A stretch of DNA of 42,128 bases from Patescibacteria group bacterium (GTDB taxonomy: Bacteria > Patescibacteriota > Microgenomatia > UBA8517), in contig DATEXQ010000062.1 in the NCBI GenBank assembly GCA_035256745.1, positions 1-42,128 on the forward strand, in the 5' to 3' direction. This document shows, one piece after another, positions 1 through 42,128 of the stretch. The notes beneath the pieces were generated by a model, which saw only the letters and a program-made list of their open reading frames with translations, searched no databases and was not told where the DNA came from. The translations under genes were made by a program, and so were the position numbers. Numbering within the stretch: the stretch's first letter is position 1; each line of letters begins with the position of its first letter.

Positions 1-1
1 T

Positions 2-1066
2 AGGATAGACGGAATTTTGCAGGAAAAACTGACTGTACCCAAAGCCCTTCATGAGGCTCTAATTTCCCGTATAAAAATACTGTCCGGAATGAAAATTGAC
101 GAAAAAAGAATACCCCAAGACGGCAGATTTAATTTTAAAGAGTCGGGAGAAGAAGTGGACCTTCGTGTGTCTTCACTTCCAACCACCTGGGGAGAAAAAA
201 TTGTTATGAGGCTTTTGAAAAAAACAGGAGGAGTTCCAGAATTGCCCGAATTGGGTTTAAGAGGTATTGCGCTGAAAAACTTGGGAGATGCAATTCTTAG
301 GCCTCACGGAATAATACTTATCTGTGGACCCACGGGATCGGGAAAGACAACAACCCTTTACTCTATTATTTCCAGAATTAATACTCCCAAAGTAAATATT
401 GTAACTTTGGAAGACCCTATCGAATATAAAATAGCAGGAGTTAATCAGGTTCAAATAAATCCCGGAGCGGGACTGACTTTCGCATCGGGTTTGAGGTCTT
501 TCTTGAGACAGGACCCTAATATTATTCTAGTTGGAGAAATAAGAGACAAAGAAACAACAGATCTGGCAATTCAGGCATCACTAACCGGGCATTTGGTCTT
601 TTCGACTCTTCATACCAATGATGCATCAGGGGCACTACCCAGGCTTCTTGATATGGGAGCAGAACCTTACCTTCTTGCCTCTTCTATGACGGCAATTGTC
701 GCTCAAAGAGTTGTAAGGGAAATCCATGAAAAATGTAAGAAAGCATATACACCCGACCCAAAAGTTATTGAGGATGTGAAGGGCGTCCTTGGCACCCTTT
801 GGCCAAAAGATGGAAAAACCACTCTTTATAAAGGTACAGGAGATGCGGATTGTAATAACACAGGATATTATGGAAGAATCGGTATTTTTGAGGTCTTGCC
901 AGTTACCGAAAAAATTAGTAGGCTAATATTAGAGAGGGCTCCTTCATCAAAAATTGAAAGTCAGGCGAGAGAAGAAGGAATGATTACCTTAAAGCAGGAC
1001 GGATATATGAAGGTTTTGGAAGGAATATCGTCTATTGAAGAAGTTTTAAGAGTTGCCCAAGAGTAA
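2..1066 (+). CDS. pilB: Type IV pilus assembly ATPase, PilB/GspE family, C-terminal part (5' end cut by the window edge)
   Basis: The frame is open to the window start (..RIDGILQEKL). Walker A GPTGSGKTT, LVGEIRD and TGHLVFSTLHTND motifs are present. pilT and pilC follow. Confidence 0.9.
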   Translation, partial: RIDGILQEKLTVPKALHEALISRIKILSGMKIDEKRIPQDGRFNFKESGEEVDLRVSSLPTTWGEKIVMRLLKKTGGVPELPELGLRGIALKNLGDAILRPHGIILICGPTGSGKTTTLYSIISRINTPKVNIVTLEDPIEYKIAGVNQVQINPGAGLTFASGLRSFLRQDPNIILVGEIRDKETTDLAIQASLTGHLVFSTLHTNDASGALPRLLDMGAEPYLLASSMTAIVAQRVVREIHEKCKKAYTPDPKVIEDVKGVLGTLWPKDGKTTLYKGTGDADCNNTGYYGRIGIFEVLPVTEKISRLILERAPSSKIESQAREEGMITLKQDGYMKVLEGISSIEEVLRVAQE

Positions 1067-1082
1067 TATTAATTAAAAAGAT

Positions 1083-2141
1083 ATGGATATAAAAGAGTAT
1101 TTACAACTAACCACGGAGAAGAATGCGTCTGATTTGCATATGGTTGCAGGAACACCTCCTACCTTGAGAATAGACGGAGAGTTGATTCCCATTCCAAATG
1201 AGCCAGTTATTACATCTGATGATATATCCAAAATTCTGCCCGAAATTCTAAATAGTGAGCAGCTAGAGAGACTTACTATTAATAAAGAACTTGATTTTTC
1301 TCTTGCATTTAGCGAAACGGCTCGTTTTAGGATAAATGCCTATACCCAGAAAGGAAGTTTTGCGATTGCATTTAGATTAATTCCCCTGGAAATTCCCTCA
1401 ATTGATGCCCTTAATTTACCCAAAATTCTTCACTCATTTACCAATTTAAGACAGGGTTTTATTTTAATAACTGGTCCCACCGGTCATGGAAAATCAACCA
1501 CATTGGCGTCAATTCTTAACGAGATTAACCAAAGCCGGGCAGAGCACATAGTCACAATTGAAGACCCAATAGAATTTGTCATAAAGCCCAACAAATCCAT
1601 AATTTCCCAAAGAGAAATGGGTTTTGACACCCATTCTTGGCAAATTGCCCTTCGAAGTGTTTTAAGGGAGGATCCCAATGTAGTTCTTATCGGAGAGATG
1701 AGAGATTATGAGACTATTGCCTCGGCATTAACCATTGCGGAAACCGGACATTTGGTTTTTGCGACCCTTCACACCAATTCTGCTGCACAGACAGTCGATA
1801 GAATCGTGGATGTTTTTCCGGAAGAGCAACAAAACCAGGTTAAGCTTCAGCTTTCTAATGTGATTGAAGCGGTTTTTTCAATGCGGCTTGTGCCGTCACT
1901 TTCCGGAAGAAGACTCGTGGGTTATGAAGTAATGCTGGCGTCTTCAGCCATAAAAACTGCCATAAGGGAAGGAAAAACACACCAGATAGATAACATTATC
2001 CAAACTTCACAGGAAGCCGGAATGAGTACACTTGAAATGTCGTTGGCACGGATGGTTAAAGATGGGGCTGTCAGTTTGGAAATAGCGCAAACTTATTGCT
2101 TAAGACCGGAAGAATTAACCCGTTTAGTTAAAGGAAGTTAG
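1083..2141 (+). CDS. pilT: Type IV pilus retraction ATPase PilT
   Basis: About 350 aa. Motifs ASDLHM, Walker A GPTGHGKST, LIGEMRD and TGHLVFATLHTNSA. Sits between pilB and pilC. Confidence 0.88.
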   Translation: MDIKEYLQLTTEKNASDLHMVAGTPPTLRIDGELIPIPNEPVITSDDISKILPEILNSEQLERLTINKELDFSLAFSETARFRINAYTQKGSFAIAFRLIPLEIPSIDALNLPKILHSFTNLRQGFILITGPTGHGKSTTLASILNEINQSRAEHIVTIEDPIEFVIKPNKSIISQREMGFDTHSWQIALRSVLREDPNVVLIGEMRDYETIASALTIAETGHLVFATLHTNSAAQTVDRIVDVFPEEQQNQVKLQLSNVIEAVFSMRLVPSLSGRRLVGYEVMLASSAIKTAIREGKTHQIDNIIQTSQEAGMSTLEMSLARMVKDGAVSLEIAQTYCLRPEELTRLVKGS

Positions 2142-2146
2142 TAAAA

Positions 2147-3352
2147 ATGAAAAGATTTAACTATAAGGCAAAAGATAAGACAGGACAAATAGTTTTAGGA
2201 GAGGTTGAAGCTTCAAACGAAAATCAAGCGGCGAAACTTGTAAGGGAGCGAGGAATGGTTGTAATTACAATTACTCCAAGATCGGAAGGGATTTTTGCGA
2301 TCGTAAGGAAATTGAGAGAAAAAATTTCATTAAAAGATGTATCTACATTTACCAGACAACTTTCAACAATGATAAGTGCAGGACTTCCCATAACAGAGTC
2401 GCTTTTGGTATTAAGAAATCAAAACAAAGGAAGTATGCAAAAAATTATTGCTCAAATGCTTGCCGATGTAGAAGGGGGAGAATCTCTTTCTGCTGCAGCT
2501 GGGAAACACCCTAAAGTTTTTTCTCCTACGTATGTTGCGCTACTTAAATCAGGTGAGGTTGGAGGAGTTATAGATCAGGTTTTGGTAAGACTGGCTGACA
2601 ATTTGGAAAATCAGGAGGAATTTAAAGGTAAAGTAAAAGGAGCTCTTATTTACCCGGTAATAATTGTAGTCGGAATGGTTATAGTCTCCCTTATTATGAT
2701 GATTTTCGTAATTCCCAAACTAATGGCTTTATATAAGGATTTTAATGCCGAACTTCCTCTTCCGACCAAGATCCTTATGGGAGTATCGGATTTTTTCTTT
2801 AAGTTTTGGCCTTTATTTTTAATAATAGGGTTTGCTTTATTTTACGGACTTCAGCTTTATAGAAAAACAATTATTGGGAGAAGAAAAACAGATGAACTTA
2901 TTTTTAAAATTCCTATTATTGGTGAACTGCAAAGGCAAGTGATGCTTACGGAGTTAACCCAAACTTTAAGTTTGATGGTGGGTTCAGGTGTTTCTATTCT
3001 GGAAGGTTTGAATATCTCAGCGGGTATTATGGGTAATGTGGTAATAAGCGATGCTTTAAGACAGGTAGCCAAGGATGTCGAAAAAGGTTTTCCTGTCGCC
3101 TACTCTTTTGCCAAACATCCTGACGCTTTCCCCTACATTCTTTCCCAAATGATAGCCGTTGGTGAAGAAACAGGCAAAATGGACGAGGTTTTGCAAAAAG
3201 TGAGCCATGTTTTTGAAGTCGAAAGCGACCAAAGAGTAAAAGCCCTAACTGCCGCGGTTGAACCTTTAATAATGGTAGTTTTGGGTTTGGGAGTTGGGTT
3301 TTTAGTTATTGCTGTTATTTTACCTATTTATAGTCTTACTAGTCAGTTTTGA
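2147..3352 (+). CDS. pilC: Type IV pilus platform membrane protein PilC/GspF
   Basis: 401 aa with two GspF-like repeats (FTRQLSTMISAGLPI.. and LTQTLSLMVGSGVSI..) separated by TM segments. Locus context supports the call. Confidence 0.88.
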   Translation: MKRFNYKAKDKTGQIVLGEVEASNENQAAKLVRERGMVVITITPRSEGIFAIVRKLREKISLKDVSTFTRQLSTMISAGLPITESLLVLRNQNKGSMQKIIAQMLADVEGGESLSAAAGKHPKVFSPTYVALLKSGEVGGVIDQVLVRLADNLENQEEFKGKVKGALIYPVIIVVGMVIVSLIMMIFVIPKLMALYKDFNAELPLPTKILMGVSDFFFKFWPLFLIIGFALFYGLQLYRKTIIGRRKTDELIFKIPIIGELQRQVMLTELTQTLSLMVGSGVSILEGLNISAGIMGNVVISDALRQVAKDVEKGFPVAYSFAKHPDAFPYILSQMIAVGEETGKMDEVLQKVSHVFEVESDQRVKALTAAVEPLIMVVLGLGVGFLVIAVILPIYSLTSQF

Positions 3353-3357
3353 AAGAC

Positions 3358-3388
3358 TTGACACTTTAATAATGATACATAATAATAA
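3358..3388 (+). promoter_or_regulatory. Candidate sigma70-type promoter for the major pilin gene
   Basis: Exact TTGACA at 3358-3363, with an A/T-rich -10 region (cataataataa) 14-17 nt downstream. A strong SD GAGAGGGGGTG (3392-3402) precedes the ATG at 3413. Confidence 0.5.
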
Positions 3389-3412
3389 ATTGAGAGGGGG
3401 TGAAATAAATTA

Positions 3413-4051
3413 ATGACTGCTCAAAAATATTTAAAAAGATTGGGAGGTTTCACCCTTGTGGAGCTTTTGATTGTTATAGCAATTTTGGCAATTATCGCCT
3501 TGATTGTTATCGCAGCCATAAATCCTATTGAACAGGCCAACAGAGCCAGGGATACAGGACAAAAGGCTGATGCAAGTCAATTTTTATCCGCAAATGACAG
3601 ATACTTCGCAGCCAAGTCGGAATTCGCTTGGGTGACGGTCGATAATGTAGGGGGAGGAAGTGCGACCAATGATGATGCATTTGGTTATATCACTATTGAT
3701 GATGCAACTGTTGGGCTTTGTGCAACATCTGGAGATTGTGCAAGTGATCCTGGTTTATTAATTACCCAACAGGAATTAAAACCGGAATTTGGAAATAGGA
3801 GATTTGTAGATGCAGCGAACGTCAGTGATAGAATGTTTATGGGAAAAGCGGATCAGGAGCAATCTGTTTATGTCTGCTATATACCGATGGCAAAATCCAA
3901 TAGAGCAAAGGCCTGTGAGGATCAAAAAGTATATACATTAGCTGGTCTTGGTGTAAGAAGCCAAATTGTTTGTGACCCGGCAGCTGAACCTCAATGGGTA
4001 GGAGCAAATCTGGACGGGACGGATTCTTATTTCGTCTGTGTTCCTGAGTAG
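3413..4051 (+). CDS. pilA: Type IV pilin, candidate major subunit
   Basis: Class III signal KRLGG|FTLVELLIVIAIL with Glu at +5. It has its own promoter-like signal, the strongest SD in the locus and a 3' stem-loop. It lies between pilC and pilD. Confidence 0.8.
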   Translation: MTAQKYLKRLGGFTLVELLIVIAILAIIALIVIAAINPIEQANRARDTGQKADASQFLSANDRYFAAKSEFAWVTVDNVGGGSATNDDAFGYITIDDATVGLCATSGDCASDPGLLITQQELKPEFGNRRFVDAANVSDRMFMGKADQEQSVYVCYIPMAKSNRAKACEDQKVYTLAGLGVRSQIVCDPAAEPQWVGANLDGTDSYFVCVPE

Positions 4052-4067
4052 TACTTTTAGAAGTTAA

Positions 4068-4118
4068 AAGAGGGGGTTTATTAAGAGAAGCTTAATAAGT
4101 CATTTTATACCCCCTCTT
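4068..4118 (+). terminator. Long stem-loop 3' of the major pilin gene (terminator or mRNA-stabilising hairpin; no U-tract on the + strand)
   Basis: aagagggggt (4068-4077) pairs perfectly with accccctctt (4109-4118). Inner arms ttattaag (4078-4085) and cttaataa (4091-4098) also pair. Confidence 0.45.
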
Positions 4119-4189
4119 GAAACGTGATAATTCATGTAAATAGGTTTTGATATGGCGGGAATCTACTTCTTTTAAAAAATCCATTATTA

Positions 4190-5011
4190 ATGAATAATGA
4201 TATTAGGTTTATGTTTGAATATTTCGCCGTAATTGTTTTTGGACTTATAATCGGCTCGTTTTTAACCGCATTGAGCTTTAGAATTCCCAAAAAAATATCA
4301 ATTGCAAAAGGAAGATCCTTTTGCGATATATGCAAGAAGAAAATAGCCTGGTATGATAACATTCCCCTTCTTTCTTACCTTTTGTTAAAAGGAAAATGCA
4401 GAAATTGTCATAAAAAAATATCCCTTCGCTATCCTTTAATAGAACTATCTACTACATTAACTTTCCTTGTGATTTATATTATTTATACCTTGTATATCAC
4501 TTCCTTTATAGATAGTGTTTTTTATGCTTGGGGAAATGCTTTGGGAGTAATTACCCTCCCCTACTTTATTTTTATTTCGATAATTTTGATTACAATTTTT
4601 ATAATTGATTTAGAAAAAGGAATAATTCCTGATAATTTGATATTCATTCTTTATTTAACTGTAAGTATTTTTCTTGTACTTACCCATATGGAGAATTTTT
4701 ATCTTCATTTTTTTGCAGGTATGCTATCTTCTCTATTATTATATTTTCTTTTTTTCATAACCAAGGGGAGAGGTATGGGTTTGGGAGACGTAAAACTGGC
4801 AATTCCTTTGGGGACCATTCTTGGCCTTACAATTTCTTTGGTGTGGATATTTTTGGCTTTCTTGACAGGGGCATACATTGGAATCATACTGATTTTAATA
4901 AAAAGGGCTAAATTAAAGGATAAATTAGCCTTTGGACCTTTTCTGATTTTTGCTTTTTTTGCAGCCCTTATTTGGGGTAATAGAATTCTAGTCAATTTGA
5001 ATATTTTTTAA
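4190..5011 (+). CDS. pilD: Prepilin peptidase / N-methyltransferase (peptidase A24)
   Basis: CDIC..(x21)..CRNC zinc motif, polytopic membrane protein, and two Asp motifs (IIDLEKGIIPD and GMGLGDVKL). Confidence 0.9.
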   Translation: MNNDIRFMFEYFAVIVFGLIIGSFLTALSFRIPKKISIAKGRSFCDICKKKIAWYDNIPLLSYLLLKGKCRNCHKKISLRYPLIELSTTLTFLVIYIIYTLYITSFIDSVFYAWGNALGVITLPYFIFISIILITIFIIDLEKGIIPDNLIFILYLTVSIFLVLTHMENFYLHFFAGMLSSLLLYFLFFITKGRGMGLGDVKLAIPLGTILGLTISLVWIFLAFLTGAYIGIILILIKRAKLKDKLAFGPFLIFAFFAALIWGNRILVNLNIF

Positions 5012-5026
5012 AAAGCTTTTTAATTT

Positions 5027-5710
5027 ATGGGAATAAAAAAAAGTACAGCTTTAGCTGGTCATCATCTAAAATTTGTAGATAGTACTTCGGGATTAACATT
5101 AATTGAAGTTCTTATAGTTACCGCAATAATCATATTAATGCTCATTCTTTCTTTTACGGTTTTTCGTAAACAATTAGCTAAAGGAAATGATGCGAAAAGG
5201 AAATCCGACATTTATCATATAAAACAAGCAGTGGAAGAATATGAGAAAGATCATGATTGCTATCCTGTTTCCCCTTTACCTGCCTGTGAACCTGGAGAAG
5301 GACTGCAACCCTATTTGGATAAAATTCCCTGCGATCCGGTTACAAAAGATGACTATATTTATTATCCAGATCCCGATCATAATATTTGCCCGCAATGGTA
5401 TTGGATATTTTCCACACTTGATTATAAATACGACCCCCAAATCGATGATCTGGGTTGTCTTTTAGGTTGTGGGCCTAGCCAAGACGAGTTGAATTATAAT
5501 TATTACCAAACTAGTCCAAATGCGCCGGAACCCTACAAGGGAGAAGGAACACCTACAGAACCTCCTAGTCCTACACCAGTTCAAAAATATGGCTGCTTTA
5601 ACAGAATCTGTCTACCAATTCTAACCAGCCCTATATGCCATCCAAACTATATTCCAAGTGATTGTAATAATGAGTGTGCTGGGGGAGCAAATGAGTGCGA
5701 AGATATATGA
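5027..5710 (+). CDS. Modular type IV pilin-like protein with a Pro-rich linker and a C-terminal 6-Cys module
   Basis: Prepilin motif DSTSG|LTLIEVLIV. Linker SPNAPEPYKGEGTPTEPPSPTPV. The tail is C-x4-C-x8-C-x9-C-x3-C-x6-C. Confidence 0.75.
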   Translation: MGIKKSTALAGHHLKFVDSTSGLTLIEVLIVTAIIILMLILSFTVFRKQLAKGNDAKRKSDIYHIKQAVEEYEKDHDCYPVSPLPACEPGEGLQPYLDKIPCDPVTKDDYIYYPDPDHNICPQWYWIFSTLDYKYDPQIDDLGCLLGCGPSQDELNYNYYQTSPNAPEPYKGEGTPTEPPSPTPVQKYGCFNRICLPILTSPICHPNYIPSDCNNECAGGANECEDI

Positions 5711-5719
5711 AAGTGAATA

Positions 5720-6292
5720 ATGTCCGAGAAATTTACACTTAAAGGAAAGCATGTTGCATCAATATTTATAATCTTACTCATTATTGTTTTGGCAAATTTT
5801 ATAAATTTTAGAATCTCCGAGAGGAAGGCAAGAGATAACCAGAGAAACTTAGACGTTTCGGCAATCGCCCAAGGGCTTGAAAGTTATAAAGCAGATTATG
5901 GATTATATCCGTTAAGCTCATCTGAAGGTAAAATAATTGCCTGTAAAGGTCCTGATACCAGACGGGAAAATCCTTTTGAAATTCCCAAAAACAAAAAACC
6001 CAAGCTTATTAATTTAATTCCTTGTGAGTGGGGAAAAGATTCTCTAATGGATGTAACCGACATAAATTACCCCCACTACTTAAGTCTAATTCCAAAAGAT
6101 CCCGAGGAAAGTATGGGAGCAAGCTATAGATATATATCCGATGGAATAAGTTACCAAATATTGGGAGCTTTCGAAGGAAAAGATTTAATTGAATACAACA
6201 AGGCAATTTTAAGACGAAATGTTGGGTGTGGAATAAGAATTTGCAATTTCGGTAAGGCAAGTTTGAATACGTCTCTTGATAAATCACCGTAA
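5720..6292 (+). CDS. Degenerate pilin-like protein with the prepilin cleavage motif lost
   Basis: The globular part is paralogous to 6325..6867 (ERKARDNQRNLD.., IPCEWG, IPKDP, YQILGAFEG). The N-terminus reads EK-FTLKG instead of G-FTLxE. Confidence 0.6.
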   Translation: MSEKFTLKGKHVASIFIILLIIVLANFINFRISERKARDNQRNLDVSAIAQGLESYKADYGLYPLSSSEGKIIACKGPDTRRENPFEIPKNKKPKLINLIPCEWGKDSLMDVTDINYPHYLSLIPKDPEESMGASYRYISDGISYQILGAFEGKDLIEYNKAILRRNVGCGIRICNFGKASLNTSLDKSP

Positions 6293-6324
6293 TAGTATAA
6301 GAATGGATATAGGGATAAATAAAA

Positions 6325-6867
6325 ATGGTTAAAGGTAAATTGAAAATGATTGGAGCCTTTACTCTGGTTGAGATTTTGATTGTTATTGCAATCATTGCAA
6401 TTCTTGCTGTAATTTCTCTTTCTGCTTTTAGATTCACACAGGCAAGAAGCAGGGATTCACAAAGAAAATCAGACTTAAAAGAAATTTCTCATGCTTTGGA
6501 GATATTTTATTCCGATCATAAGATTTACCCCGCAGGAAATGGATCAGGTGAGATATTGGCCTGTCCCTTTGCTAGTGTAAATCCAACAAACTGTGCTTGG
6601 GGTGAAGGTCAGATGACTGATAATCAAACAACATATTTTAGAATAATTCCGAGTGATCCTCTCAACAGCCAAAACTACTATTATAGGACTTTAGCTGACC
6701 AGCAAGCTTATCAGCTTTATGCTCATTTGGAAAATAAAGAGGACAAAAATTGTATAAAGGATGATTCGGGAGTACCCGATTGCGAAATAAACATGGGCAT
6801 TGACTGTGGAGGAAATTGTAACTTTGCTATAACTAGTGCAAATGTTGCACCAACCGATTCTGATTGA
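6325..6867 (+). CDS. Type IV pilin / GspG-like pseudopilin
   Basis: KMIGAFTLVEILIVIAII, then ARSRDSQRKSDLKEISHALEIFY..YP and the IPSDP motif. Confidence 0.8.
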   Translation: MVKGKLKMIGAFTLVEILIVIAIIAILAVISLSAFRFTQARSRDSQRKSDLKEISHALEIFYSDHKIYPAGNGSGEILACPFASVNPTNCAWGEGQMTDNQTTYFRIIPSDPLNSQNYYYRTLADQQAYQLYAHLENKEDKNCIKDDSGVPDCEINMGIDCGGNCNFAITSANVAPTDSD

Positions 6868-6907
6868 AAGAAAATCTTGATTAGTCTAATATATAAATAT
6901 ACCTGCC

Positions 6908-7396
6908 ATGGGAACAAAAATTAAAGAAATCAGGTCTCAAATTCAAAATTCCGGATTCACTTTAATTGAGCTTTTGGTTGTGATATCAATAATTGCAATT
7001 CTGGCGACTCTTCTTATCGCAAATATGAATGCCATCCGAGGTAGGGCAAGAGATGCCGCAAGGAAATCTGATTTAAGAAATATTCAAACTGCCTTAAGAC
7101 TTTATTACAATGACTATGGTATGTATCCGGGTGACTACGAGTATAAAATAAACGGTTGTGGAATTGGAGGATTGAGAACTTGTGAATGGGGAGGATCTTT
7201 TGCATCAGATAAAAATACATATATGAGTATTTTACCCGCTGACCCTTCTCCTGATAGGTCTTATACATATGACCGTAATAATACAGCAAATGACCTCTAT
7301 ACTCTTAGCGCATGCCTTGAAAACGTAAGCGATGATAGGTGTGCAGGAGTCTGTAGCGGTGGCATAGATGGATGCACATATCTTGTACAACCATAA
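6908..7396 (+). CDS. Type IV pilin / GspG-like pseudopilin
   Basis: NSG|FTLIELLVVISIIAIL, then RARDAARKSDLRNIQTALRLYY..YP and LPADP. Confidence 0.82.
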   Translation: MGTKIKEIRSQIQNSGFTLIELLVVISIIAILATLLIANMNAIRGRARDAARKSDLRNIQTALRLYYNDYGMYPGDYEYKINGCGIGGLRTCEWGGSFASDKNTYMSILPADPSPDRSYTYDRNNTANDLYTLSACLENVSDDRCAGVCSGGIDGCTYLVQP

Positions 7397-7426
7397 AAAT
7401 TATTTTAATATAAATATAGATAGAAT

Positions 7427-8122
7427 ATGAAAAAAATATATGAAAGTTTAGGTTTTACCCTCATTGAGATTTTGATTGTGATTGCAATAATTGGAATTCT
7501 TGCTGCAATTGCTCTGGTTTCTTTCACGGGAGCACAAAGACAGGCAAGGGATACCAATAGAAAATCTGATTTAAGAATGTATGAAACCGCTCTTGTTCAG
7601 TATGCAAGTAAGAATAAAGGGAAATTTCCTTCTTACTCTGGAGTGACAAATATTTCTAATCTTTGCGGTACTCTTGATATTTCAAATTGCCCCACAGATA
7701 TTGATGATACATATAGGTATGTATCTAACGGACCTACAAACGATGGAACACCCAAGGCAACGCAATATGTTATATGGTCTACCCTGGAAGCAACTAATGA
7801 TGTTAATGACGCTTGGGTTATTTGTTCAGGTGGAAGTGTTGGAACGTATTATGATACTCCAAATAGTTTTAATTGTCCTCCTCTGAACGAACCTGAACCT
7901 CTGCCTACAGCTACACAACCTCCGGCAGAAACTAATCCGCCTACGGGTACTACAGGTACTGCCACACCTCTGCCTACAGCTTCATTTATACCTACATCTA
8001 CACCAACAATAGGACCCCTACCTACATGTATACCGGGTGGACGTCCATGCGGAGCTGGTAGTGTAGAAGCGTGTTGTCCAGGTTATGAGTGTATCGCTGG
8101 AAGATGTGTAAGCTCACTATAA
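7427..8122 (+). CDS. Modular type IV pilin with a P/T-rich linker and a C-terminal C-C-CC-C-C mini-domain
   Basis: ESLG|FTLIEILIVIAIIGIL and QARDTNRKSDL. A linker of about 50 aa is rich in P and T. The tail is C-IPGGRP-C-GAGSVEA-CC-PGYE-C-IAGR-C-VSSL. Confidence 0.82.
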   Translation: MKKIYESLGFTLIEILIVIAIIGILAAIALVSFTGAQRQARDTNRKSDLRMYETALVQYASKNKGKFPSYSGVTNISNLCGTLDISNCPTDIDDTYRYVSNGPTNDGTPKATQYVIWSTLEATNDVNDAWVICSGGSVGTYYDTPNSFNCPPLNEPEPLPTATQPPAETNPPTGTTGTATPLPTASFIPTSTPTIGPLPTCIPGGRPCGAGSVEACCPGYECIAGRCVSSL

Positions 8123-8137
8123 TTAGATTAAATTAAT

Positions 8138-8737
8138 ATGAAGGATAAATATAACAAAGGTTTTACATTAATCGAGCTTTTGGTTGTCATTGCAATAATT
8201 GGCATTTTAGCGGGAATATCGTTTTTTGGAATTCAGGGAGTTTTTGAAAATTCCAGAGACACACAACGAAAGTCCGATATAAAGCAATACCAAACAGCTT
8301 TGGAAAGTTATGCCAATAAAAATAATGGTTTTTATAAAGGACGACCCAATACAGAAAGAGCCTCTTCTATTCTTTGTGGAGATCTAGGCTTAAGTAATTG
8401 TCCAGAGGATCCTAATTATGATCCAATAACAGGAACTCCGACTTATAATTTTCAAACAGATGGTACAGCAGGTGTAAACAACGCAACAAAGTATGTTATT
8501 TGGGCAATTCTTGAAGATCCTGTATCACCTACTACTTTTTCGGTGGTTTGTTCAAATGGAGCTGTGGGAACCATTAGTTCAAGGACTATTTCTGGAGGTG
8601 TTTGTCCTTTAACAAGTAGTAATTGTGCAGGACCTGGAGAAGCTTGTGGACCTGCCGGTGGAGGCATAGATTGTTGTTCGGGAACGTGTATGGGTGATAT
8701 CTGTTCAGCAGAAGCAGGGGGAGCAGAAACAGATTAA
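8138..8737 (+). CDS. Modular type IV pilin, paralog of 7427..8122, with a C-terminal C-C-CC-C-C mini-domain
   Basis: NKG|FTLIELLVVIAIIGIL and SRDTQRKSDI. The core is paralogous to the previous gene. The tail is C-AGPGEA-C-GPAGGGID-CC-SGT-C-MGDI-C. Confidence 0.82.
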   Translation: MKDKYNKGFTLIELLVVIAIIGILAGISFFGIQGVFENSRDTQRKSDIKQYQTALESYANKNNGFYKGRPNTERASSILCGDLGLSNCPEDPNYDPITGTPTYNFQTDGTAGVNNATKYVIWAILEDPVSPTTFSVVCSNGAVGTISSRTISGGVCPLTSSNCAGPGEACGPAGGGIDCCSGTCMGDICSAEAGGAETD

Positions 8738-8775
8738 AACTTACAAATCTCCTCCATTATTTTAATATTTTAATT

Positions 8776-9246
8776 ATGAAAATGCATGTGAATAAAAAAC
8801 TATTTTATAAACGGGGATTTACCTTAATTGAGCTATTAATTGTGATTGCAATAATCGGAATTATACTTGCCATTAGTGCTTTTGGTTTGACTGGAGCAAG
8901 AGAATCTTCCAGGGATGCCAAAAGAAAGGCTGATTTGGAAACAATTAGAGGCGGTCTTGAATTATACAAATCTGACTGCAACTCATATCCTGCAACCCTT
9001 CCCTCCCCGGGAAATCCCCTTATAGGAACAAGTGGTACTGGAGCATGTTTAACAACCAATAAATATATAGAAGCAATGCCGGGTGACCCCATAACAGGAA
9101 GTCGTTTGTATGCTTATCTTCCCTCAGGATCTCCCAGCTCATCATATACTTTATGTGCTGCACTGGAAGGGACAACAATTGCTGTAACTGGATGTGGTAG
9201 TTGTGGTTTTAATATGACTTGTTCTTATAAAGTTACAAATCCGTGA
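8776..9246 (+). CDS. Type IV pilin / GspG-like pseudopilin
   Basis: KRG|FTLIELLIVIAIIGI, then SSRDAKRKADLETIRGGLELY..YP and MPGDP. Confidence 0.82.
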   Translation: MKMHVNKKLFYKRGFTLIELLIVIAIIGIILAISAFGLTGARESSRDAKRKADLETIRGGLELYKSDCNSYPATLPSPGNPLIGTSGTGACLTTNKYIEAMPGDPITGSRLYAYLPSGSPSSSYTLCAALEGTTIAVTGCGSCGFNMTCSYKVTNP

Positions 9247-9261
9247 TATGAATCATATAAA

Positions 9262-9786
9262 ATGTTTTCTTTACTTAAAAATCTTAAATCCAATAAAAAA
9301 ACTTCACAAAGATTCATTAAAGGCTTCAGTTTAGTAGAAGTCATTCTGGTGGTAGCAATTATCGCTTCCCTATTTGCAGTAGGCTATGCCAATTTTCGCG
9401 GATACCAAAGAAGACAATCCATTATGGCTGCAGCTCGCCAGGTAGAAGGAGATATTAGGCTTGCTGAAGAATATGCATCGTCGGGGAAAAAACCTACCGG
9501 TTGCACACTTCTTAACGGTTATATATTTCAGGTTAATTCTAGCCCTGTAGACACTTACGATATAATAGCTGATTGTCCTACGGATGTGGTAGTAAAAAAT
9601 GATATAGCAATTTCTTCGGGAATGACTTTAACCCCATCCTCAAGTATGATGTTTAAAGTATTGGGGTTGGGAACCGATATTCCTTCTGACAATCCAAAAA
9701 CGATAATAGTTACCCAAACTGAAACTCAGGAAAAAGTTGATATCGTAATAACATATAGTGGTGTGATAACCGTTGATTTTGAATAA
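9262..9786 (+). CDS. Minor pilin, GspH/FimT-like
   Basis: FIKG|FSLVEVILVVAII followed by a GspH-like region. It is the first gene of a four-gene minor-pilin block. Confidence 0.65.
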   Translation: MFSLLKNLKSNKKTSQRFIKGFSLVEVILVVAIIASLFAVGYANFRGYQRRQSIMAAARQVEGDIRLAEEYASSGKKPTGCTLLNGYIFQVNSSPVDTYDIIADCPTDVVVKNDIAISSGMTLTPSSSMMFKVLGLGTDIPSDNPKTIIVTQTETQEKVDIVITYSGVITVDFE

Positions 9787-9802
9787 TAATAATAATAATA
9801 AT
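9782..9802 (+). repeat. (AAT)7 microsatellite giving six in-frame TAA stops that run into the next ATG
   Basis: aataataataataataataat. The TAA at 9784-9786 ends the upstream ORF, and the last unit supplies the AT of the ATG at 9801. Confidence 0.95.
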
Positions 9803-10268
9803 GAAAAGAAACAGTCTCATTAAAGGGCAGTCAATGTTTGAGGTGGTGTTTGCTTTAGGTATTATTGCCCTTATTACCGTTGCGATAGTAAGTGTTTCTA
9901 CTGTAGCTATAAGAAATAATATTTCGGCCAAAAATAAATCTTTATCGGGCAAATATCTAAACGAGATGAATGAATGGTTAAGGAATGAAAGGGATAAAAG
10001 TTTCCCAACCTTTTATGCACACGGATCTAATGTAGGAAATAAATACTGTATTGATGAAATTAATGGTGGTTGGTCGGGGGCTCATCCTGGCAGTTGTGGC
10101 CCTTCTGATTACATTCCAAATACAACTTTTCTTCGTGGATTTACCCTTACCACTTTTACCTATGCCAATTCGCAAAAAGCTGTTTCTGCCAGTGCATATG
10201 TACAATGGAATGATGCTCAAGGTTTTCATGAAGCGAGAAGTGTAACAGTATATACCGATTGGGAGTAA
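9801..10268 (+). CDS. Minor pilin, PilV/GspI-like
   Basis: LIKG|QSMFEVVFALGIIALI (Glu at +5), small size and position in the minor-pilin block. Confidence 0.6.
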   Translation: MKRNSLIKGQSMFEVVFALGIIALITVAIVSVSTVAIRNNISAKNKSLSGKYLNEMNEWLRNERDKSFPTFYAHGSNVGNKYCIDEINGGWSGAHPGSCGPSDYIPNTTFLRGFTLTTFTYANSQKAVSASAYVQWNDAQGFHEARSVTVYTDWE

Positions 10269-10272
10269 ATAC

Positions 10273-10803
10273 ATGAGAAAGCATAATTTTATTAAAATAG
10301 GTGGATATACTCTAGTAGAAGTTATGATGGCAATAGGCGTTTTTGCCTTACTAGCCGTTTTGGTCACCCAAACTTTGGCAATTACGTTAAGGAGTGCTAA
10401 AAAAAGTGATTCGGATAGTAGAGTGAGAGCAACCCTCGATTATGCGATATCTATTATGGAAAGACAGTTGAGAAACGCTAACTCCATAACTTCACTATGC
10501 GAGCAAGGTGGAACTACTTTGTCAACAATTTCCTATGTCGATGCTTATGGGGTTCCTGCAAGTTTTAGATGTGTTAACGGTAGCGGAGAAGATGATATTT
10601 ATGTTGCATCAGATTCAGCTACATTATCTTCTAGATTGACCACGCCAGGAATTATAATTTTACCCTGTTCGTTTACATGTACAAGTGACAATAAAACACC
10701 AGACTCGATAGATATTAGTTTAACTGGAACGGAAACCAAAGCAACCGGAGTTGAATCATCGAGGGTTTCGGTTCAAACAAAAATTATGCTTAGGAATTAT
10801 TGA
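10273..10803 (+). CDS. Minor pilin, PilW/GspJ-like
   Basis: KIGG|YTLVEVMMAIGVFALL, followed by the helical segment DYAISIMERQLRNA. Confidence 0.6.
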   Translation: MRKHNFIKIGGYTLVEVMMAIGVFALLAVLVTQTLAITLRSAKKSDSDSRVRATLDYAISIMERQLRNANSITSLCEQGGTTLSTISYVDAYGVPASFRCVNGSGEDDIYVASDSATLSSRLTTPGIIILPCSFTCTSDNKTPDSIDISLTGTETKATGVESSRVSVQTKIMLRNY

Positions 10804-10845
10804 ATTTGACCGACCCATATTAGATTGATAAACTAAATTAGTATC

Positions 10846-11757
10846 ATGAAAATATCACCTGCTCAAGTTATTAAGGAAAGAATAGAATCTGGCCAGGCAC
10901 TTCTGATTGTTCTTCTGGGAATGGCAGTTGTTTTGACTCTGGTTCTTTCGATTGTTTCTAGGTCGGTAACAGATGTTTCAATAACCAAGAAAGATGAAGA
11001 TTCTTTGAGAGCTTTTTCTGCAGCCGAAGCAGGAATTGAACAAATGTTGGTGGGAGGTCCGACGACATCCGAATTCCCCGAAAGCAATAGTAGCTTTACA
11101 GGGAGTGTAACCGACATTGGAGGACAGAATTATTATAATATGGTAAATAATTATGCCTCGGGTGAGGTAGGATTAGTCTGGTTTGTTTCTCATGATACGA
11201 ACGGTAATATTAAATGTGACGGACAAAACCCCTGTATTAATCCGTCGGGTAAATCCCTTAATATGTGTTGGGGTACAAATCTTGGTAGCACACCTGCTAT
11301 TGAGATATCCCTTTTTTATGATACGACACGAAAAGCTTTAACTTCTGATTTTTCTGATGTTAAAATAGCCAGAGCTACTTTTGATTCTAATGCAAGTAGA
11401 CGAAACGAAAACTTTTTTGGACAAGCCTCTGAAACTAATTGTACTTTTACGATTGGACCAACCTACCGCTTTACCAGCGGTTATAAAAGCTTCTTAACAG
11501 ATTTAGGGCTACCAGCTGGATGTAATCAAGAGGGATGCTTACTATTTGCCAGAATCAAAATATTCTATAATTCTGCCCCCGACGGTATAGGGGTAGCCTT
11601 AGATTCTGGTACTTTTCCCGCTCAAGCTATAAAAGTAACATCGTCCGGTTTTTCCGGTGAGGCAACAAGAAAAGTTGAAGCAATACAAACCTTTGACGAA
11701 TTCTTACAAATATTTGACAATGCTGTTTTTAGCAATAGTGGTGATCTTTCAAAATAA
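10846..11757 (+). CDS. Large minor pilin, PilX/GspK-like (no Glu at +5)
   Basis: IESG|QALLIVLLGMAVVLTL then AFSAAEAGIEQ, as in PilX N-terminal domains. It is the largest protein and the last gene of the minor-pilin block, and its stop overlaps the pilM start (TAATG). Confidence 0.55.
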   Translation: MKISPAQVIKERIESGQALLIVLLGMAVVLTLVLSIVSRSVTDVSITKKDEDSLRAFSAAEAGIEQMLVGGPTTSEFPESNSSFTGSVTDIGGQNYYNMVNNYASGEVGLVWFVSHDTNGNIKCDGQNPCINPSGKSLNMCWGTNLGSTPAIEISLFYDTTRKALTSDFSDVKIARATFDSNASRRNENFFGQASETNCTFTIGPTYRFTSGYKSFLTDLGLPAGCNQEGCLLFARIKIFYNSAPDGIGVALDSGTFPAQAIKVTSSGFSGEATRKVEAIQTFDEFLQIFDNAVFSNSGDLSK

Positions 11758-12764
11758 TGAGTGTAGGAATAGATATAGGGTCAAAAAGTATAAAAATAGT
11801 GGAACTTGAAAAACAAGGTTCAAGCTGGGCTATACGAGGTTCCGGGATAGTGGGTTATTCGGGAACGCCTGCAGAGCACATAAAGGATGAAAAGGAGATG
11901 GAATCACTGGGTCAGGTAATAAAAAATCTTCATAAAGAAGCCAGAATTTCTGATAAAGTAGTTTCAATAGCCCTTCCAGAACCACAAGTTTTTACCCGCA
12001 CCATAAAATTCCCTCTTTTAACAGACCAAGAAATTGCTAGTGCTGTCAAATGGGAAGCAGAACAATATATTCCAATACCTTTATCCGAAGCAATTGTAGA
12101 GCATCAAATAATAGAAAGAAAAGAAACCACTACCCCACCAGAAGTAGTAGTTCTTTTAGTGGCGGTTCCCCAGACTCTTGTTGAAAAATATTTGAAAATT
12201 CTTCAATTTGCCGGACTTTCAGTTAATTCTGTAGAAACAGAGATGACTTCTCTGGTGAGATGTCTTGCACCTGAAGGTCAAACAGTACTATTGGTAGATT
12301 TTGGAGCGGGGTCAACAGATATTGCTATTGCTAAGAATGCAAATTTGGTTTTTTCGCGTTCGATTCCGACCGCTGGAGATGCTTTCACTCGTGCTGTTGC
12401 TCAAAACCTGGGAATTGAGTATGCACGAGCTGAGGAATACAAAAAGACTTACGGATTGACAGCAAACCTGGAAGGTAAAATTAAAGGAGCTCTTGATCCG
12501 GTTATAAGAATGGTTACCGATGAGATTAAAAAAGCAATTCATTTTTATCAAACCGAAGAAAAGGAAGAGTCTCCCAGGTCGGTAATTATCTCAGGTGGAA
12601 CATCGGGTATGCCCGAAGTAACCTCTGTTCTTACCAAAGCGTTAAATTTAGAGGTTATTATGGGTAATTCATTCTCCAAAATTTCTTTGGATAGTAAAGT
12701 TGCCCAAAGTTTGGCCAACTATGGTCCATTATATTCAATAGCCGTTGGTTTGGCGATGAGATAG
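11757..12764 (+). CDS. pilM: Type IV pilus assembly protein PilM (actin-like ATPase fold)
   Basis: MSVGIDIGSKSIKIV and DFGAGSTDI phosphate-binding motifs. pilN follows. Confidence 0.85.
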   Translation: MSVGIDIGSKSIKIVELEKQGSSWAIRGSGIVGYSGTPAEHIKDEKEMESLGQVIKNLHKEARISDKVVSIALPEPQVFTRTIKFPLLTDQEIASAVKWEAEQYIPIPLSEAIVEHQIIERKETTTPPEVVVLLVAVPQTLVEKYLKILQFAGLSVNSVETEMTSLVRCLAPEGQTVLLVDFGAGSTDIAIAKNANLVFSRSIPTAGDAFTRAVAQNLGIEYARAEEYKKTYGLTANLEGKIKGALDPVIRMVTDEIKKAIHFYQTEEKEESPRSVIISGGTSGMPEVTSVLTKALNLEVIMGNSFSKISLDSKVAQSLANYGPLYSIAVGLAMR

Positions 12765-12782
12765 TAGAAGGAGGTTTAAAAG

Positions 12783-13313
12783 ATGCCTAAAAATATAAAT
12801 CTGATACCCAAAGAGTCGATTCCCAAAGAATCAACATTAAAAATCGTAAATAGCTTAAGGATGATAGATACAATCGGGACATTAATATTTTTTATAGGGG
12901 TCTTTTTCATAATCTCTCTAATAATTATTAATTCGGAAGAACTGAGACTATCCAATGTTAGGCAAGATAAGTTGAAATTATCTATAAGAGGTTTAGAAAA
13001 AGAGGAACAGCAATACGTTTTACTTAAAGACAGAGCCGATAAAATTCAAAAGATATTATCCTCATATGGGGCAATCAAAGATATGGAACATTTTAATACA
13101 TTAAAAAATAAAATACCGTCAGATGTTTCTATAACTCAATTATCAGTAGTCAGAGGTTCTACTGAAACAATGATTGCAGCCAGTTCCTATTCGTCCCTGG
13201 CTCAAACCCTTGCTGCTCTCCTATCCTCAAATTTATATAAAGGAATTATTTTAAACTCTTTTACCTTTAATATTAAATCGGGATATATAATATCTCTAAA
13301 ATTAACAACTTAA
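12783..13313 (+). CDS. pilN: Type IV pilus assembly protein PilN
   Basis: N-terminal INLIP (the conserved PilN INLLP motif that binds PilM), a single TM segment and a coiled-coil region. Confidence 0.7.
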   Translation: MPKNINLIPKESIPKESTLKIVNSLRMIDTIGTLIFFIGVFFIISLIIINSEELRLSNVRQDKLKLSIRGLEKEEQQYVLLKDRADKIQKILSSYGAIKDMEHFNTLKNKIPSDVSITQLSVVRGSTETMIAASSYSSLAQTLAALLSSNLYKGIILNSFTFNIKSGYIISLKLTT

Positions 13314-13316
13314 AAT

Positions 13317-14006
13317 ATGAAAGTAAATATTGGATTAAATAAAAATAAATCTATGGGTAAAATAACCCTTTTAGTAGTTCCCTTTTTGTATTTTTTTATA
13401 CTTTTATTAATTTCATATTTCGTAGGAAAAACCGGATACGCAAAAATTAAAAGTCAAAGAAAGGATGTAATAAGTGCTAAAAAGACAGAAAATATCTTAG
13501 TAGAAAAGGAAGCAGAGTTAAAAACTATTAAAGAAATATCTAATTATATTAAACCCGTATCTATTGCTCTTCCTGACAAAAATCCGGCACTTATTTTAAT
13601 TTCGCAGATAAAATATCTGTCTAACTTGAATGATTTGAATCTTGAAGATTTTAAAATCGGAAGTATGGCCGGAGACGAAGCTAATTCAAAGCTTAATCTC
13701 TCCTTCAGTTTAAGTGGAAGTTACCTGAATGTATTCTCTTTTTTGACAGGTACTAAAACATTATTACCTATTCTAACGTTACAAAAGGCAGAATTTGGCT
13801 TTCAGGAAGATATGGCCTCAGCTGAAATTATATTGAATTCTTTTTGGGCACCTTATCCAGAAAAACTTCCGCCGGTAACGGAACCGATTCTTAAACTTAC
13901 TGATGATAATATAAATACTTTGGGTCGAGTTTCTGTATTTACCCCACCAGTTTTTTCTACCCTTAATCCCTCTGGACCCATTCAAAGAGCAAATCCCTTC
14001 TTTTAA
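13317..14006 (+). CDS. pilO: PilO-like pilus assembly protein
   Basis: One TM segment plus a coiled coil, directly after pilN. The call is positional rather than motif-based. Confidence 0.5.
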   Translation: MKVNIGLNKNKSMGKITLLVVPFLYFFILLLISYFVGKTGYAKIKSQRKDVISAKKTENILVEKEAELKTIKEISNYIKPVSIALPDKNPALILISQIKYLSNLNDLNLEDFKIGSMAGDEANSKLNLSFSLSGSYLNVFSFLTGTKTLLPILTLQKAEFGFQEDMASAEIILNSFWAPYPEKLPPVTEPILKLTDDNINTLGRVSVFTPPVFSTLNPSGPIQRANPFF

Positions 14007-14236
14007 TTTGAAGAAGTTACAACTAGGTTGAATCTGACCTTATCCAGAATTGCTCTAACTTTCATTAAATTTCTTAAGGTTTTGATAGTCTTTCCGTTTT
14101 TTCCAATTATTAATCCAACATATTCCGAAGGAACTAAAAGCTCGTAAGTTTTAAATGAATTTTCTTCATTTTCTTTTATCGTAAAATCGGTAATTCCTAT
14201 AATTTCTTCAACCAAATATTTAAGTAATTTTTTCAT
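14003..14236 (-). CDS. KH-domain RNA-binding protein (YlqC/UPF0109 type)
   Basis: GLIIGKNGKTIKTL (GxxG KH motif), 77 aa, directly downstream of rpsP. Confidence 0.8.
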   Translation of the reverse strand: MKKLLKYLVEEIIGITDFTIKENEENSFKTYELLVPSEYVGLIIGKNGKTIKTLRNLMKVRAILDKVRFNLVVTSSN

Positions 14237-14240
14237 TTAT

Positions 14241-14459
14241 TTAAGACAGAAGATTTTGAACGCTTTTGTTCATCAAAGCGCCTTTTTTAACCCAATCGGC
14301 TATTTTTTCTTTATCAATATTCAAAGTCTTTTTAATAGGGTTCCAATAACCCAATACTTCCAGGGTTTTCCCTACTCCTTTTTTGTGTGAATCTACTGCA
14401 ACTATACGATAAATATATTTCTTTTTAGTACCGAATCTGGAAAGTCGTATTTTTACCAT
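14241..14459 (-). CDS. rpsP: 30S ribosomal protein S16
   Basis: MVKIRLSRFGTKKKYIYRIVAVDS...GYWNP. Confidence 0.93.
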   Translation of the reverse strand: MVKIRLSRFGTKKKYIYRIVAVDSHKKGVGKTLEVLGYWNPIKKTLNIDKEKIADWVKKGALMNKSVQNLLS

Positions 14460-14491
14460 AATTTCACAATTTTAACCAATAAGAAGCTTTT

Positions 14492-15160
14492 TTACAAGAG
14501 AGAACCCAAAGTCTTTTCGGCAGCGATTTGTTCAGCTTCAGCTTTGCTTTTGCCTTCTCCTCTCCCCAATGATTTATTACCAGATACTACCTCTACAATA
14601 AATACTTTATCGTGGTCTGGTCCGGATTCGGCTGTAACAATATATTTAGGTGCAGGACTACCTTTTGCTTGCAGATATTCTTGAAGTCTACTTTTGGCAT
14701 CCTTAAGAGGTTTTGATAATTTCTCGTTTATGCCAGATAATAAATTCGCTTCTATAAAAGTTTTTACCATTTCAAGTCCGCTATCCAGATATAAAGCACC
14801 TATTATTGCTTCAACAGTATCTGCAAGAAGAGATAAGTTATTTCTGCCTCCAGTTTCTTCTTCTCCTTTCGAAAGAAATAATTTTTTTCCGATATTTAAA
14901 TTTTTAGCTATTGCGGCAAGATTGGTGGTATTTACGAGGCTGGCTCTAAGGGCCGTTAAATAACCCTCTTCTTTATCGGGAAATAAGCTATAAATTTCTT
15001 GAGAAACCACGAACTCCAAAATAGCATCTCCTAAAAATTCCATTCTTTCGTTCGTTCCTCTTATCCCGGGATGTTCATTCACCCACGATTTATGAGTTAA
15101 AGCCTGTTCCAATAGTTTTTTGTTTTTAAAGATTTCTTTTAAAGAATCTATGTCTGTCAT
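14492..15160 (-). CDS. rnc: Ribonuclease III
   Basis: Signature NERMEFLGDAILE and a C-terminal dsRBD (..GKSKAEAEQIAAEKTL). Confidence 0.92.
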   Translation of the reverse strand: MTDIDSLKEIFKNKKLLEQALTHKSWVNEHPGIRGTNERMEFLGDAILEFVVSQEIYSLFPDKEEGYLTALRASLVNTTNLAAIAKNLNIGKKLFLSKGEEETGGRNNLSLLADTVEAIIGALYLDSGLEMVKTFIEANLLSGINEKLSKPLKDAKSRLQEYLQAKGSPAPKYIVTAESGPDHDKVFIVEVVSGNKSLGRGEGKSKAEAEQIAAEKTLGSLL

Positions 15161-15420
15161 ATTTCCTCCTCAGACGAGAGTAAATCTATAAGGTCTCCCA
15201 GGGTTTCTGTTTCCTGAAAATCTATTTTCTCTACATTTAAACCGGCTTCGGATAATCGTTCACTTAAGTCGGTCAAATCAGCTGGTCCCATATGTAAATC
15301 GTCATACAAGAAGTCTTCATCGTGTAAATCAGACGTATCAAGTCCCAACATAAGAGAAACTATGTTTTTTACGGTTGTTTTAATATCCTTTTGTTTTTGG
15401 GTAGGGTTTGGATTATCCAT
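15157..15420 (-). CDS. Acyl-carrier-protein-like four-helix protein; the attachment Ser appears to be absent
   Basis: Aligns by eye to ACP (..VKNIVSLMLGLD....FLYDDLHMGPADLTDLSERL..). It is acidic, 87 aa, and overlaps the rnc start by 4 nt. Confidence 0.5.
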   Translation of the reverse strand: MDNPNPTQKQKDIKTTVKNIVSLMLGLDTSDLHDEDFLYDDLHMGPADLTDLSERLSEAGLNVEKIDFQETETLGDLIDLLSSEEEI

Positions 15421-15444
15421 GCTTATAAAATATAAAATATTATT

Positions 15445-15825
15445 TCAACTTTCGCTAGATGAATATTTGTCTGGGGTTATTTTTTTATAAATAGTGCCTA
15501 AAACTCCATTTACAAAAGATGGAGAATTCTCACTACCGAACTCTTTTGCAAGTTCTACAGCTTCATCAATTACTACCTTTGGAGGAGTTGCATCTTCACC
15601 TAGTTCATAAACAGCAAGTCTTAAGATTGCAAGATCAATCCTATTTAATTTATCAATAGGCCAAGTAGGAGCGGCATTTTCGATTTTATCGTCAATCACA
15701 CCCTTTTCCTTCATGATATTTTTGGTAATTTCATCTAAATTAGGCTGATTTGCGAAGCTTTCTGCAAACAGTTCTTTAACTATCTCTCTTCTTTTCTGAT
15801 GTCTAGGGTCATTGGCAGACTTCAT
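15445..15825 (-). CDS. nusB: Transcription antitermination factor NusB
   Basis: DLAILRLAVYEL and VVIDEAVELAKEFG motifs. I place the start at the ATG at 15825 (MKSANDP..), which overlaps the rpmF stop as TAATG. The track start at 15843 lies inside rpmF. Confidence 0.85.
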   Translation of the reverse strand: MKSANDPRHQKRREIVKELFAESFANQPNLDEITKNIMKEKGVIDDKIENAAPTWPIDKLNRIDLAILRLAVYELGEDATPPKVVIDEAVELAKEFGSENSPSFVNGVLGTIYKKITPDKYSSSES

Positions 15826-15986
15826 TATTTGTAAAATCCACAATTAGGACAAGCTTTATGAGGTTCTTTTATCTTCTTGCAGGAAGGACAAACTACTAAA
15901 GTAGGAAATCTAAGTGCACTAGATTTTGAGTTCTTTCTTATGTTTGACCTTCTTCTTGTATGTTTTCTTTTTGGTTGTGGTGCCAT
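15825..15986 (-). CDS. rpmF: 50S ribosomal protein L32 (not in the ORF track, under 60 aa)
   Basis: Hand translation gives MAPQPKRKHTRRRSNIRKNSKSSALRFPTLVVCPSCKKIKEPHKACPNCGFYK, with the CxxC..CxxC zinc ribbon typical of L32. Confidence 0.88.
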   Translation of the reverse strand: MAPQPKRKHTRRRSNIRKNSKSSALRFPTLVVCPSCKKIKEPHKACPNCGFYK

Positions 15987-16036
15987 GTATTTTTCGATTT
16001 TATCCTGAAATACGGATAAAGTAAATCCTTTACTAT

Positions 16037-18064
16037 CTAGTTTGAGTCAAAAGGCACATTATCCAGTTTTTTAATAAGCAAATTGAACTTCTTTCTATTA
16101 TTTAAAGCCTCTTCGGCTATGGTTTTGGTTTTTTTAATGAGTGTAATATCCTGCCAGGAGGCAATTTTAAGTTCTGGAAAACCGTGCTGTCTTAATCCGA
16201 AGATTTCCCCAGGACCTCTTAATTTAAGATCGATTTCCGCCAATTTAAAACCCGATTTTTCTTTTTGAAGAGCGTGAAGCCTTAAAGATGTTTTTTTAGA
16301 TAATTTTTCTGTAAACAAAAGACAATAGCTTTTCTTGGTTCCTCTCCCCACCCTTCCCCTTAATTGGTGGAGTTGAGCAAGACCAAATCGTTCTGATGCC
16401 TCTATAAGCATGATATTTGCATTAGGAATATCTATTCCAACTTCGACGACAGGTGTGGAAACCAATATCTGTATTTTTCTTTTTTTAAAATTTTGTATTA
16501 TTTGATTTTTCTCTATCATTTTCAATTTTCCGTGAAGAAGACCAACCTTGAAACCTTTAAATATTTTTTTAAGAGTCTCATATTCGGCTTTAACAGCTTT
16601 TACATCCTTCATGCTTTCTTTTTCCGACTCTTCAATTAAAGGACAAATTATAAATACTTGAATCTTGTCTTTTTCTATTTTTTCTTTTATCCATCCGTAA
16701 GCTTTATCTCTTTTAACAGGAGGTACTATCCAAGTGATTGTAGAAATTCTTCCTTTAGGAAGTTCGTCAAGAGTTGATAAATCAAGATCCTGATAAAAAG
16801 TTAATGCAACTGTTCTTGGAATTGGTGTTGCAGTCATGGTCAATACATGAGGGGCTACATTTTCGAATCTCATTTTTTTAATCAGTTGCGCCCGTTGTTC
16901 CACACCGAACCTGTGTTGTTCATCAATTACGACCAATGCTACATTGTCAAAACCCTCGTTTTTATGAAGAAGAGCGTGGGTTCCCACATATAAATCAACA
17001 TTTCCCTCGTCTTTTTTTATACCCTCGGATGTAACAAGAGCAATTCTTAATTTATAATCCCGGAAAAGATTTGTAAGGGTTAGAAAGTGTTGTTCGGCAA
17101 GAATTTGGGTAGGAGCCATTATTACGGATCTTTTTCCGTTTAAAAAACTTACAAAGGCGGCAACAGCAGCAACAACCGTTTTACCGCTACCAACATCTCC
17201 TTCTAAAAGTCTATTCATAGGAGTTGTTTTTTTTAAATCGGTCAAAATTTCTTCAACAGATCTTTTTTGAGAAGGCGTAAGGTCAAAAGGAAAAGAAGTT
17301 ATAAAATCGGTAATCTTATTCCTGTCTACTTTTAAGGGATACACGACTCTATTTTTCTGCCATTTACTTTTTCTGTATAAACTTGTCAGTTGGAAAAACA
17401 GAAGTTCATTTAAGGCGAGTCTTTTTTTTGCTTTTGAAGCATCATCAAATGTATCGGGGAAATGAATGTTTTTAATAGATGATTGATAATCTTGAAGTTT
17501 TTCTTTAGCAAGCAAACTTTCAGGCAAAAATTCATCAAAATCATCTTTAAGTATACTAAATGCACTTCTTATTCTGTTTCTAAGCCATTTGGAGGAAAGC
17601 CCTGATGTTTCCGGATAAATTGGAACCAAACCTTCGGTCGAAAGAACCTTGCTTCCTTCAATTATTTTCTCAAACTCGGGAGAAACAAAAGCTTTTACTC
17701 TTCCGAACCAACCAATCTCACCCGCTACCTGTAATTCTTCTCCTTTATGAATCGTTCTAACAAGATACGGCTGATTAAACCATATGAGAGTAATTTCACC
17801 TGTGACATCTTCGATTTTGGCAATTTGAATTTTCTTACCGCTTCTGGTGTATTGATTTTTAATGAAAGTCAAAATCCCCCTTACAACGTAAATATTACCT
17901 ACCCTGGTATTTTTTATTTTTTCCTTATTTCTATAATCCAAGTATCTACTGGGTACATGAAGAAGAAGTTCTTCAAGTGTGGTAATGTTTAATTTTTCTA
18001 ATTTTCTGGCGTAATAAGGACCAACAAAAGGGAGTTTTTCAACTTTATCTCGTAGTCTAATCAT
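16037..18064 (-). CDS. recG: ATP-dependent DNA helicase RecG
   Basis: N-terminal wedge/OB region, Walker A GDVGSGKT, DEQHRFG, TATPIPRT and QLRGRVGRG motifs. Confidence 0.92.
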   Translation of the reverse strand: MIRLRDKVEKLPFVGPYYARKLEKLNITTLEELLLHVPSRYLDYRNKEKIKNTRVGNIYVVRGILTFIKNQYTRSGKKIQIAKIEDVTGEITLIWFNQPYLVRTIHKGEELQVAGEIGWFGRVKAFVSPEFEKIIEGSKVLSTEGLVPIYPETSGLSSKWLRNRIRSAFSILKDDFDEFLPESLLAKEKLQDYQSSIKNIHFPDTFDDASKAKKRLALNELLFFQLTSLYRKSKWQKNRVVYPLKVDRNKITDFITSFPFDLTPSQKRSVEEILTDLKKTTPMNRLLEGDVGSGKTVVAAVAAFVSFLNGKRSVIMAPTQILAEQHFLTLTNLFRDYKLRIALVTSEGIKKDEGNVDLYVGTHALLHKNEGFDNVALVVIDEQHRFGVEQRAQLIKKMRFENVAPHVLTMTATPIPRTVALTFYQDLDLSTLDELPKGRISTITWIVPPVKRDKAYGWIKEKIEKDKIQVFIICPLIEESEKESMKDVKAVKAEYETLKKIFKGFKVGLLHGKLKMIEKNQIIQNFKKRKIQILVSTPVVEVGIDIPNANIMLIEASERFGLAQLHQLRGRVGRGTKKSYCLLFTEKLSKKTSLRLHALQKEKSGFKLAEIDLKLRGPGEIFGLRQHGFPELKIASWQDITLIKKTKTIAEEALNNRKKFNLLIKKLDNVPFDSN

Positions 18065-18089
18065 GAGTCTTTAAGAAAACTATAATATA

Positions 18090-18197
18090 TTACCTTAAAG
18101 AGGACAAAAAGGGTAAGAAAGAGGTAAGAAGCAAGCCCAGCATTGCAATAGCAATTATAACTGTAAATATTTTTCTTTGTTTTTTGGAAAGAAGCAT
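18090..18197 (-). CDS. Possible 35-aa single-TM micro-protein
   Basis: Hand translation gives MLLSKKQRKIFTVIIAIAMLGLLLTSFLPFLSSLR. It fills the tyrS-recG gap. There is no homology evidence. Confidence 0.25.
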   Translation of the reverse strand: MLLSKKQRKIFTVIIAIAMLGLLLTSFLPFLSSLR

Positions 18198-18200
18198 AGT

Positions 18201-19358
18201 TTATTTGACCTTTACGAATATCTTTTTACCCACTTTAATTCTATCACCGGATTTTATTATTTGTGTAGGGTTATTAATCGTTTGGTCATTAATTTTAACA
18301 GCACCATCTTTAATTAACCTTTTTGCCTTTGATGTCGAAGCGATTTCTTCTAATTGTGCAATTGTTTGGCTTATTGTTTGAAGGTTTTTTACTTCATTTG
18401 AAAAAGCGGGTTCTTTTTGTTGAAATGTTTTACTGAAATTATTTTCTGCATCTTTGGCTATATTTCCCCCCCAGAGAATTTTTACGATTTCAAATGCCAG
18501 TTTTTTCTTTTCTCCCATAGGATCTTTTTGAATTTTTTCATCCAATCCTTCTAGAGACTCTTCAGTTAATAGTTCGAATCCTAGTTTTATAGTGACATCG
18601 GGGAAAGACATTATTCCTGCGTAAAATAGATCGGGTGTGGAATCAAGAAAAAGAGCGTTTCCTGATGTCTTTCCAACTTTTTCTCCCTTGCTGTCGACCA
18701 AAAGTTTGGTTGCCAATACGAATTTTTCTTTATTTTTAATTGCTTTCATTAAGGTTCTTCCGGTAAGCATATTAAATATCTGATCGCTTCCCCCAATTTC
18801 TAAATCTACGTTCATTTCAACACAGTCAACTGCTTGGGCAACAGGATATAAAAATTCGTGCAGGTGTATTGGTTTATTTTCTTTTAGACGCTTTTGAAAC
18901 ATATCACGCTCAAGCATTTGTTGAACTGTAAAATTTGAAGTAATTTCAATTAAATCCTTGAAAGTTATTTTATCGTTCCATTTGCTGTTAAATTCAAAGT
19001 GTGCGGGATTTTTACCCTCAAAATCAATAACCTTACCCGCCTGTTCTTTCCATAATTTTGCATTGTGCAAAACATCCCCCCTGTTTAATTTTTTTCTGGT
19101 TGCGAGTTTATCGGTAGGATCTCCTATCATGCCTGTAAAATCCCCTACCAGGAAAATTACTTCATGACCCAATTTTTGGAATTGCCTTAATTTCATCAAA
19201 CCCACAAAGTTACCCAAATGAAGGCTTGACATTGAAGGATCGAAACCTTGATACAATTTTATTTTTTTCTTTGCCATTAAGGATGCCAGACCTTCTTTTG
19301 AAGGATAAATCTTTTCTATACCTCTTGATAAAACCTGGTCGATATCTATATTTGCCAT
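18201..19358 (-). CDS. tyrS: Tyrosine--tRNA ligase
   Basis: HIGH-type HLGN, TyrRS KFGKT-type KVGKTSG, and a C-terminal S4-like domain (RLIKDGAVKINDQ). Confidence 0.9.
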   Translation of the reverse strand: MANIDIDQVLSRGIEKIYPSKEGLASLMAKKKIKLYQGFDPSMSSLHLGNFVGLMKLRQFQKLGHEVIFLVGDFTGMIGDPTDKLATRKKLNRGDVLHNAKLWKEQAGKVIDFEGKNPAHFEFNSKWNDKITFKDLIEITSNFTVQQMLERDMFQKRLKENKPIHLHEFLYPVAQAVDCVEMNVDLEIGGSDQIFNMLTGRTLMKAIKNKEKFVLATKLLVDSKGEKVGKTSGNALFLDSTPDLFYAGIMSFPDVTIKLGFELLTEESLEGLDEKIQKDPMGEKKKLAFEIVKILWGGNIAKDAENNFSKTFQQKEPAFSNEVKNLQTISQTIAQLEEIASTSKAKRLIKDGAVKINDQTINNPTQIIKSGDRIKVGKKIFVKVK

Positions 19359-19399
19359 AACATATATTATTTTATTCTCTTAGGCTATATTCGTCAAAG

Positions 19400-21241
19400 T
19401 TAATATATAAGTATTTTTTCAAATCGAGAATCTGACTTAAGTTTATTAAATAAATCGTTTATTTCTTTTTCTTTGGGTCTTTCTGTTAATAACCTAAGTT
19501 TGAAAGATTCACCGTTTTTTATGTGCTTTATAACCAGTATGTTTGATTTTATCAAAAATGTAAGAGCATTCAGTATATGGGGTTGATCCTTACCTTCTAC
19601 CTCGATGGTGGATACATTCATTTTATGTTTTGTTATTCCTTTATCGTTAAGCCAGGAAACAACTTCATTTTCACTTTCTCCCAAGCCCATTAAGCGATAA
19701 ATATTTTTTAAAGTACTTGTGGTCGTACCTTTAAGTTTTCCGGATTCAACTAAATCTTCAAGATATAAAATTCCCCTTACTTGTAAAATTTCCCTTAATT
19801 TTTCTTTTCCTTGATCGATCAATTTGGAATCGGCTTGTTCTTCCAATTGGCGTTCAATAATTTTCTTGGTTTGAGGGAGACAAAAATTAAGCAAAATAGG
19901 ATCAGGAGCCATTCTTTCTTCGCGTGGGACAACGATCTTTACCAAGGAGGCATTTGGAATAACGTAAGAAAGTGATTTAAACTCATTATCAATTGTCACA
20001 CTGTCAATACTTGCGGCTTCTTGGGAGTTTACAGAATAAAGCCAGTCAATAACTGTTGCATTTCTGGGTAAATATCTAACTTTGCCGTCTTCGGAAAATA
20101 CCAATTTTAATTTATAATCATCAAGCTTTTTCTCTCCTTTTCTTATTAAACTTACTACTCCCCAATTATTAAAATCTTCCATGTCTTTGGTTGCAACGGC
20201 AATTTCTACCGCTCCACCGACCGAGTTAATGGTCATTTGTAGAGCCTGGTAATTATTTGTCGGAGGATCTGATATAAATTCATCAAAGCGGGAAAAATCC
20301 ATAATTTTTTCTTTTCTTCCAAAAAAATCATTTAAAATCCCCAGGACTTTATAACATTCTAGTTTGCTTTTTACGGTAATTCGATAATTTACCAAATCAT
20401 TAATATTGCTGATTCTGAAATTCGGCTTACCTGAAAGAACTGTATCTTGAATTTTTTGTATAGTTGCATAAGAACTGTTTATTCGAAAGGAAACCTGAGC
20501 GTCAATTGAACTTTCATTCAATAATCTGGTAATTGTAGAGGAAATGTAAGTGATGGTTTGTTTATTTAAACGGGGATCGCTTTTAATTAAAGTTTCCATA
20601 TCATGATATTCCTTTGAATTAATATGCTCATATGATAAATCCTCCAATTCTCTTTTAACCATCCACATTCCCAAAGCCTCGGCTAAAGGAACGTAAGCAT
20701 CTAGGGTTTCTTGTGCCTTTGGTTTTATTTTTTCAGTCGGGACACAGTTAAGAGTTCTGCTGTTGTGAAGTCTGTCACCCAGTTTAAGAATACCTACAAT
20801 TTCATTAACATAGTGCCAGGAGAAAATTTTGCGAAGGGTTTGTTTATCAATTTGTATTTTTTGTTCCTTTTCTTCATCCGGGTCTAAAGGTTTATCATGG
20901 GAAATATCATACGGTTCAAATTGTGAAACACCGTCTACGATAAATGAAACATTCGTACCAAATAATTCAGTAATTTCTTCAAGCGAAACTTTGGAGTCTT
21001 CTACTGCATCATGAAGATATGCGGAACATATTAAATCTTCATTATGAATTCCCCACTCCTCATAAATTATTCTAGCCACTTCTTTTGGATGCTCTATATA
21101 GGCTTCTCCGGAAAAGCGAAACTTTCCTTCATGACATTTTTCCGCTAGCTTCAAAGCTAATGTGGCTTTTTTACTCTGTAGAAGAAATTCAGAGAGTTTT
21201 TCGGGATTTTCGGTTTTCTCCTGAATTCTTTCGATATCCAT
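19400..21241 (-). CDS. Long RelA/SpoT homolog with HD hydrolase, a degenerate synthetase-like domain, TGS and an ACT-like C-terminus
   Basis: Hydrolase motifs are present: SGEAYIEHPKEVA, YLHDAVEDS and GDRLHNSRTL. The synthetase-domain scaffold is recognisable (DLVNYRITV, ECY, NNYQALQM, EIAVAT). Confidence 0.85.
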   Translation of the reverse strand: MDIERIQEKTENPEKLSEFLLQSKKATLALKLAEKCHEGKFRFSGEAYIEHPKEVARIIYEEWGIHNEDLICSAYLHDAVEDSKVSLEEITELFGTNVSFIVDGVSQFEPYDISHDKPLDPDEEKEQKIQIDKQTLRKIFSWHYVNEIVGILKLGDRLHNSRTLNCVPTEKIKPKAQETLDAYVPLAEALGMWMVKRELEDLSYEHINSKEYHDMETLIKSDPRLNKQTITYISSTITRLLNESSIDAQVSFRINSSYATIQKIQDTVLSGKPNFRISNINDLVNYRITVKSKLECYKVLGILNDFFGRKEKIMDFSRFDEFISDPPTNNYQALQMTINSVGGAVEIAVATKDMEDFNNWGVVSLIRKGEKKLDDYKLKLVFSEDGKVRYLPRNATVIDWLYSVNSQEAASIDSVTIDNEFKSLSYVIPNASLVKIVVPREERMAPDPILLNFCLPQTKKIIERQLEEQADSKLIDQGKEKLREILQVRGILYLEDLVESGKLKGTTTSTLKNIYRLMGLGESENEVVSWLNDKGITKHKMNVSTIEVEGKDQPHILNALTFLIKSNILVIKHIKNGESFKLRLLTERPKEKEINDLFNKLKSDSRFEKILIY

Positions 21242-21296
21242 ATTAAGAAGCTATTTTATGCTTAAATTGGTTATTGGTCAAAACTAGTTAAACCTG

Positions 21297-21325
21297 TTGA
21301 CAATTTATTGCTTCTGCAAGAGAAT
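21297..21325 (+). promoter_or_regulatory. Candidate trpS promoter
   Basis: TTGACA at 21297-21302, a 17-nt spacer, then GAGAAT at 21320-21325, about 17 nt before the ATG at 21342. Confidence 0.35.
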
Positions 21326-21341
21326 CAAAGATGTAACTTAT

Positions 21342-22364
21342 ATGACAAAAAGAGTCTTAACAGGTGTTAGAACAACAGGACCTTTGCATTTAGGGCATTA
21401 TATTGGTGCATTAAAACAATGGATAGACATTCAAAACTCGGGAAAATACGAATGTTTCTTTCTTTTAGCAGATGTTCAAGCCTTGACAACACATTCGGAT
21501 AAACCCGAACTTTTAGAAACATCAGTCAGAGACGTAGTTTTAGATTGGCTTTCTGTCGGATTGGATCCTGAAAAACAGGGTATCCATTTTGTTCTTCAAA
21601 GCCAAGTTCCGGAAAGATATGAACTATCGGTGCTTCTTTCTATGATAGCAGGATATGGCGAAGTTATGAGAAATCCGACCTTGAAAGATGAATTGAAGAA
21701 TCAAAAAACCGCAACCATAGGTTTTATGACATATCCTATTGACCAGGCAGCAGATATCTATATGATATCCCCTACTCCTCCTAAAAAAGGAGATGAAGTT
21801 CTGGTTCCGGTTGGAGATGACCAAGTTCCCCACCTTGAATATGCCAGAGTTTTAGCCAGGCGCTTTAACCAAAAATACGGTGAGGTTTTTGTTCCCTGTC
21901 AAGCTCTGACCGGAAGTGTCGGAAGATTGGTGGGAATAGACGGAGGATTAAAAATGTCAAAGAGTTTGGATAATGCAATATATTTATCCGACGACAAAAA
22001 TACAGTTAGAGAAAAAGTTATGAGAATGTTTACAGATCCCAAAAGGATAAGTGCAGATATTCCCGGAGATGTAGTAAATAATCCAGTTTTCATTTATCAT
22101 CAGGCATTTAATAAGGATAAGAAAGAGATTGAAGATTTAACCAGCCGTTATCAAAAAGGGAAGGTGGGAGATGTTGAAGTGAAACAAAAGCTTATCAAAG
22201 TTATAAATGAATTCTTGGATCCAATCAGGGAAAGAAGAAGAAAATATGAAAAAAACGATATAGGGGAAATTCTAACCGAGGGAACTAAAATTGCCAGGGA
22301 GGCTTGTATTCCGGTTGTAGAAAGCGCAAAAGAAAAAATGCACCTTGTATATCCTCGAAAATAA
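21342..22364 (+). CDS. trpS: Tryptophan--tRNA ligase
   Basis: HLGHY (HIGH) and an exact KMSKS motif. I use the ATG at 21342 (MTKRVLTG). The track's TTG at 21297 coincides with the -35 hexamer. Confidence 0.92.
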   Translation: MTKRVLTGVRTTGPLHLGHYIGALKQWIDIQNSGKYECFFLLADVQALTTHSDKPELLETSVRDVVLDWLSVGLDPEKQGIHFVLQSQVPERYELSVLLSMIAGYGEVMRNPTLKDELKNQKTATIGFMTYPIDQAADIYMISPTPPKKGDEVLVPVGDDQVPHLEYARVLARRFNQKYGEVFVPCQALTGSVGRLVGIDGGLKMSKSLDNAIYLSDDKNTVREKVMRMFTDPKRISADIPGDVVNNPVFIYHQAFNKDKKEIEDLTSRYQKGKVGDVEVKQKLIKVINEFLDPIRERRRKYEKNDIGEILTEGTKIAREACIPVVESAKEKMHLVYPRK

Positions 22365-22387
22365 CTTAATTTTTGCTAAAATAAGAC

Positions 22388-24997
22388 ATGGCTTACTGGA
22401 GAGATAGTTTCATAAGAAGAAGAAGATACCAATCGTCGCGTAATGTTTCTAGTAATCTTTCTAAAAGTAGAAAATTTGTAGCAATAGCAAAACTTGCATT
22501 TATTGGAGTTATTATTCTTTTTTTGGGGTCTTTTATAATCTTTCCGTTGTTTGCTTTTAACCTTCCGTCACCTGATAAAATTGTGAGGAAAGAAGGCTAC
22601 TCCACCAAAATATTAGATCGAAACGGTGAGATTTTATATGATATTTATGTAGATCAAAGAAGAACCCCGGTTGCCGTAAATGATATACCTTTATATTTAA
22701 GACAAGCAACAATAGCAATTGAAGACAAAAATTTTTACAAACATCAGGGATTTGATCCTTTAGGCATAATAAGGGGATTTACCAAGTTAATTACAAGAGG
22801 TAGAGCTCAAGGTGGATCTACTCTAACCCAACAGCTTGTAAAAAATGTACTTTTAAGTTCAGAGAGAACCGTATTTAGGAAGATTAGGGAATTTATACTG
22901 GCAATTCAAATAGAAAGAAAATACACAAAAGACGAAATTTTACAGATGTACCTTAACGAAGCACCATACGGAGGAACTGCTTGGGGAATTGAAGCGGCTT
23001 CGGAAGTTTATTTCGGTAAAAAAGTTAAGGATTTGACTTTAATAGAATCGGTTATTTTGGCAGGAATGCCACAAAAGCCTTCAAGTTATTCCCCCTACTC
23101 CTCGACACCCAAAGCGTATATAAGAAGAAGCGAGGATGTATTAAGAAGAATGCGCGAAGATGGATTTATAACCAAAGGAGTTGAAGAAAAAACTTCAAAA
23201 GAACTTCCCAATGTCCAGTTTCAGGAAAGAGGGGCTTCATTTAAGGCTCCACATTTTGTTCAATATGTCCAAAAGATTTTGGAAGAGAGATATGGAGAGA
23301 AAGTAGTCGAACAGGGAGGCTTGAAAGTTACAACCACTCTTGATTTGAAGTTGCAGGAAAAAGCACAGGATATTGTTAAAGAAGAAATAGAAAAGGTTGA
23401 AAATATTCATATTACAAACGGGGCTGCTATCGTTTTAAATCCCGAAACGGGTGAAATTTTGGCAATGGTGGGATCAAAGAATTTCAACGATCCAAATTAC
23501 GACGGACAGGTAAACGTAACAACGTCACTTAGGCAACCCGGTTCTGCAATCAAGCCTTTTACTTACGTAACTGCTTTTAAGAAAGGTTATAACGCATCAA
23601 CTTTAATTATGGATGTACCCACTCAGTTTCCGGGGGGAGAGGGAAAACCTCCTTACGAACCGGTTAATTATGACGGCAAATACAGAGGTCCTATACAGGT
23701 AAGGTATGCACTTGCAAACTCTATTAACGTAGTTGCCGTTAAAATGCTTGCTATGGTAGGTATTAAGGATGTATTGGAAACTGCCTACGATATGGGTATA
23801 ACAACCCTTCCTCCTACCCAAGATACTTTAAGAAGAGTCGGATTGTCGTTAACTTTAGGCGGCGGAGAGGTTAAACTTTTGGATTTAACGGCTGGGTATT
23901 CAGCCTTTTTAAACGGGGGTTCTAGGGTTGATCCTATTGGAATATTAAAAGTTGAAGATGCAGATGGTAAAGTTTTAGAAGAAAATAAACCACAAAAGGA
24001 AAAAAGAGTAATAAGCGAAGAACAAGCATATTTAATAGTAGACATCTTGTCTGATAATGCCGCGAGATCTGCAGTTTTCGGTACCAATTCACTTTTAAAT
24101 ATTCCAGGCAAAAAAATCGCGGTTAAAACCGGAACAACCAATGACAGAAGAGATAATTGGACTGTCGGGGGAAATAAATTGGCAATAACAGGTGTATGGG
24201 TTGGAAATAATGACAATTCGGAGATGAAACAGGTTGCCTCAGGGGTTTCCGGAGCATCTCCTATTTGGAGAAGAATTTTATTGGAGGCGTTATCGGGAAA
24301 ACCAAATATAGGTTTTGAAACACCGGGTGGTATTGTAACGGCAGATGTAGATTCTGTTTCGGGTTACAGAGCACATGATGGTTTTCCATCAAGAAACGAA
24401 ATATTTATTAAAGGTACAGAACCGGGAGAAGACCCTATACATATGATGGTGGCAATATGCAAAAGCGACGGAAAGCTTGCAACCCCTGGAGATATTGCAA
24501 GTGGAAATTATGAGAAAAAAGAATATTTCCTTTTTAAGGAGGAGGATCCAACAGCAGGAGCAGGAGAAAATAAATGGCAAAAAGGCATTTTAGATTGGCT
24601 TTCAACACAAGGCGATGCCAGATATCATCCGCCTACGGAATATTGCGGAACAGGAAGTCCGGTAAGCGTTGGTTTTCGGGAACCTCAAGACAGAGCCTCC
24701 AACCTTCCAAATCAATTTACTGTTAAAATGAGTGCAGATTCTACAGCTGACATTACGCAGCTAGATTTTTATGTAGATGATATAAAGATAAGAGGTTTTA
24801 CGTCTCCACCTTACGAAACCCAGGTAGATTTAACAACAGGTGTCCATAAACTGAAAGTAAAAGCCAAAGATTTAAATAACAAAGAAGCGGAAAGTACAAT
24901 TGCTGTAGGTGTAGGAGTTCCTTGGGATTATACTCCTCCTACTCCTGTTCCTACCTCCACTCCCACTCCCACTTCTCTACCGACTATTAGTCCATAA
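22388..24997 (+). CDS. Class A penicillin-binding protein (GT51 transglycosylase plus transpeptidase) with a C-terminal Ig-like domain and P/T tail
   Basis: N-terminal TM segment. GT51 motifs EDKNFYKHQGFD, GGSTLTQQ and RKIREF. Transpeptidase motifs SAIK, SIN and KTGT. The tail is PPTPVPTSTPTPTSLPTISP. Confidence 0.92.
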   Translation: MAYWRDSFIRRRRYQSSRNVSSNLSKSRKFVAIAKLAFIGVIILFLGSFIIFPLFAFNLPSPDKIVRKEGYSTKILDRNGEILYDIYVDQRRTPVAVNDIPLYLRQATIAIEDKNFYKHQGFDPLGIIRGFTKLITRGRAQGGSTLTQQLVKNVLLSSERTVFRKIREFILAIQIERKYTKDEILQMYLNEAPYGGTAWGIEAASEVYFGKKVKDLTLIESVILAGMPQKPSSYSPYSSTPKAYIRRSEDVLRRMREDGFITKGVEEKTSKELPNVQFQERGASFKAPHFVQYVQKILEERYGEKVVEQGGLKVTTTLDLKLQEKAQDIVKEEIEKVENIHITNGAAIVLNPETGEILAMVGSKNFNDPNYDGQVNVTTSLRQPGSAIKPFTYVTAFKKGYNASTLIMDVPTQFPGGEGKPPYEPVNYDGKYRGPIQVRYALANSINVVAVKMLAMVGIKDVLETAYDMGITTLPPTQDTLRRVGLSLTLGGGEVKLLDLTAGYSAFLNGGSRVDPIGILKVEDADGKVLEENKPQKEKRVISEEQAYLIVDILSDNAARSAVFGTNSLLNIPGKKIAVKTGTTNDRRDNWTVGGNKLAITGVWVGNNDNSEMKQVASGVSGASPIWRRILLEALSGKPNIGFETPGGIVTADVDSVSGYRAHDGFPSRNEIFIKGTEPGEDPIHMMVAICKSDGKLATPGDIASGNYEKKEYFLFKEEDPTAGAGENKWQKGILDWLSTQGDARYHPPTEYCGTGSPVSVGFREPQDRASNLPNQFTVKMSADSTADITQLDFYVDDIKIRGFTSPPYETQVDLTTGVHKLKVKAKDLNNKEAESTIAVGVGVPWDYTPPTPVPTSTPTPTSLPTISP

Positions 24998-25018
24998 ATA
25001 GTCTGATTTTGCTGTTTG

Positions 25019-25027
25019 TGATATAAT
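25019..25027 (+). promoter_or_regulatory. Extended -10 promoter element (TGaTATAAT)
   Basis: tgatataat at 25019-25027, 27 nt before the ATG at 25054. Confidence 0.45.
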
Positions 25028-25053
25028 TTCTCAAAATATTTCTTTTATATCTT

Positions 25054-25371
25054 ATGCCTGTAGAATCGGAAACAAGTTCAGAAAAACCTCATAGAGAAGA
25101 TAGGATTGGTAAGGTCAGGGGTTGGGGAGATATGAGGCATATTTTAGATTCTAAAATATGCCCAGATAATGAAAGGTTCTTGCATGTTTATTTTAGGTCC
25201 CAATTATTTATTGCAGAAGGAAAACCCACAAAAGCCAAACGGCTTTTTAACTTGTTAAGTCACTGGACGGGATTTGACAAATTTGAAGAGAACCCAAAAA
25301 ATCAAGAAGCTCTTTCTTTAATCGATTTGGCAGTTAGAGGTGATACCAATCGTAGGGTGACTGGGTCTTGA
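25054..25371 (+). CDS. Hypothetical protein (orphan, 105 aa)
   Basis: An ORF with its own extended -10 element. I recognise no motifs. Confidence 0.45.
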   Translation: MPVESETSSEKPHREDRIGKVRGWGDMRHILDSKICPDNERFLHVYFRSQLFIAEGKPTKAKRLFNLLSHWTGFDKFEENPKNQEALSLIDLAVRGDTNRRVTGS

Positions 25372-25422
25372 TAAATTCTACTTTCCACCTAAGGGGTGAA
25401 AAATATAGGCCACCTAGGGTTT

Positions 25423-27378
25423 CTAATTTTTCTGATAGGCTCCAAATTTATTTTTTAACTTTTCCAAAAGTTCATTTCTAACCTTTTCTACTTCCTTGTC
25501 GGTTAAAGTTTTTTGGAGATCTTGATAACTAACACGAAATGTATAAGAGTCCTTATAAATATCTCGAAGAACAACTTCATCGATTATCTTATTTGATGTT
25601 TTTATAGTTTTTATAACCTCTCCTATTTTTGTTTTGGATGGGATAAATAAAGTTATATCTTCTATTTGGGATGGGTATTTAGGGATGGGTTTATAACTTC
25701 CCAGAATTTTACTTGTTGCTCTTAAGATATCAACAGGAAATTCAAAGTAAATAAGATTCTTGGTATTCAGGATTCCAAATTTTCCCAGTTTAATTTTTCC
25801 ATTCGTAATGGTTACACTATGACTTGGTTTAAAATGATTCAAGTCCTCTGGTATATAATCGGCATTAATATTTAAGGAATTTAGTAGTGATTCCATGATT
25901 CCTTTTGCTCTTCGATATGTAAAATCTTTGAAAACTCCGGCAAGAATCATTTTCTCGTCCGGTAATTGATTTTTTTGAGGTAAATATACATTTGCCATTT
26001 CGAATAAACCAAACGGTTCTTTTTCACCCAAATTTTCGTTAACAACAGATATCAGGGATTCTCTTAAATTTGTTCTTAAATATTCAGATTCATTGCCTAA
26101 CGGATTTTTAAGTTTTAAAGCATTACCTTCTGTAAATTCTTTAGGAACCAAAGAAGAAGAATATACCTCTATTAATCCCCAACCTTTAAGCAAGTTTTTG
26201 ACTTTTAATTCAAAATCAAAAGGGGCATCGGGTAATTTATCGGGAAGAAGTCCCGTCATCAGGTTTGAGGGTAATTTATGGTAACCGTATATTCTTGCCA
26301 CCTCTTCAAGAATATCTTCCGGAATTTTAATATCTTTTGCACGCCAACTTGGTACCTTGGCAGCAAAAGAATCTTTTTGCCATGTTAAGTCAAATCCAAG
26401 GGGGTTAAGTATTTGGGTTATTGTCTTAGGAGTAATAATTAACCCCAGTCTTTTATACAAAAATTCCAAATTAACCTTAACCTTATATGGTTTATAAGGA
26501 TTGGAATAAATATCAAGAACATTTTTTTGCGCTTTTCCACCGGTTATTTGTTCGAATAGAGAAATACCTCTTTTTAAAGAAAAACTTACCAATTCCGGAT
26601 CCAGACCTTTTTCAAAATATACCGCAGCTTCGGTTCTTTTTGAAAGGTACATAGATGTTCTTCTTATATTTACAGGGTTATACGTTTGTACAAATAAAAG
26701 TACGTTTTTGGTTTTTTCATCAACAGCGCTTAAATCCCCTCCCATAATTCCAGCCAAGTCAATCAGTTTTGAGCTTGCATCTTCTATAACTATATCCCCG
26801 CCTTTTAAAATGTGGCTTTTTCCATCCAATGTGGTTATTTGTTCACCCCTTTTGCTTTCGCGAAGAATCATCTTTGCTCCTTTTATCTTGTCATAATCGA
26901 AAGTGTGCATCGGCTGTCCCAATTCAATCATTAAATAATTTGAAATATCAACAATATTGTTAAGAGGTCTTATCCCAACCTTTTCAAGTCTTTCCTTCAT
27001 CCATAAAGGGGACTCTTTGATATTTACATTTTTTATTAGAACCGCCGCAAACCTATAACATAATTTATTGTCAATTTTGGTATTCAGATAATCTACATTA
27101 GAGACAAAATGTAAGCCTTTGGGAACTTTTATAGGTAAAAGTGATGCTTTAAGATTAAATCTGGGAAGAATCGCAGATATTTCTCTAGCAACTCCAAGAA
27201 TAGATGCAGAATCTACTCTATTGGTTGTTATTTCTATTGAATAAATAGTATCTTTCCCTTCTTGTGTTGTTTTTTCAACCGAAGGACCCGATAGAGATAG
27301 ATATTTAGCAATATCTTCGGGTTTAGCATTCGTCTTGATAATACTTTTAAGCCAGCTGTCTGGTATCAATATATCCAT
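25423..27378 (-). CDS. pheT: Phenylalanine--tRNA ligase beta subunit (short form lacking the OB/B2 domain)
   Basis: The N-terminus MDILIPDSWLK.. runs directly into ..IEITTNRVD. B3/4 and B5 regions and a C-terminal FDX-ACB-like domain are present. Its start abuts the pheS stop. Confidence 0.9.
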   Translation of the reverse strand: MDILIPDSWLKSIIKTNAKPEDIAKYLSLSGPSVEKTTQEGKDTIYSIEITTNRVDSASILGVAREISAILPRFNLKASLLPIKVPKGLHFVSNVDYLNTKIDNKLCYRFAAVLIKNVNIKESPLWMKERLEKVGIRPLNNIVDISNYLMIELGQPMHTFDYDKIKGAKMILRESKRGEQITTLDGKSHILKGGDIVIEDASSKLIDLAGIMGGDLSAVDEKTKNVLLFVQTYNPVNIRRTSMYLSKRTEAAVYFEKGLDPELVSFSLKRGISLFEQITGGKAQKNVLDIYSNPYKPYKVKVNLEFLYKRLGLIITPKTITQILNPLGFDLTWQKDSFAAKVPSWRAKDIKIPEDILEEVARIYGYHKLPSNLMTGLLPDKLPDAPFDFELKVKNLLKGWGLIEVYSSSLVPKEFTEGNALKLKNPLGNESEYLRTNLRESLISVVNENLGEKEPFGLFEMANVYLPQKNQLPDEKMILAGVFKDFTYRRAKGIMESLLNSLNINADYIPEDLNHFKPSHSVTITNGKIKLGKFGILNTKNLIYFEFPVDILRATSKILGSYKPIPKYPSQIEDITLFIPSKTKIGEVIKTIKTSNKIIDEVVLRDIYKDSYTFRVSYQDLQKTLTDKEVEKVRNELLEKLKNKFGAYQKN

Positions 27379-27379
27379 A

Positions 27380-28405
27380 TTAAAATTGTTTCAAAAACCC
27401 TAAATCAGTACCGTATAAATATCTGATATCCTCGATATTTAGATTCCCCTTCATCATAAATGTACGTTCTACCCCCCAACCAAAAGCAAATCCGGAGTAA
27501 ATATTGGGGTCAATACCGCAATTTTTTAATACTTTGGGATGTACCATTCCGGCACCTCCTAATTCCAACCATCCTTCCTTACAGAGTTTGCAACCTTTTC
27601 CCAAACAAACACCGCACGATACATCTACTTCAAAAGAAGGTTCGGTAAATTGAAAATGATAAGGCCTTAATCTTGTAAGTCTTTTTTCTCCAAAAAAATC
27701 TTTTGCAAAATAATCAAGAGTACCTTTTAAATGAACTATAGAGATATCCTTGTCGACAACCAATCCTTCAAATTGATGAAACATGGGGACATGGGAGATA
27801 TCGGATTGTCTTCTGAAACATCTGGCAATATTTATCATTCGAATAGGAGGTGTTTTAACCCTTTCCATTTCTCTTATTTGACCCGATGAAGTATGAGGAG
27901 TTAAAACCATTTGCCCGTATTTGGGATGTGGGGGTTGATCAACAAAAAAGGTTTCCCACTCGTCTCTTGCTGCGTGTTCTTTGGGCATGTTTAAAGCCTC
28001 GAATGCATACCAATCCCATTCGACTGATGGATATCTTACTCTCACAAATCCCAGTCTCTCGAATGTTTTGGAAATTTCTTCTATTGCCTGAGTAACCAGA
28101 TGAAGATGACCGATGGCAGGAGTTTCACCGGGAATTGTAGGATCAAACCACACTCTGGAGGATTCAGAAAGGGAGTTTTTTTGTTCTGCAATTTGTTGTA
28201 ACAGAGTATTTTTGGTTTCATTAATTAAAATTCCCGCTTGCTTTTTTTCCGAACCAGAAAGATCTTTAATTTGCTTTATAAGGTTTGTTATTTTCCCATT
28301 TCTTCCCAAATAAGCAATTCTTATGTTTTCCAACTCTTCAAAAGATTTACTTACGAATATTTGAGCCATAGCTTCGTTTTTAAGACTTTGTATATTTTCC
28401 TTCAT
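27380..28405 (-). CDS. pheS: Phenylalanine--tRNA ligase alpha subunit
   Basis: Class II motif 2 FRRQSDISHVPMFHQFEG and motif 3 GFAFGWGVERT. Confidence 0.93.
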   Translation of the reverse strand: MKENIQSLKNEAMAQIFVSKSFEELENIRIAYLGRNGKITNLIKQIKDLSGSEKKQAGILINETKNTLLQQIAEQKNSLSESSRVWFDPTIPGETPAIGHLHLVTQAIEEISKTFERLGFVRVRYPSVEWDWYAFEALNMPKEHAARDEWETFFVDQPPHPKYGQMVLTPHTSSGQIREMERVKTPPIRMINIARCFRRQSDISHVPMFHQFEGLVVDKDISIVHLKGTLDYFAKDFFGEKRLTRLRPYHFQFTEPSFEVDVSCGVCLGKGCKLCKEGWLELGGAGMVHPKVLKNCGIDPNIYSGFAFGWGVERTFMMKGNLNIEDIRYLYGTDLGFLKQF

Positions 28406-28421
28406 GTACTTATTTTACATT

Positions 28422-28443
28422 AAAAAACCCCGCTTTTGCGGGG
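28422..28443 (-). terminator. Rho-independent terminator between rplT and pheS
   Basis: On the minus strand: CCCCGC-AAAA-GCGGGG followed by TTTTTT. Confidence 0.8.
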
Positions 28444-28520
28444 CTTAACCATAACTTCGCTTAACCCCGCAACTATTCGAGGTTAAAACTAAACAATTTT
28501 TTTGAATTCATAAAATTCAT
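28438..28520 (-). promoter_or_regulatory. Candidate pheST leader: a 15-codon ORF plus an antiterminator arm competing with the terminator
   Basis: Leader ORF at 28520..28473 encodes MNFMNSKKLFSFNLE-stop. GCGGGGTTAA (28470-28461) can pair with TTAA-G-CCCCGC (28448-28438), and that CCCCGC is also the 5' arm of the terminator. Confidence 0.45.
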
Positions 28521-28527
28521 TTTAAGT

Positions 28528-28869
28528 TTATTTTTTGATACTTTCAACAATTTTTTTAAACGATTCCATATCAGTGATGGCTATATCTGATAATACTTTT
28601 CTGTCGAGTTCTATTTTTGATATCTTTAACATCGAAATAAATTTGGAATAGGAAAAACCACATTCACGAACTGCTGCATTAAGACGAACTATCCAAAGGC
28701 TTCTTAAATCTCTTTTTTTAAGTTTTCTGCCATGATATGCATAAGAACCGGCATGAAGATATGCTTCCTTTGCAGCCTGGATTCTGATTCTTCTTGCTTG
28801 CTTAAAACCCTTTACTTCTTTTAGAATTTTTTTATGTCTTCTGTATGATGTTGATTTAACCCTTGCCAT
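28528..28869 (-). CDS. rplT: 50S ribosomal protein L20
   Basis: MARVKSTSYRRHKKILKEVKGFKQARR.. Confidence 0.95.
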   Translation of the reverse strand: MARVKSTSYRRHKKILKEVKGFKQARRIRIQAAKEAYLHAGSYAYHGRKLKKRDLRSLWIVRLNAAVRECGFSYSKFISMLKISKIELDRKVLSDIAITDMESFKKIVESIKK

Positions 28870-29064
28870 TTAATAACCCATTATCTTTCTAATTTTTTTC
28901 GCAAATATTTTATTTGTTTCAATAGTCTTTCTCAGTCTTCTTCTTCTCTTGGCTGTTTTTTTAGCCATTAAATGTCTGGCAAAAGACTGTCTTCTCAGCA
29001 CTTTTCCTCTTTTGGTAATTCTGAATCTTTTAGTAAGAATCTTTCTTGTTTTTTGTTTTGGCAT
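28870..29064 (-). CDS. rpmI: 50S ribosomal protein L35
   Basis: MPKQKTRKILTKRFRITKRGKV.. Located between infC and rplT. Confidence 0.93.
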   Translation of the reverse strand: MPKQKTRKILTKRFRITKRGKVLRRQSFARHLMAKKTAKRRRRLRKTIETNKIFAKKIRKIMGY

Positions 29065-29069
29065 ATTAT

Positions 29070-29633
29070 TTATTTTTGTTCCTCCACAATCTTTCTTGCT
29101 GTATGGGGAGAAATAACCGTTGTTAAATGTCTTCCTAAAAATTTAGGCTGCATATCGATACTAATGTTATCTCCAAATTCAGCAAAAATGCGCTCAATCA
29201 GTTTATAACCAAAATTCTTGCTTCCCATCTGCCGACCTCCAAATTTAACGACTACACGGATTTTGTCTTTCTCGTCTAGAAACTCATGAATTCTCTCAAT
29301 TTTATTTTTATAATCAGACTCACCTATAAAAGGAGAGAATCTAATTTCTTTTGTATCACCGCCCTTAACCCCCTTTTTCTCTTTTCTGAGTTTCTTTTCC
29401 TCCTGATATCTGAATTTTCCCAATTCAACAATCCTTGTGACAGGAGGATCAGCATTTGGGGCAACTTCAACAAGGTCCAGATTTAAAGTCCTGCTTTTTT
29501 CAATTGCTTCCTGCAATTTCATAATCCCAATAGCTTTTCCATCAGGACCTATTACTCTCACTAAGGGAGCTCTTATTTGATTATTTACTTTCCAGTTAAA
29601 AATTTCGTTTTTCAACTTTTTGTGAACTCTCAA
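29070..29633 (-). CDS. infC: Translation initiation factor IF-3
   Basis: NNQIRAPLVRVIGPDG and a C-terminal domain (KEIRFSPFIGESDY..). The only in-frame start after the upstream TAA is a TTG at 29633. A non-AUG start is typical of infC. Confidence 0.9.
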   Translation of the reverse strand: MRVHKKLKNEIFNWKVNNQIRAPLVRVIGPDGKAIGIMKLQEAIEKSRTLNLDLVEVAPNADPPVTRIVELGKFRYQEEKKLRKEKKGVKGGDTKEIRFSPFIGESDYKNKIERIHEFLDEKDKIRVVVKFGGRQMGSKNFGYKLIERIFAEFGDNISIDMQPKFLGRHLTTVISPHTARKIVEEQK

Positions 29634-29669
29634 ATTTTACTAGAAAATGAGATTTTAGGCAAGAGTTTA

Positions 29670-31424
29670 TTAATTTAAGGTCTTTTCTTCTATTTCCTTT
29701 TTGATATTTGCTATGAATTTATCCAATTTCAATTGTCCGTAGTCTTTCCCTGACCTGCCTCGTACTGATACTATTTTGGCCTTTACTTCTTTGTCGCCTA
29801 CTATAAGCATATAGGAAACTTTTTCCAATTGAGCATCTCTGATTTTCGCACTCAAAGTTTCACTTCTTTCGTCAATTTCAGATCTTATGTTTTCGTCTTT
29901 TAGTTTGTTTAATATTTCATTGGCGTAAAGTATTTGTTTATCGGTAATAGGCAGTACTTTTACTTGGACGGGAGTTAACCAAGTTGGTAAATTTCCGGCA
30001 AAATGTTCCAATAAAACCATAATAAATCTTTCAGGTGAGCCTATTATTGCACGGTGTAACATAATAGGATGTTTTTTTGTACCGTCTTTGTCTGTGTATT
30101 CAAGATCAAACCTCTCTGGCATAACATAATCGATTTGAATGGTAGACAATTGCCACTCACGCCCCAATGCATCGGTTGCCATCAAATCCATTTTGGGAGC
30201 ATAAAAAGCTGCTTCTCCCGGAGCATCGAAATACTCAATCTTGTTTCTTTTCATAATTTTAACCGCCCATTTTTCTACCTTTTCCCAAATTTTCGGATCA
30301 CCAAGGTACTTTTCCGGATGTTTGGGGTCTCTGGTTGATAGTCTATAGCGGTATTTAAATCCGAATGTTTTTAAAATTTCTTTTATCATCGAAAGCATGG
30401 TATCGATTTCGGTATCTATTTGATCTTCCCTACAAAATATATGGCAGTCATCTTGGGAAAAGGACCTTACTCTTGCTAAACCGTTTAATTCTCCGGGTTT
30501 TTCGTCTCTATAAAGCATGGCAAAATCCGTATATCTTAAAGGTAGATCTTTATAGCTTCTTGCTTTACTTGCGTAAATTTGGGTATGTTGAGGACAATTC
30601 ATGGGTTTAAGGTAAAATTCCTCATCGGAATAGTTTGAAATTACTTTAAACATACTATCTTTATATTTTTCATAATGACCGGAAATTCTATATAATTCTG
30701 CCTTTGCAAATTGATTTGTCCAAACCTGTTGATACCCATTTTTGGACTGAATCTCTTCGACATATTCATTTAGAAGTCTTCTAATTAATGCTCCTTTTGG
30801 GGTAAAAAGGGGTAAACCCGGACCGACCAATTCAGAGAAAGTGAAAAGATCAAGAGATTTTCCAAGTTTTTTGTGATCCCTATTTTTAGCTTCAGCAAGC
30901 ATTTTCAGATAATCATCAAGTTCTTTTTGGGAGAAGAAGGATGTACCGTAAATACGGGTCAGCATTTTATTTTTTTCGTCGCCTCTCCAATAGGCACCGG
31001 CAACAGAAAGGAGTTTGAAGGCTGTTATTTTATTGGTAGAAGGTAAATGTGGTCCTGAGCAAAGGTCTACAAATTCATCTCCTGTCCAATAGATACTTAC
31101 CTTTTCTCCGCGCTTCTCTATCTCATCAAGCCATTCCTGCTTAAAGGGATTGTTTTTAAATAATTTTTTGGCCTCGATTATGCCGATTTCATCTTTTTTA
31201 AAGAAAAGGTTTTTTTTAATTATCTTAGACATTTCAGCTTCAATTTTGGGAAAATCCTCCTCAGATATTTTTTCAGAATGATCAAAATCGAAGTAAAATC
31301 CCTCATCGGTTGCAGGACCCATGGCTTTTATGATTCCCGGGTATAATTTTTCCATAGCCTGCGTTAAAACGTGTTCGCTACTGTGTCTTAAAGATTCCAG
31401 GCTTATCTTATTTTTTTCTTGCAT
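29670..31424 (-). CDS. thrS: Threonine--tRNA ligase (lacks the N-terminal TGS domain)
   Basis: Starts at the editing domain (LRHSSEHVL). Class II motif 2 YRDEKPGELNGLARVRSFSQDDCH. C-terminal anticodon-binding domain. Confidence 0.92.
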   Translation of the reverse strand: MQEKNKISLESLRHSSEHVLTQAMEKLYPGIIKAMGPATDEGFYFDFDHSEKISEEDFPKIEAEMSKIIKKNLFFKKDEIGIIEAKKLFKNNPFKQEWLDEIEKRGEKVSIYWTGDEFVDLCSGPHLPSTNKITAFKLLSVAGAYWRGDEKNKMLTRIYGTSFFSQKELDDYLKMLAEAKNRDHKKLGKSLDLFTFSELVGPGLPLFTPKGALIRRLLNEYVEEIQSKNGYQQVWTNQFAKAELYRISGHYEKYKDSMFKVISNYSDEEFYLKPMNCPQHTQIYASKARSYKDLPLRYTDFAMLYRDEKPGELNGLARVRSFSQDDCHIFCREDQIDTEIDTMLSMIKEILKTFGFKYRYRLSTRDPKHPEKYLGDPKIWEKVEKWAVKIMKRNKIEYFDAPGEAAFYAPKMDLMATDALGREWQLSTIQIDYVMPERFDLEYTDKDGTKKHPIMLHRAIIGSPERFIMVLLEHFAGNLPTWLTPVQVKVLPITDKQILYANEILNKLKDENIRSEIDERSETLSAKIRDAQLEKVSYMLIVGDKEVKAKIVSVRGRSGKDYGQLKLDKFIANIKKEIEEKTLN

Positions 31425-31480
31425 ATCTTTATGATACTAAAAAAATAGAATTTTTGCTCGAAGTTTTAATAAATTGGTAA

Positions 31481-32455
31481 TTATTTGAGTCCGTATTTTT
31501 TTTCAACTTGGCCAAAAACCCAGGGATAGTGAATTTTAACTCCGTCCTCAAGAGTAAATTTGGCCCTCCAGCCTGTGGTGTATATTTTAGAATTGCTGAA
31601 ATTTCTAGACTCAACTCCAACAGGTCCTCTTATATGTTTAATTTTAAGTTTTTTACCTGAAACTTTAATAATCGTTTTTGCCAATTCTTCAACTGTTACA
31701 TATTGTGGACTTCCTATATTTGTAGGAGTATTGATTTTTGAATCAACAAGAGCTCTTATTCCGTTAATCAAATCATCAATATAAGTAAAAGACCTGACAG
31801 ATTTACCATTACCCCAAATTTCAATTGATGTTTGGTCTTTGGCCATTGCAACCTTTCTCGAAATTGCATCGGCTGCTTTTTCCCTTCCACCTTCCCAGTT
31901 AGCCTCAGGTCCATAGGTAGTATGAAATCTAGCAATTCTTATGGGCATTTTGTATTTATTTCCGTAAGCTGTAAGCATTCTTTCAGAATAAAGTTTTTCC
32001 CAGGCATATTCGTTATCGGGAAATGCAGGATAAACGTCTTCTTCTTTAATTGATTTTGATCCTATTTTCATATCTTTATAGACACAAACAGAAGAAGAAA
32101 AGAAATATTTGGGTTTTTTTGTAAGTTTTACGGATTCGCTTATCATATAAATGTTAATTAGCGCATTATCCCTCATCATTTTACATTCGCCTGGCTTCAT
32201 ATATCCTGCTCCTCCCCTGTCAGCTGCAAGTTGATAAATAACATCAAATCCTCCATTTACGGTTAGTGCTTTTTTACAATTGTTTTGGTAAGTTAAATCC
32301 AAAAGAAGAAATTCATTAGCGCCAGTTTTGCTGTATTCAGGTTTTTTGATATCAACCCCCCTTAACCAGAAGCCTTCATTTCGAAGTCTTTTTGCCAAAT
32401 GACTTCCTATAAATCCACCTGCTCCGCAAATTAGTGCTTTTTTTTGCTTTTTCAT
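31481..32455 (-). CDS. NAD-dependent epimerase (extended SDR), GDP-mannose 3,5-epimerase-like
   Basis: GAGGFIGSHLAKRL Rossmann motif, YAWEK (YxxxK), and RFHTTYGPEANWEGGREKAADAISRK, which resembles the GME block RFHNIYGP..W.GGREKAPAAFCRK. I use the ATG at 32455 because the track start overlaps tRNA-Ala. Confidence 0.7.
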   Translation of the reverse strand: MKKQKKALICGAGGFIGSHLAKRLRNEGFWLRGVDIKKPEYSKTGANEFLLLDLTYQNNCKKALTVNGGFDVIYQLAADRGGAGYMKPGECKMMRDNALINIYMISESVKLTKKPKYFFSSSVCVYKDMKIGSKSIKEEDVYPAFPDNEYAWEKLYSERMLTAYGNKYKMPIRIARFHTTYGPEANWEGGREKAADAISRKVAMAKDQTSIEIWGNGKSVRSFTYIDDLINGIRALVDSKINTPTNIGSPQYVTVEELAKTIIKVSGKKLKIKHIRGPVGVESRNFSNSKIYTTGWRAKFTLEDGVKIHYPWVFGQVEKKYGLK

Positions 32456-32465
32456 TAATTTTAAG

Positions 32466-32536
32466 TGGACCCGGAGGGAATTGAACCCTCTATTCATCCA
32501 TGCCATGGACGCGTATTACCGGTATACTACGGGCCC
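32466..32536 (-). tRNA. tRNA-Ala (anticodon GGC)
   Basis: Folded by hand into a cloverleaf: acceptor GGGCCCG/CGGGTCC with the G3:U70 Ala identity pair, anticodon loop AUGGCAU, T-loop TTCAATT. No CCA is encoded. Confidence 0.9.
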
Positions 32537-32556
32537 TAGAAATATTTAAAATATAG

Positions 32557-32628
32557 TGGACGACGTTGGGATTGAACCAACGGCCTCTTCGATGTCAACG
32601 AAGCGCTCTACCACTGAGCTAGTCGTCC
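32557..32628 (-). tRNA. tRNA-Val (anticodon GAC)
   Basis: Acceptor GGACGAC/GTCGTCC, D-arm GCTCAGTGGTAGAGC, anticodon loop TTGACAT, T-arm GTTGGTTCAATCCCAAC. Confidence 0.92.
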
Positions 32629-32640
32629 GAAACTTAAAAA

Positions 32641-32646
32641 ATTATA
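32641..32646 (-). promoter_or_regulatory. Candidate -10 box (TATAAT) for the tRNA-Val/tRNA-Ala transcript
   Basis: The minus strand reads ..TTGTATAATTTTTTAAGTTTC-GGACGAC. The hexamer ends 12 nt before the tRNA 5' end. No good -35 element. Confidence 0.35.
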
Positions 32647-32672
32647 CAATAATATGGCTATAAGAAGCTAGT

Positions 32673-33293
32673 TTAACCTGCGTTTCTGGTAAGGTAGTGG
32701 TCGGGAGAAAGAAGAAATTTACCCCCGTGTTTTTTATACCTGGCCCAATAATTTTTCTTTTCGGCTCTTTTGTTTGTAGCTTGAAGCCAGATTGCTCCAT
32801 CTTCAATTTTTTTCCTGAAAGATTTTAAAAATTCCAAAAGTTTTTCAAAAAATATCAAATGATAGACACCGGGTTCAATAGGAGCCTGTAAACTGGCAAT
32901 TTGAAGTTCTTGTCCTAAATCCTGCGTAGTTTCTGCCAAAGTCTGAACTTCCTCCATAATAGCGTGAAGCTGAAGTTTTAATTCATTACTCTTTTTCTCA
33001 AACCTTTCACTTTCTTCAGCCCTTAACTTTCTCTCTAAGGCGAGTTGTTTTTGAACTTTTTGTTTTTCTTCTCTTTGTCCGGAATACACATCATTTATTT
33101 CCAGTGCTTCCCCGGGATTTATTTCACCCGAAAACTTCTCCATTTTGGGAGGACCAAAAAATTGCTCCATAAAATCATTCGGTCTTAGAACATCTGATTT
33201 AAGACCGTTTATTGTTCCTCCCCCGATATCTTTAAGAGATTCTATTACGTTTTGTCTAACTATATTTTTTTGTCTTTTGCTATTTTTGTCCAT
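32673..33293 (-). CDS. Hypothetical coiled-coil protein
   Basis: 206 aa with a central charged heptad-like region (QKQLALERKLRAEESERFEKK..) and a basic C-terminus. I recognise no enzymatic motif. Confidence 0.55.
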   Translation of the reverse strand: MDKNSKRQKNIVRQNVIESLKDIGGGTINGLKSDVLRPNDFMEQFFGPPKMEKFSGEINPGEALEINDVYSGQREEKQKVQKQLALERKLRAEESERFEKKSNELKLQLHAIMEEVQTLAETTQDLGQELQIASLQAPIEPGVYHLIFFEKLLEFLKSFRKKIEDGAIWLQATNKRAEKKNYWARYKKHGGKFLLSPDHYLTRNAG

Positions 33294-33355
33294 AAATTCA
33301 CTTGCAGTTTATCCCAATTTATGTTGGTTTTCAACTAATTCTTGGAGTCAAATAC

Positions 33356-34258
33356 TTATTGAATAAGGTTTGTAAGTTTTTCTAAAGCCTCTCTTCTTCT
33401 TAATATCGATGCGATTGCTCTTCTTTGTTCGGGGCTTCTTAATTTTTCGGCAAAATTGGGATCACCTGACGTTGCATTTATAGCTTTATCAATTTCCTCT
33501 TCCTTTATTTCGATTTTTTCCTCATTTGCTATTTTATTTAAAGCAAGCTCGATGGTTATAGAATCAACTGCTTCTTTTTCGTATTCGTCTCTTAAGGTTT
33601 GAGATGTTTTTCCAATTGATGCCAAATAATTATCAAGTGTAAGACCTAATTTTTCTATTTGTTCCAATAATCTTGATAACCTGGAATTTACTTCCTCATC
33701 TTTTAAAGGTTTGGGGATTTTTATTTTAGCTATTTCGACCAAAGTTTTTATAACTTCGCTCTCTTTTTCTCCTTGAGTAAGTTTTGTTTCTTTCTCTTTT
33801 GTATCTCCTTTTTCGGGTGTCCAGATGGCTTTAACCTTTGTTTTTTCCGATATGGCTTTCTTATAATCCCCCAGATCAATCTCTGGAAGTTCGCATGTGG
33901 TGATTCTAATTTGCCAATTTTCACCTTCTTTTGAGGATAATAGTTCAAGTTTGGGGTAAATAACAGGTTTTATATTATAAGTTTTGAAAGCATTGGAAAG
34001 TTCTAAAGGTAATATTTTATTTAAAATCTTTTCGTAGAGAGTTTCCTTTGATACTTTTTCTTCTACTTTCTCAACTGGAGCCATACCTTTTCTAAAACCG
34101 GGAATTTCAATTTCCTTGGCTAATTCCTTTAAAACCGTCTTTTTTTCATCGGAAACTATGTCATGAGGAATAGTAAAAGTAATTTGAATAGTACCATCCT
34201 CGCTTTTGGCAAGAACGGAAGATATTTTATTTTTTTCGTTTTGTTTATCTTTAGTCAT
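33356..34258 (-). CDS. tig: Trigger factor, short form without a PPIase domain
   Basis: Ribosome-binding signature IPGFRKGMAP in the N-domain and a C-terminal TF arm-like region (IPKPLKDEEVNSRLSRLLEQ..). It is only 300 aa. Confidence 0.75.
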   Translation of the reverse strand: MTKDKQNEKNKISSVLAKSEDGTIQITFTIPHDIVSDEKKTVLKELAKEIEIPGFRKGMAPVEKVEEKVSKETLYEKILNKILPLELSNAFKTYNIKPVIYPKLELLSSKEGENWQIRITTCELPEIDLGDYKKAISEKTKVKAIWTPEKGDTKEKETKLTQGEKESEVIKTLVEIAKIKIPKPLKDEEVNSRLSRLLEQIEKLGLTLDNYLASIGKTSQTLRDEYEKEAVDSITIELALNKIANEEKIEIKEEEIDKAINATSGDPNFAEKLRSPEQRRAIASILRRREALEKLTNLIQ

Positions 34259-34274
34259 TTTTTTGAGCTTAAAA

Positions 34275-34296
34275 ATACCACCCTTTTAGGTGGTAT
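34275..34296 (-). terminator. Hairpin plus U-run 17 nt upstream of the tig start (terminator of the upstream unit or a 5'-UTR structure)
   Basis: On the minus strand: ATACCACC-TAAAAG-GGTGGTAT followed by TTTTT. Confidence 0.5.
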
Positions 34297-34348
34297 GAGT
34301 AATTATACCTTAAATATTTAAAAATTAAAAACCACAACTTATCTGTAG

Positions 34349-34519
34349 TTATCCTTTATGCTGGATTTTAAAAAGGCTTGGATTAAATTTAACTTGAGGG
34401 GTTATCGGTTTTTTACCACCAACGAATTTAGCCTTAAATGAGCTCGGAGTTCTATATTTAGGACCCGCGGCATTTGAACCTTTTGCTTGGGAAGATTTCG
34501 ACTTTTGAAATGTTTTCAT
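34349..34519 (-). CDS. Possible small basic protein (56 aa, not in the track)
   Basis: Hand translation gives MKTFQKSKSSQAKGSNAAGPKYRTPSSFKAKFVGGKKPITPQVKFNPSLFKIQHKG. The hairpin at 34275-34296 follows it. No homology was recognised. Confidence 0.3.
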   Translation of the reverse strand: MKTFQKSKSSQAKGSNAAGPKYRTPSSFKAKFVGGKKPITPQVKFNPSLFKIQHKG

Positions 34520-34541
34520 TGAATGATTATATCAATAATTT

Positions 34542-34880
34542 CTATTCTGAAGCTAATTTATTAAGAAACCAGGAAACTAAAGCAAGAACGATGGAAGCAA
34601 TAATTGCGGTTAAGAAATTTGCAATCCTAAAACCCGGAACAATAAAGCTAACCATATAAAGAAGTGCAACATTTATTAGAAAAGCACTTATACCAAAGGT
34701 GATTAAAGATATGGGAAGGGCAATAATTTGCAAGATTGGCCTTATAAAGGTGTTTACCACTCCTATTACTATGGCAGCAACGATTGCCGGCCAAAGACCG
34801 CTTAGAACAAATCCGGGTACAAGATATGCAACAACGAATAGGGCAAAAACGTTTATAGCAAGTTTTATAATAACTCTCAT
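34542..34880 (-). CDS. Four-TM membrane protein, phage holin family IV / YvlD-like
   Basis: 112 aa with four hydrophobic helices and the repeated VPGF motif (LVPGFVLSG.., IVPGFRI) typical of this family. Confidence 0.6.
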   Translation of the reverse strand: MRVIIKLAINVFALFVVAYLVPGFVLSGLWPAIVAAIVIGVVNTFIRPILQIIALPISLITFGISAFLINVALLYMVSFIVPGFRIANFLTAIIASIVLALVSWFLNKLASE

Positions 34881-34883
34881 ATA

Positions 34884-35402
34884 TTAATTATTAGTAGATT
34901 TGAATATATTTGTCAATTTTGTACATATGGCGGAGTTTTCTCTAAGTAAAAATAATACTCTATGGAATTCTTCTGAAAAATCTCTTCTAAATCTTGTTTT
35001 TGATATATAACTACCGACATTTAATACAATAATTGCCTTATTAAGATCCATATACTTTCTACTTCTTTTAAATGATATGACTCTTTCATCAGAACTTTTA
35101 ATTTGAACGGGTATTTTTGGTAAGCCGTAATTTTCTTTGAATTTTAGCCAAAAATCTATACCCTTTTCTTGTGCTTTGTTTGAAGAGGGAATGGTGTTCT
35201 CAACAACATGGATTACATGAATATAATCGCAAAATCTTTGTTCAGATCCCCACCCTTTTCTATTAGTAAAATGTGCTTGTGCGGCATCGGCAGCAGCCAA
35301 TATATCATCGGGATTTTTAACACCTTTGTTTAAAGCCTCAAGCATAGCATCTAAACGTAAATGTTTTTCAAAATTGGTTTCTATCACAATTATCATACTC
35401 AT
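34884..35402 (-). CDS. Hypothetical protein, possible PD-(D/E)xK-type nuclease fold
   Basis: GSEQRF ... EKGIDFWL ...(18 aa)... VQIKSS matches an E / hhD / QxK arrangement. I take the ATG at 35402; the track start at 35414 is a TTG. Confidence 0.5.
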   Translation of the reverse strand: MSMIIVIETNFEKHLRLDAMLEALNKGVKNPDDILAAADAAQAHFTNRKGWGSEQRFCDYIHVIHVVENTIPSSNKAQEKGIDFWLKFKENYGLPKIPVQIKSSDERVISFKRSRKYMDLNKAIIVLNVGSYISKTRFRRDFSEEFHRVLFLLRENSAICTKLTNIFKSTNN

Positions 35403-35477
35403 AAAAAATGCCAAACTATCGGTTTTTTATGAATATTTAGATATTATCACATAACCTATAAGTTGTTATCAACTTTT

Positions 35478-36536
35478 TTACTGTATTTGTGATTTAAAGA
35501 AAATAAGGCTTCTTTCTATTGCAAAATTCCATGAAGGTTGAAGATTGTGATCAGCACCTGGATAAGTAAAGTAATCTACGTTCAAATTCAGATCTTTAAG
35601 TTTTTTATACAGAGAATTACTCCAATCAACAGGAACTGCATCATCGTAAGTTCCCTGATGAATTTGAATTTTAGTGTTCGGATTAATACGGTCAAAATAA
35701 TTTAAAAGAGAATATTGATTGGTGTCGTAAAATTCTTCGAATTTTGCAAGCTCATATCTTATCAATTTTCCCTGATCTTCGCTTTCGTCGGTATAATAAA
35801 GAATTGAATACGGAAAAGGTTTGGATACTGGTGCCCAAAGAACTGTAGAAATATCTTTTCCTGTTATCTCCAAAACGGTTAAGGCTATTTGGCCTCCGTT
35901 GGAATGACCCCAAATAAATAAGTCTGATGAATTTAATAACTTGTTTACTAACGGAATAGAATCGGTGATTAACATTTCATTCTCGGGAATTTCTTTTAGG
36001 GTATTTAAAAGAGCAATTGAAGTAACATAAGTTTGAAATCTTGACTCAAAAATATTATCTGCCTCTTTGTCGCTTCCTGCGTAACCCAAAAAATCAGGTG
36101 CAATAGTAATAAAACCTTTATCTGCAAAAAAATATGAAGCATTTTTTGTTCCCATACCTGTTATATAAAGTTTTTGATCTACATATCCTCTGAACATAAG
36201 GATAATAGGATGTTTTGAATAGCCTTTTGGAATGTTTATCATTCCTGTTGTTTTCTTGATTTCTTTTGATTCAGGAGAAGGATAAAACTCAAAAGTAAAA
36301 ACATAAGAAGTGAAGTTATCCTTTTCTTCTAAAATATCTCCTATAGTAATTTTGCCGGATTTTATATCAGATTTTGAAAGAATATCAAAGCTGTATTTTT
36401 CAAAAGGTTTGGGTAAAGGAATTATATTAGCAATTGTTTTTGAGGTTGAATCTTTTTTTATGAAATCATGAATGAAAAAACCCAGTAGAAAAAAAATAAC
36501 AGCTAAAACGAAGATAATAAACAACCTTTTTATCAT
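35478..36536 (-). CDS. Membrane-anchored alpha/beta hydrolase (S9/dienelactone-hydrolase-like)
   Basis: N-terminal TM segment, nucleophile elbow GHSNGG, and C-terminal D..(x)..GADHNL. Confidence 0.7.
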   Translation of the reverse strand: MIKRLFIIFVLAVIFFLLGFFIHDFIKKDSTSKTIANIIPLPKPFEKYSFDILSKSDIKSGKITIGDILEEKDNFTSYVFTFEFYPSPESKEIKKTTGMINIPKGYSKHPIILMFRGYVDQKLYITGMGTKNASYFFADKGFITIAPDFLGYAGSDKEADNIFESRFQTYVTSIALLNTLKEIPENEMLITDSIPLVNKLLNSSDLFIWGHSNGGQIALTVLEITGKDISTVLWAPVSKPFPYSILYYTDESEDQGKLIRYELAKFEEFYDTNQYSLLNYFDRINPNTKIQIHQGTYDDAVPVDWSNSLYKKLKDLNLNVDYFTYPGADHNLQPSWNFAIERSLIFFKSQIQ

Positions 36537-36552
36537 TCGATCTTTACAATCG

Positions 36553-37395
36553 TTAAATATTTATACTTTCCTCTGGGATTTCTACTCTTGGGAATCTTAT
36601 TGGTTCGATTTGATTGCTTTTTATGGGTTCGCTACAGACAGCTAACCAATACGTAGGGGAAAATCCATATTTTATATCTTCTTTTGGAACTATTTTTAAT
36701 ATATCACCGCTTATAATTCTTGCTAATATTTTTACTTTACTGACAAGTGGTGGTAGGTTATAAATATTGGGTCTAAATCCTTGTCCGAACATCTTTACGT
36801 CTTGAAAATGTTTTTTTAGTTCTTGCTCAAGTTCATCCCCATTCATTTCAAAACAGTGAAATTTATTTCCTGGTTTATCGTTAATTGAAGTACCTGGGTT
36901 TGTCATATCACGGTTTGGGGTAGAGATTATAAATTTTCCGTCATTTTTTAATAAAGTAGTTAAACAATTAAAGAATCTATTAATTTGATTAAGATGAATG
37001 TGCTCCAAGGTTTCAAAACATACTACTGTATCAAATGAATTAGCTCTAAATGGGGGGTATTTAACATCACCTTCTATTAAAGATTCATTGGTTTTTAATC
37101 CCTTCCTGGCATTATTAAGACCAACCCTACTTATATCTAATCCAACATATGAACCTGGATTTATTAGACCTTTTCCATATGCAGTTCCGCATGCGATATC
37201 AAGAACTGTTTTACCTATACAGTAAGGACGGGCAAACACTTCATAACGCTTTTTGTGTTCTTCCCATATTATTAATAAGACTTGTGGAGGTGTATGAGAC
37301 TCCCCTTTCCATATTCCATAAAATTTCCCAAGCTTAATCATTTCGGGGAATGCTCTTTCTCCTGTAAAGGTAAATTTTTCAGTATTTTCCGTCAT
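36553..37395 (-). CDS. Class I SAM-dependent methyltransferase
   Basis: Motif I VLDIACGTAYG, motif II-like FDTVVCFETLEHI, and motif III GKFIISTPN. Confidence 0.8.
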   Translation of the reverse strand: MTENTEKFTFTGERAFPEMIKLGKFYGIWKGESHTPPQVLLIIWEEHKKRYEVFARPYCIGKTVLDIACGTAYGKGLINPGSYVGLDISRVGLNNARKGLKTNESLIEGDVKYPPFRANSFDTVVCFETLEHIHLNQINRFFNCLTTLLKNDGKFIISTPNRDMTNPGTSINDKPGNKFHCFEMNGDELEQELKKHFQDVKMFGQGFRPNIYNLPPLVSKVKILARIISGDILKIVPKEDIKYGFSPTYWLAVCSEPIKSNQIEPIRFPRVEIPEESINI

Positions 37396-37447
37396 ATATA
37401 TAAACCCAATATAAAATTTAAGTTAATTAATAAAATAATAACTGAAT

Positions 37448-37834
37448 TTATTGATCTTTTGATTGTTCGTAGGCAATTGCGTCTTGCTTTGTTTTATTTA
37501 TAGTTCCATCCGGATGATTCGGAGGAGAATAGAGAGTGTAAAGTTTTAAATCCTCTGTACTTGATGTATTTATAACATTATGTTCGCTTCCGGCAGGAAT
37601 TATAACAACATCTTCAGCCTCGGTTAAGGTTTCTTCTTTATTGATTATAAACTTGGCTTCGCCTGCTTCAATCCTAAAAAATTGATCGACATTCGGATGT
37701 GTTTCCATTCCAATTTCCTCTCCTGGTTTTAGACTCATAACCACAAGCTGACAATGTATTCCAGTAAAAAGAACTTTTCTAAAGAATGTATTTGTTATTG
37801 CTTCTTCGCCTATATTTATATGGTATCCCTGCAT
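37448..37834 (-). CDS. Cupin domain protein
   Basis: GMETHPNVDQFFRIEAGEA and IPAGSEHNVIN cupin motifs. A strong SD (GGGGGTGAT) lies upstream. Confidence 0.8.
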   Translation of the reverse strand: MQGYHINIGEEAITNTFFRKVLFTGIHCQLVVMSLKPGEEIGMETHPNVDQFFRIEAGEAKFIINKEETLTEAEDVVIIPAGSEHNVINTSSTEDLKLYTLYSPPNHPDGTINKTKQDAIAYEQSKDQ

Positions 37835-37918
37835 ATTATCACCCCCTTCTAATAATTATATTATTATATACGATTTAAATATCAACACTTCACAAATATG
37901 TATTAATTTAATATTCTT

Positions 37919-38470
37919 GTGGTTGTGAAGAAAACATTATTAAATGCCTTTCTTGCAGGAATTTTATTAGGAGGTGTTTCTTTTTATACATATAAAGTTT
38001 CGTTCAATCCTAAAAAAGAAGTATTATCCCAAAAAATCGAAATTGAAAAGATAACAACTCCTTCTCCAACATTTACTCCCGAGCCTACAGAAACATCTAC
38101 TCCAACTCCGACCCCGAAGCCTACAATAAAGCCTGCTCCAACGCCAACCCCTATTCCTACTCCAACCCCAATTGTCAAAGCACCCGAAAACTTTGAGCCG
38201 CTTTTTAGCGAATTTGCATCGATGTTTGGCGTTGATGCTAATTTACTGAAAAAAATTGCAGAATGCGAAACACATTTTAATAATGCCGTTTCGGCTCCGC
38301 CTTACGCAGGAATGTTTCAATTTAGAGAAGATACGTGGGAGACTTATAGGAAATTAATGAGAAAGGATCCGGATATTAATCTTAGGTATGGAGCAAGAGA
38401 ATCAATAGAAACTGCTGCTTATGTAGTATCTTTGGGGAAGCTTCATTTGTGGCCCGTTTGTTCAAGATAA
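37919..38470 (+). CDS. Secreted lytic-transglycosylase-like protein with a P/T-rich spacer
   Basis: N-terminal TM/signal anchor, spacer TPSPTFTPEPTETSTPTPTPKPTIKPAPTPTPIPTPTPI, then ECETHFN..YAGMFQF..TW (an SLT-like E...GxxQ pattern). GTG start. Confidence 0.65.
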   Translation: MVVKKTLLNAFLAGILLGGVSFYTYKVSFNPKKEVLSQKIEIEKITTPSPTFTPEPTETSTPTPTPKPTIKPAPTPTPIPTPTPIVKAPENFEPLFSEFASMFGVDANLLKKIAECETHFNNAVSAPPYAGMFQFREDTWETYRKLMRKDPDINLRYGARESIETAAYVVSLGKLHLWPVCSR

Positions 38471-38548
38471 AGGAAGTTTCAAATTAAGTCTTGAATATTT
38501 ATAAATTACTTCTTGACTTCGGGTTTTATTTGGGTGTAAAAATAAACT

Positions 38549-38809
38549 GTGATAGAAAAAATTTCCACACCGGTTTCGGTTACTTTGAACTTTGATCATA
38601 CCGAAATGAAAGTTGTTCCCAAGTCTCTTGTCTGGAACAGGAGACTTTATTCTATCGTCAAAGTCGGGTTTCATCACACATTTCAGGAGGGGAAAATTCT
38701 TTATCATGTTTTTTCTGTTGCCAGCAAAACATTGTTTTTTAGGCTTGTTTTAAATACCCAAAATTTACACTGGAAATTGGAAGAAATATCCGACGGAAAG
38801 CCGTCTTAA
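38549..38809 (+). CDS. Small hypothetical protein translationally coupled to the Y-family polymerase
   Basis: 86 aa from the GTG at 38549, or 67 aa from the ATG at 38606. Its stop overlaps the next start as TAATG. Probably beta-rich (VWNRRLYSIVKVGFHHTF..HVFSV..FFRLVL). Confidence 0.55.
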   Translation: MIEKISTPVSVTLNFDHTEMKVVPKSLVWNRRLYSIVKVGFHHTFQEGKILYHVFSVASKTLFFRLVLNTQNLHWKLEEISDGKPS

Positions 38810-40071
38810 TGTCTAAAATGGTTAATAATTTAACTTTTAATCTAAAGCCCCCTTCTATAATGCACATTGACCTTAATAGTTGTTTTGCAACAATTGAACA
38901 GCAGGCAAATCCCCTGCTTCGCGGAAAACCCATTGTTGTTGCTGCTTACACAACCCCCTCTGGTTGTATAATTGCTCCCTCCATCGAAGCTAAAAAATTG
39001 GGGATTAAAGTTGGAATGAGAGTAAAAGACGGCAAGCTTCTTTATCCGGAACTTATAGTTCTGGCACCTGACCCCTGGAAATATAGGAATGTACACCTGC
39101 TTTTAAGAAAGATAATTTCCGATTACACAAATAATTTTACCCCCAAGTCCATTGATGAATTTGTTTTGAAATTGGAAGACTACCCCGCTTTTGACCAGGG
39201 AATGGTAGAAATTGCCAGGAAAATAAAAGAAAGAATTAAAAATGAGATTGGAGAATGTTTATCTGTTTCCGTCGGAATTGCCCCAAACAGATTTTTGGCA
39301 AAGGTTGCGGCCGGGCTTCATAAACCCGACGGACTTGACGAAATCAACAAAGATAACTTCCTCAAATGTTATTCCAAGCTTAGGTTAACCGACCTTCCCT
39401 GGATTAAGTTAAGAAATGCCGCAAGGCTAAATAGCGTTGGCGTTTTTAGTGTTTTGGACTTCTACCGTGCTTCTTTGACAACTCTTAAGGCGGCTTTTAA
39501 TTCAATCACCAGTTATTATTGGTTTTTGAGACTGAGGGGCTGGGAAATAGACGACGTGGAGTTTGGGAGAAGTTCCTACGGCAATTCTTATGCTTTGCCC
39601 AAACCATTAATTTCAGGGGAGGAATTATCGCCCATCTTAGCCAAATTGGTAGAGAAGATGGGAACCAGGCTAAGGTATGCGGGATATAAAGCCAGAGGAA
39701 TTCATGTTTCTATTATATATAGAGACTGGAGCTTTTGGCATAAAGGGGTTAGCTATCTTAAGGTATTTTTTGATTCAAGAGACATATACAAAGAGGCATA
39801 TAAAATATTAATGTCTTCCCCTTATAAAAAACCGGTGAGAGAACTGGCTGTTTCTGCCTTTAATCTTATTAAAAACCCGGCTTCCCAGCTTAATTTTTTT
39901 GAGGATATTGTTGAAAAGGAAAATTTGGTAAAGGCGGTTGATGAGATAAACGAGCGTTGGGGAAGCTTTGTTATAACGTGTGCCAGAATGCTTAATGCAA
40001 GAAAAGATGTGCCGGATAGGATAGCTTTCGGAGGTGTTAAGGAATTAGAGGAATTTACAATTAATTCCTGA
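38809..40071 (+). CDS. dinB: Y-family DNA polymerase (DinB/Pol IV-like)
   Basis: IMHIDLNSCFATIEQ..LRGKPIVV and catalytic SIDEFVL. The GIAPNRFLAKVA motif and a C-terminal little-finger region are present. Confidence 0.88.
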   Translation: MSKMVNNLTFNLKPPSIMHIDLNSCFATIEQQANPLLRGKPIVVAAYTTPSGCIIAPSIEAKKLGIKVGMRVKDGKLLYPELIVLAPDPWKYRNVHLLLRKIISDYTNNFTPKSIDEFVLKLEDYPAFDQGMVEIARKIKERIKNEIGECLSVSVGIAPNRFLAKVAAGLHKPDGLDEINKDNFLKCYSKLRLTDLPWIKLRNAARLNSVGVFSVLDFYRASLTTLKAAFNSITSYYWFLRLRGWEIDDVEFGRSSYGNSYALPKPLISGEELSPILAKLVEKMGTRLRYAGYKARGIHVSIIYRDWSFWHKGVSYLKVFFDSRDIYKEAYKILMSSPYKKPVRELAVSAFNLIKNPASQLNFFEDIVEKENLVKAVDEINERWGSFVITCARMLNARKDVPDRIAFGGVKELEEFTINS

Positions 40072-40072
40072 T

Positions 40073-40573
40073 TTACTGTACTTTAGATAAATCAACATTA
40101 TCTCCTGTTTTAATATTGTTTTTGTCCGAAAAACCGGCGTTTACCTCCAGAACATAATCTATAGGCATTTGAGAGGTGTAAATTATCAATTTGGAATCTT
40201 CGGTACCCTCATCTGGCGCTGGAGTGTTTTTGTCTATTTGCACAACTTTCCCGTCTTTTATCCAAATAAAATCCAGTGCAAATTTCATACCCTTCATCCA
40301 GAAGTTTCTTTTTACATTTGTAGCATCAAAAACAAAAAGCATTCCCGTATTTTCATCTAAATTATCTTTTCCCGATAATCCTTTTTGCCTTTCTTCCTGG
40401 GACCTGGCTATTTCAACAAAAATCTTGGTATTTCCGACTTTAATTTCCTTTAAATTCTGATTAACCTGATTTGAATTGAAATTGATTTTTTGATTCTGGA
40501 TATTTTTGACGAGGTATGCCACTCCCATAATAAAAAGAGCAGTTAAAGCTATGAATATAAAAAGCTTTTTCAT
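40073..40573 (-). CDS. DUF192 (COG1430) family secreted protein
   Basis: Signal anchor, then GMLFVF...NFWMKGMKFALDFIWI...VLEVNAG, which matches the DUF192 pattern. Confidence 0.7.
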   Translation of the reverse strand: MKKLFIFIALTALFIMGVAYLVKNIQNQKINFNSNQVNQNLKEIKVGNTKIFVEIARSQEERQKGLSGKDNLDENTGMLFVFDATNVKRNFWMKGMKFALDFIWIKDGKVVQIDKNTPAPDEGTEDSKLIIYTSQMPIDYVLEVNAGFSDKNNIKTGDNVDLSKVQ

Positions 40574-40598
40574 TTTATAATTTTACGAAAGAAGATTA

Positions 40599-40850
40599 CT
40601 AAAACGAATTTAATTCATTTTCTATATCGGTTATTTCTTTATCTATATCTGATAAATCAGTTTCGTTTATATCCTTTTCAATAGAGTTAATTTCTGTTGA
40701 TGTGGATTGGGATTGCAATTTTGCAGTTTCCTTGTCAGATGTAAGAAAGGCAACCTTTCCGCTTAAAACAAATTGATAAAGAATAAATAAGATAAGAACT
40801 ATAGTAGTTGCTGCTAATAAAATTATAAAGTTGTTTTTATTTATGTTCAT
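40599..40850 (-). CDS. Small single-TM protein with an acidic repeat-like tail
   Basis: N-terminal TM segment and a C-terminal region DINETDLSDIDKEITDIENEL. Confidence 0.45.
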   Translation of the reverse strand: MNINKNNFIILLAATTIVLILFILYQFVLSGKVAFLTSDKETAKLQSQSTSTEINSIEKDINETDLSDIDKEITDIENELNSF

Positions 40851-40886
40851 ATTTTTATATTAACGAAAACTTGCAGTTACCACAAA

Positions 40887-41693
40887 TTAAGGCGTCGCAG
40901 TGGGTGCTGCTGTCGGTGTTCCGGTTGGCATTAATGTCGGTGTTGCAGTAGGAGTAGTTGTTGGGGTTTGGGTTGGTGAAGATGTGGGACTGGAACTTAC
41001 GGAAGGAGATGGGGAAGAAGAGACGGATTCTATATTCTCTTGCGTATTTCCCACTCTCAATCCTTTGATATCTCCTATTAAATGTACGAGAATTCTGTGT
41101 ACTTCTACAAGATCATTTTTAACATTTTTAATAGAATCCCTTACAACAACAAATGCGGTTTTGGGATCATTTGAAGTTAGGGTATCTTCAATAATACCGT
41201 TAACTGCTATAAGTTCGGTTTTGGCATGTTCCAAAAGATCTTTGGCCTTGATAATCTCGGAATCAATTAAAGCGGTATCAATTCCACTGTTTTCACTTTT
41301 GATAATTGCCACCCTGTTTTCAATTCTTTTAATAAGTTTTTCCAATCTTGCTATAGCAGCTTCCATTCTTATGCTAAGTCTTGAAAAATAATTTCTAATA
41401 AGTTCTTTCTTTTTCTCTTGTATTCGGATTTGTTTGGAAGATGGAGTCCCAATCTGGGTTTCATCATTGATGCGATTCTGGTTTCTTTCCTCTCTTTTTT
41501 CAGTCAATTTTTCCTCAATTCTTAGTTTTAATTCTTCTCTTCTAGTTTCTTGCAGAAGTTTAAAGTTGGGAGAACGAGTAGGTCTAGGAGATGGTGATGA
41601 AGCTTTTGTACTTTTGGCATACAAAGCTGCAGGAATTGCAAAAAGAACTAAAGGCAATACAAGTGCAATAATTGCTATGTATTTTTTCATCAT
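40887..41693 (-). CDS. Secreted helical protein with an S/P/T-rich C-terminal tail
   Basis: Signal peptide MMKKYIAIIALVLPLVLFAIPAALYA, long helical segments, and a tail SSSPSPSVSSSPTSSPTQTPTTTPTATPTLMPTGTPTAAPTATP. I take the start at the MMKKY methionine, which avoids overlap with 41725..41919. Confidence 0.55.
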   Translation of the reverse strand: MMKKYIAIIALVLPLVLFAIPAALYAKSTKASSPSPRPTRSPNFKLLQETRREELKLRIEEKLTEKREERNQNRINDETQIGTPSSKQIRIQEKKKELIRNYFSRLSIRMEAAIARLEKLIKRIENRVAIIKSENSGIDTALIDSEIIKAKDLLEHAKTELIAVNGIIEDTLTSNDPKTAFVVVRDSIKNVKNDLVEVHRILVHLIGDIKGLRVGNTQENIESVSSSPSPSVSSSPTSSPTQTPTTTPTATPTLMPTGTPTAAPTATP

Positions 41694-41724
41694 ATTTATA
41701 GAATTATACATTTTAGTATATATG

Positions 41725-41919
41725 TCAAGGATTTTCACTGGTTTCCCCCAATACTGCAGTATCCGATTTGGTGGAAAATGCGGTAGAAGAATACTTGTGC
41801 ATTTTGGTAAAAAAGAAAGCTAAACTTAGAGCAAAAATAACCGCAGGGATAATAAGAAGAAATATACTTATATCTTTTTTTATTTCGCTTTTGCGAATAT
41901 GAAGAAACTCTTCGGGCAT
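41725..41919 (-). CDS. Small single-TM hypothetical protein
   Basis: 64 aa with one central TM segment (ISIFLLIIPAVIFALSLAFFF). Confidence 0.4.
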   Translation of the reverse strand: MPEEFLHIRKSEIKKDISIFLLIIPAVIFALSLAFFFTKMHKYSSTAFSTKSDTAVLGETSENP

Positions 41920-41973
41920 TAAAAATAATTATACACTGTTATATATTCTTAATTTAGACCGAAATTTCCCAAA

Positions 41974-42061
41974 TGGTGCAGGTGAGAGGACTCGAACCTC
42001 AACTCCCTATAAGGGAACATGGTCCTAAACCATGCGCGTCTACCAATTCCGCCACACCTGC
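41974..42061 (-). tRNA. tRNA-Leu (anticodon UAG), type II with a long variable arm and an encoded CCA
   Basis: GCAGGTG/CACCTGC acceptor, GGTAGACGC D-arm, anticodon loop TTTAGGA, variable arm TCCC-TTATA-GGGA, T-loop TTCGAGT, 3' ACCA. Confidence 0.9.
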
Positions 42062-42128
42062 ATGTATATGGTTTCTAATAGACATATTATACTCTTTGTT
42101 ATAGAGAGTATTCCAAAGGTAGAGGGTC

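Follow-up and report, generated by a model that had tools for sequence, protein, structure and literature searches.

Modular pilins are an established theme in type IV pilus biology, adhesive modules having been shown on the filaments themselves (Raynaud et al. 2021, PMC8179133). In Streptococcus sanguinis, for example, PilB carries a vWA module and PilC a lectin module (Raynaud et al. 2021, PMC8179133; PMC9934059), and the catalogue of modular pilins runs to 264 architectures, many of them from CPR bacteria and including a pilin–IPR003305 combination (PMC8179133). Type IV pili are also the leading candidates for how the ultrasmall, host-dependent Patescibacteria hold their hosts, and those of the Saccharibacteria TM7x, which include lectin-like minor pilins, contribute to host binding (Grossman et al. 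2024, PMC11623550). How ultrasmall Patescibacteria recognise and hold their hosts is largely unexplained.

Here, we describe two neighbouring pilin genes, pil1 and pil2, whose products end in six-cysteine tails that most likely, judging by sequence pattern and structural models, form knottin-class (inhibitor cystine knot, ICK-like) mini-domains. The genes lie in a stretch of 42,128 nucleotides (the window) from a Patescibacteria metagenome-assembled genome, and the encoded proteins are identical to HJX46152.1 (pil1) and HJX46153.1 (pil2). An initial sequence-only reading had regarded modular pilins with grafted domains as known already, which the catalogue confirms, and was aware of no description of knottin-type modules on pilins: no such module was found in a literature search or in the architectures catalogued in PMC8179133, and the knottin and toxin identifiers searched for are absent from its supplement.

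The pilus operon and the pil1 and pil2 prepilins

Both genes belong to a complete pilus operon with PilB/T/C/D, PilM/O and minor pilins, Pfam searches placing the assembly machinery and prepilin peptidase (PilB, PilT, PilC, PilD, PilM and PilO) in the same gene row:

17..3352, + strand: motor and platform block (PilB-like, PilT-like, PilC)
17..1066, + strand: PilB-like ATPase (PF00437, 377 bits for the first of the two ATPases)
1083..2141, + strand: PilT-like retraction ATPase (PF00437, 140 bits)
2147..3352, + strand: PilC platform (PF00482, 207 bits)
3413..4051, + strand: stand-alone pilin, 212 aa (PF07963 match)
4190..5011, + strand: prepilin peptidase PilD (PF06750 and PF01478 matches)
5027..5710, + strand: third modular pilin-like ORF, with a Pro/Thr linker and a different six-Cys tail (from the sequence)
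5720..7396, + strand: tightly packed row of three GspG-like pilins (5720..6292, 6325..6867 and 6908..7396)
7427..8122, + strand: pil1, modular type IV prepilin of 231 aa comprising leader, pilin module, Pro/Thr linker and knottin-like tail (PF07963)
8138..8737, + strand: pil2, paralogous prepilin of 199 aa with a knottin-like tail almost directly on the pilin module
8776..9246, 9262..9786, 9801..10268 and 10273..10803, + strand: pilins and minor pilins
10846..11757, + strand: PilX_N-like protein, the last of the block 8776..11757
11757..12764, + strand: PilM (PF11104, 165 bits)
12783..13313, + strand: ORF in the PilN position
13317..14006, + strand: PilO (PF04350, 26 bits)

The tail of the third modular ORF (C-x4-C-x8-C-x8-C-x3-C-x6-C at nt 5594..5698) has no Pfam match; its six cysteines are retained in the orthologue at 5539..6228 of a syntenic Woesebacteria locus (L088) and in a related assembly, L007. 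In a promoter scan the best site of the locus, matching at 11 of 12 positions, was located at 3358..3386, immediately upstream of the stand-alone pilin 3413..4051, which is a candidate for the major pilin; pil1 and pil2 are probably minor rather than major pilins. The two proteins can be divided as follows:

7427..7453, + strand: pil1 class III leader MKKIYESLG, with cleavage before FTLIE (Glu5) (read from the sequence)
7454..7876, + strand: pil1 pilin module, residues 10-150 (the span covered by homologues of 140-170 aa)
7877..8026, + strand: pil1 linker, residues 151-200, 50 aa, 56% Pro+Thr
8027..8107, + strand: knottin-like mini-domain of pil1, CIPGGRPCGAGSVEACCPGYECIAGRC; VSSL and the stop codon then extend to 8122
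8138..8161, + strand: pil2 class III leader MKDKYNKG, then FTLIE (read from the sequence)
8162..8608, + strand: pil2 pilin module, with ...GGVCP at its C-terminus, as is usual in the pilin family
8609..8623, + strand: pil2 connector LTSSN, five residues (read from the sequence)
8624..8704, + strand: knottin-like mini-domain of pil2, CAGPGEACGPAGGGIDCCSGTCMGDIC; the acidic tail SAEAGGAETD (8705..8734) comes after it

pil1 and pil2 are type IV prepilins. Each possesses the full type IV pilin signal (a leader ending in glycine, a hydrophobic stretch and glutamate at +5) and passes the threshold of Pfam N_methyl PF07963, with 25.6 bits for pil1 and 40.1 bits for pil2 against a cut-off of 21.2, whilst their cores are 44% identical. 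The sequence-only reading, which had posited two tandem ORFs with a G|FTLIE class III signal, clearly paralogous cores and a Pro/Thr-rich spacer of about 50 aa in the first, is upheld on all of these points. The pil1 pilin module contains four core cysteines (residues 80, 88, 133 and 150) that are invariant or nearly so across 80 homologues, supporting the feasibility of disulfide formation; none of the other ORFs of the 42-kb window was identified as a Dsb or VKOR disulfide oxidoreductase. The consensus C-terminus of the same 80 homologues is GGxCPx and it is beyond this point that pil1 is extended by a linker and tail, and pil2 by a tail, giving both a modular-pilin architecture. An AlphaFold2 (AF2) model of full-length pil2 (pLDDT 83.3) has a helix at residues 11-61 and four strands at pLDDT ~90, and the solved folds closest to it by Foldseek are the pilins PilV, ComP and PilX, in weak matches (best E = 0.027) that carry no information on how the tail packs. 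The length of the pil1 linker differs between strains, with a seven-residue repeat insertion in L007 and a scaffold gap at this position in L006.

It is conceivable that signal and helix do no more than bring about export of the module and its retention, either in the membrane or within a short pseudopilus, as in the archaeal bindosome proteins, which likewise carry class III signals. The seven pilins of the row are weak matches to GspG-like PF08334, and neither pil1 nor pil2 has a promoter-like site of its own to equal that preceding 3413..4051, both of which would suit such an arrangement. Set against this are the location of the genes within a full pilus operon, complete with a PilT retraction ATPase and minor pilins, and the retention in both proteins of Glu5 and the complete assembly helix. 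We regard surface anchoring alone as very unlikely and incorporation of pil1 and pil2 into the filament as probable.

The cysteine-rich tails and their distribution

The cysteines of the pil1 tail (residues 201, 208, 216, 217, 222 and 227) are spaced C-x6-C-x7-CC-x4-C-x4-C and those of pil2 (residues 163, 170, 179, 180, 184 and 189) C-x6-C-x8-CC-x3-C-x4-C, so that each mini-domain fits six cysteines into 27 residues. A search of the window in all six frames turned up no strict match to the framework besides these two. In 200,000 permutations of each protein, with its 10 cysteines kept, the strict framework arose in none of the pil1 shuffles and in two of those of pil2. Because of these counts, and because the two tails are the sole strict matches, a chance origin of the framework is excluded; the spacings first read from the sequence are accordingly both present at their positions and not accidental. 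Gly, Ala and Pro are abundant in both tails. The pil2 tail is acidic and has no aromatic residue, the aromatics of the related tails P0002 and P0003 being absent from it; the tail alignment contains no conserved aromatic residues and no ligand-binding signature common to the tails.

Independent assemblies (L005, L006 and L007) show the same reading frame across linker and tail, the tail being found in four assemblies overall. More distant relatives are P0002/P0213, from Candidatus Woesebacteria RBG_16_36_11, and P0003, with tails 41-61% identical to that of pil1, and the framework is also kept in P0212 and P0216. In syntenic pilin rows, orthologues with a tail are found at the corresponding place. 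Across four diverged tails (31-61% identical) the six cysteines and three glycines are invariant, and the P0212/L007 tail retains every cysteine despite substitutions in its loops and one residue inserted into a loop; the survey of related loci envisaged in the sequence-only reading thus finds the cysteine framework kept by tail-bearing orthologues (P0002/P0213, P0003, P0212/L007). Between pil1 and P0002 the tail is 61% identical and the whole protein 67%, whilst the linker is unconserved and in P0002 has an extra module inserted into it. The pil2 tail aligns with the pil1-type tails with six cysteines and three glycines in register (hhalign P = 1.3e-4). In one read-derived variant (P0001) the CC pair has become CG; CC is kept in three assemblies. 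A codon comparison with L007 (1.5 synonymous and 5.5 non-synonymous changes in the pil1 tail, 0 and 3 in that of pil2) is uninformative because the tail substitutions are too few.

Most members of the pilin family stop at ...GGxCPL, and the pil2 orthologue in L088 is itself without a tail. In two other members, P0021 and P0030, a similar Pro/Thr linker is followed by a CBM_4_9 domain (33 and 36.8 bits, cut-off 25.9), presumably the module of the CenC/CBM_4_9 entry IPR003305, and P0203 ends in another Cys-rich tail. Among 118 pilin-like ORFs from all the loci retrieved, the knottin tails were confined to those from previously known loci. A scan of GTDB genomes with the pilin alignment retrieved mostly distant pilins that match in the N-terminal helix only, many of them from Verrucomicrobiota and Planctomycetota. 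In an index of 5.8 billion proteins, a query with the tail by itself met no candidate that had three words in common with it. Searching metagenome contigs with a degenerate DNA pattern for CIPGGxPC...CCxG added a single further copy of the Woesebacteria locus, namely L088; the other match, inside a high-GC gene, was due to chance. The knottin-like tail is a rare, swappable accessory of very narrow distribution.

These observations bear on the proposal that the tails have a structural role only, each acting as a disulfide-rich cap that stabilises the pilin or filament (through protease resistance, bundling or a mark confined to the tip) and binds no ligand. Knottins are exceptionally stable (PMC5753296), the pil2 module is only five residues from the pilin head and the third pilin of the row (5027..5710) bears another Cys-rich tail, all of which would suit such a cap. 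A flexible tether of 50 residues in pil1 and the extra module of P0002 are ill suited to a packing cap, however; most family members, including the L088 pil2 orthologue, assemble without one, and what takes the tail's place in others is CBM_4_9, a ligand-binding domain. We consider a purely structural tail unlikely.

Resemblance to knottins

Profile searches against knottin and toxin families, one of the checks suggested by the sequence-only reading, gave a divided answer. When a profile of the tails was compared with PDB sequences, 40 of 40 matches were knottins, the best being Alo-3 (E = 0.0011), cyriotoxin (0.004) and ADO1 (0.005). As a single sequence the pil1 tail gave PDB matches below threshold only, and the pil2 tail alone matched no PDB sequence. 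By contrast, neither tail exceeded the threshold of any curated knottin or toxin family in Pfam (best E = 0.06, ~14 bits). The toxin families considered were Conotoxin PF02950, Toxin_7 PF05980, Omega-toxin PF06357 and Toxin_12 PF07740, with sub-threshold scores of 14.7 bits for Conotoxin (cut-off 25.1), 14.0 for Toxin_7 (27) and 9.4 for Omega-toxin (22), the pil2 tail reaching only E = 0.061 against Conotoxin. As the tails fall below all of these cut-offs, the resemblance is one of fold class and not of membership in the conotoxins or spider toxins. Against 1.84 billion sequences the tail profile found 14 representatives at E < 1e-3, in which the module recurs in tandem. Several of these arrays pass the Pfam threshold for Toxin_12, Toxin_35 or Atracotoxin, that for Toxin_12 being passed only by transitive relatives of the tails (P0217, P0229, P0228 and P0225). 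Twin-arginine-like signals on some of the arrays (P0219, P0227) suggest that these are of bacterial origin.

Structure prediction for the pil1 tail alone, which had been proposed as a further check, bears out a compact fold (a 33-residue AF2 model with pLDDT 83.9), with ICK peptides predominating heavily among the solved structures closest to it. The model rests on an alignment of four sequences and its folding may have been steered mostly by the cysteine pattern. In it, DSSP assigns strands at 25-27 and 30-32, forming a hairpin (E25-I27/R30-V32) with C26 and C31 as Cys V and Cys VI. The equivalent pil2 hairpin (182-185/188-191) has pLDDT 64-70 in the full-length model, and the pil2 tail is less well supported as a knottin than that of pil1. 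Knottin-type peptides make up 30 of the 43 Foldseek matches to the pil1 tail; they superpose with RMSD 1.4-2 Å across ~30 columns (~1.5 Å for ProTx-I, huwentoxin-X and covalitoxin) and have TM scores of 0.55-0.70 whether normalised to query or to target. Every Foldseek match has an E-value greater than 0.1 (best knottin 0.34) and the top match is an IGFBP N-domain, for which reason we also considered a non-knotted disulfide ladder of the IGFBP-N or Dickkopf type as the modelled fold, a reading that is possible but less likely. IGFBP-N and Dickkopf-like structures match over part of the domain only (target-normalised TM 0.24-0.38), whereas ICK peptides match from end to end. Both tails are most likely knottin-class mini-domains on the combined sequence and model evidence, with a putative disulfide connectivity of I-IV, II-V and III-VI.

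Could the tails simply be unfolded, low-complexity Cys/Gly-rich extensions, or artefacts of annotation or assembly? Their Gly-, Ala- and Pro-rich composition, their narrow distribution and the read-derived variant lacking one cysteine would be in keeping with this. The shuffle test, the recurrence in four assemblies, the invariant cysteines and glycines, the confident AF2 model and the knottin-specific profile all speak against it, and we see this hardly credible reading as already largely refuted.

The company that the tails keep also raises the prospect of an effector, a toxin or inhibitor that would perturb a host channel or transporter or act as an antimicrobial peptide, either tethered to the pilus or released by proteolysis of the linker. 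Every neighbour in sequence or structure is a toxin, an antimicrobial knottin or an inhibitor; Alo-3, which the profile matches best in the PDB, is an antifungal knottin; and CPR bacteria may parasitise hosts. The bias towards toxins arises because solved structures of the fold are mostly toxins, however, and no toxin-family threshold is reached; basic and hydrophobic patches of the sort typical of channel blockers are scarce in the tails, that of pil2 being acidic and free of aromatics. Finally, sister pilins have a carbohydrate-binding module at the place of the tail, which indicates binding rather than killing. An effector role is, in our judgement, quite unlikely.

Proposed function and comparison with known systems

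With a little better than even confidence, we favour a reading of pil1 and pil2 as modular pilins by which an ICK-like binding module is presented on the pilus. PilD would cleave the class III leader, and the hydrophobic N-terminal helix would then bring the subunit into a pilus assembled by the PilB/PilC/PilM-O machinery of this operon. The outward-facing C-terminus of the pilin would bear a mini-domain of ~3 kDa, of ICK type with three disulfides, held in pil1 by the flexible 50-residue Pro/Thr tether (with a reach of up to ~15 nm when fully extended) and seated in pil2 directly on the pilin head. The module would most likely act as a small ligand-binding (adhesin) unit resistant to protease and shear; its target would be a molecule on the surface of a host or partner, probably a glycan or surface protein, onto which PilT-driven retraction would then draw the cell. 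Both the binding function of the tail and its role, on the pilus, in host recognition are suggested rather than demonstrated, the guide to a direct part for the module on the pilus being analogy only, with the CBM_4_9 in the same position of P0021 and P0030.

A bolder version of this scheme would make the pilus a harpoon that delivers a true bacterial knottin with pharmacological action on the host, blocking or opening a channel or transporter or inhibiting a surface enzyme. We think this highly improbable. If true, it would be the first toxin-type ICK to be delivered by a type IV pilus and would provide a tractable bacterial example bearing on the origin of the fold. On the favoured reading, as a displayed binding module, the locus offers a very small candidate recognition module, 27-33 residues in length and accessible by chemical synthesis, and a synthetic tail could be used as a probe for the ligand that an uncultivated Woesebacteria-like lineage recognises on its host. 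The natural design that it suggests, a multivalent knottin on a retractable filament, may also interest protein engineers.

How does the locus compare with what has been described? Like the S. sanguinis modular pilins, pil1 and pil2 combine a pilin module and class III signal with a C-terminal effector on a linker and are encoded in a pilus operon, but their module is some ten times smaller (27 residues with three predicted disulfides) and, unlike the S. sanguinis modules, has no database signature; its adhesive role is a proposed one. Modules of this kind escape signature-based surveys for want of that signature, and catalogues of modular pilins compiled in this way miss mini-domains. The likeness to TM7x is one of Patescibacteria pili with accessory binding modules on minor pilins, in a different lineage, with a mini-domain in place of large lectin-like modules and no homology shown.

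Fungal CBM1 offers a parallel of another sort, a disulfide-stabilised wedge of ~35 residues that binds cellulose from the end of a Pro/Thr/Ser linker. The tails resemble it as small disulfide wedges at the end of a Pro/Thr tether that would serve for binding; CBM1 has no CC pair, however, and the tails have no conserved aromatic strip. Identification of the tails as a CBM1 or hevein-type module was rejected, with no Pfam match even at E <= 10 and no shared aromatics.

With the ICK peptides (Toxin_12 PF07740, Toxin_7, the omega-conotoxins of framework VI/VII and Alo-3, 1q3j) the tails share the C-C-CC-C-C order, ICK loop lengths and CCxG, and the pil1 model shares the C-terminal hairpin bearing Cys V and Cys VI, with Foldseek RMSD of ~1.5 Å. 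They differ in being bacterial and fused to a pilin, rather than free peptides cut from a propeptide, and in having Gly/Ala/Pro-rich loops that lack a basic or hydrophobic pharmacophore, and they score below every curated family threshold. Known from bacteria are the predicted bacterial knottins (KNOTTIN, PMC5753296) and the secreted cysteine-rich repeat proteins (SCREPs, PMC6262176), alongside which the matches to our tail profile can be set as arrays on Pro/Thr linkers. Bacterial knottins are without an experimental structure (PMC5753296), and pil1 and pil2 would add to the modular pilins a fold with no solved bacterial example. In the array proteins the module occurs in many copies on ordinary secreted proteins, whereas here a single copy is carried on a pilin; a knottin in this setting would be a new twist on the modular-pilin theme and not a new kind of system.

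Tailed pilins and the pilus operon

The two adjacent type IV prepilin genes are present as described in the sequence-only reading:

7427 to 8122, forward strand: pil1, 231 aa, HJX46152.1 by exact look-up
8138 to 8737, forward strand: pil2, 199 aa, HJX46153.1 by exact look-up

Both have the class III signal claimed for them (G/FTLIE, with Glu5) and pass the Pfam N_methyl threshold, and their cores are indeed paralogous (44% identity). The Pro/Thr-rich spacer of about 50 aa proposed for pil1 lies at nt 7877 to 8026 (50 residues, Pro + Thr 56%), and the C-C-CC-C-C tails were likewise recovered, as CIPGGRPCGAGSVEACCPGYECIAGRC in pil1 (8027 to 8107) and CAGPGEACGPAGGGIDCCSGTCMGDIC in pil2 (8624 to 8704). 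Five residues, LTSSN, connect the pil2 tail to the usual family C-terminus (...GGVCP). A six-frame scan of the window with the strict pattern C-x6-C-x6-8-CC-x3-4-C-x4-8-C finds the pil1 and pil2 tails and nothing else. Shuffling that retained each protein's ten cysteines produced the framework in none (pil1) and two (pil2) of 200,000 sequences each, and a chance origin is excluded.

Pfam matches show that the operon holding pil1 and pil2 is a complete one for type IV pili, with PilB-like and PilT-like ATPases, the platform protein PilC, the prepilin peptidase PilD, PilM, PilO and an ORF at the PilN position. Seven GspG-like pilins, pil1 and pil2 among them, are closely packed in a row, and the operon also encodes four more minor-pilin-like ORFs (one PilX_N-like) and a lone pilin:

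3358 to 3386: best sigma-70-like site in the pilus region (TTGACA-17-AATAAT), directly preceding the lone pilin
3413 to 4051: lone pilin, 212 aa, between pilC and pilD, conserved in the related contig L088 (7233 to 7847)

The position of this site, a consensus-only promoter match, makes the lone pilin a candidate major subunit, and pil1 and pil2 may therefore be low-abundance pilins. The two are pilins of a pilus operon that has an ATPase for extension and another for retraction; with these genes around them, surface anchoring of pil1 and pil2 without display on a filament is quite unlikely.

The nearest named relatives of the window are Candidatus Woesebacteria, and its remainder consists of housekeeping genes. 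Two class I tRNA-synthetase genes of PF00579 (W/Y family), at 18201 to 19358 (reverse) and 21297 to 22364 (forward), flank a RelA/SpoT-like gene (19400 to 21241); an S4 domain is found in the former only, which is thus TyrRS-like, and the latter is presumably a TrpRS. A PBP1-type transglycosylase/transpeptidase (22388 to 24997) carries a C-terminal Big_7 domain, and the reverse strand encodes a protein with DUF5660 at 32673 to 33293 and, at 34542 to 34880, one of the 'phage holin superfamily IV' (PF04020) with four TMS.

Fold class of the tail

Single tails reached no curated Pfam family (E = 0.061 for both Toxin_7 and Conotoxin, 1.2 for Omega-toxin), and membership in any named toxin family was rejected on these thresholds. 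Against PDB sequences, the pil1 tail alone gave sub-threshold matches only, all to inhibitor cystine knot (ICK) toxins, and the pil2 tail alone gave none. A profile built from four tails retrieved 40 sequences from the whole PDB, every one a knottin, the best being beetle antifungal Alo-3 (E = 0.0011), cyriotoxin-1a (0.004) and ADO1 (0.005); atracotoxins, conotoxins and plant inhibitors of amylase and trypsin are also among the 40. On fold class, the four-tail profile is much more informative than the single tails. In a profile-profile comparison, pil2-type and pil1-type tails matched with P = 1.3e-4 (probability 54%).

Searched against 1.84 billion representative proteins, the profile returned 14 at E < 1e-3, all of them tandem arrays of a C-x6-C-...-CC-xG-x-C-...-C unit with Pro/Thr linkers between; P0217, P0219, P0227, P0229, P0224, P0225, P0226 and P0228 have 3-7 tandem ICK-like units. 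One array protein is fungal (Lyophyllum atratum), two with twin-arginine-like leaders are probably bacterial, and several score above the Pfam cut-offs of Toxin_12, Toxin_35 or Atracotoxin. The arrays resemble poly-knottin 'SCREP' proteins and largely lack annotation.

AlphaFold2 modelled the 33-residue pil1 tail (four-sequence alignment) with a mean pLDDT of 83.9, placing Cys V and Cys VI in a hairpin (25-27/30-32) as in canonical ICK peptides. Foldseek matched this model to 43 PDB entries, 30 of them knottin-type peptides (TM 0.55-0.70 for both chains, RMSD 1.4-2 Å); these peptides include U5-scytotoxin, ProTx-I, huwentoxin-X, covalitoxin and aptotoxin VII, and the non-knottin ones are mainly IGFBP-N or Dickkopf sub-domains with partial overlap only. 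None of the 43 had an E-value < 0.1, as expected for 33 residues. The model of full-length pil2 is confidently that of a pilin, with a helix (11-61) and four strands at pLDDT about 90; its tail scores lower (64-70) and has a hairpin at the end. Prediction backs a compact ICK-like fold for pil1, and more weakly for pil2. The pil1-type tail is very probably an ICK-like three-disulfide mini-domain and the pil2 tail probably a diverged copy; that the tail has no fold at all is highly improbable.

Conservation and exchange of the C-terminal module

A profile search recovers 7,435 proteins of this very large pilin family at E <= 0.001. Nearly all are 140-190 aa long with the C-terminus GGxCPL, and the tail is restricted to one small clade. 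It is present in two near-identical strains (L005, L006) and in the more diverged L007, where P0212 has one additional loop 2 residue and P0216 three substitutions in tail loops, every Cys being kept in both. Other carriers are P0002/P0213 (Woesebacteria RBG_16_36_11) and P0003, and tail-bearing genes sit at corresponding positions of syntenic pilin rows. An alignment of four diverged tails (31-61% identity) shows no variation at the six Cys and at three Gly; pil1 and P0002 are 61% identical in the tail and 67% over the whole protein, the linker being less conserved. Diverged orthologues that bear the tail thus keep the cysteine framework, as the sequence-only reading would have it. Neither 80 loci sampled from GTDB species-representative genomes nor a DNA pattern search of JGI metagenomes yielded a further knottin-tailed pilin, beyond the L088 copy in the latter. 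The sole sequence breaking the framework, P0001 (SRR4030042-derived, 98% identical to pil1), has four differences, three to Pro and one from CC to CG that removes Cys IV, probably a read error because three assembled contigs retain CC.

In L088, a 61-kb fully syntenic contig, the pil1 orthologue carries the tail; the pil2 orthologue (2523 to 3002, 159 aa, ending ...GCPLP) and a second paralogue (1982 to 2482, 166 aa, ending ...CPL(P)) do not, which implies either a gain of the pil2 tail in the lineage of the window or its loss in that of L088. P0021 and P0030 carry CBM_4_9 (PF02018, above the Pfam threshold) after a similar Pro/Thr linker, and P0203 has a different, 8-Cys tail. Since family members may bear the tail, no tail, CBM_4_9 or an 8-Cys tail, the C-terminal module is an accessory graft, exchangeable on a pilin carrier that is itself conserved. 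That the tail acts as a purely structural cap is unlikely. CBM_4_9 we take to be IPR003305, so that the pilin-CBM_4_9 architecture is presumably in the published catalogue of modular pilins.

Several further modules were seen. P0035 looks like a truncated remnant, with only the last residues of CBM_4_9 left (...GPGGNAWFDDLSLQ). P0002/P0213 (L001 519 to 1328; L088 2995 to 3804) have an additional 10-Cys module inside the linker, ahead of the tail (LVCGSECDPDIWIPQCPTGLSCLPVGMLAIYSCQNASCPGDSDCICD), with no Pfam match. A third pilin-like ORF of the row, 5027 to 5710, combines a Pro/Thr linker of its own with a six-Cys tail of another pattern (5594 to 5698; C-x4-C-x8-C-x8-C-x3-C-x6-C, with a conserved ...CHPNY... 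motif), also lacking a Pfam match; its Woesebacteria-like orthologue (L088 5539 to 6228) retains the six Cys with many loop changes. It looks like a second cysteine-rich mini-module, unrelated to the knottin-like tail. A 'CLP' motif is common to the 10-Cys module, this tail and that of P0203.

The pil1 linker (7877 to 8026) differs in length among strains: L007 (2150 to 2866) has a TATPLPT-type 7-aa repeat inserted and 2 aa deleted, and in L006 a scaffold gap (run of N, about 540 to 560) coincides with it. The linker is thus repeat-prone and assembly-prone.

Proposed role and known systems

Pilin C-termini lie on the outer face of the filament, and knottins are exceptionally stable. The tail is a conserved accessory module at the pilin C-terminus, predicted to fold independently, in the position in which sister pilins carry a bona fide binding domain. 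It would form a compact binding module, resistant to force and proteases, which pil1 would display on a flexible tether and pil2 keep near the shaft; it could engage a host-surface ligand, with PilT-driven retraction following. Conservation of the family's core disulfides argues that these organisms can form disulfides outside the cytoplasm; the 42-kb window has no Dsb-like gene. A toxin or inhibitor effector, the alternative to which the toxins and inhibitors among the profile matches are relevant, is unlikely.

That modular pilins with grafted functional domains are known, as the earlier reading stated, is established: adhesive modules are displayed on such pilins, the cases studied being PilB and PilC of S. 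sanguinis, and 264 architectures have been catalogued, many from the Patescibacteria radiation (CPR) (PMC8179133). Saccharibacteria type IV pili contribute to host binding and have lectin-like minor pilins among their components (PMC11623550). A knottin-like module on a pilin is absent from the catalogue under the identifiers searchable (PMC8179133) and from the literature searched, in line with the earlier reading, which was aware of no such description. The KNOTTIN database holds predicted bacterial knottins, none with an experimental structure (PMC5753296). In kind, pil1 and pil2 belong to a known system, the modular type IV pilin, already catalogued in CPR; the novelty is the module, a knottin-like mini-domain without a database signature, confined to a narrow lineage and testable by synthetic peptide.
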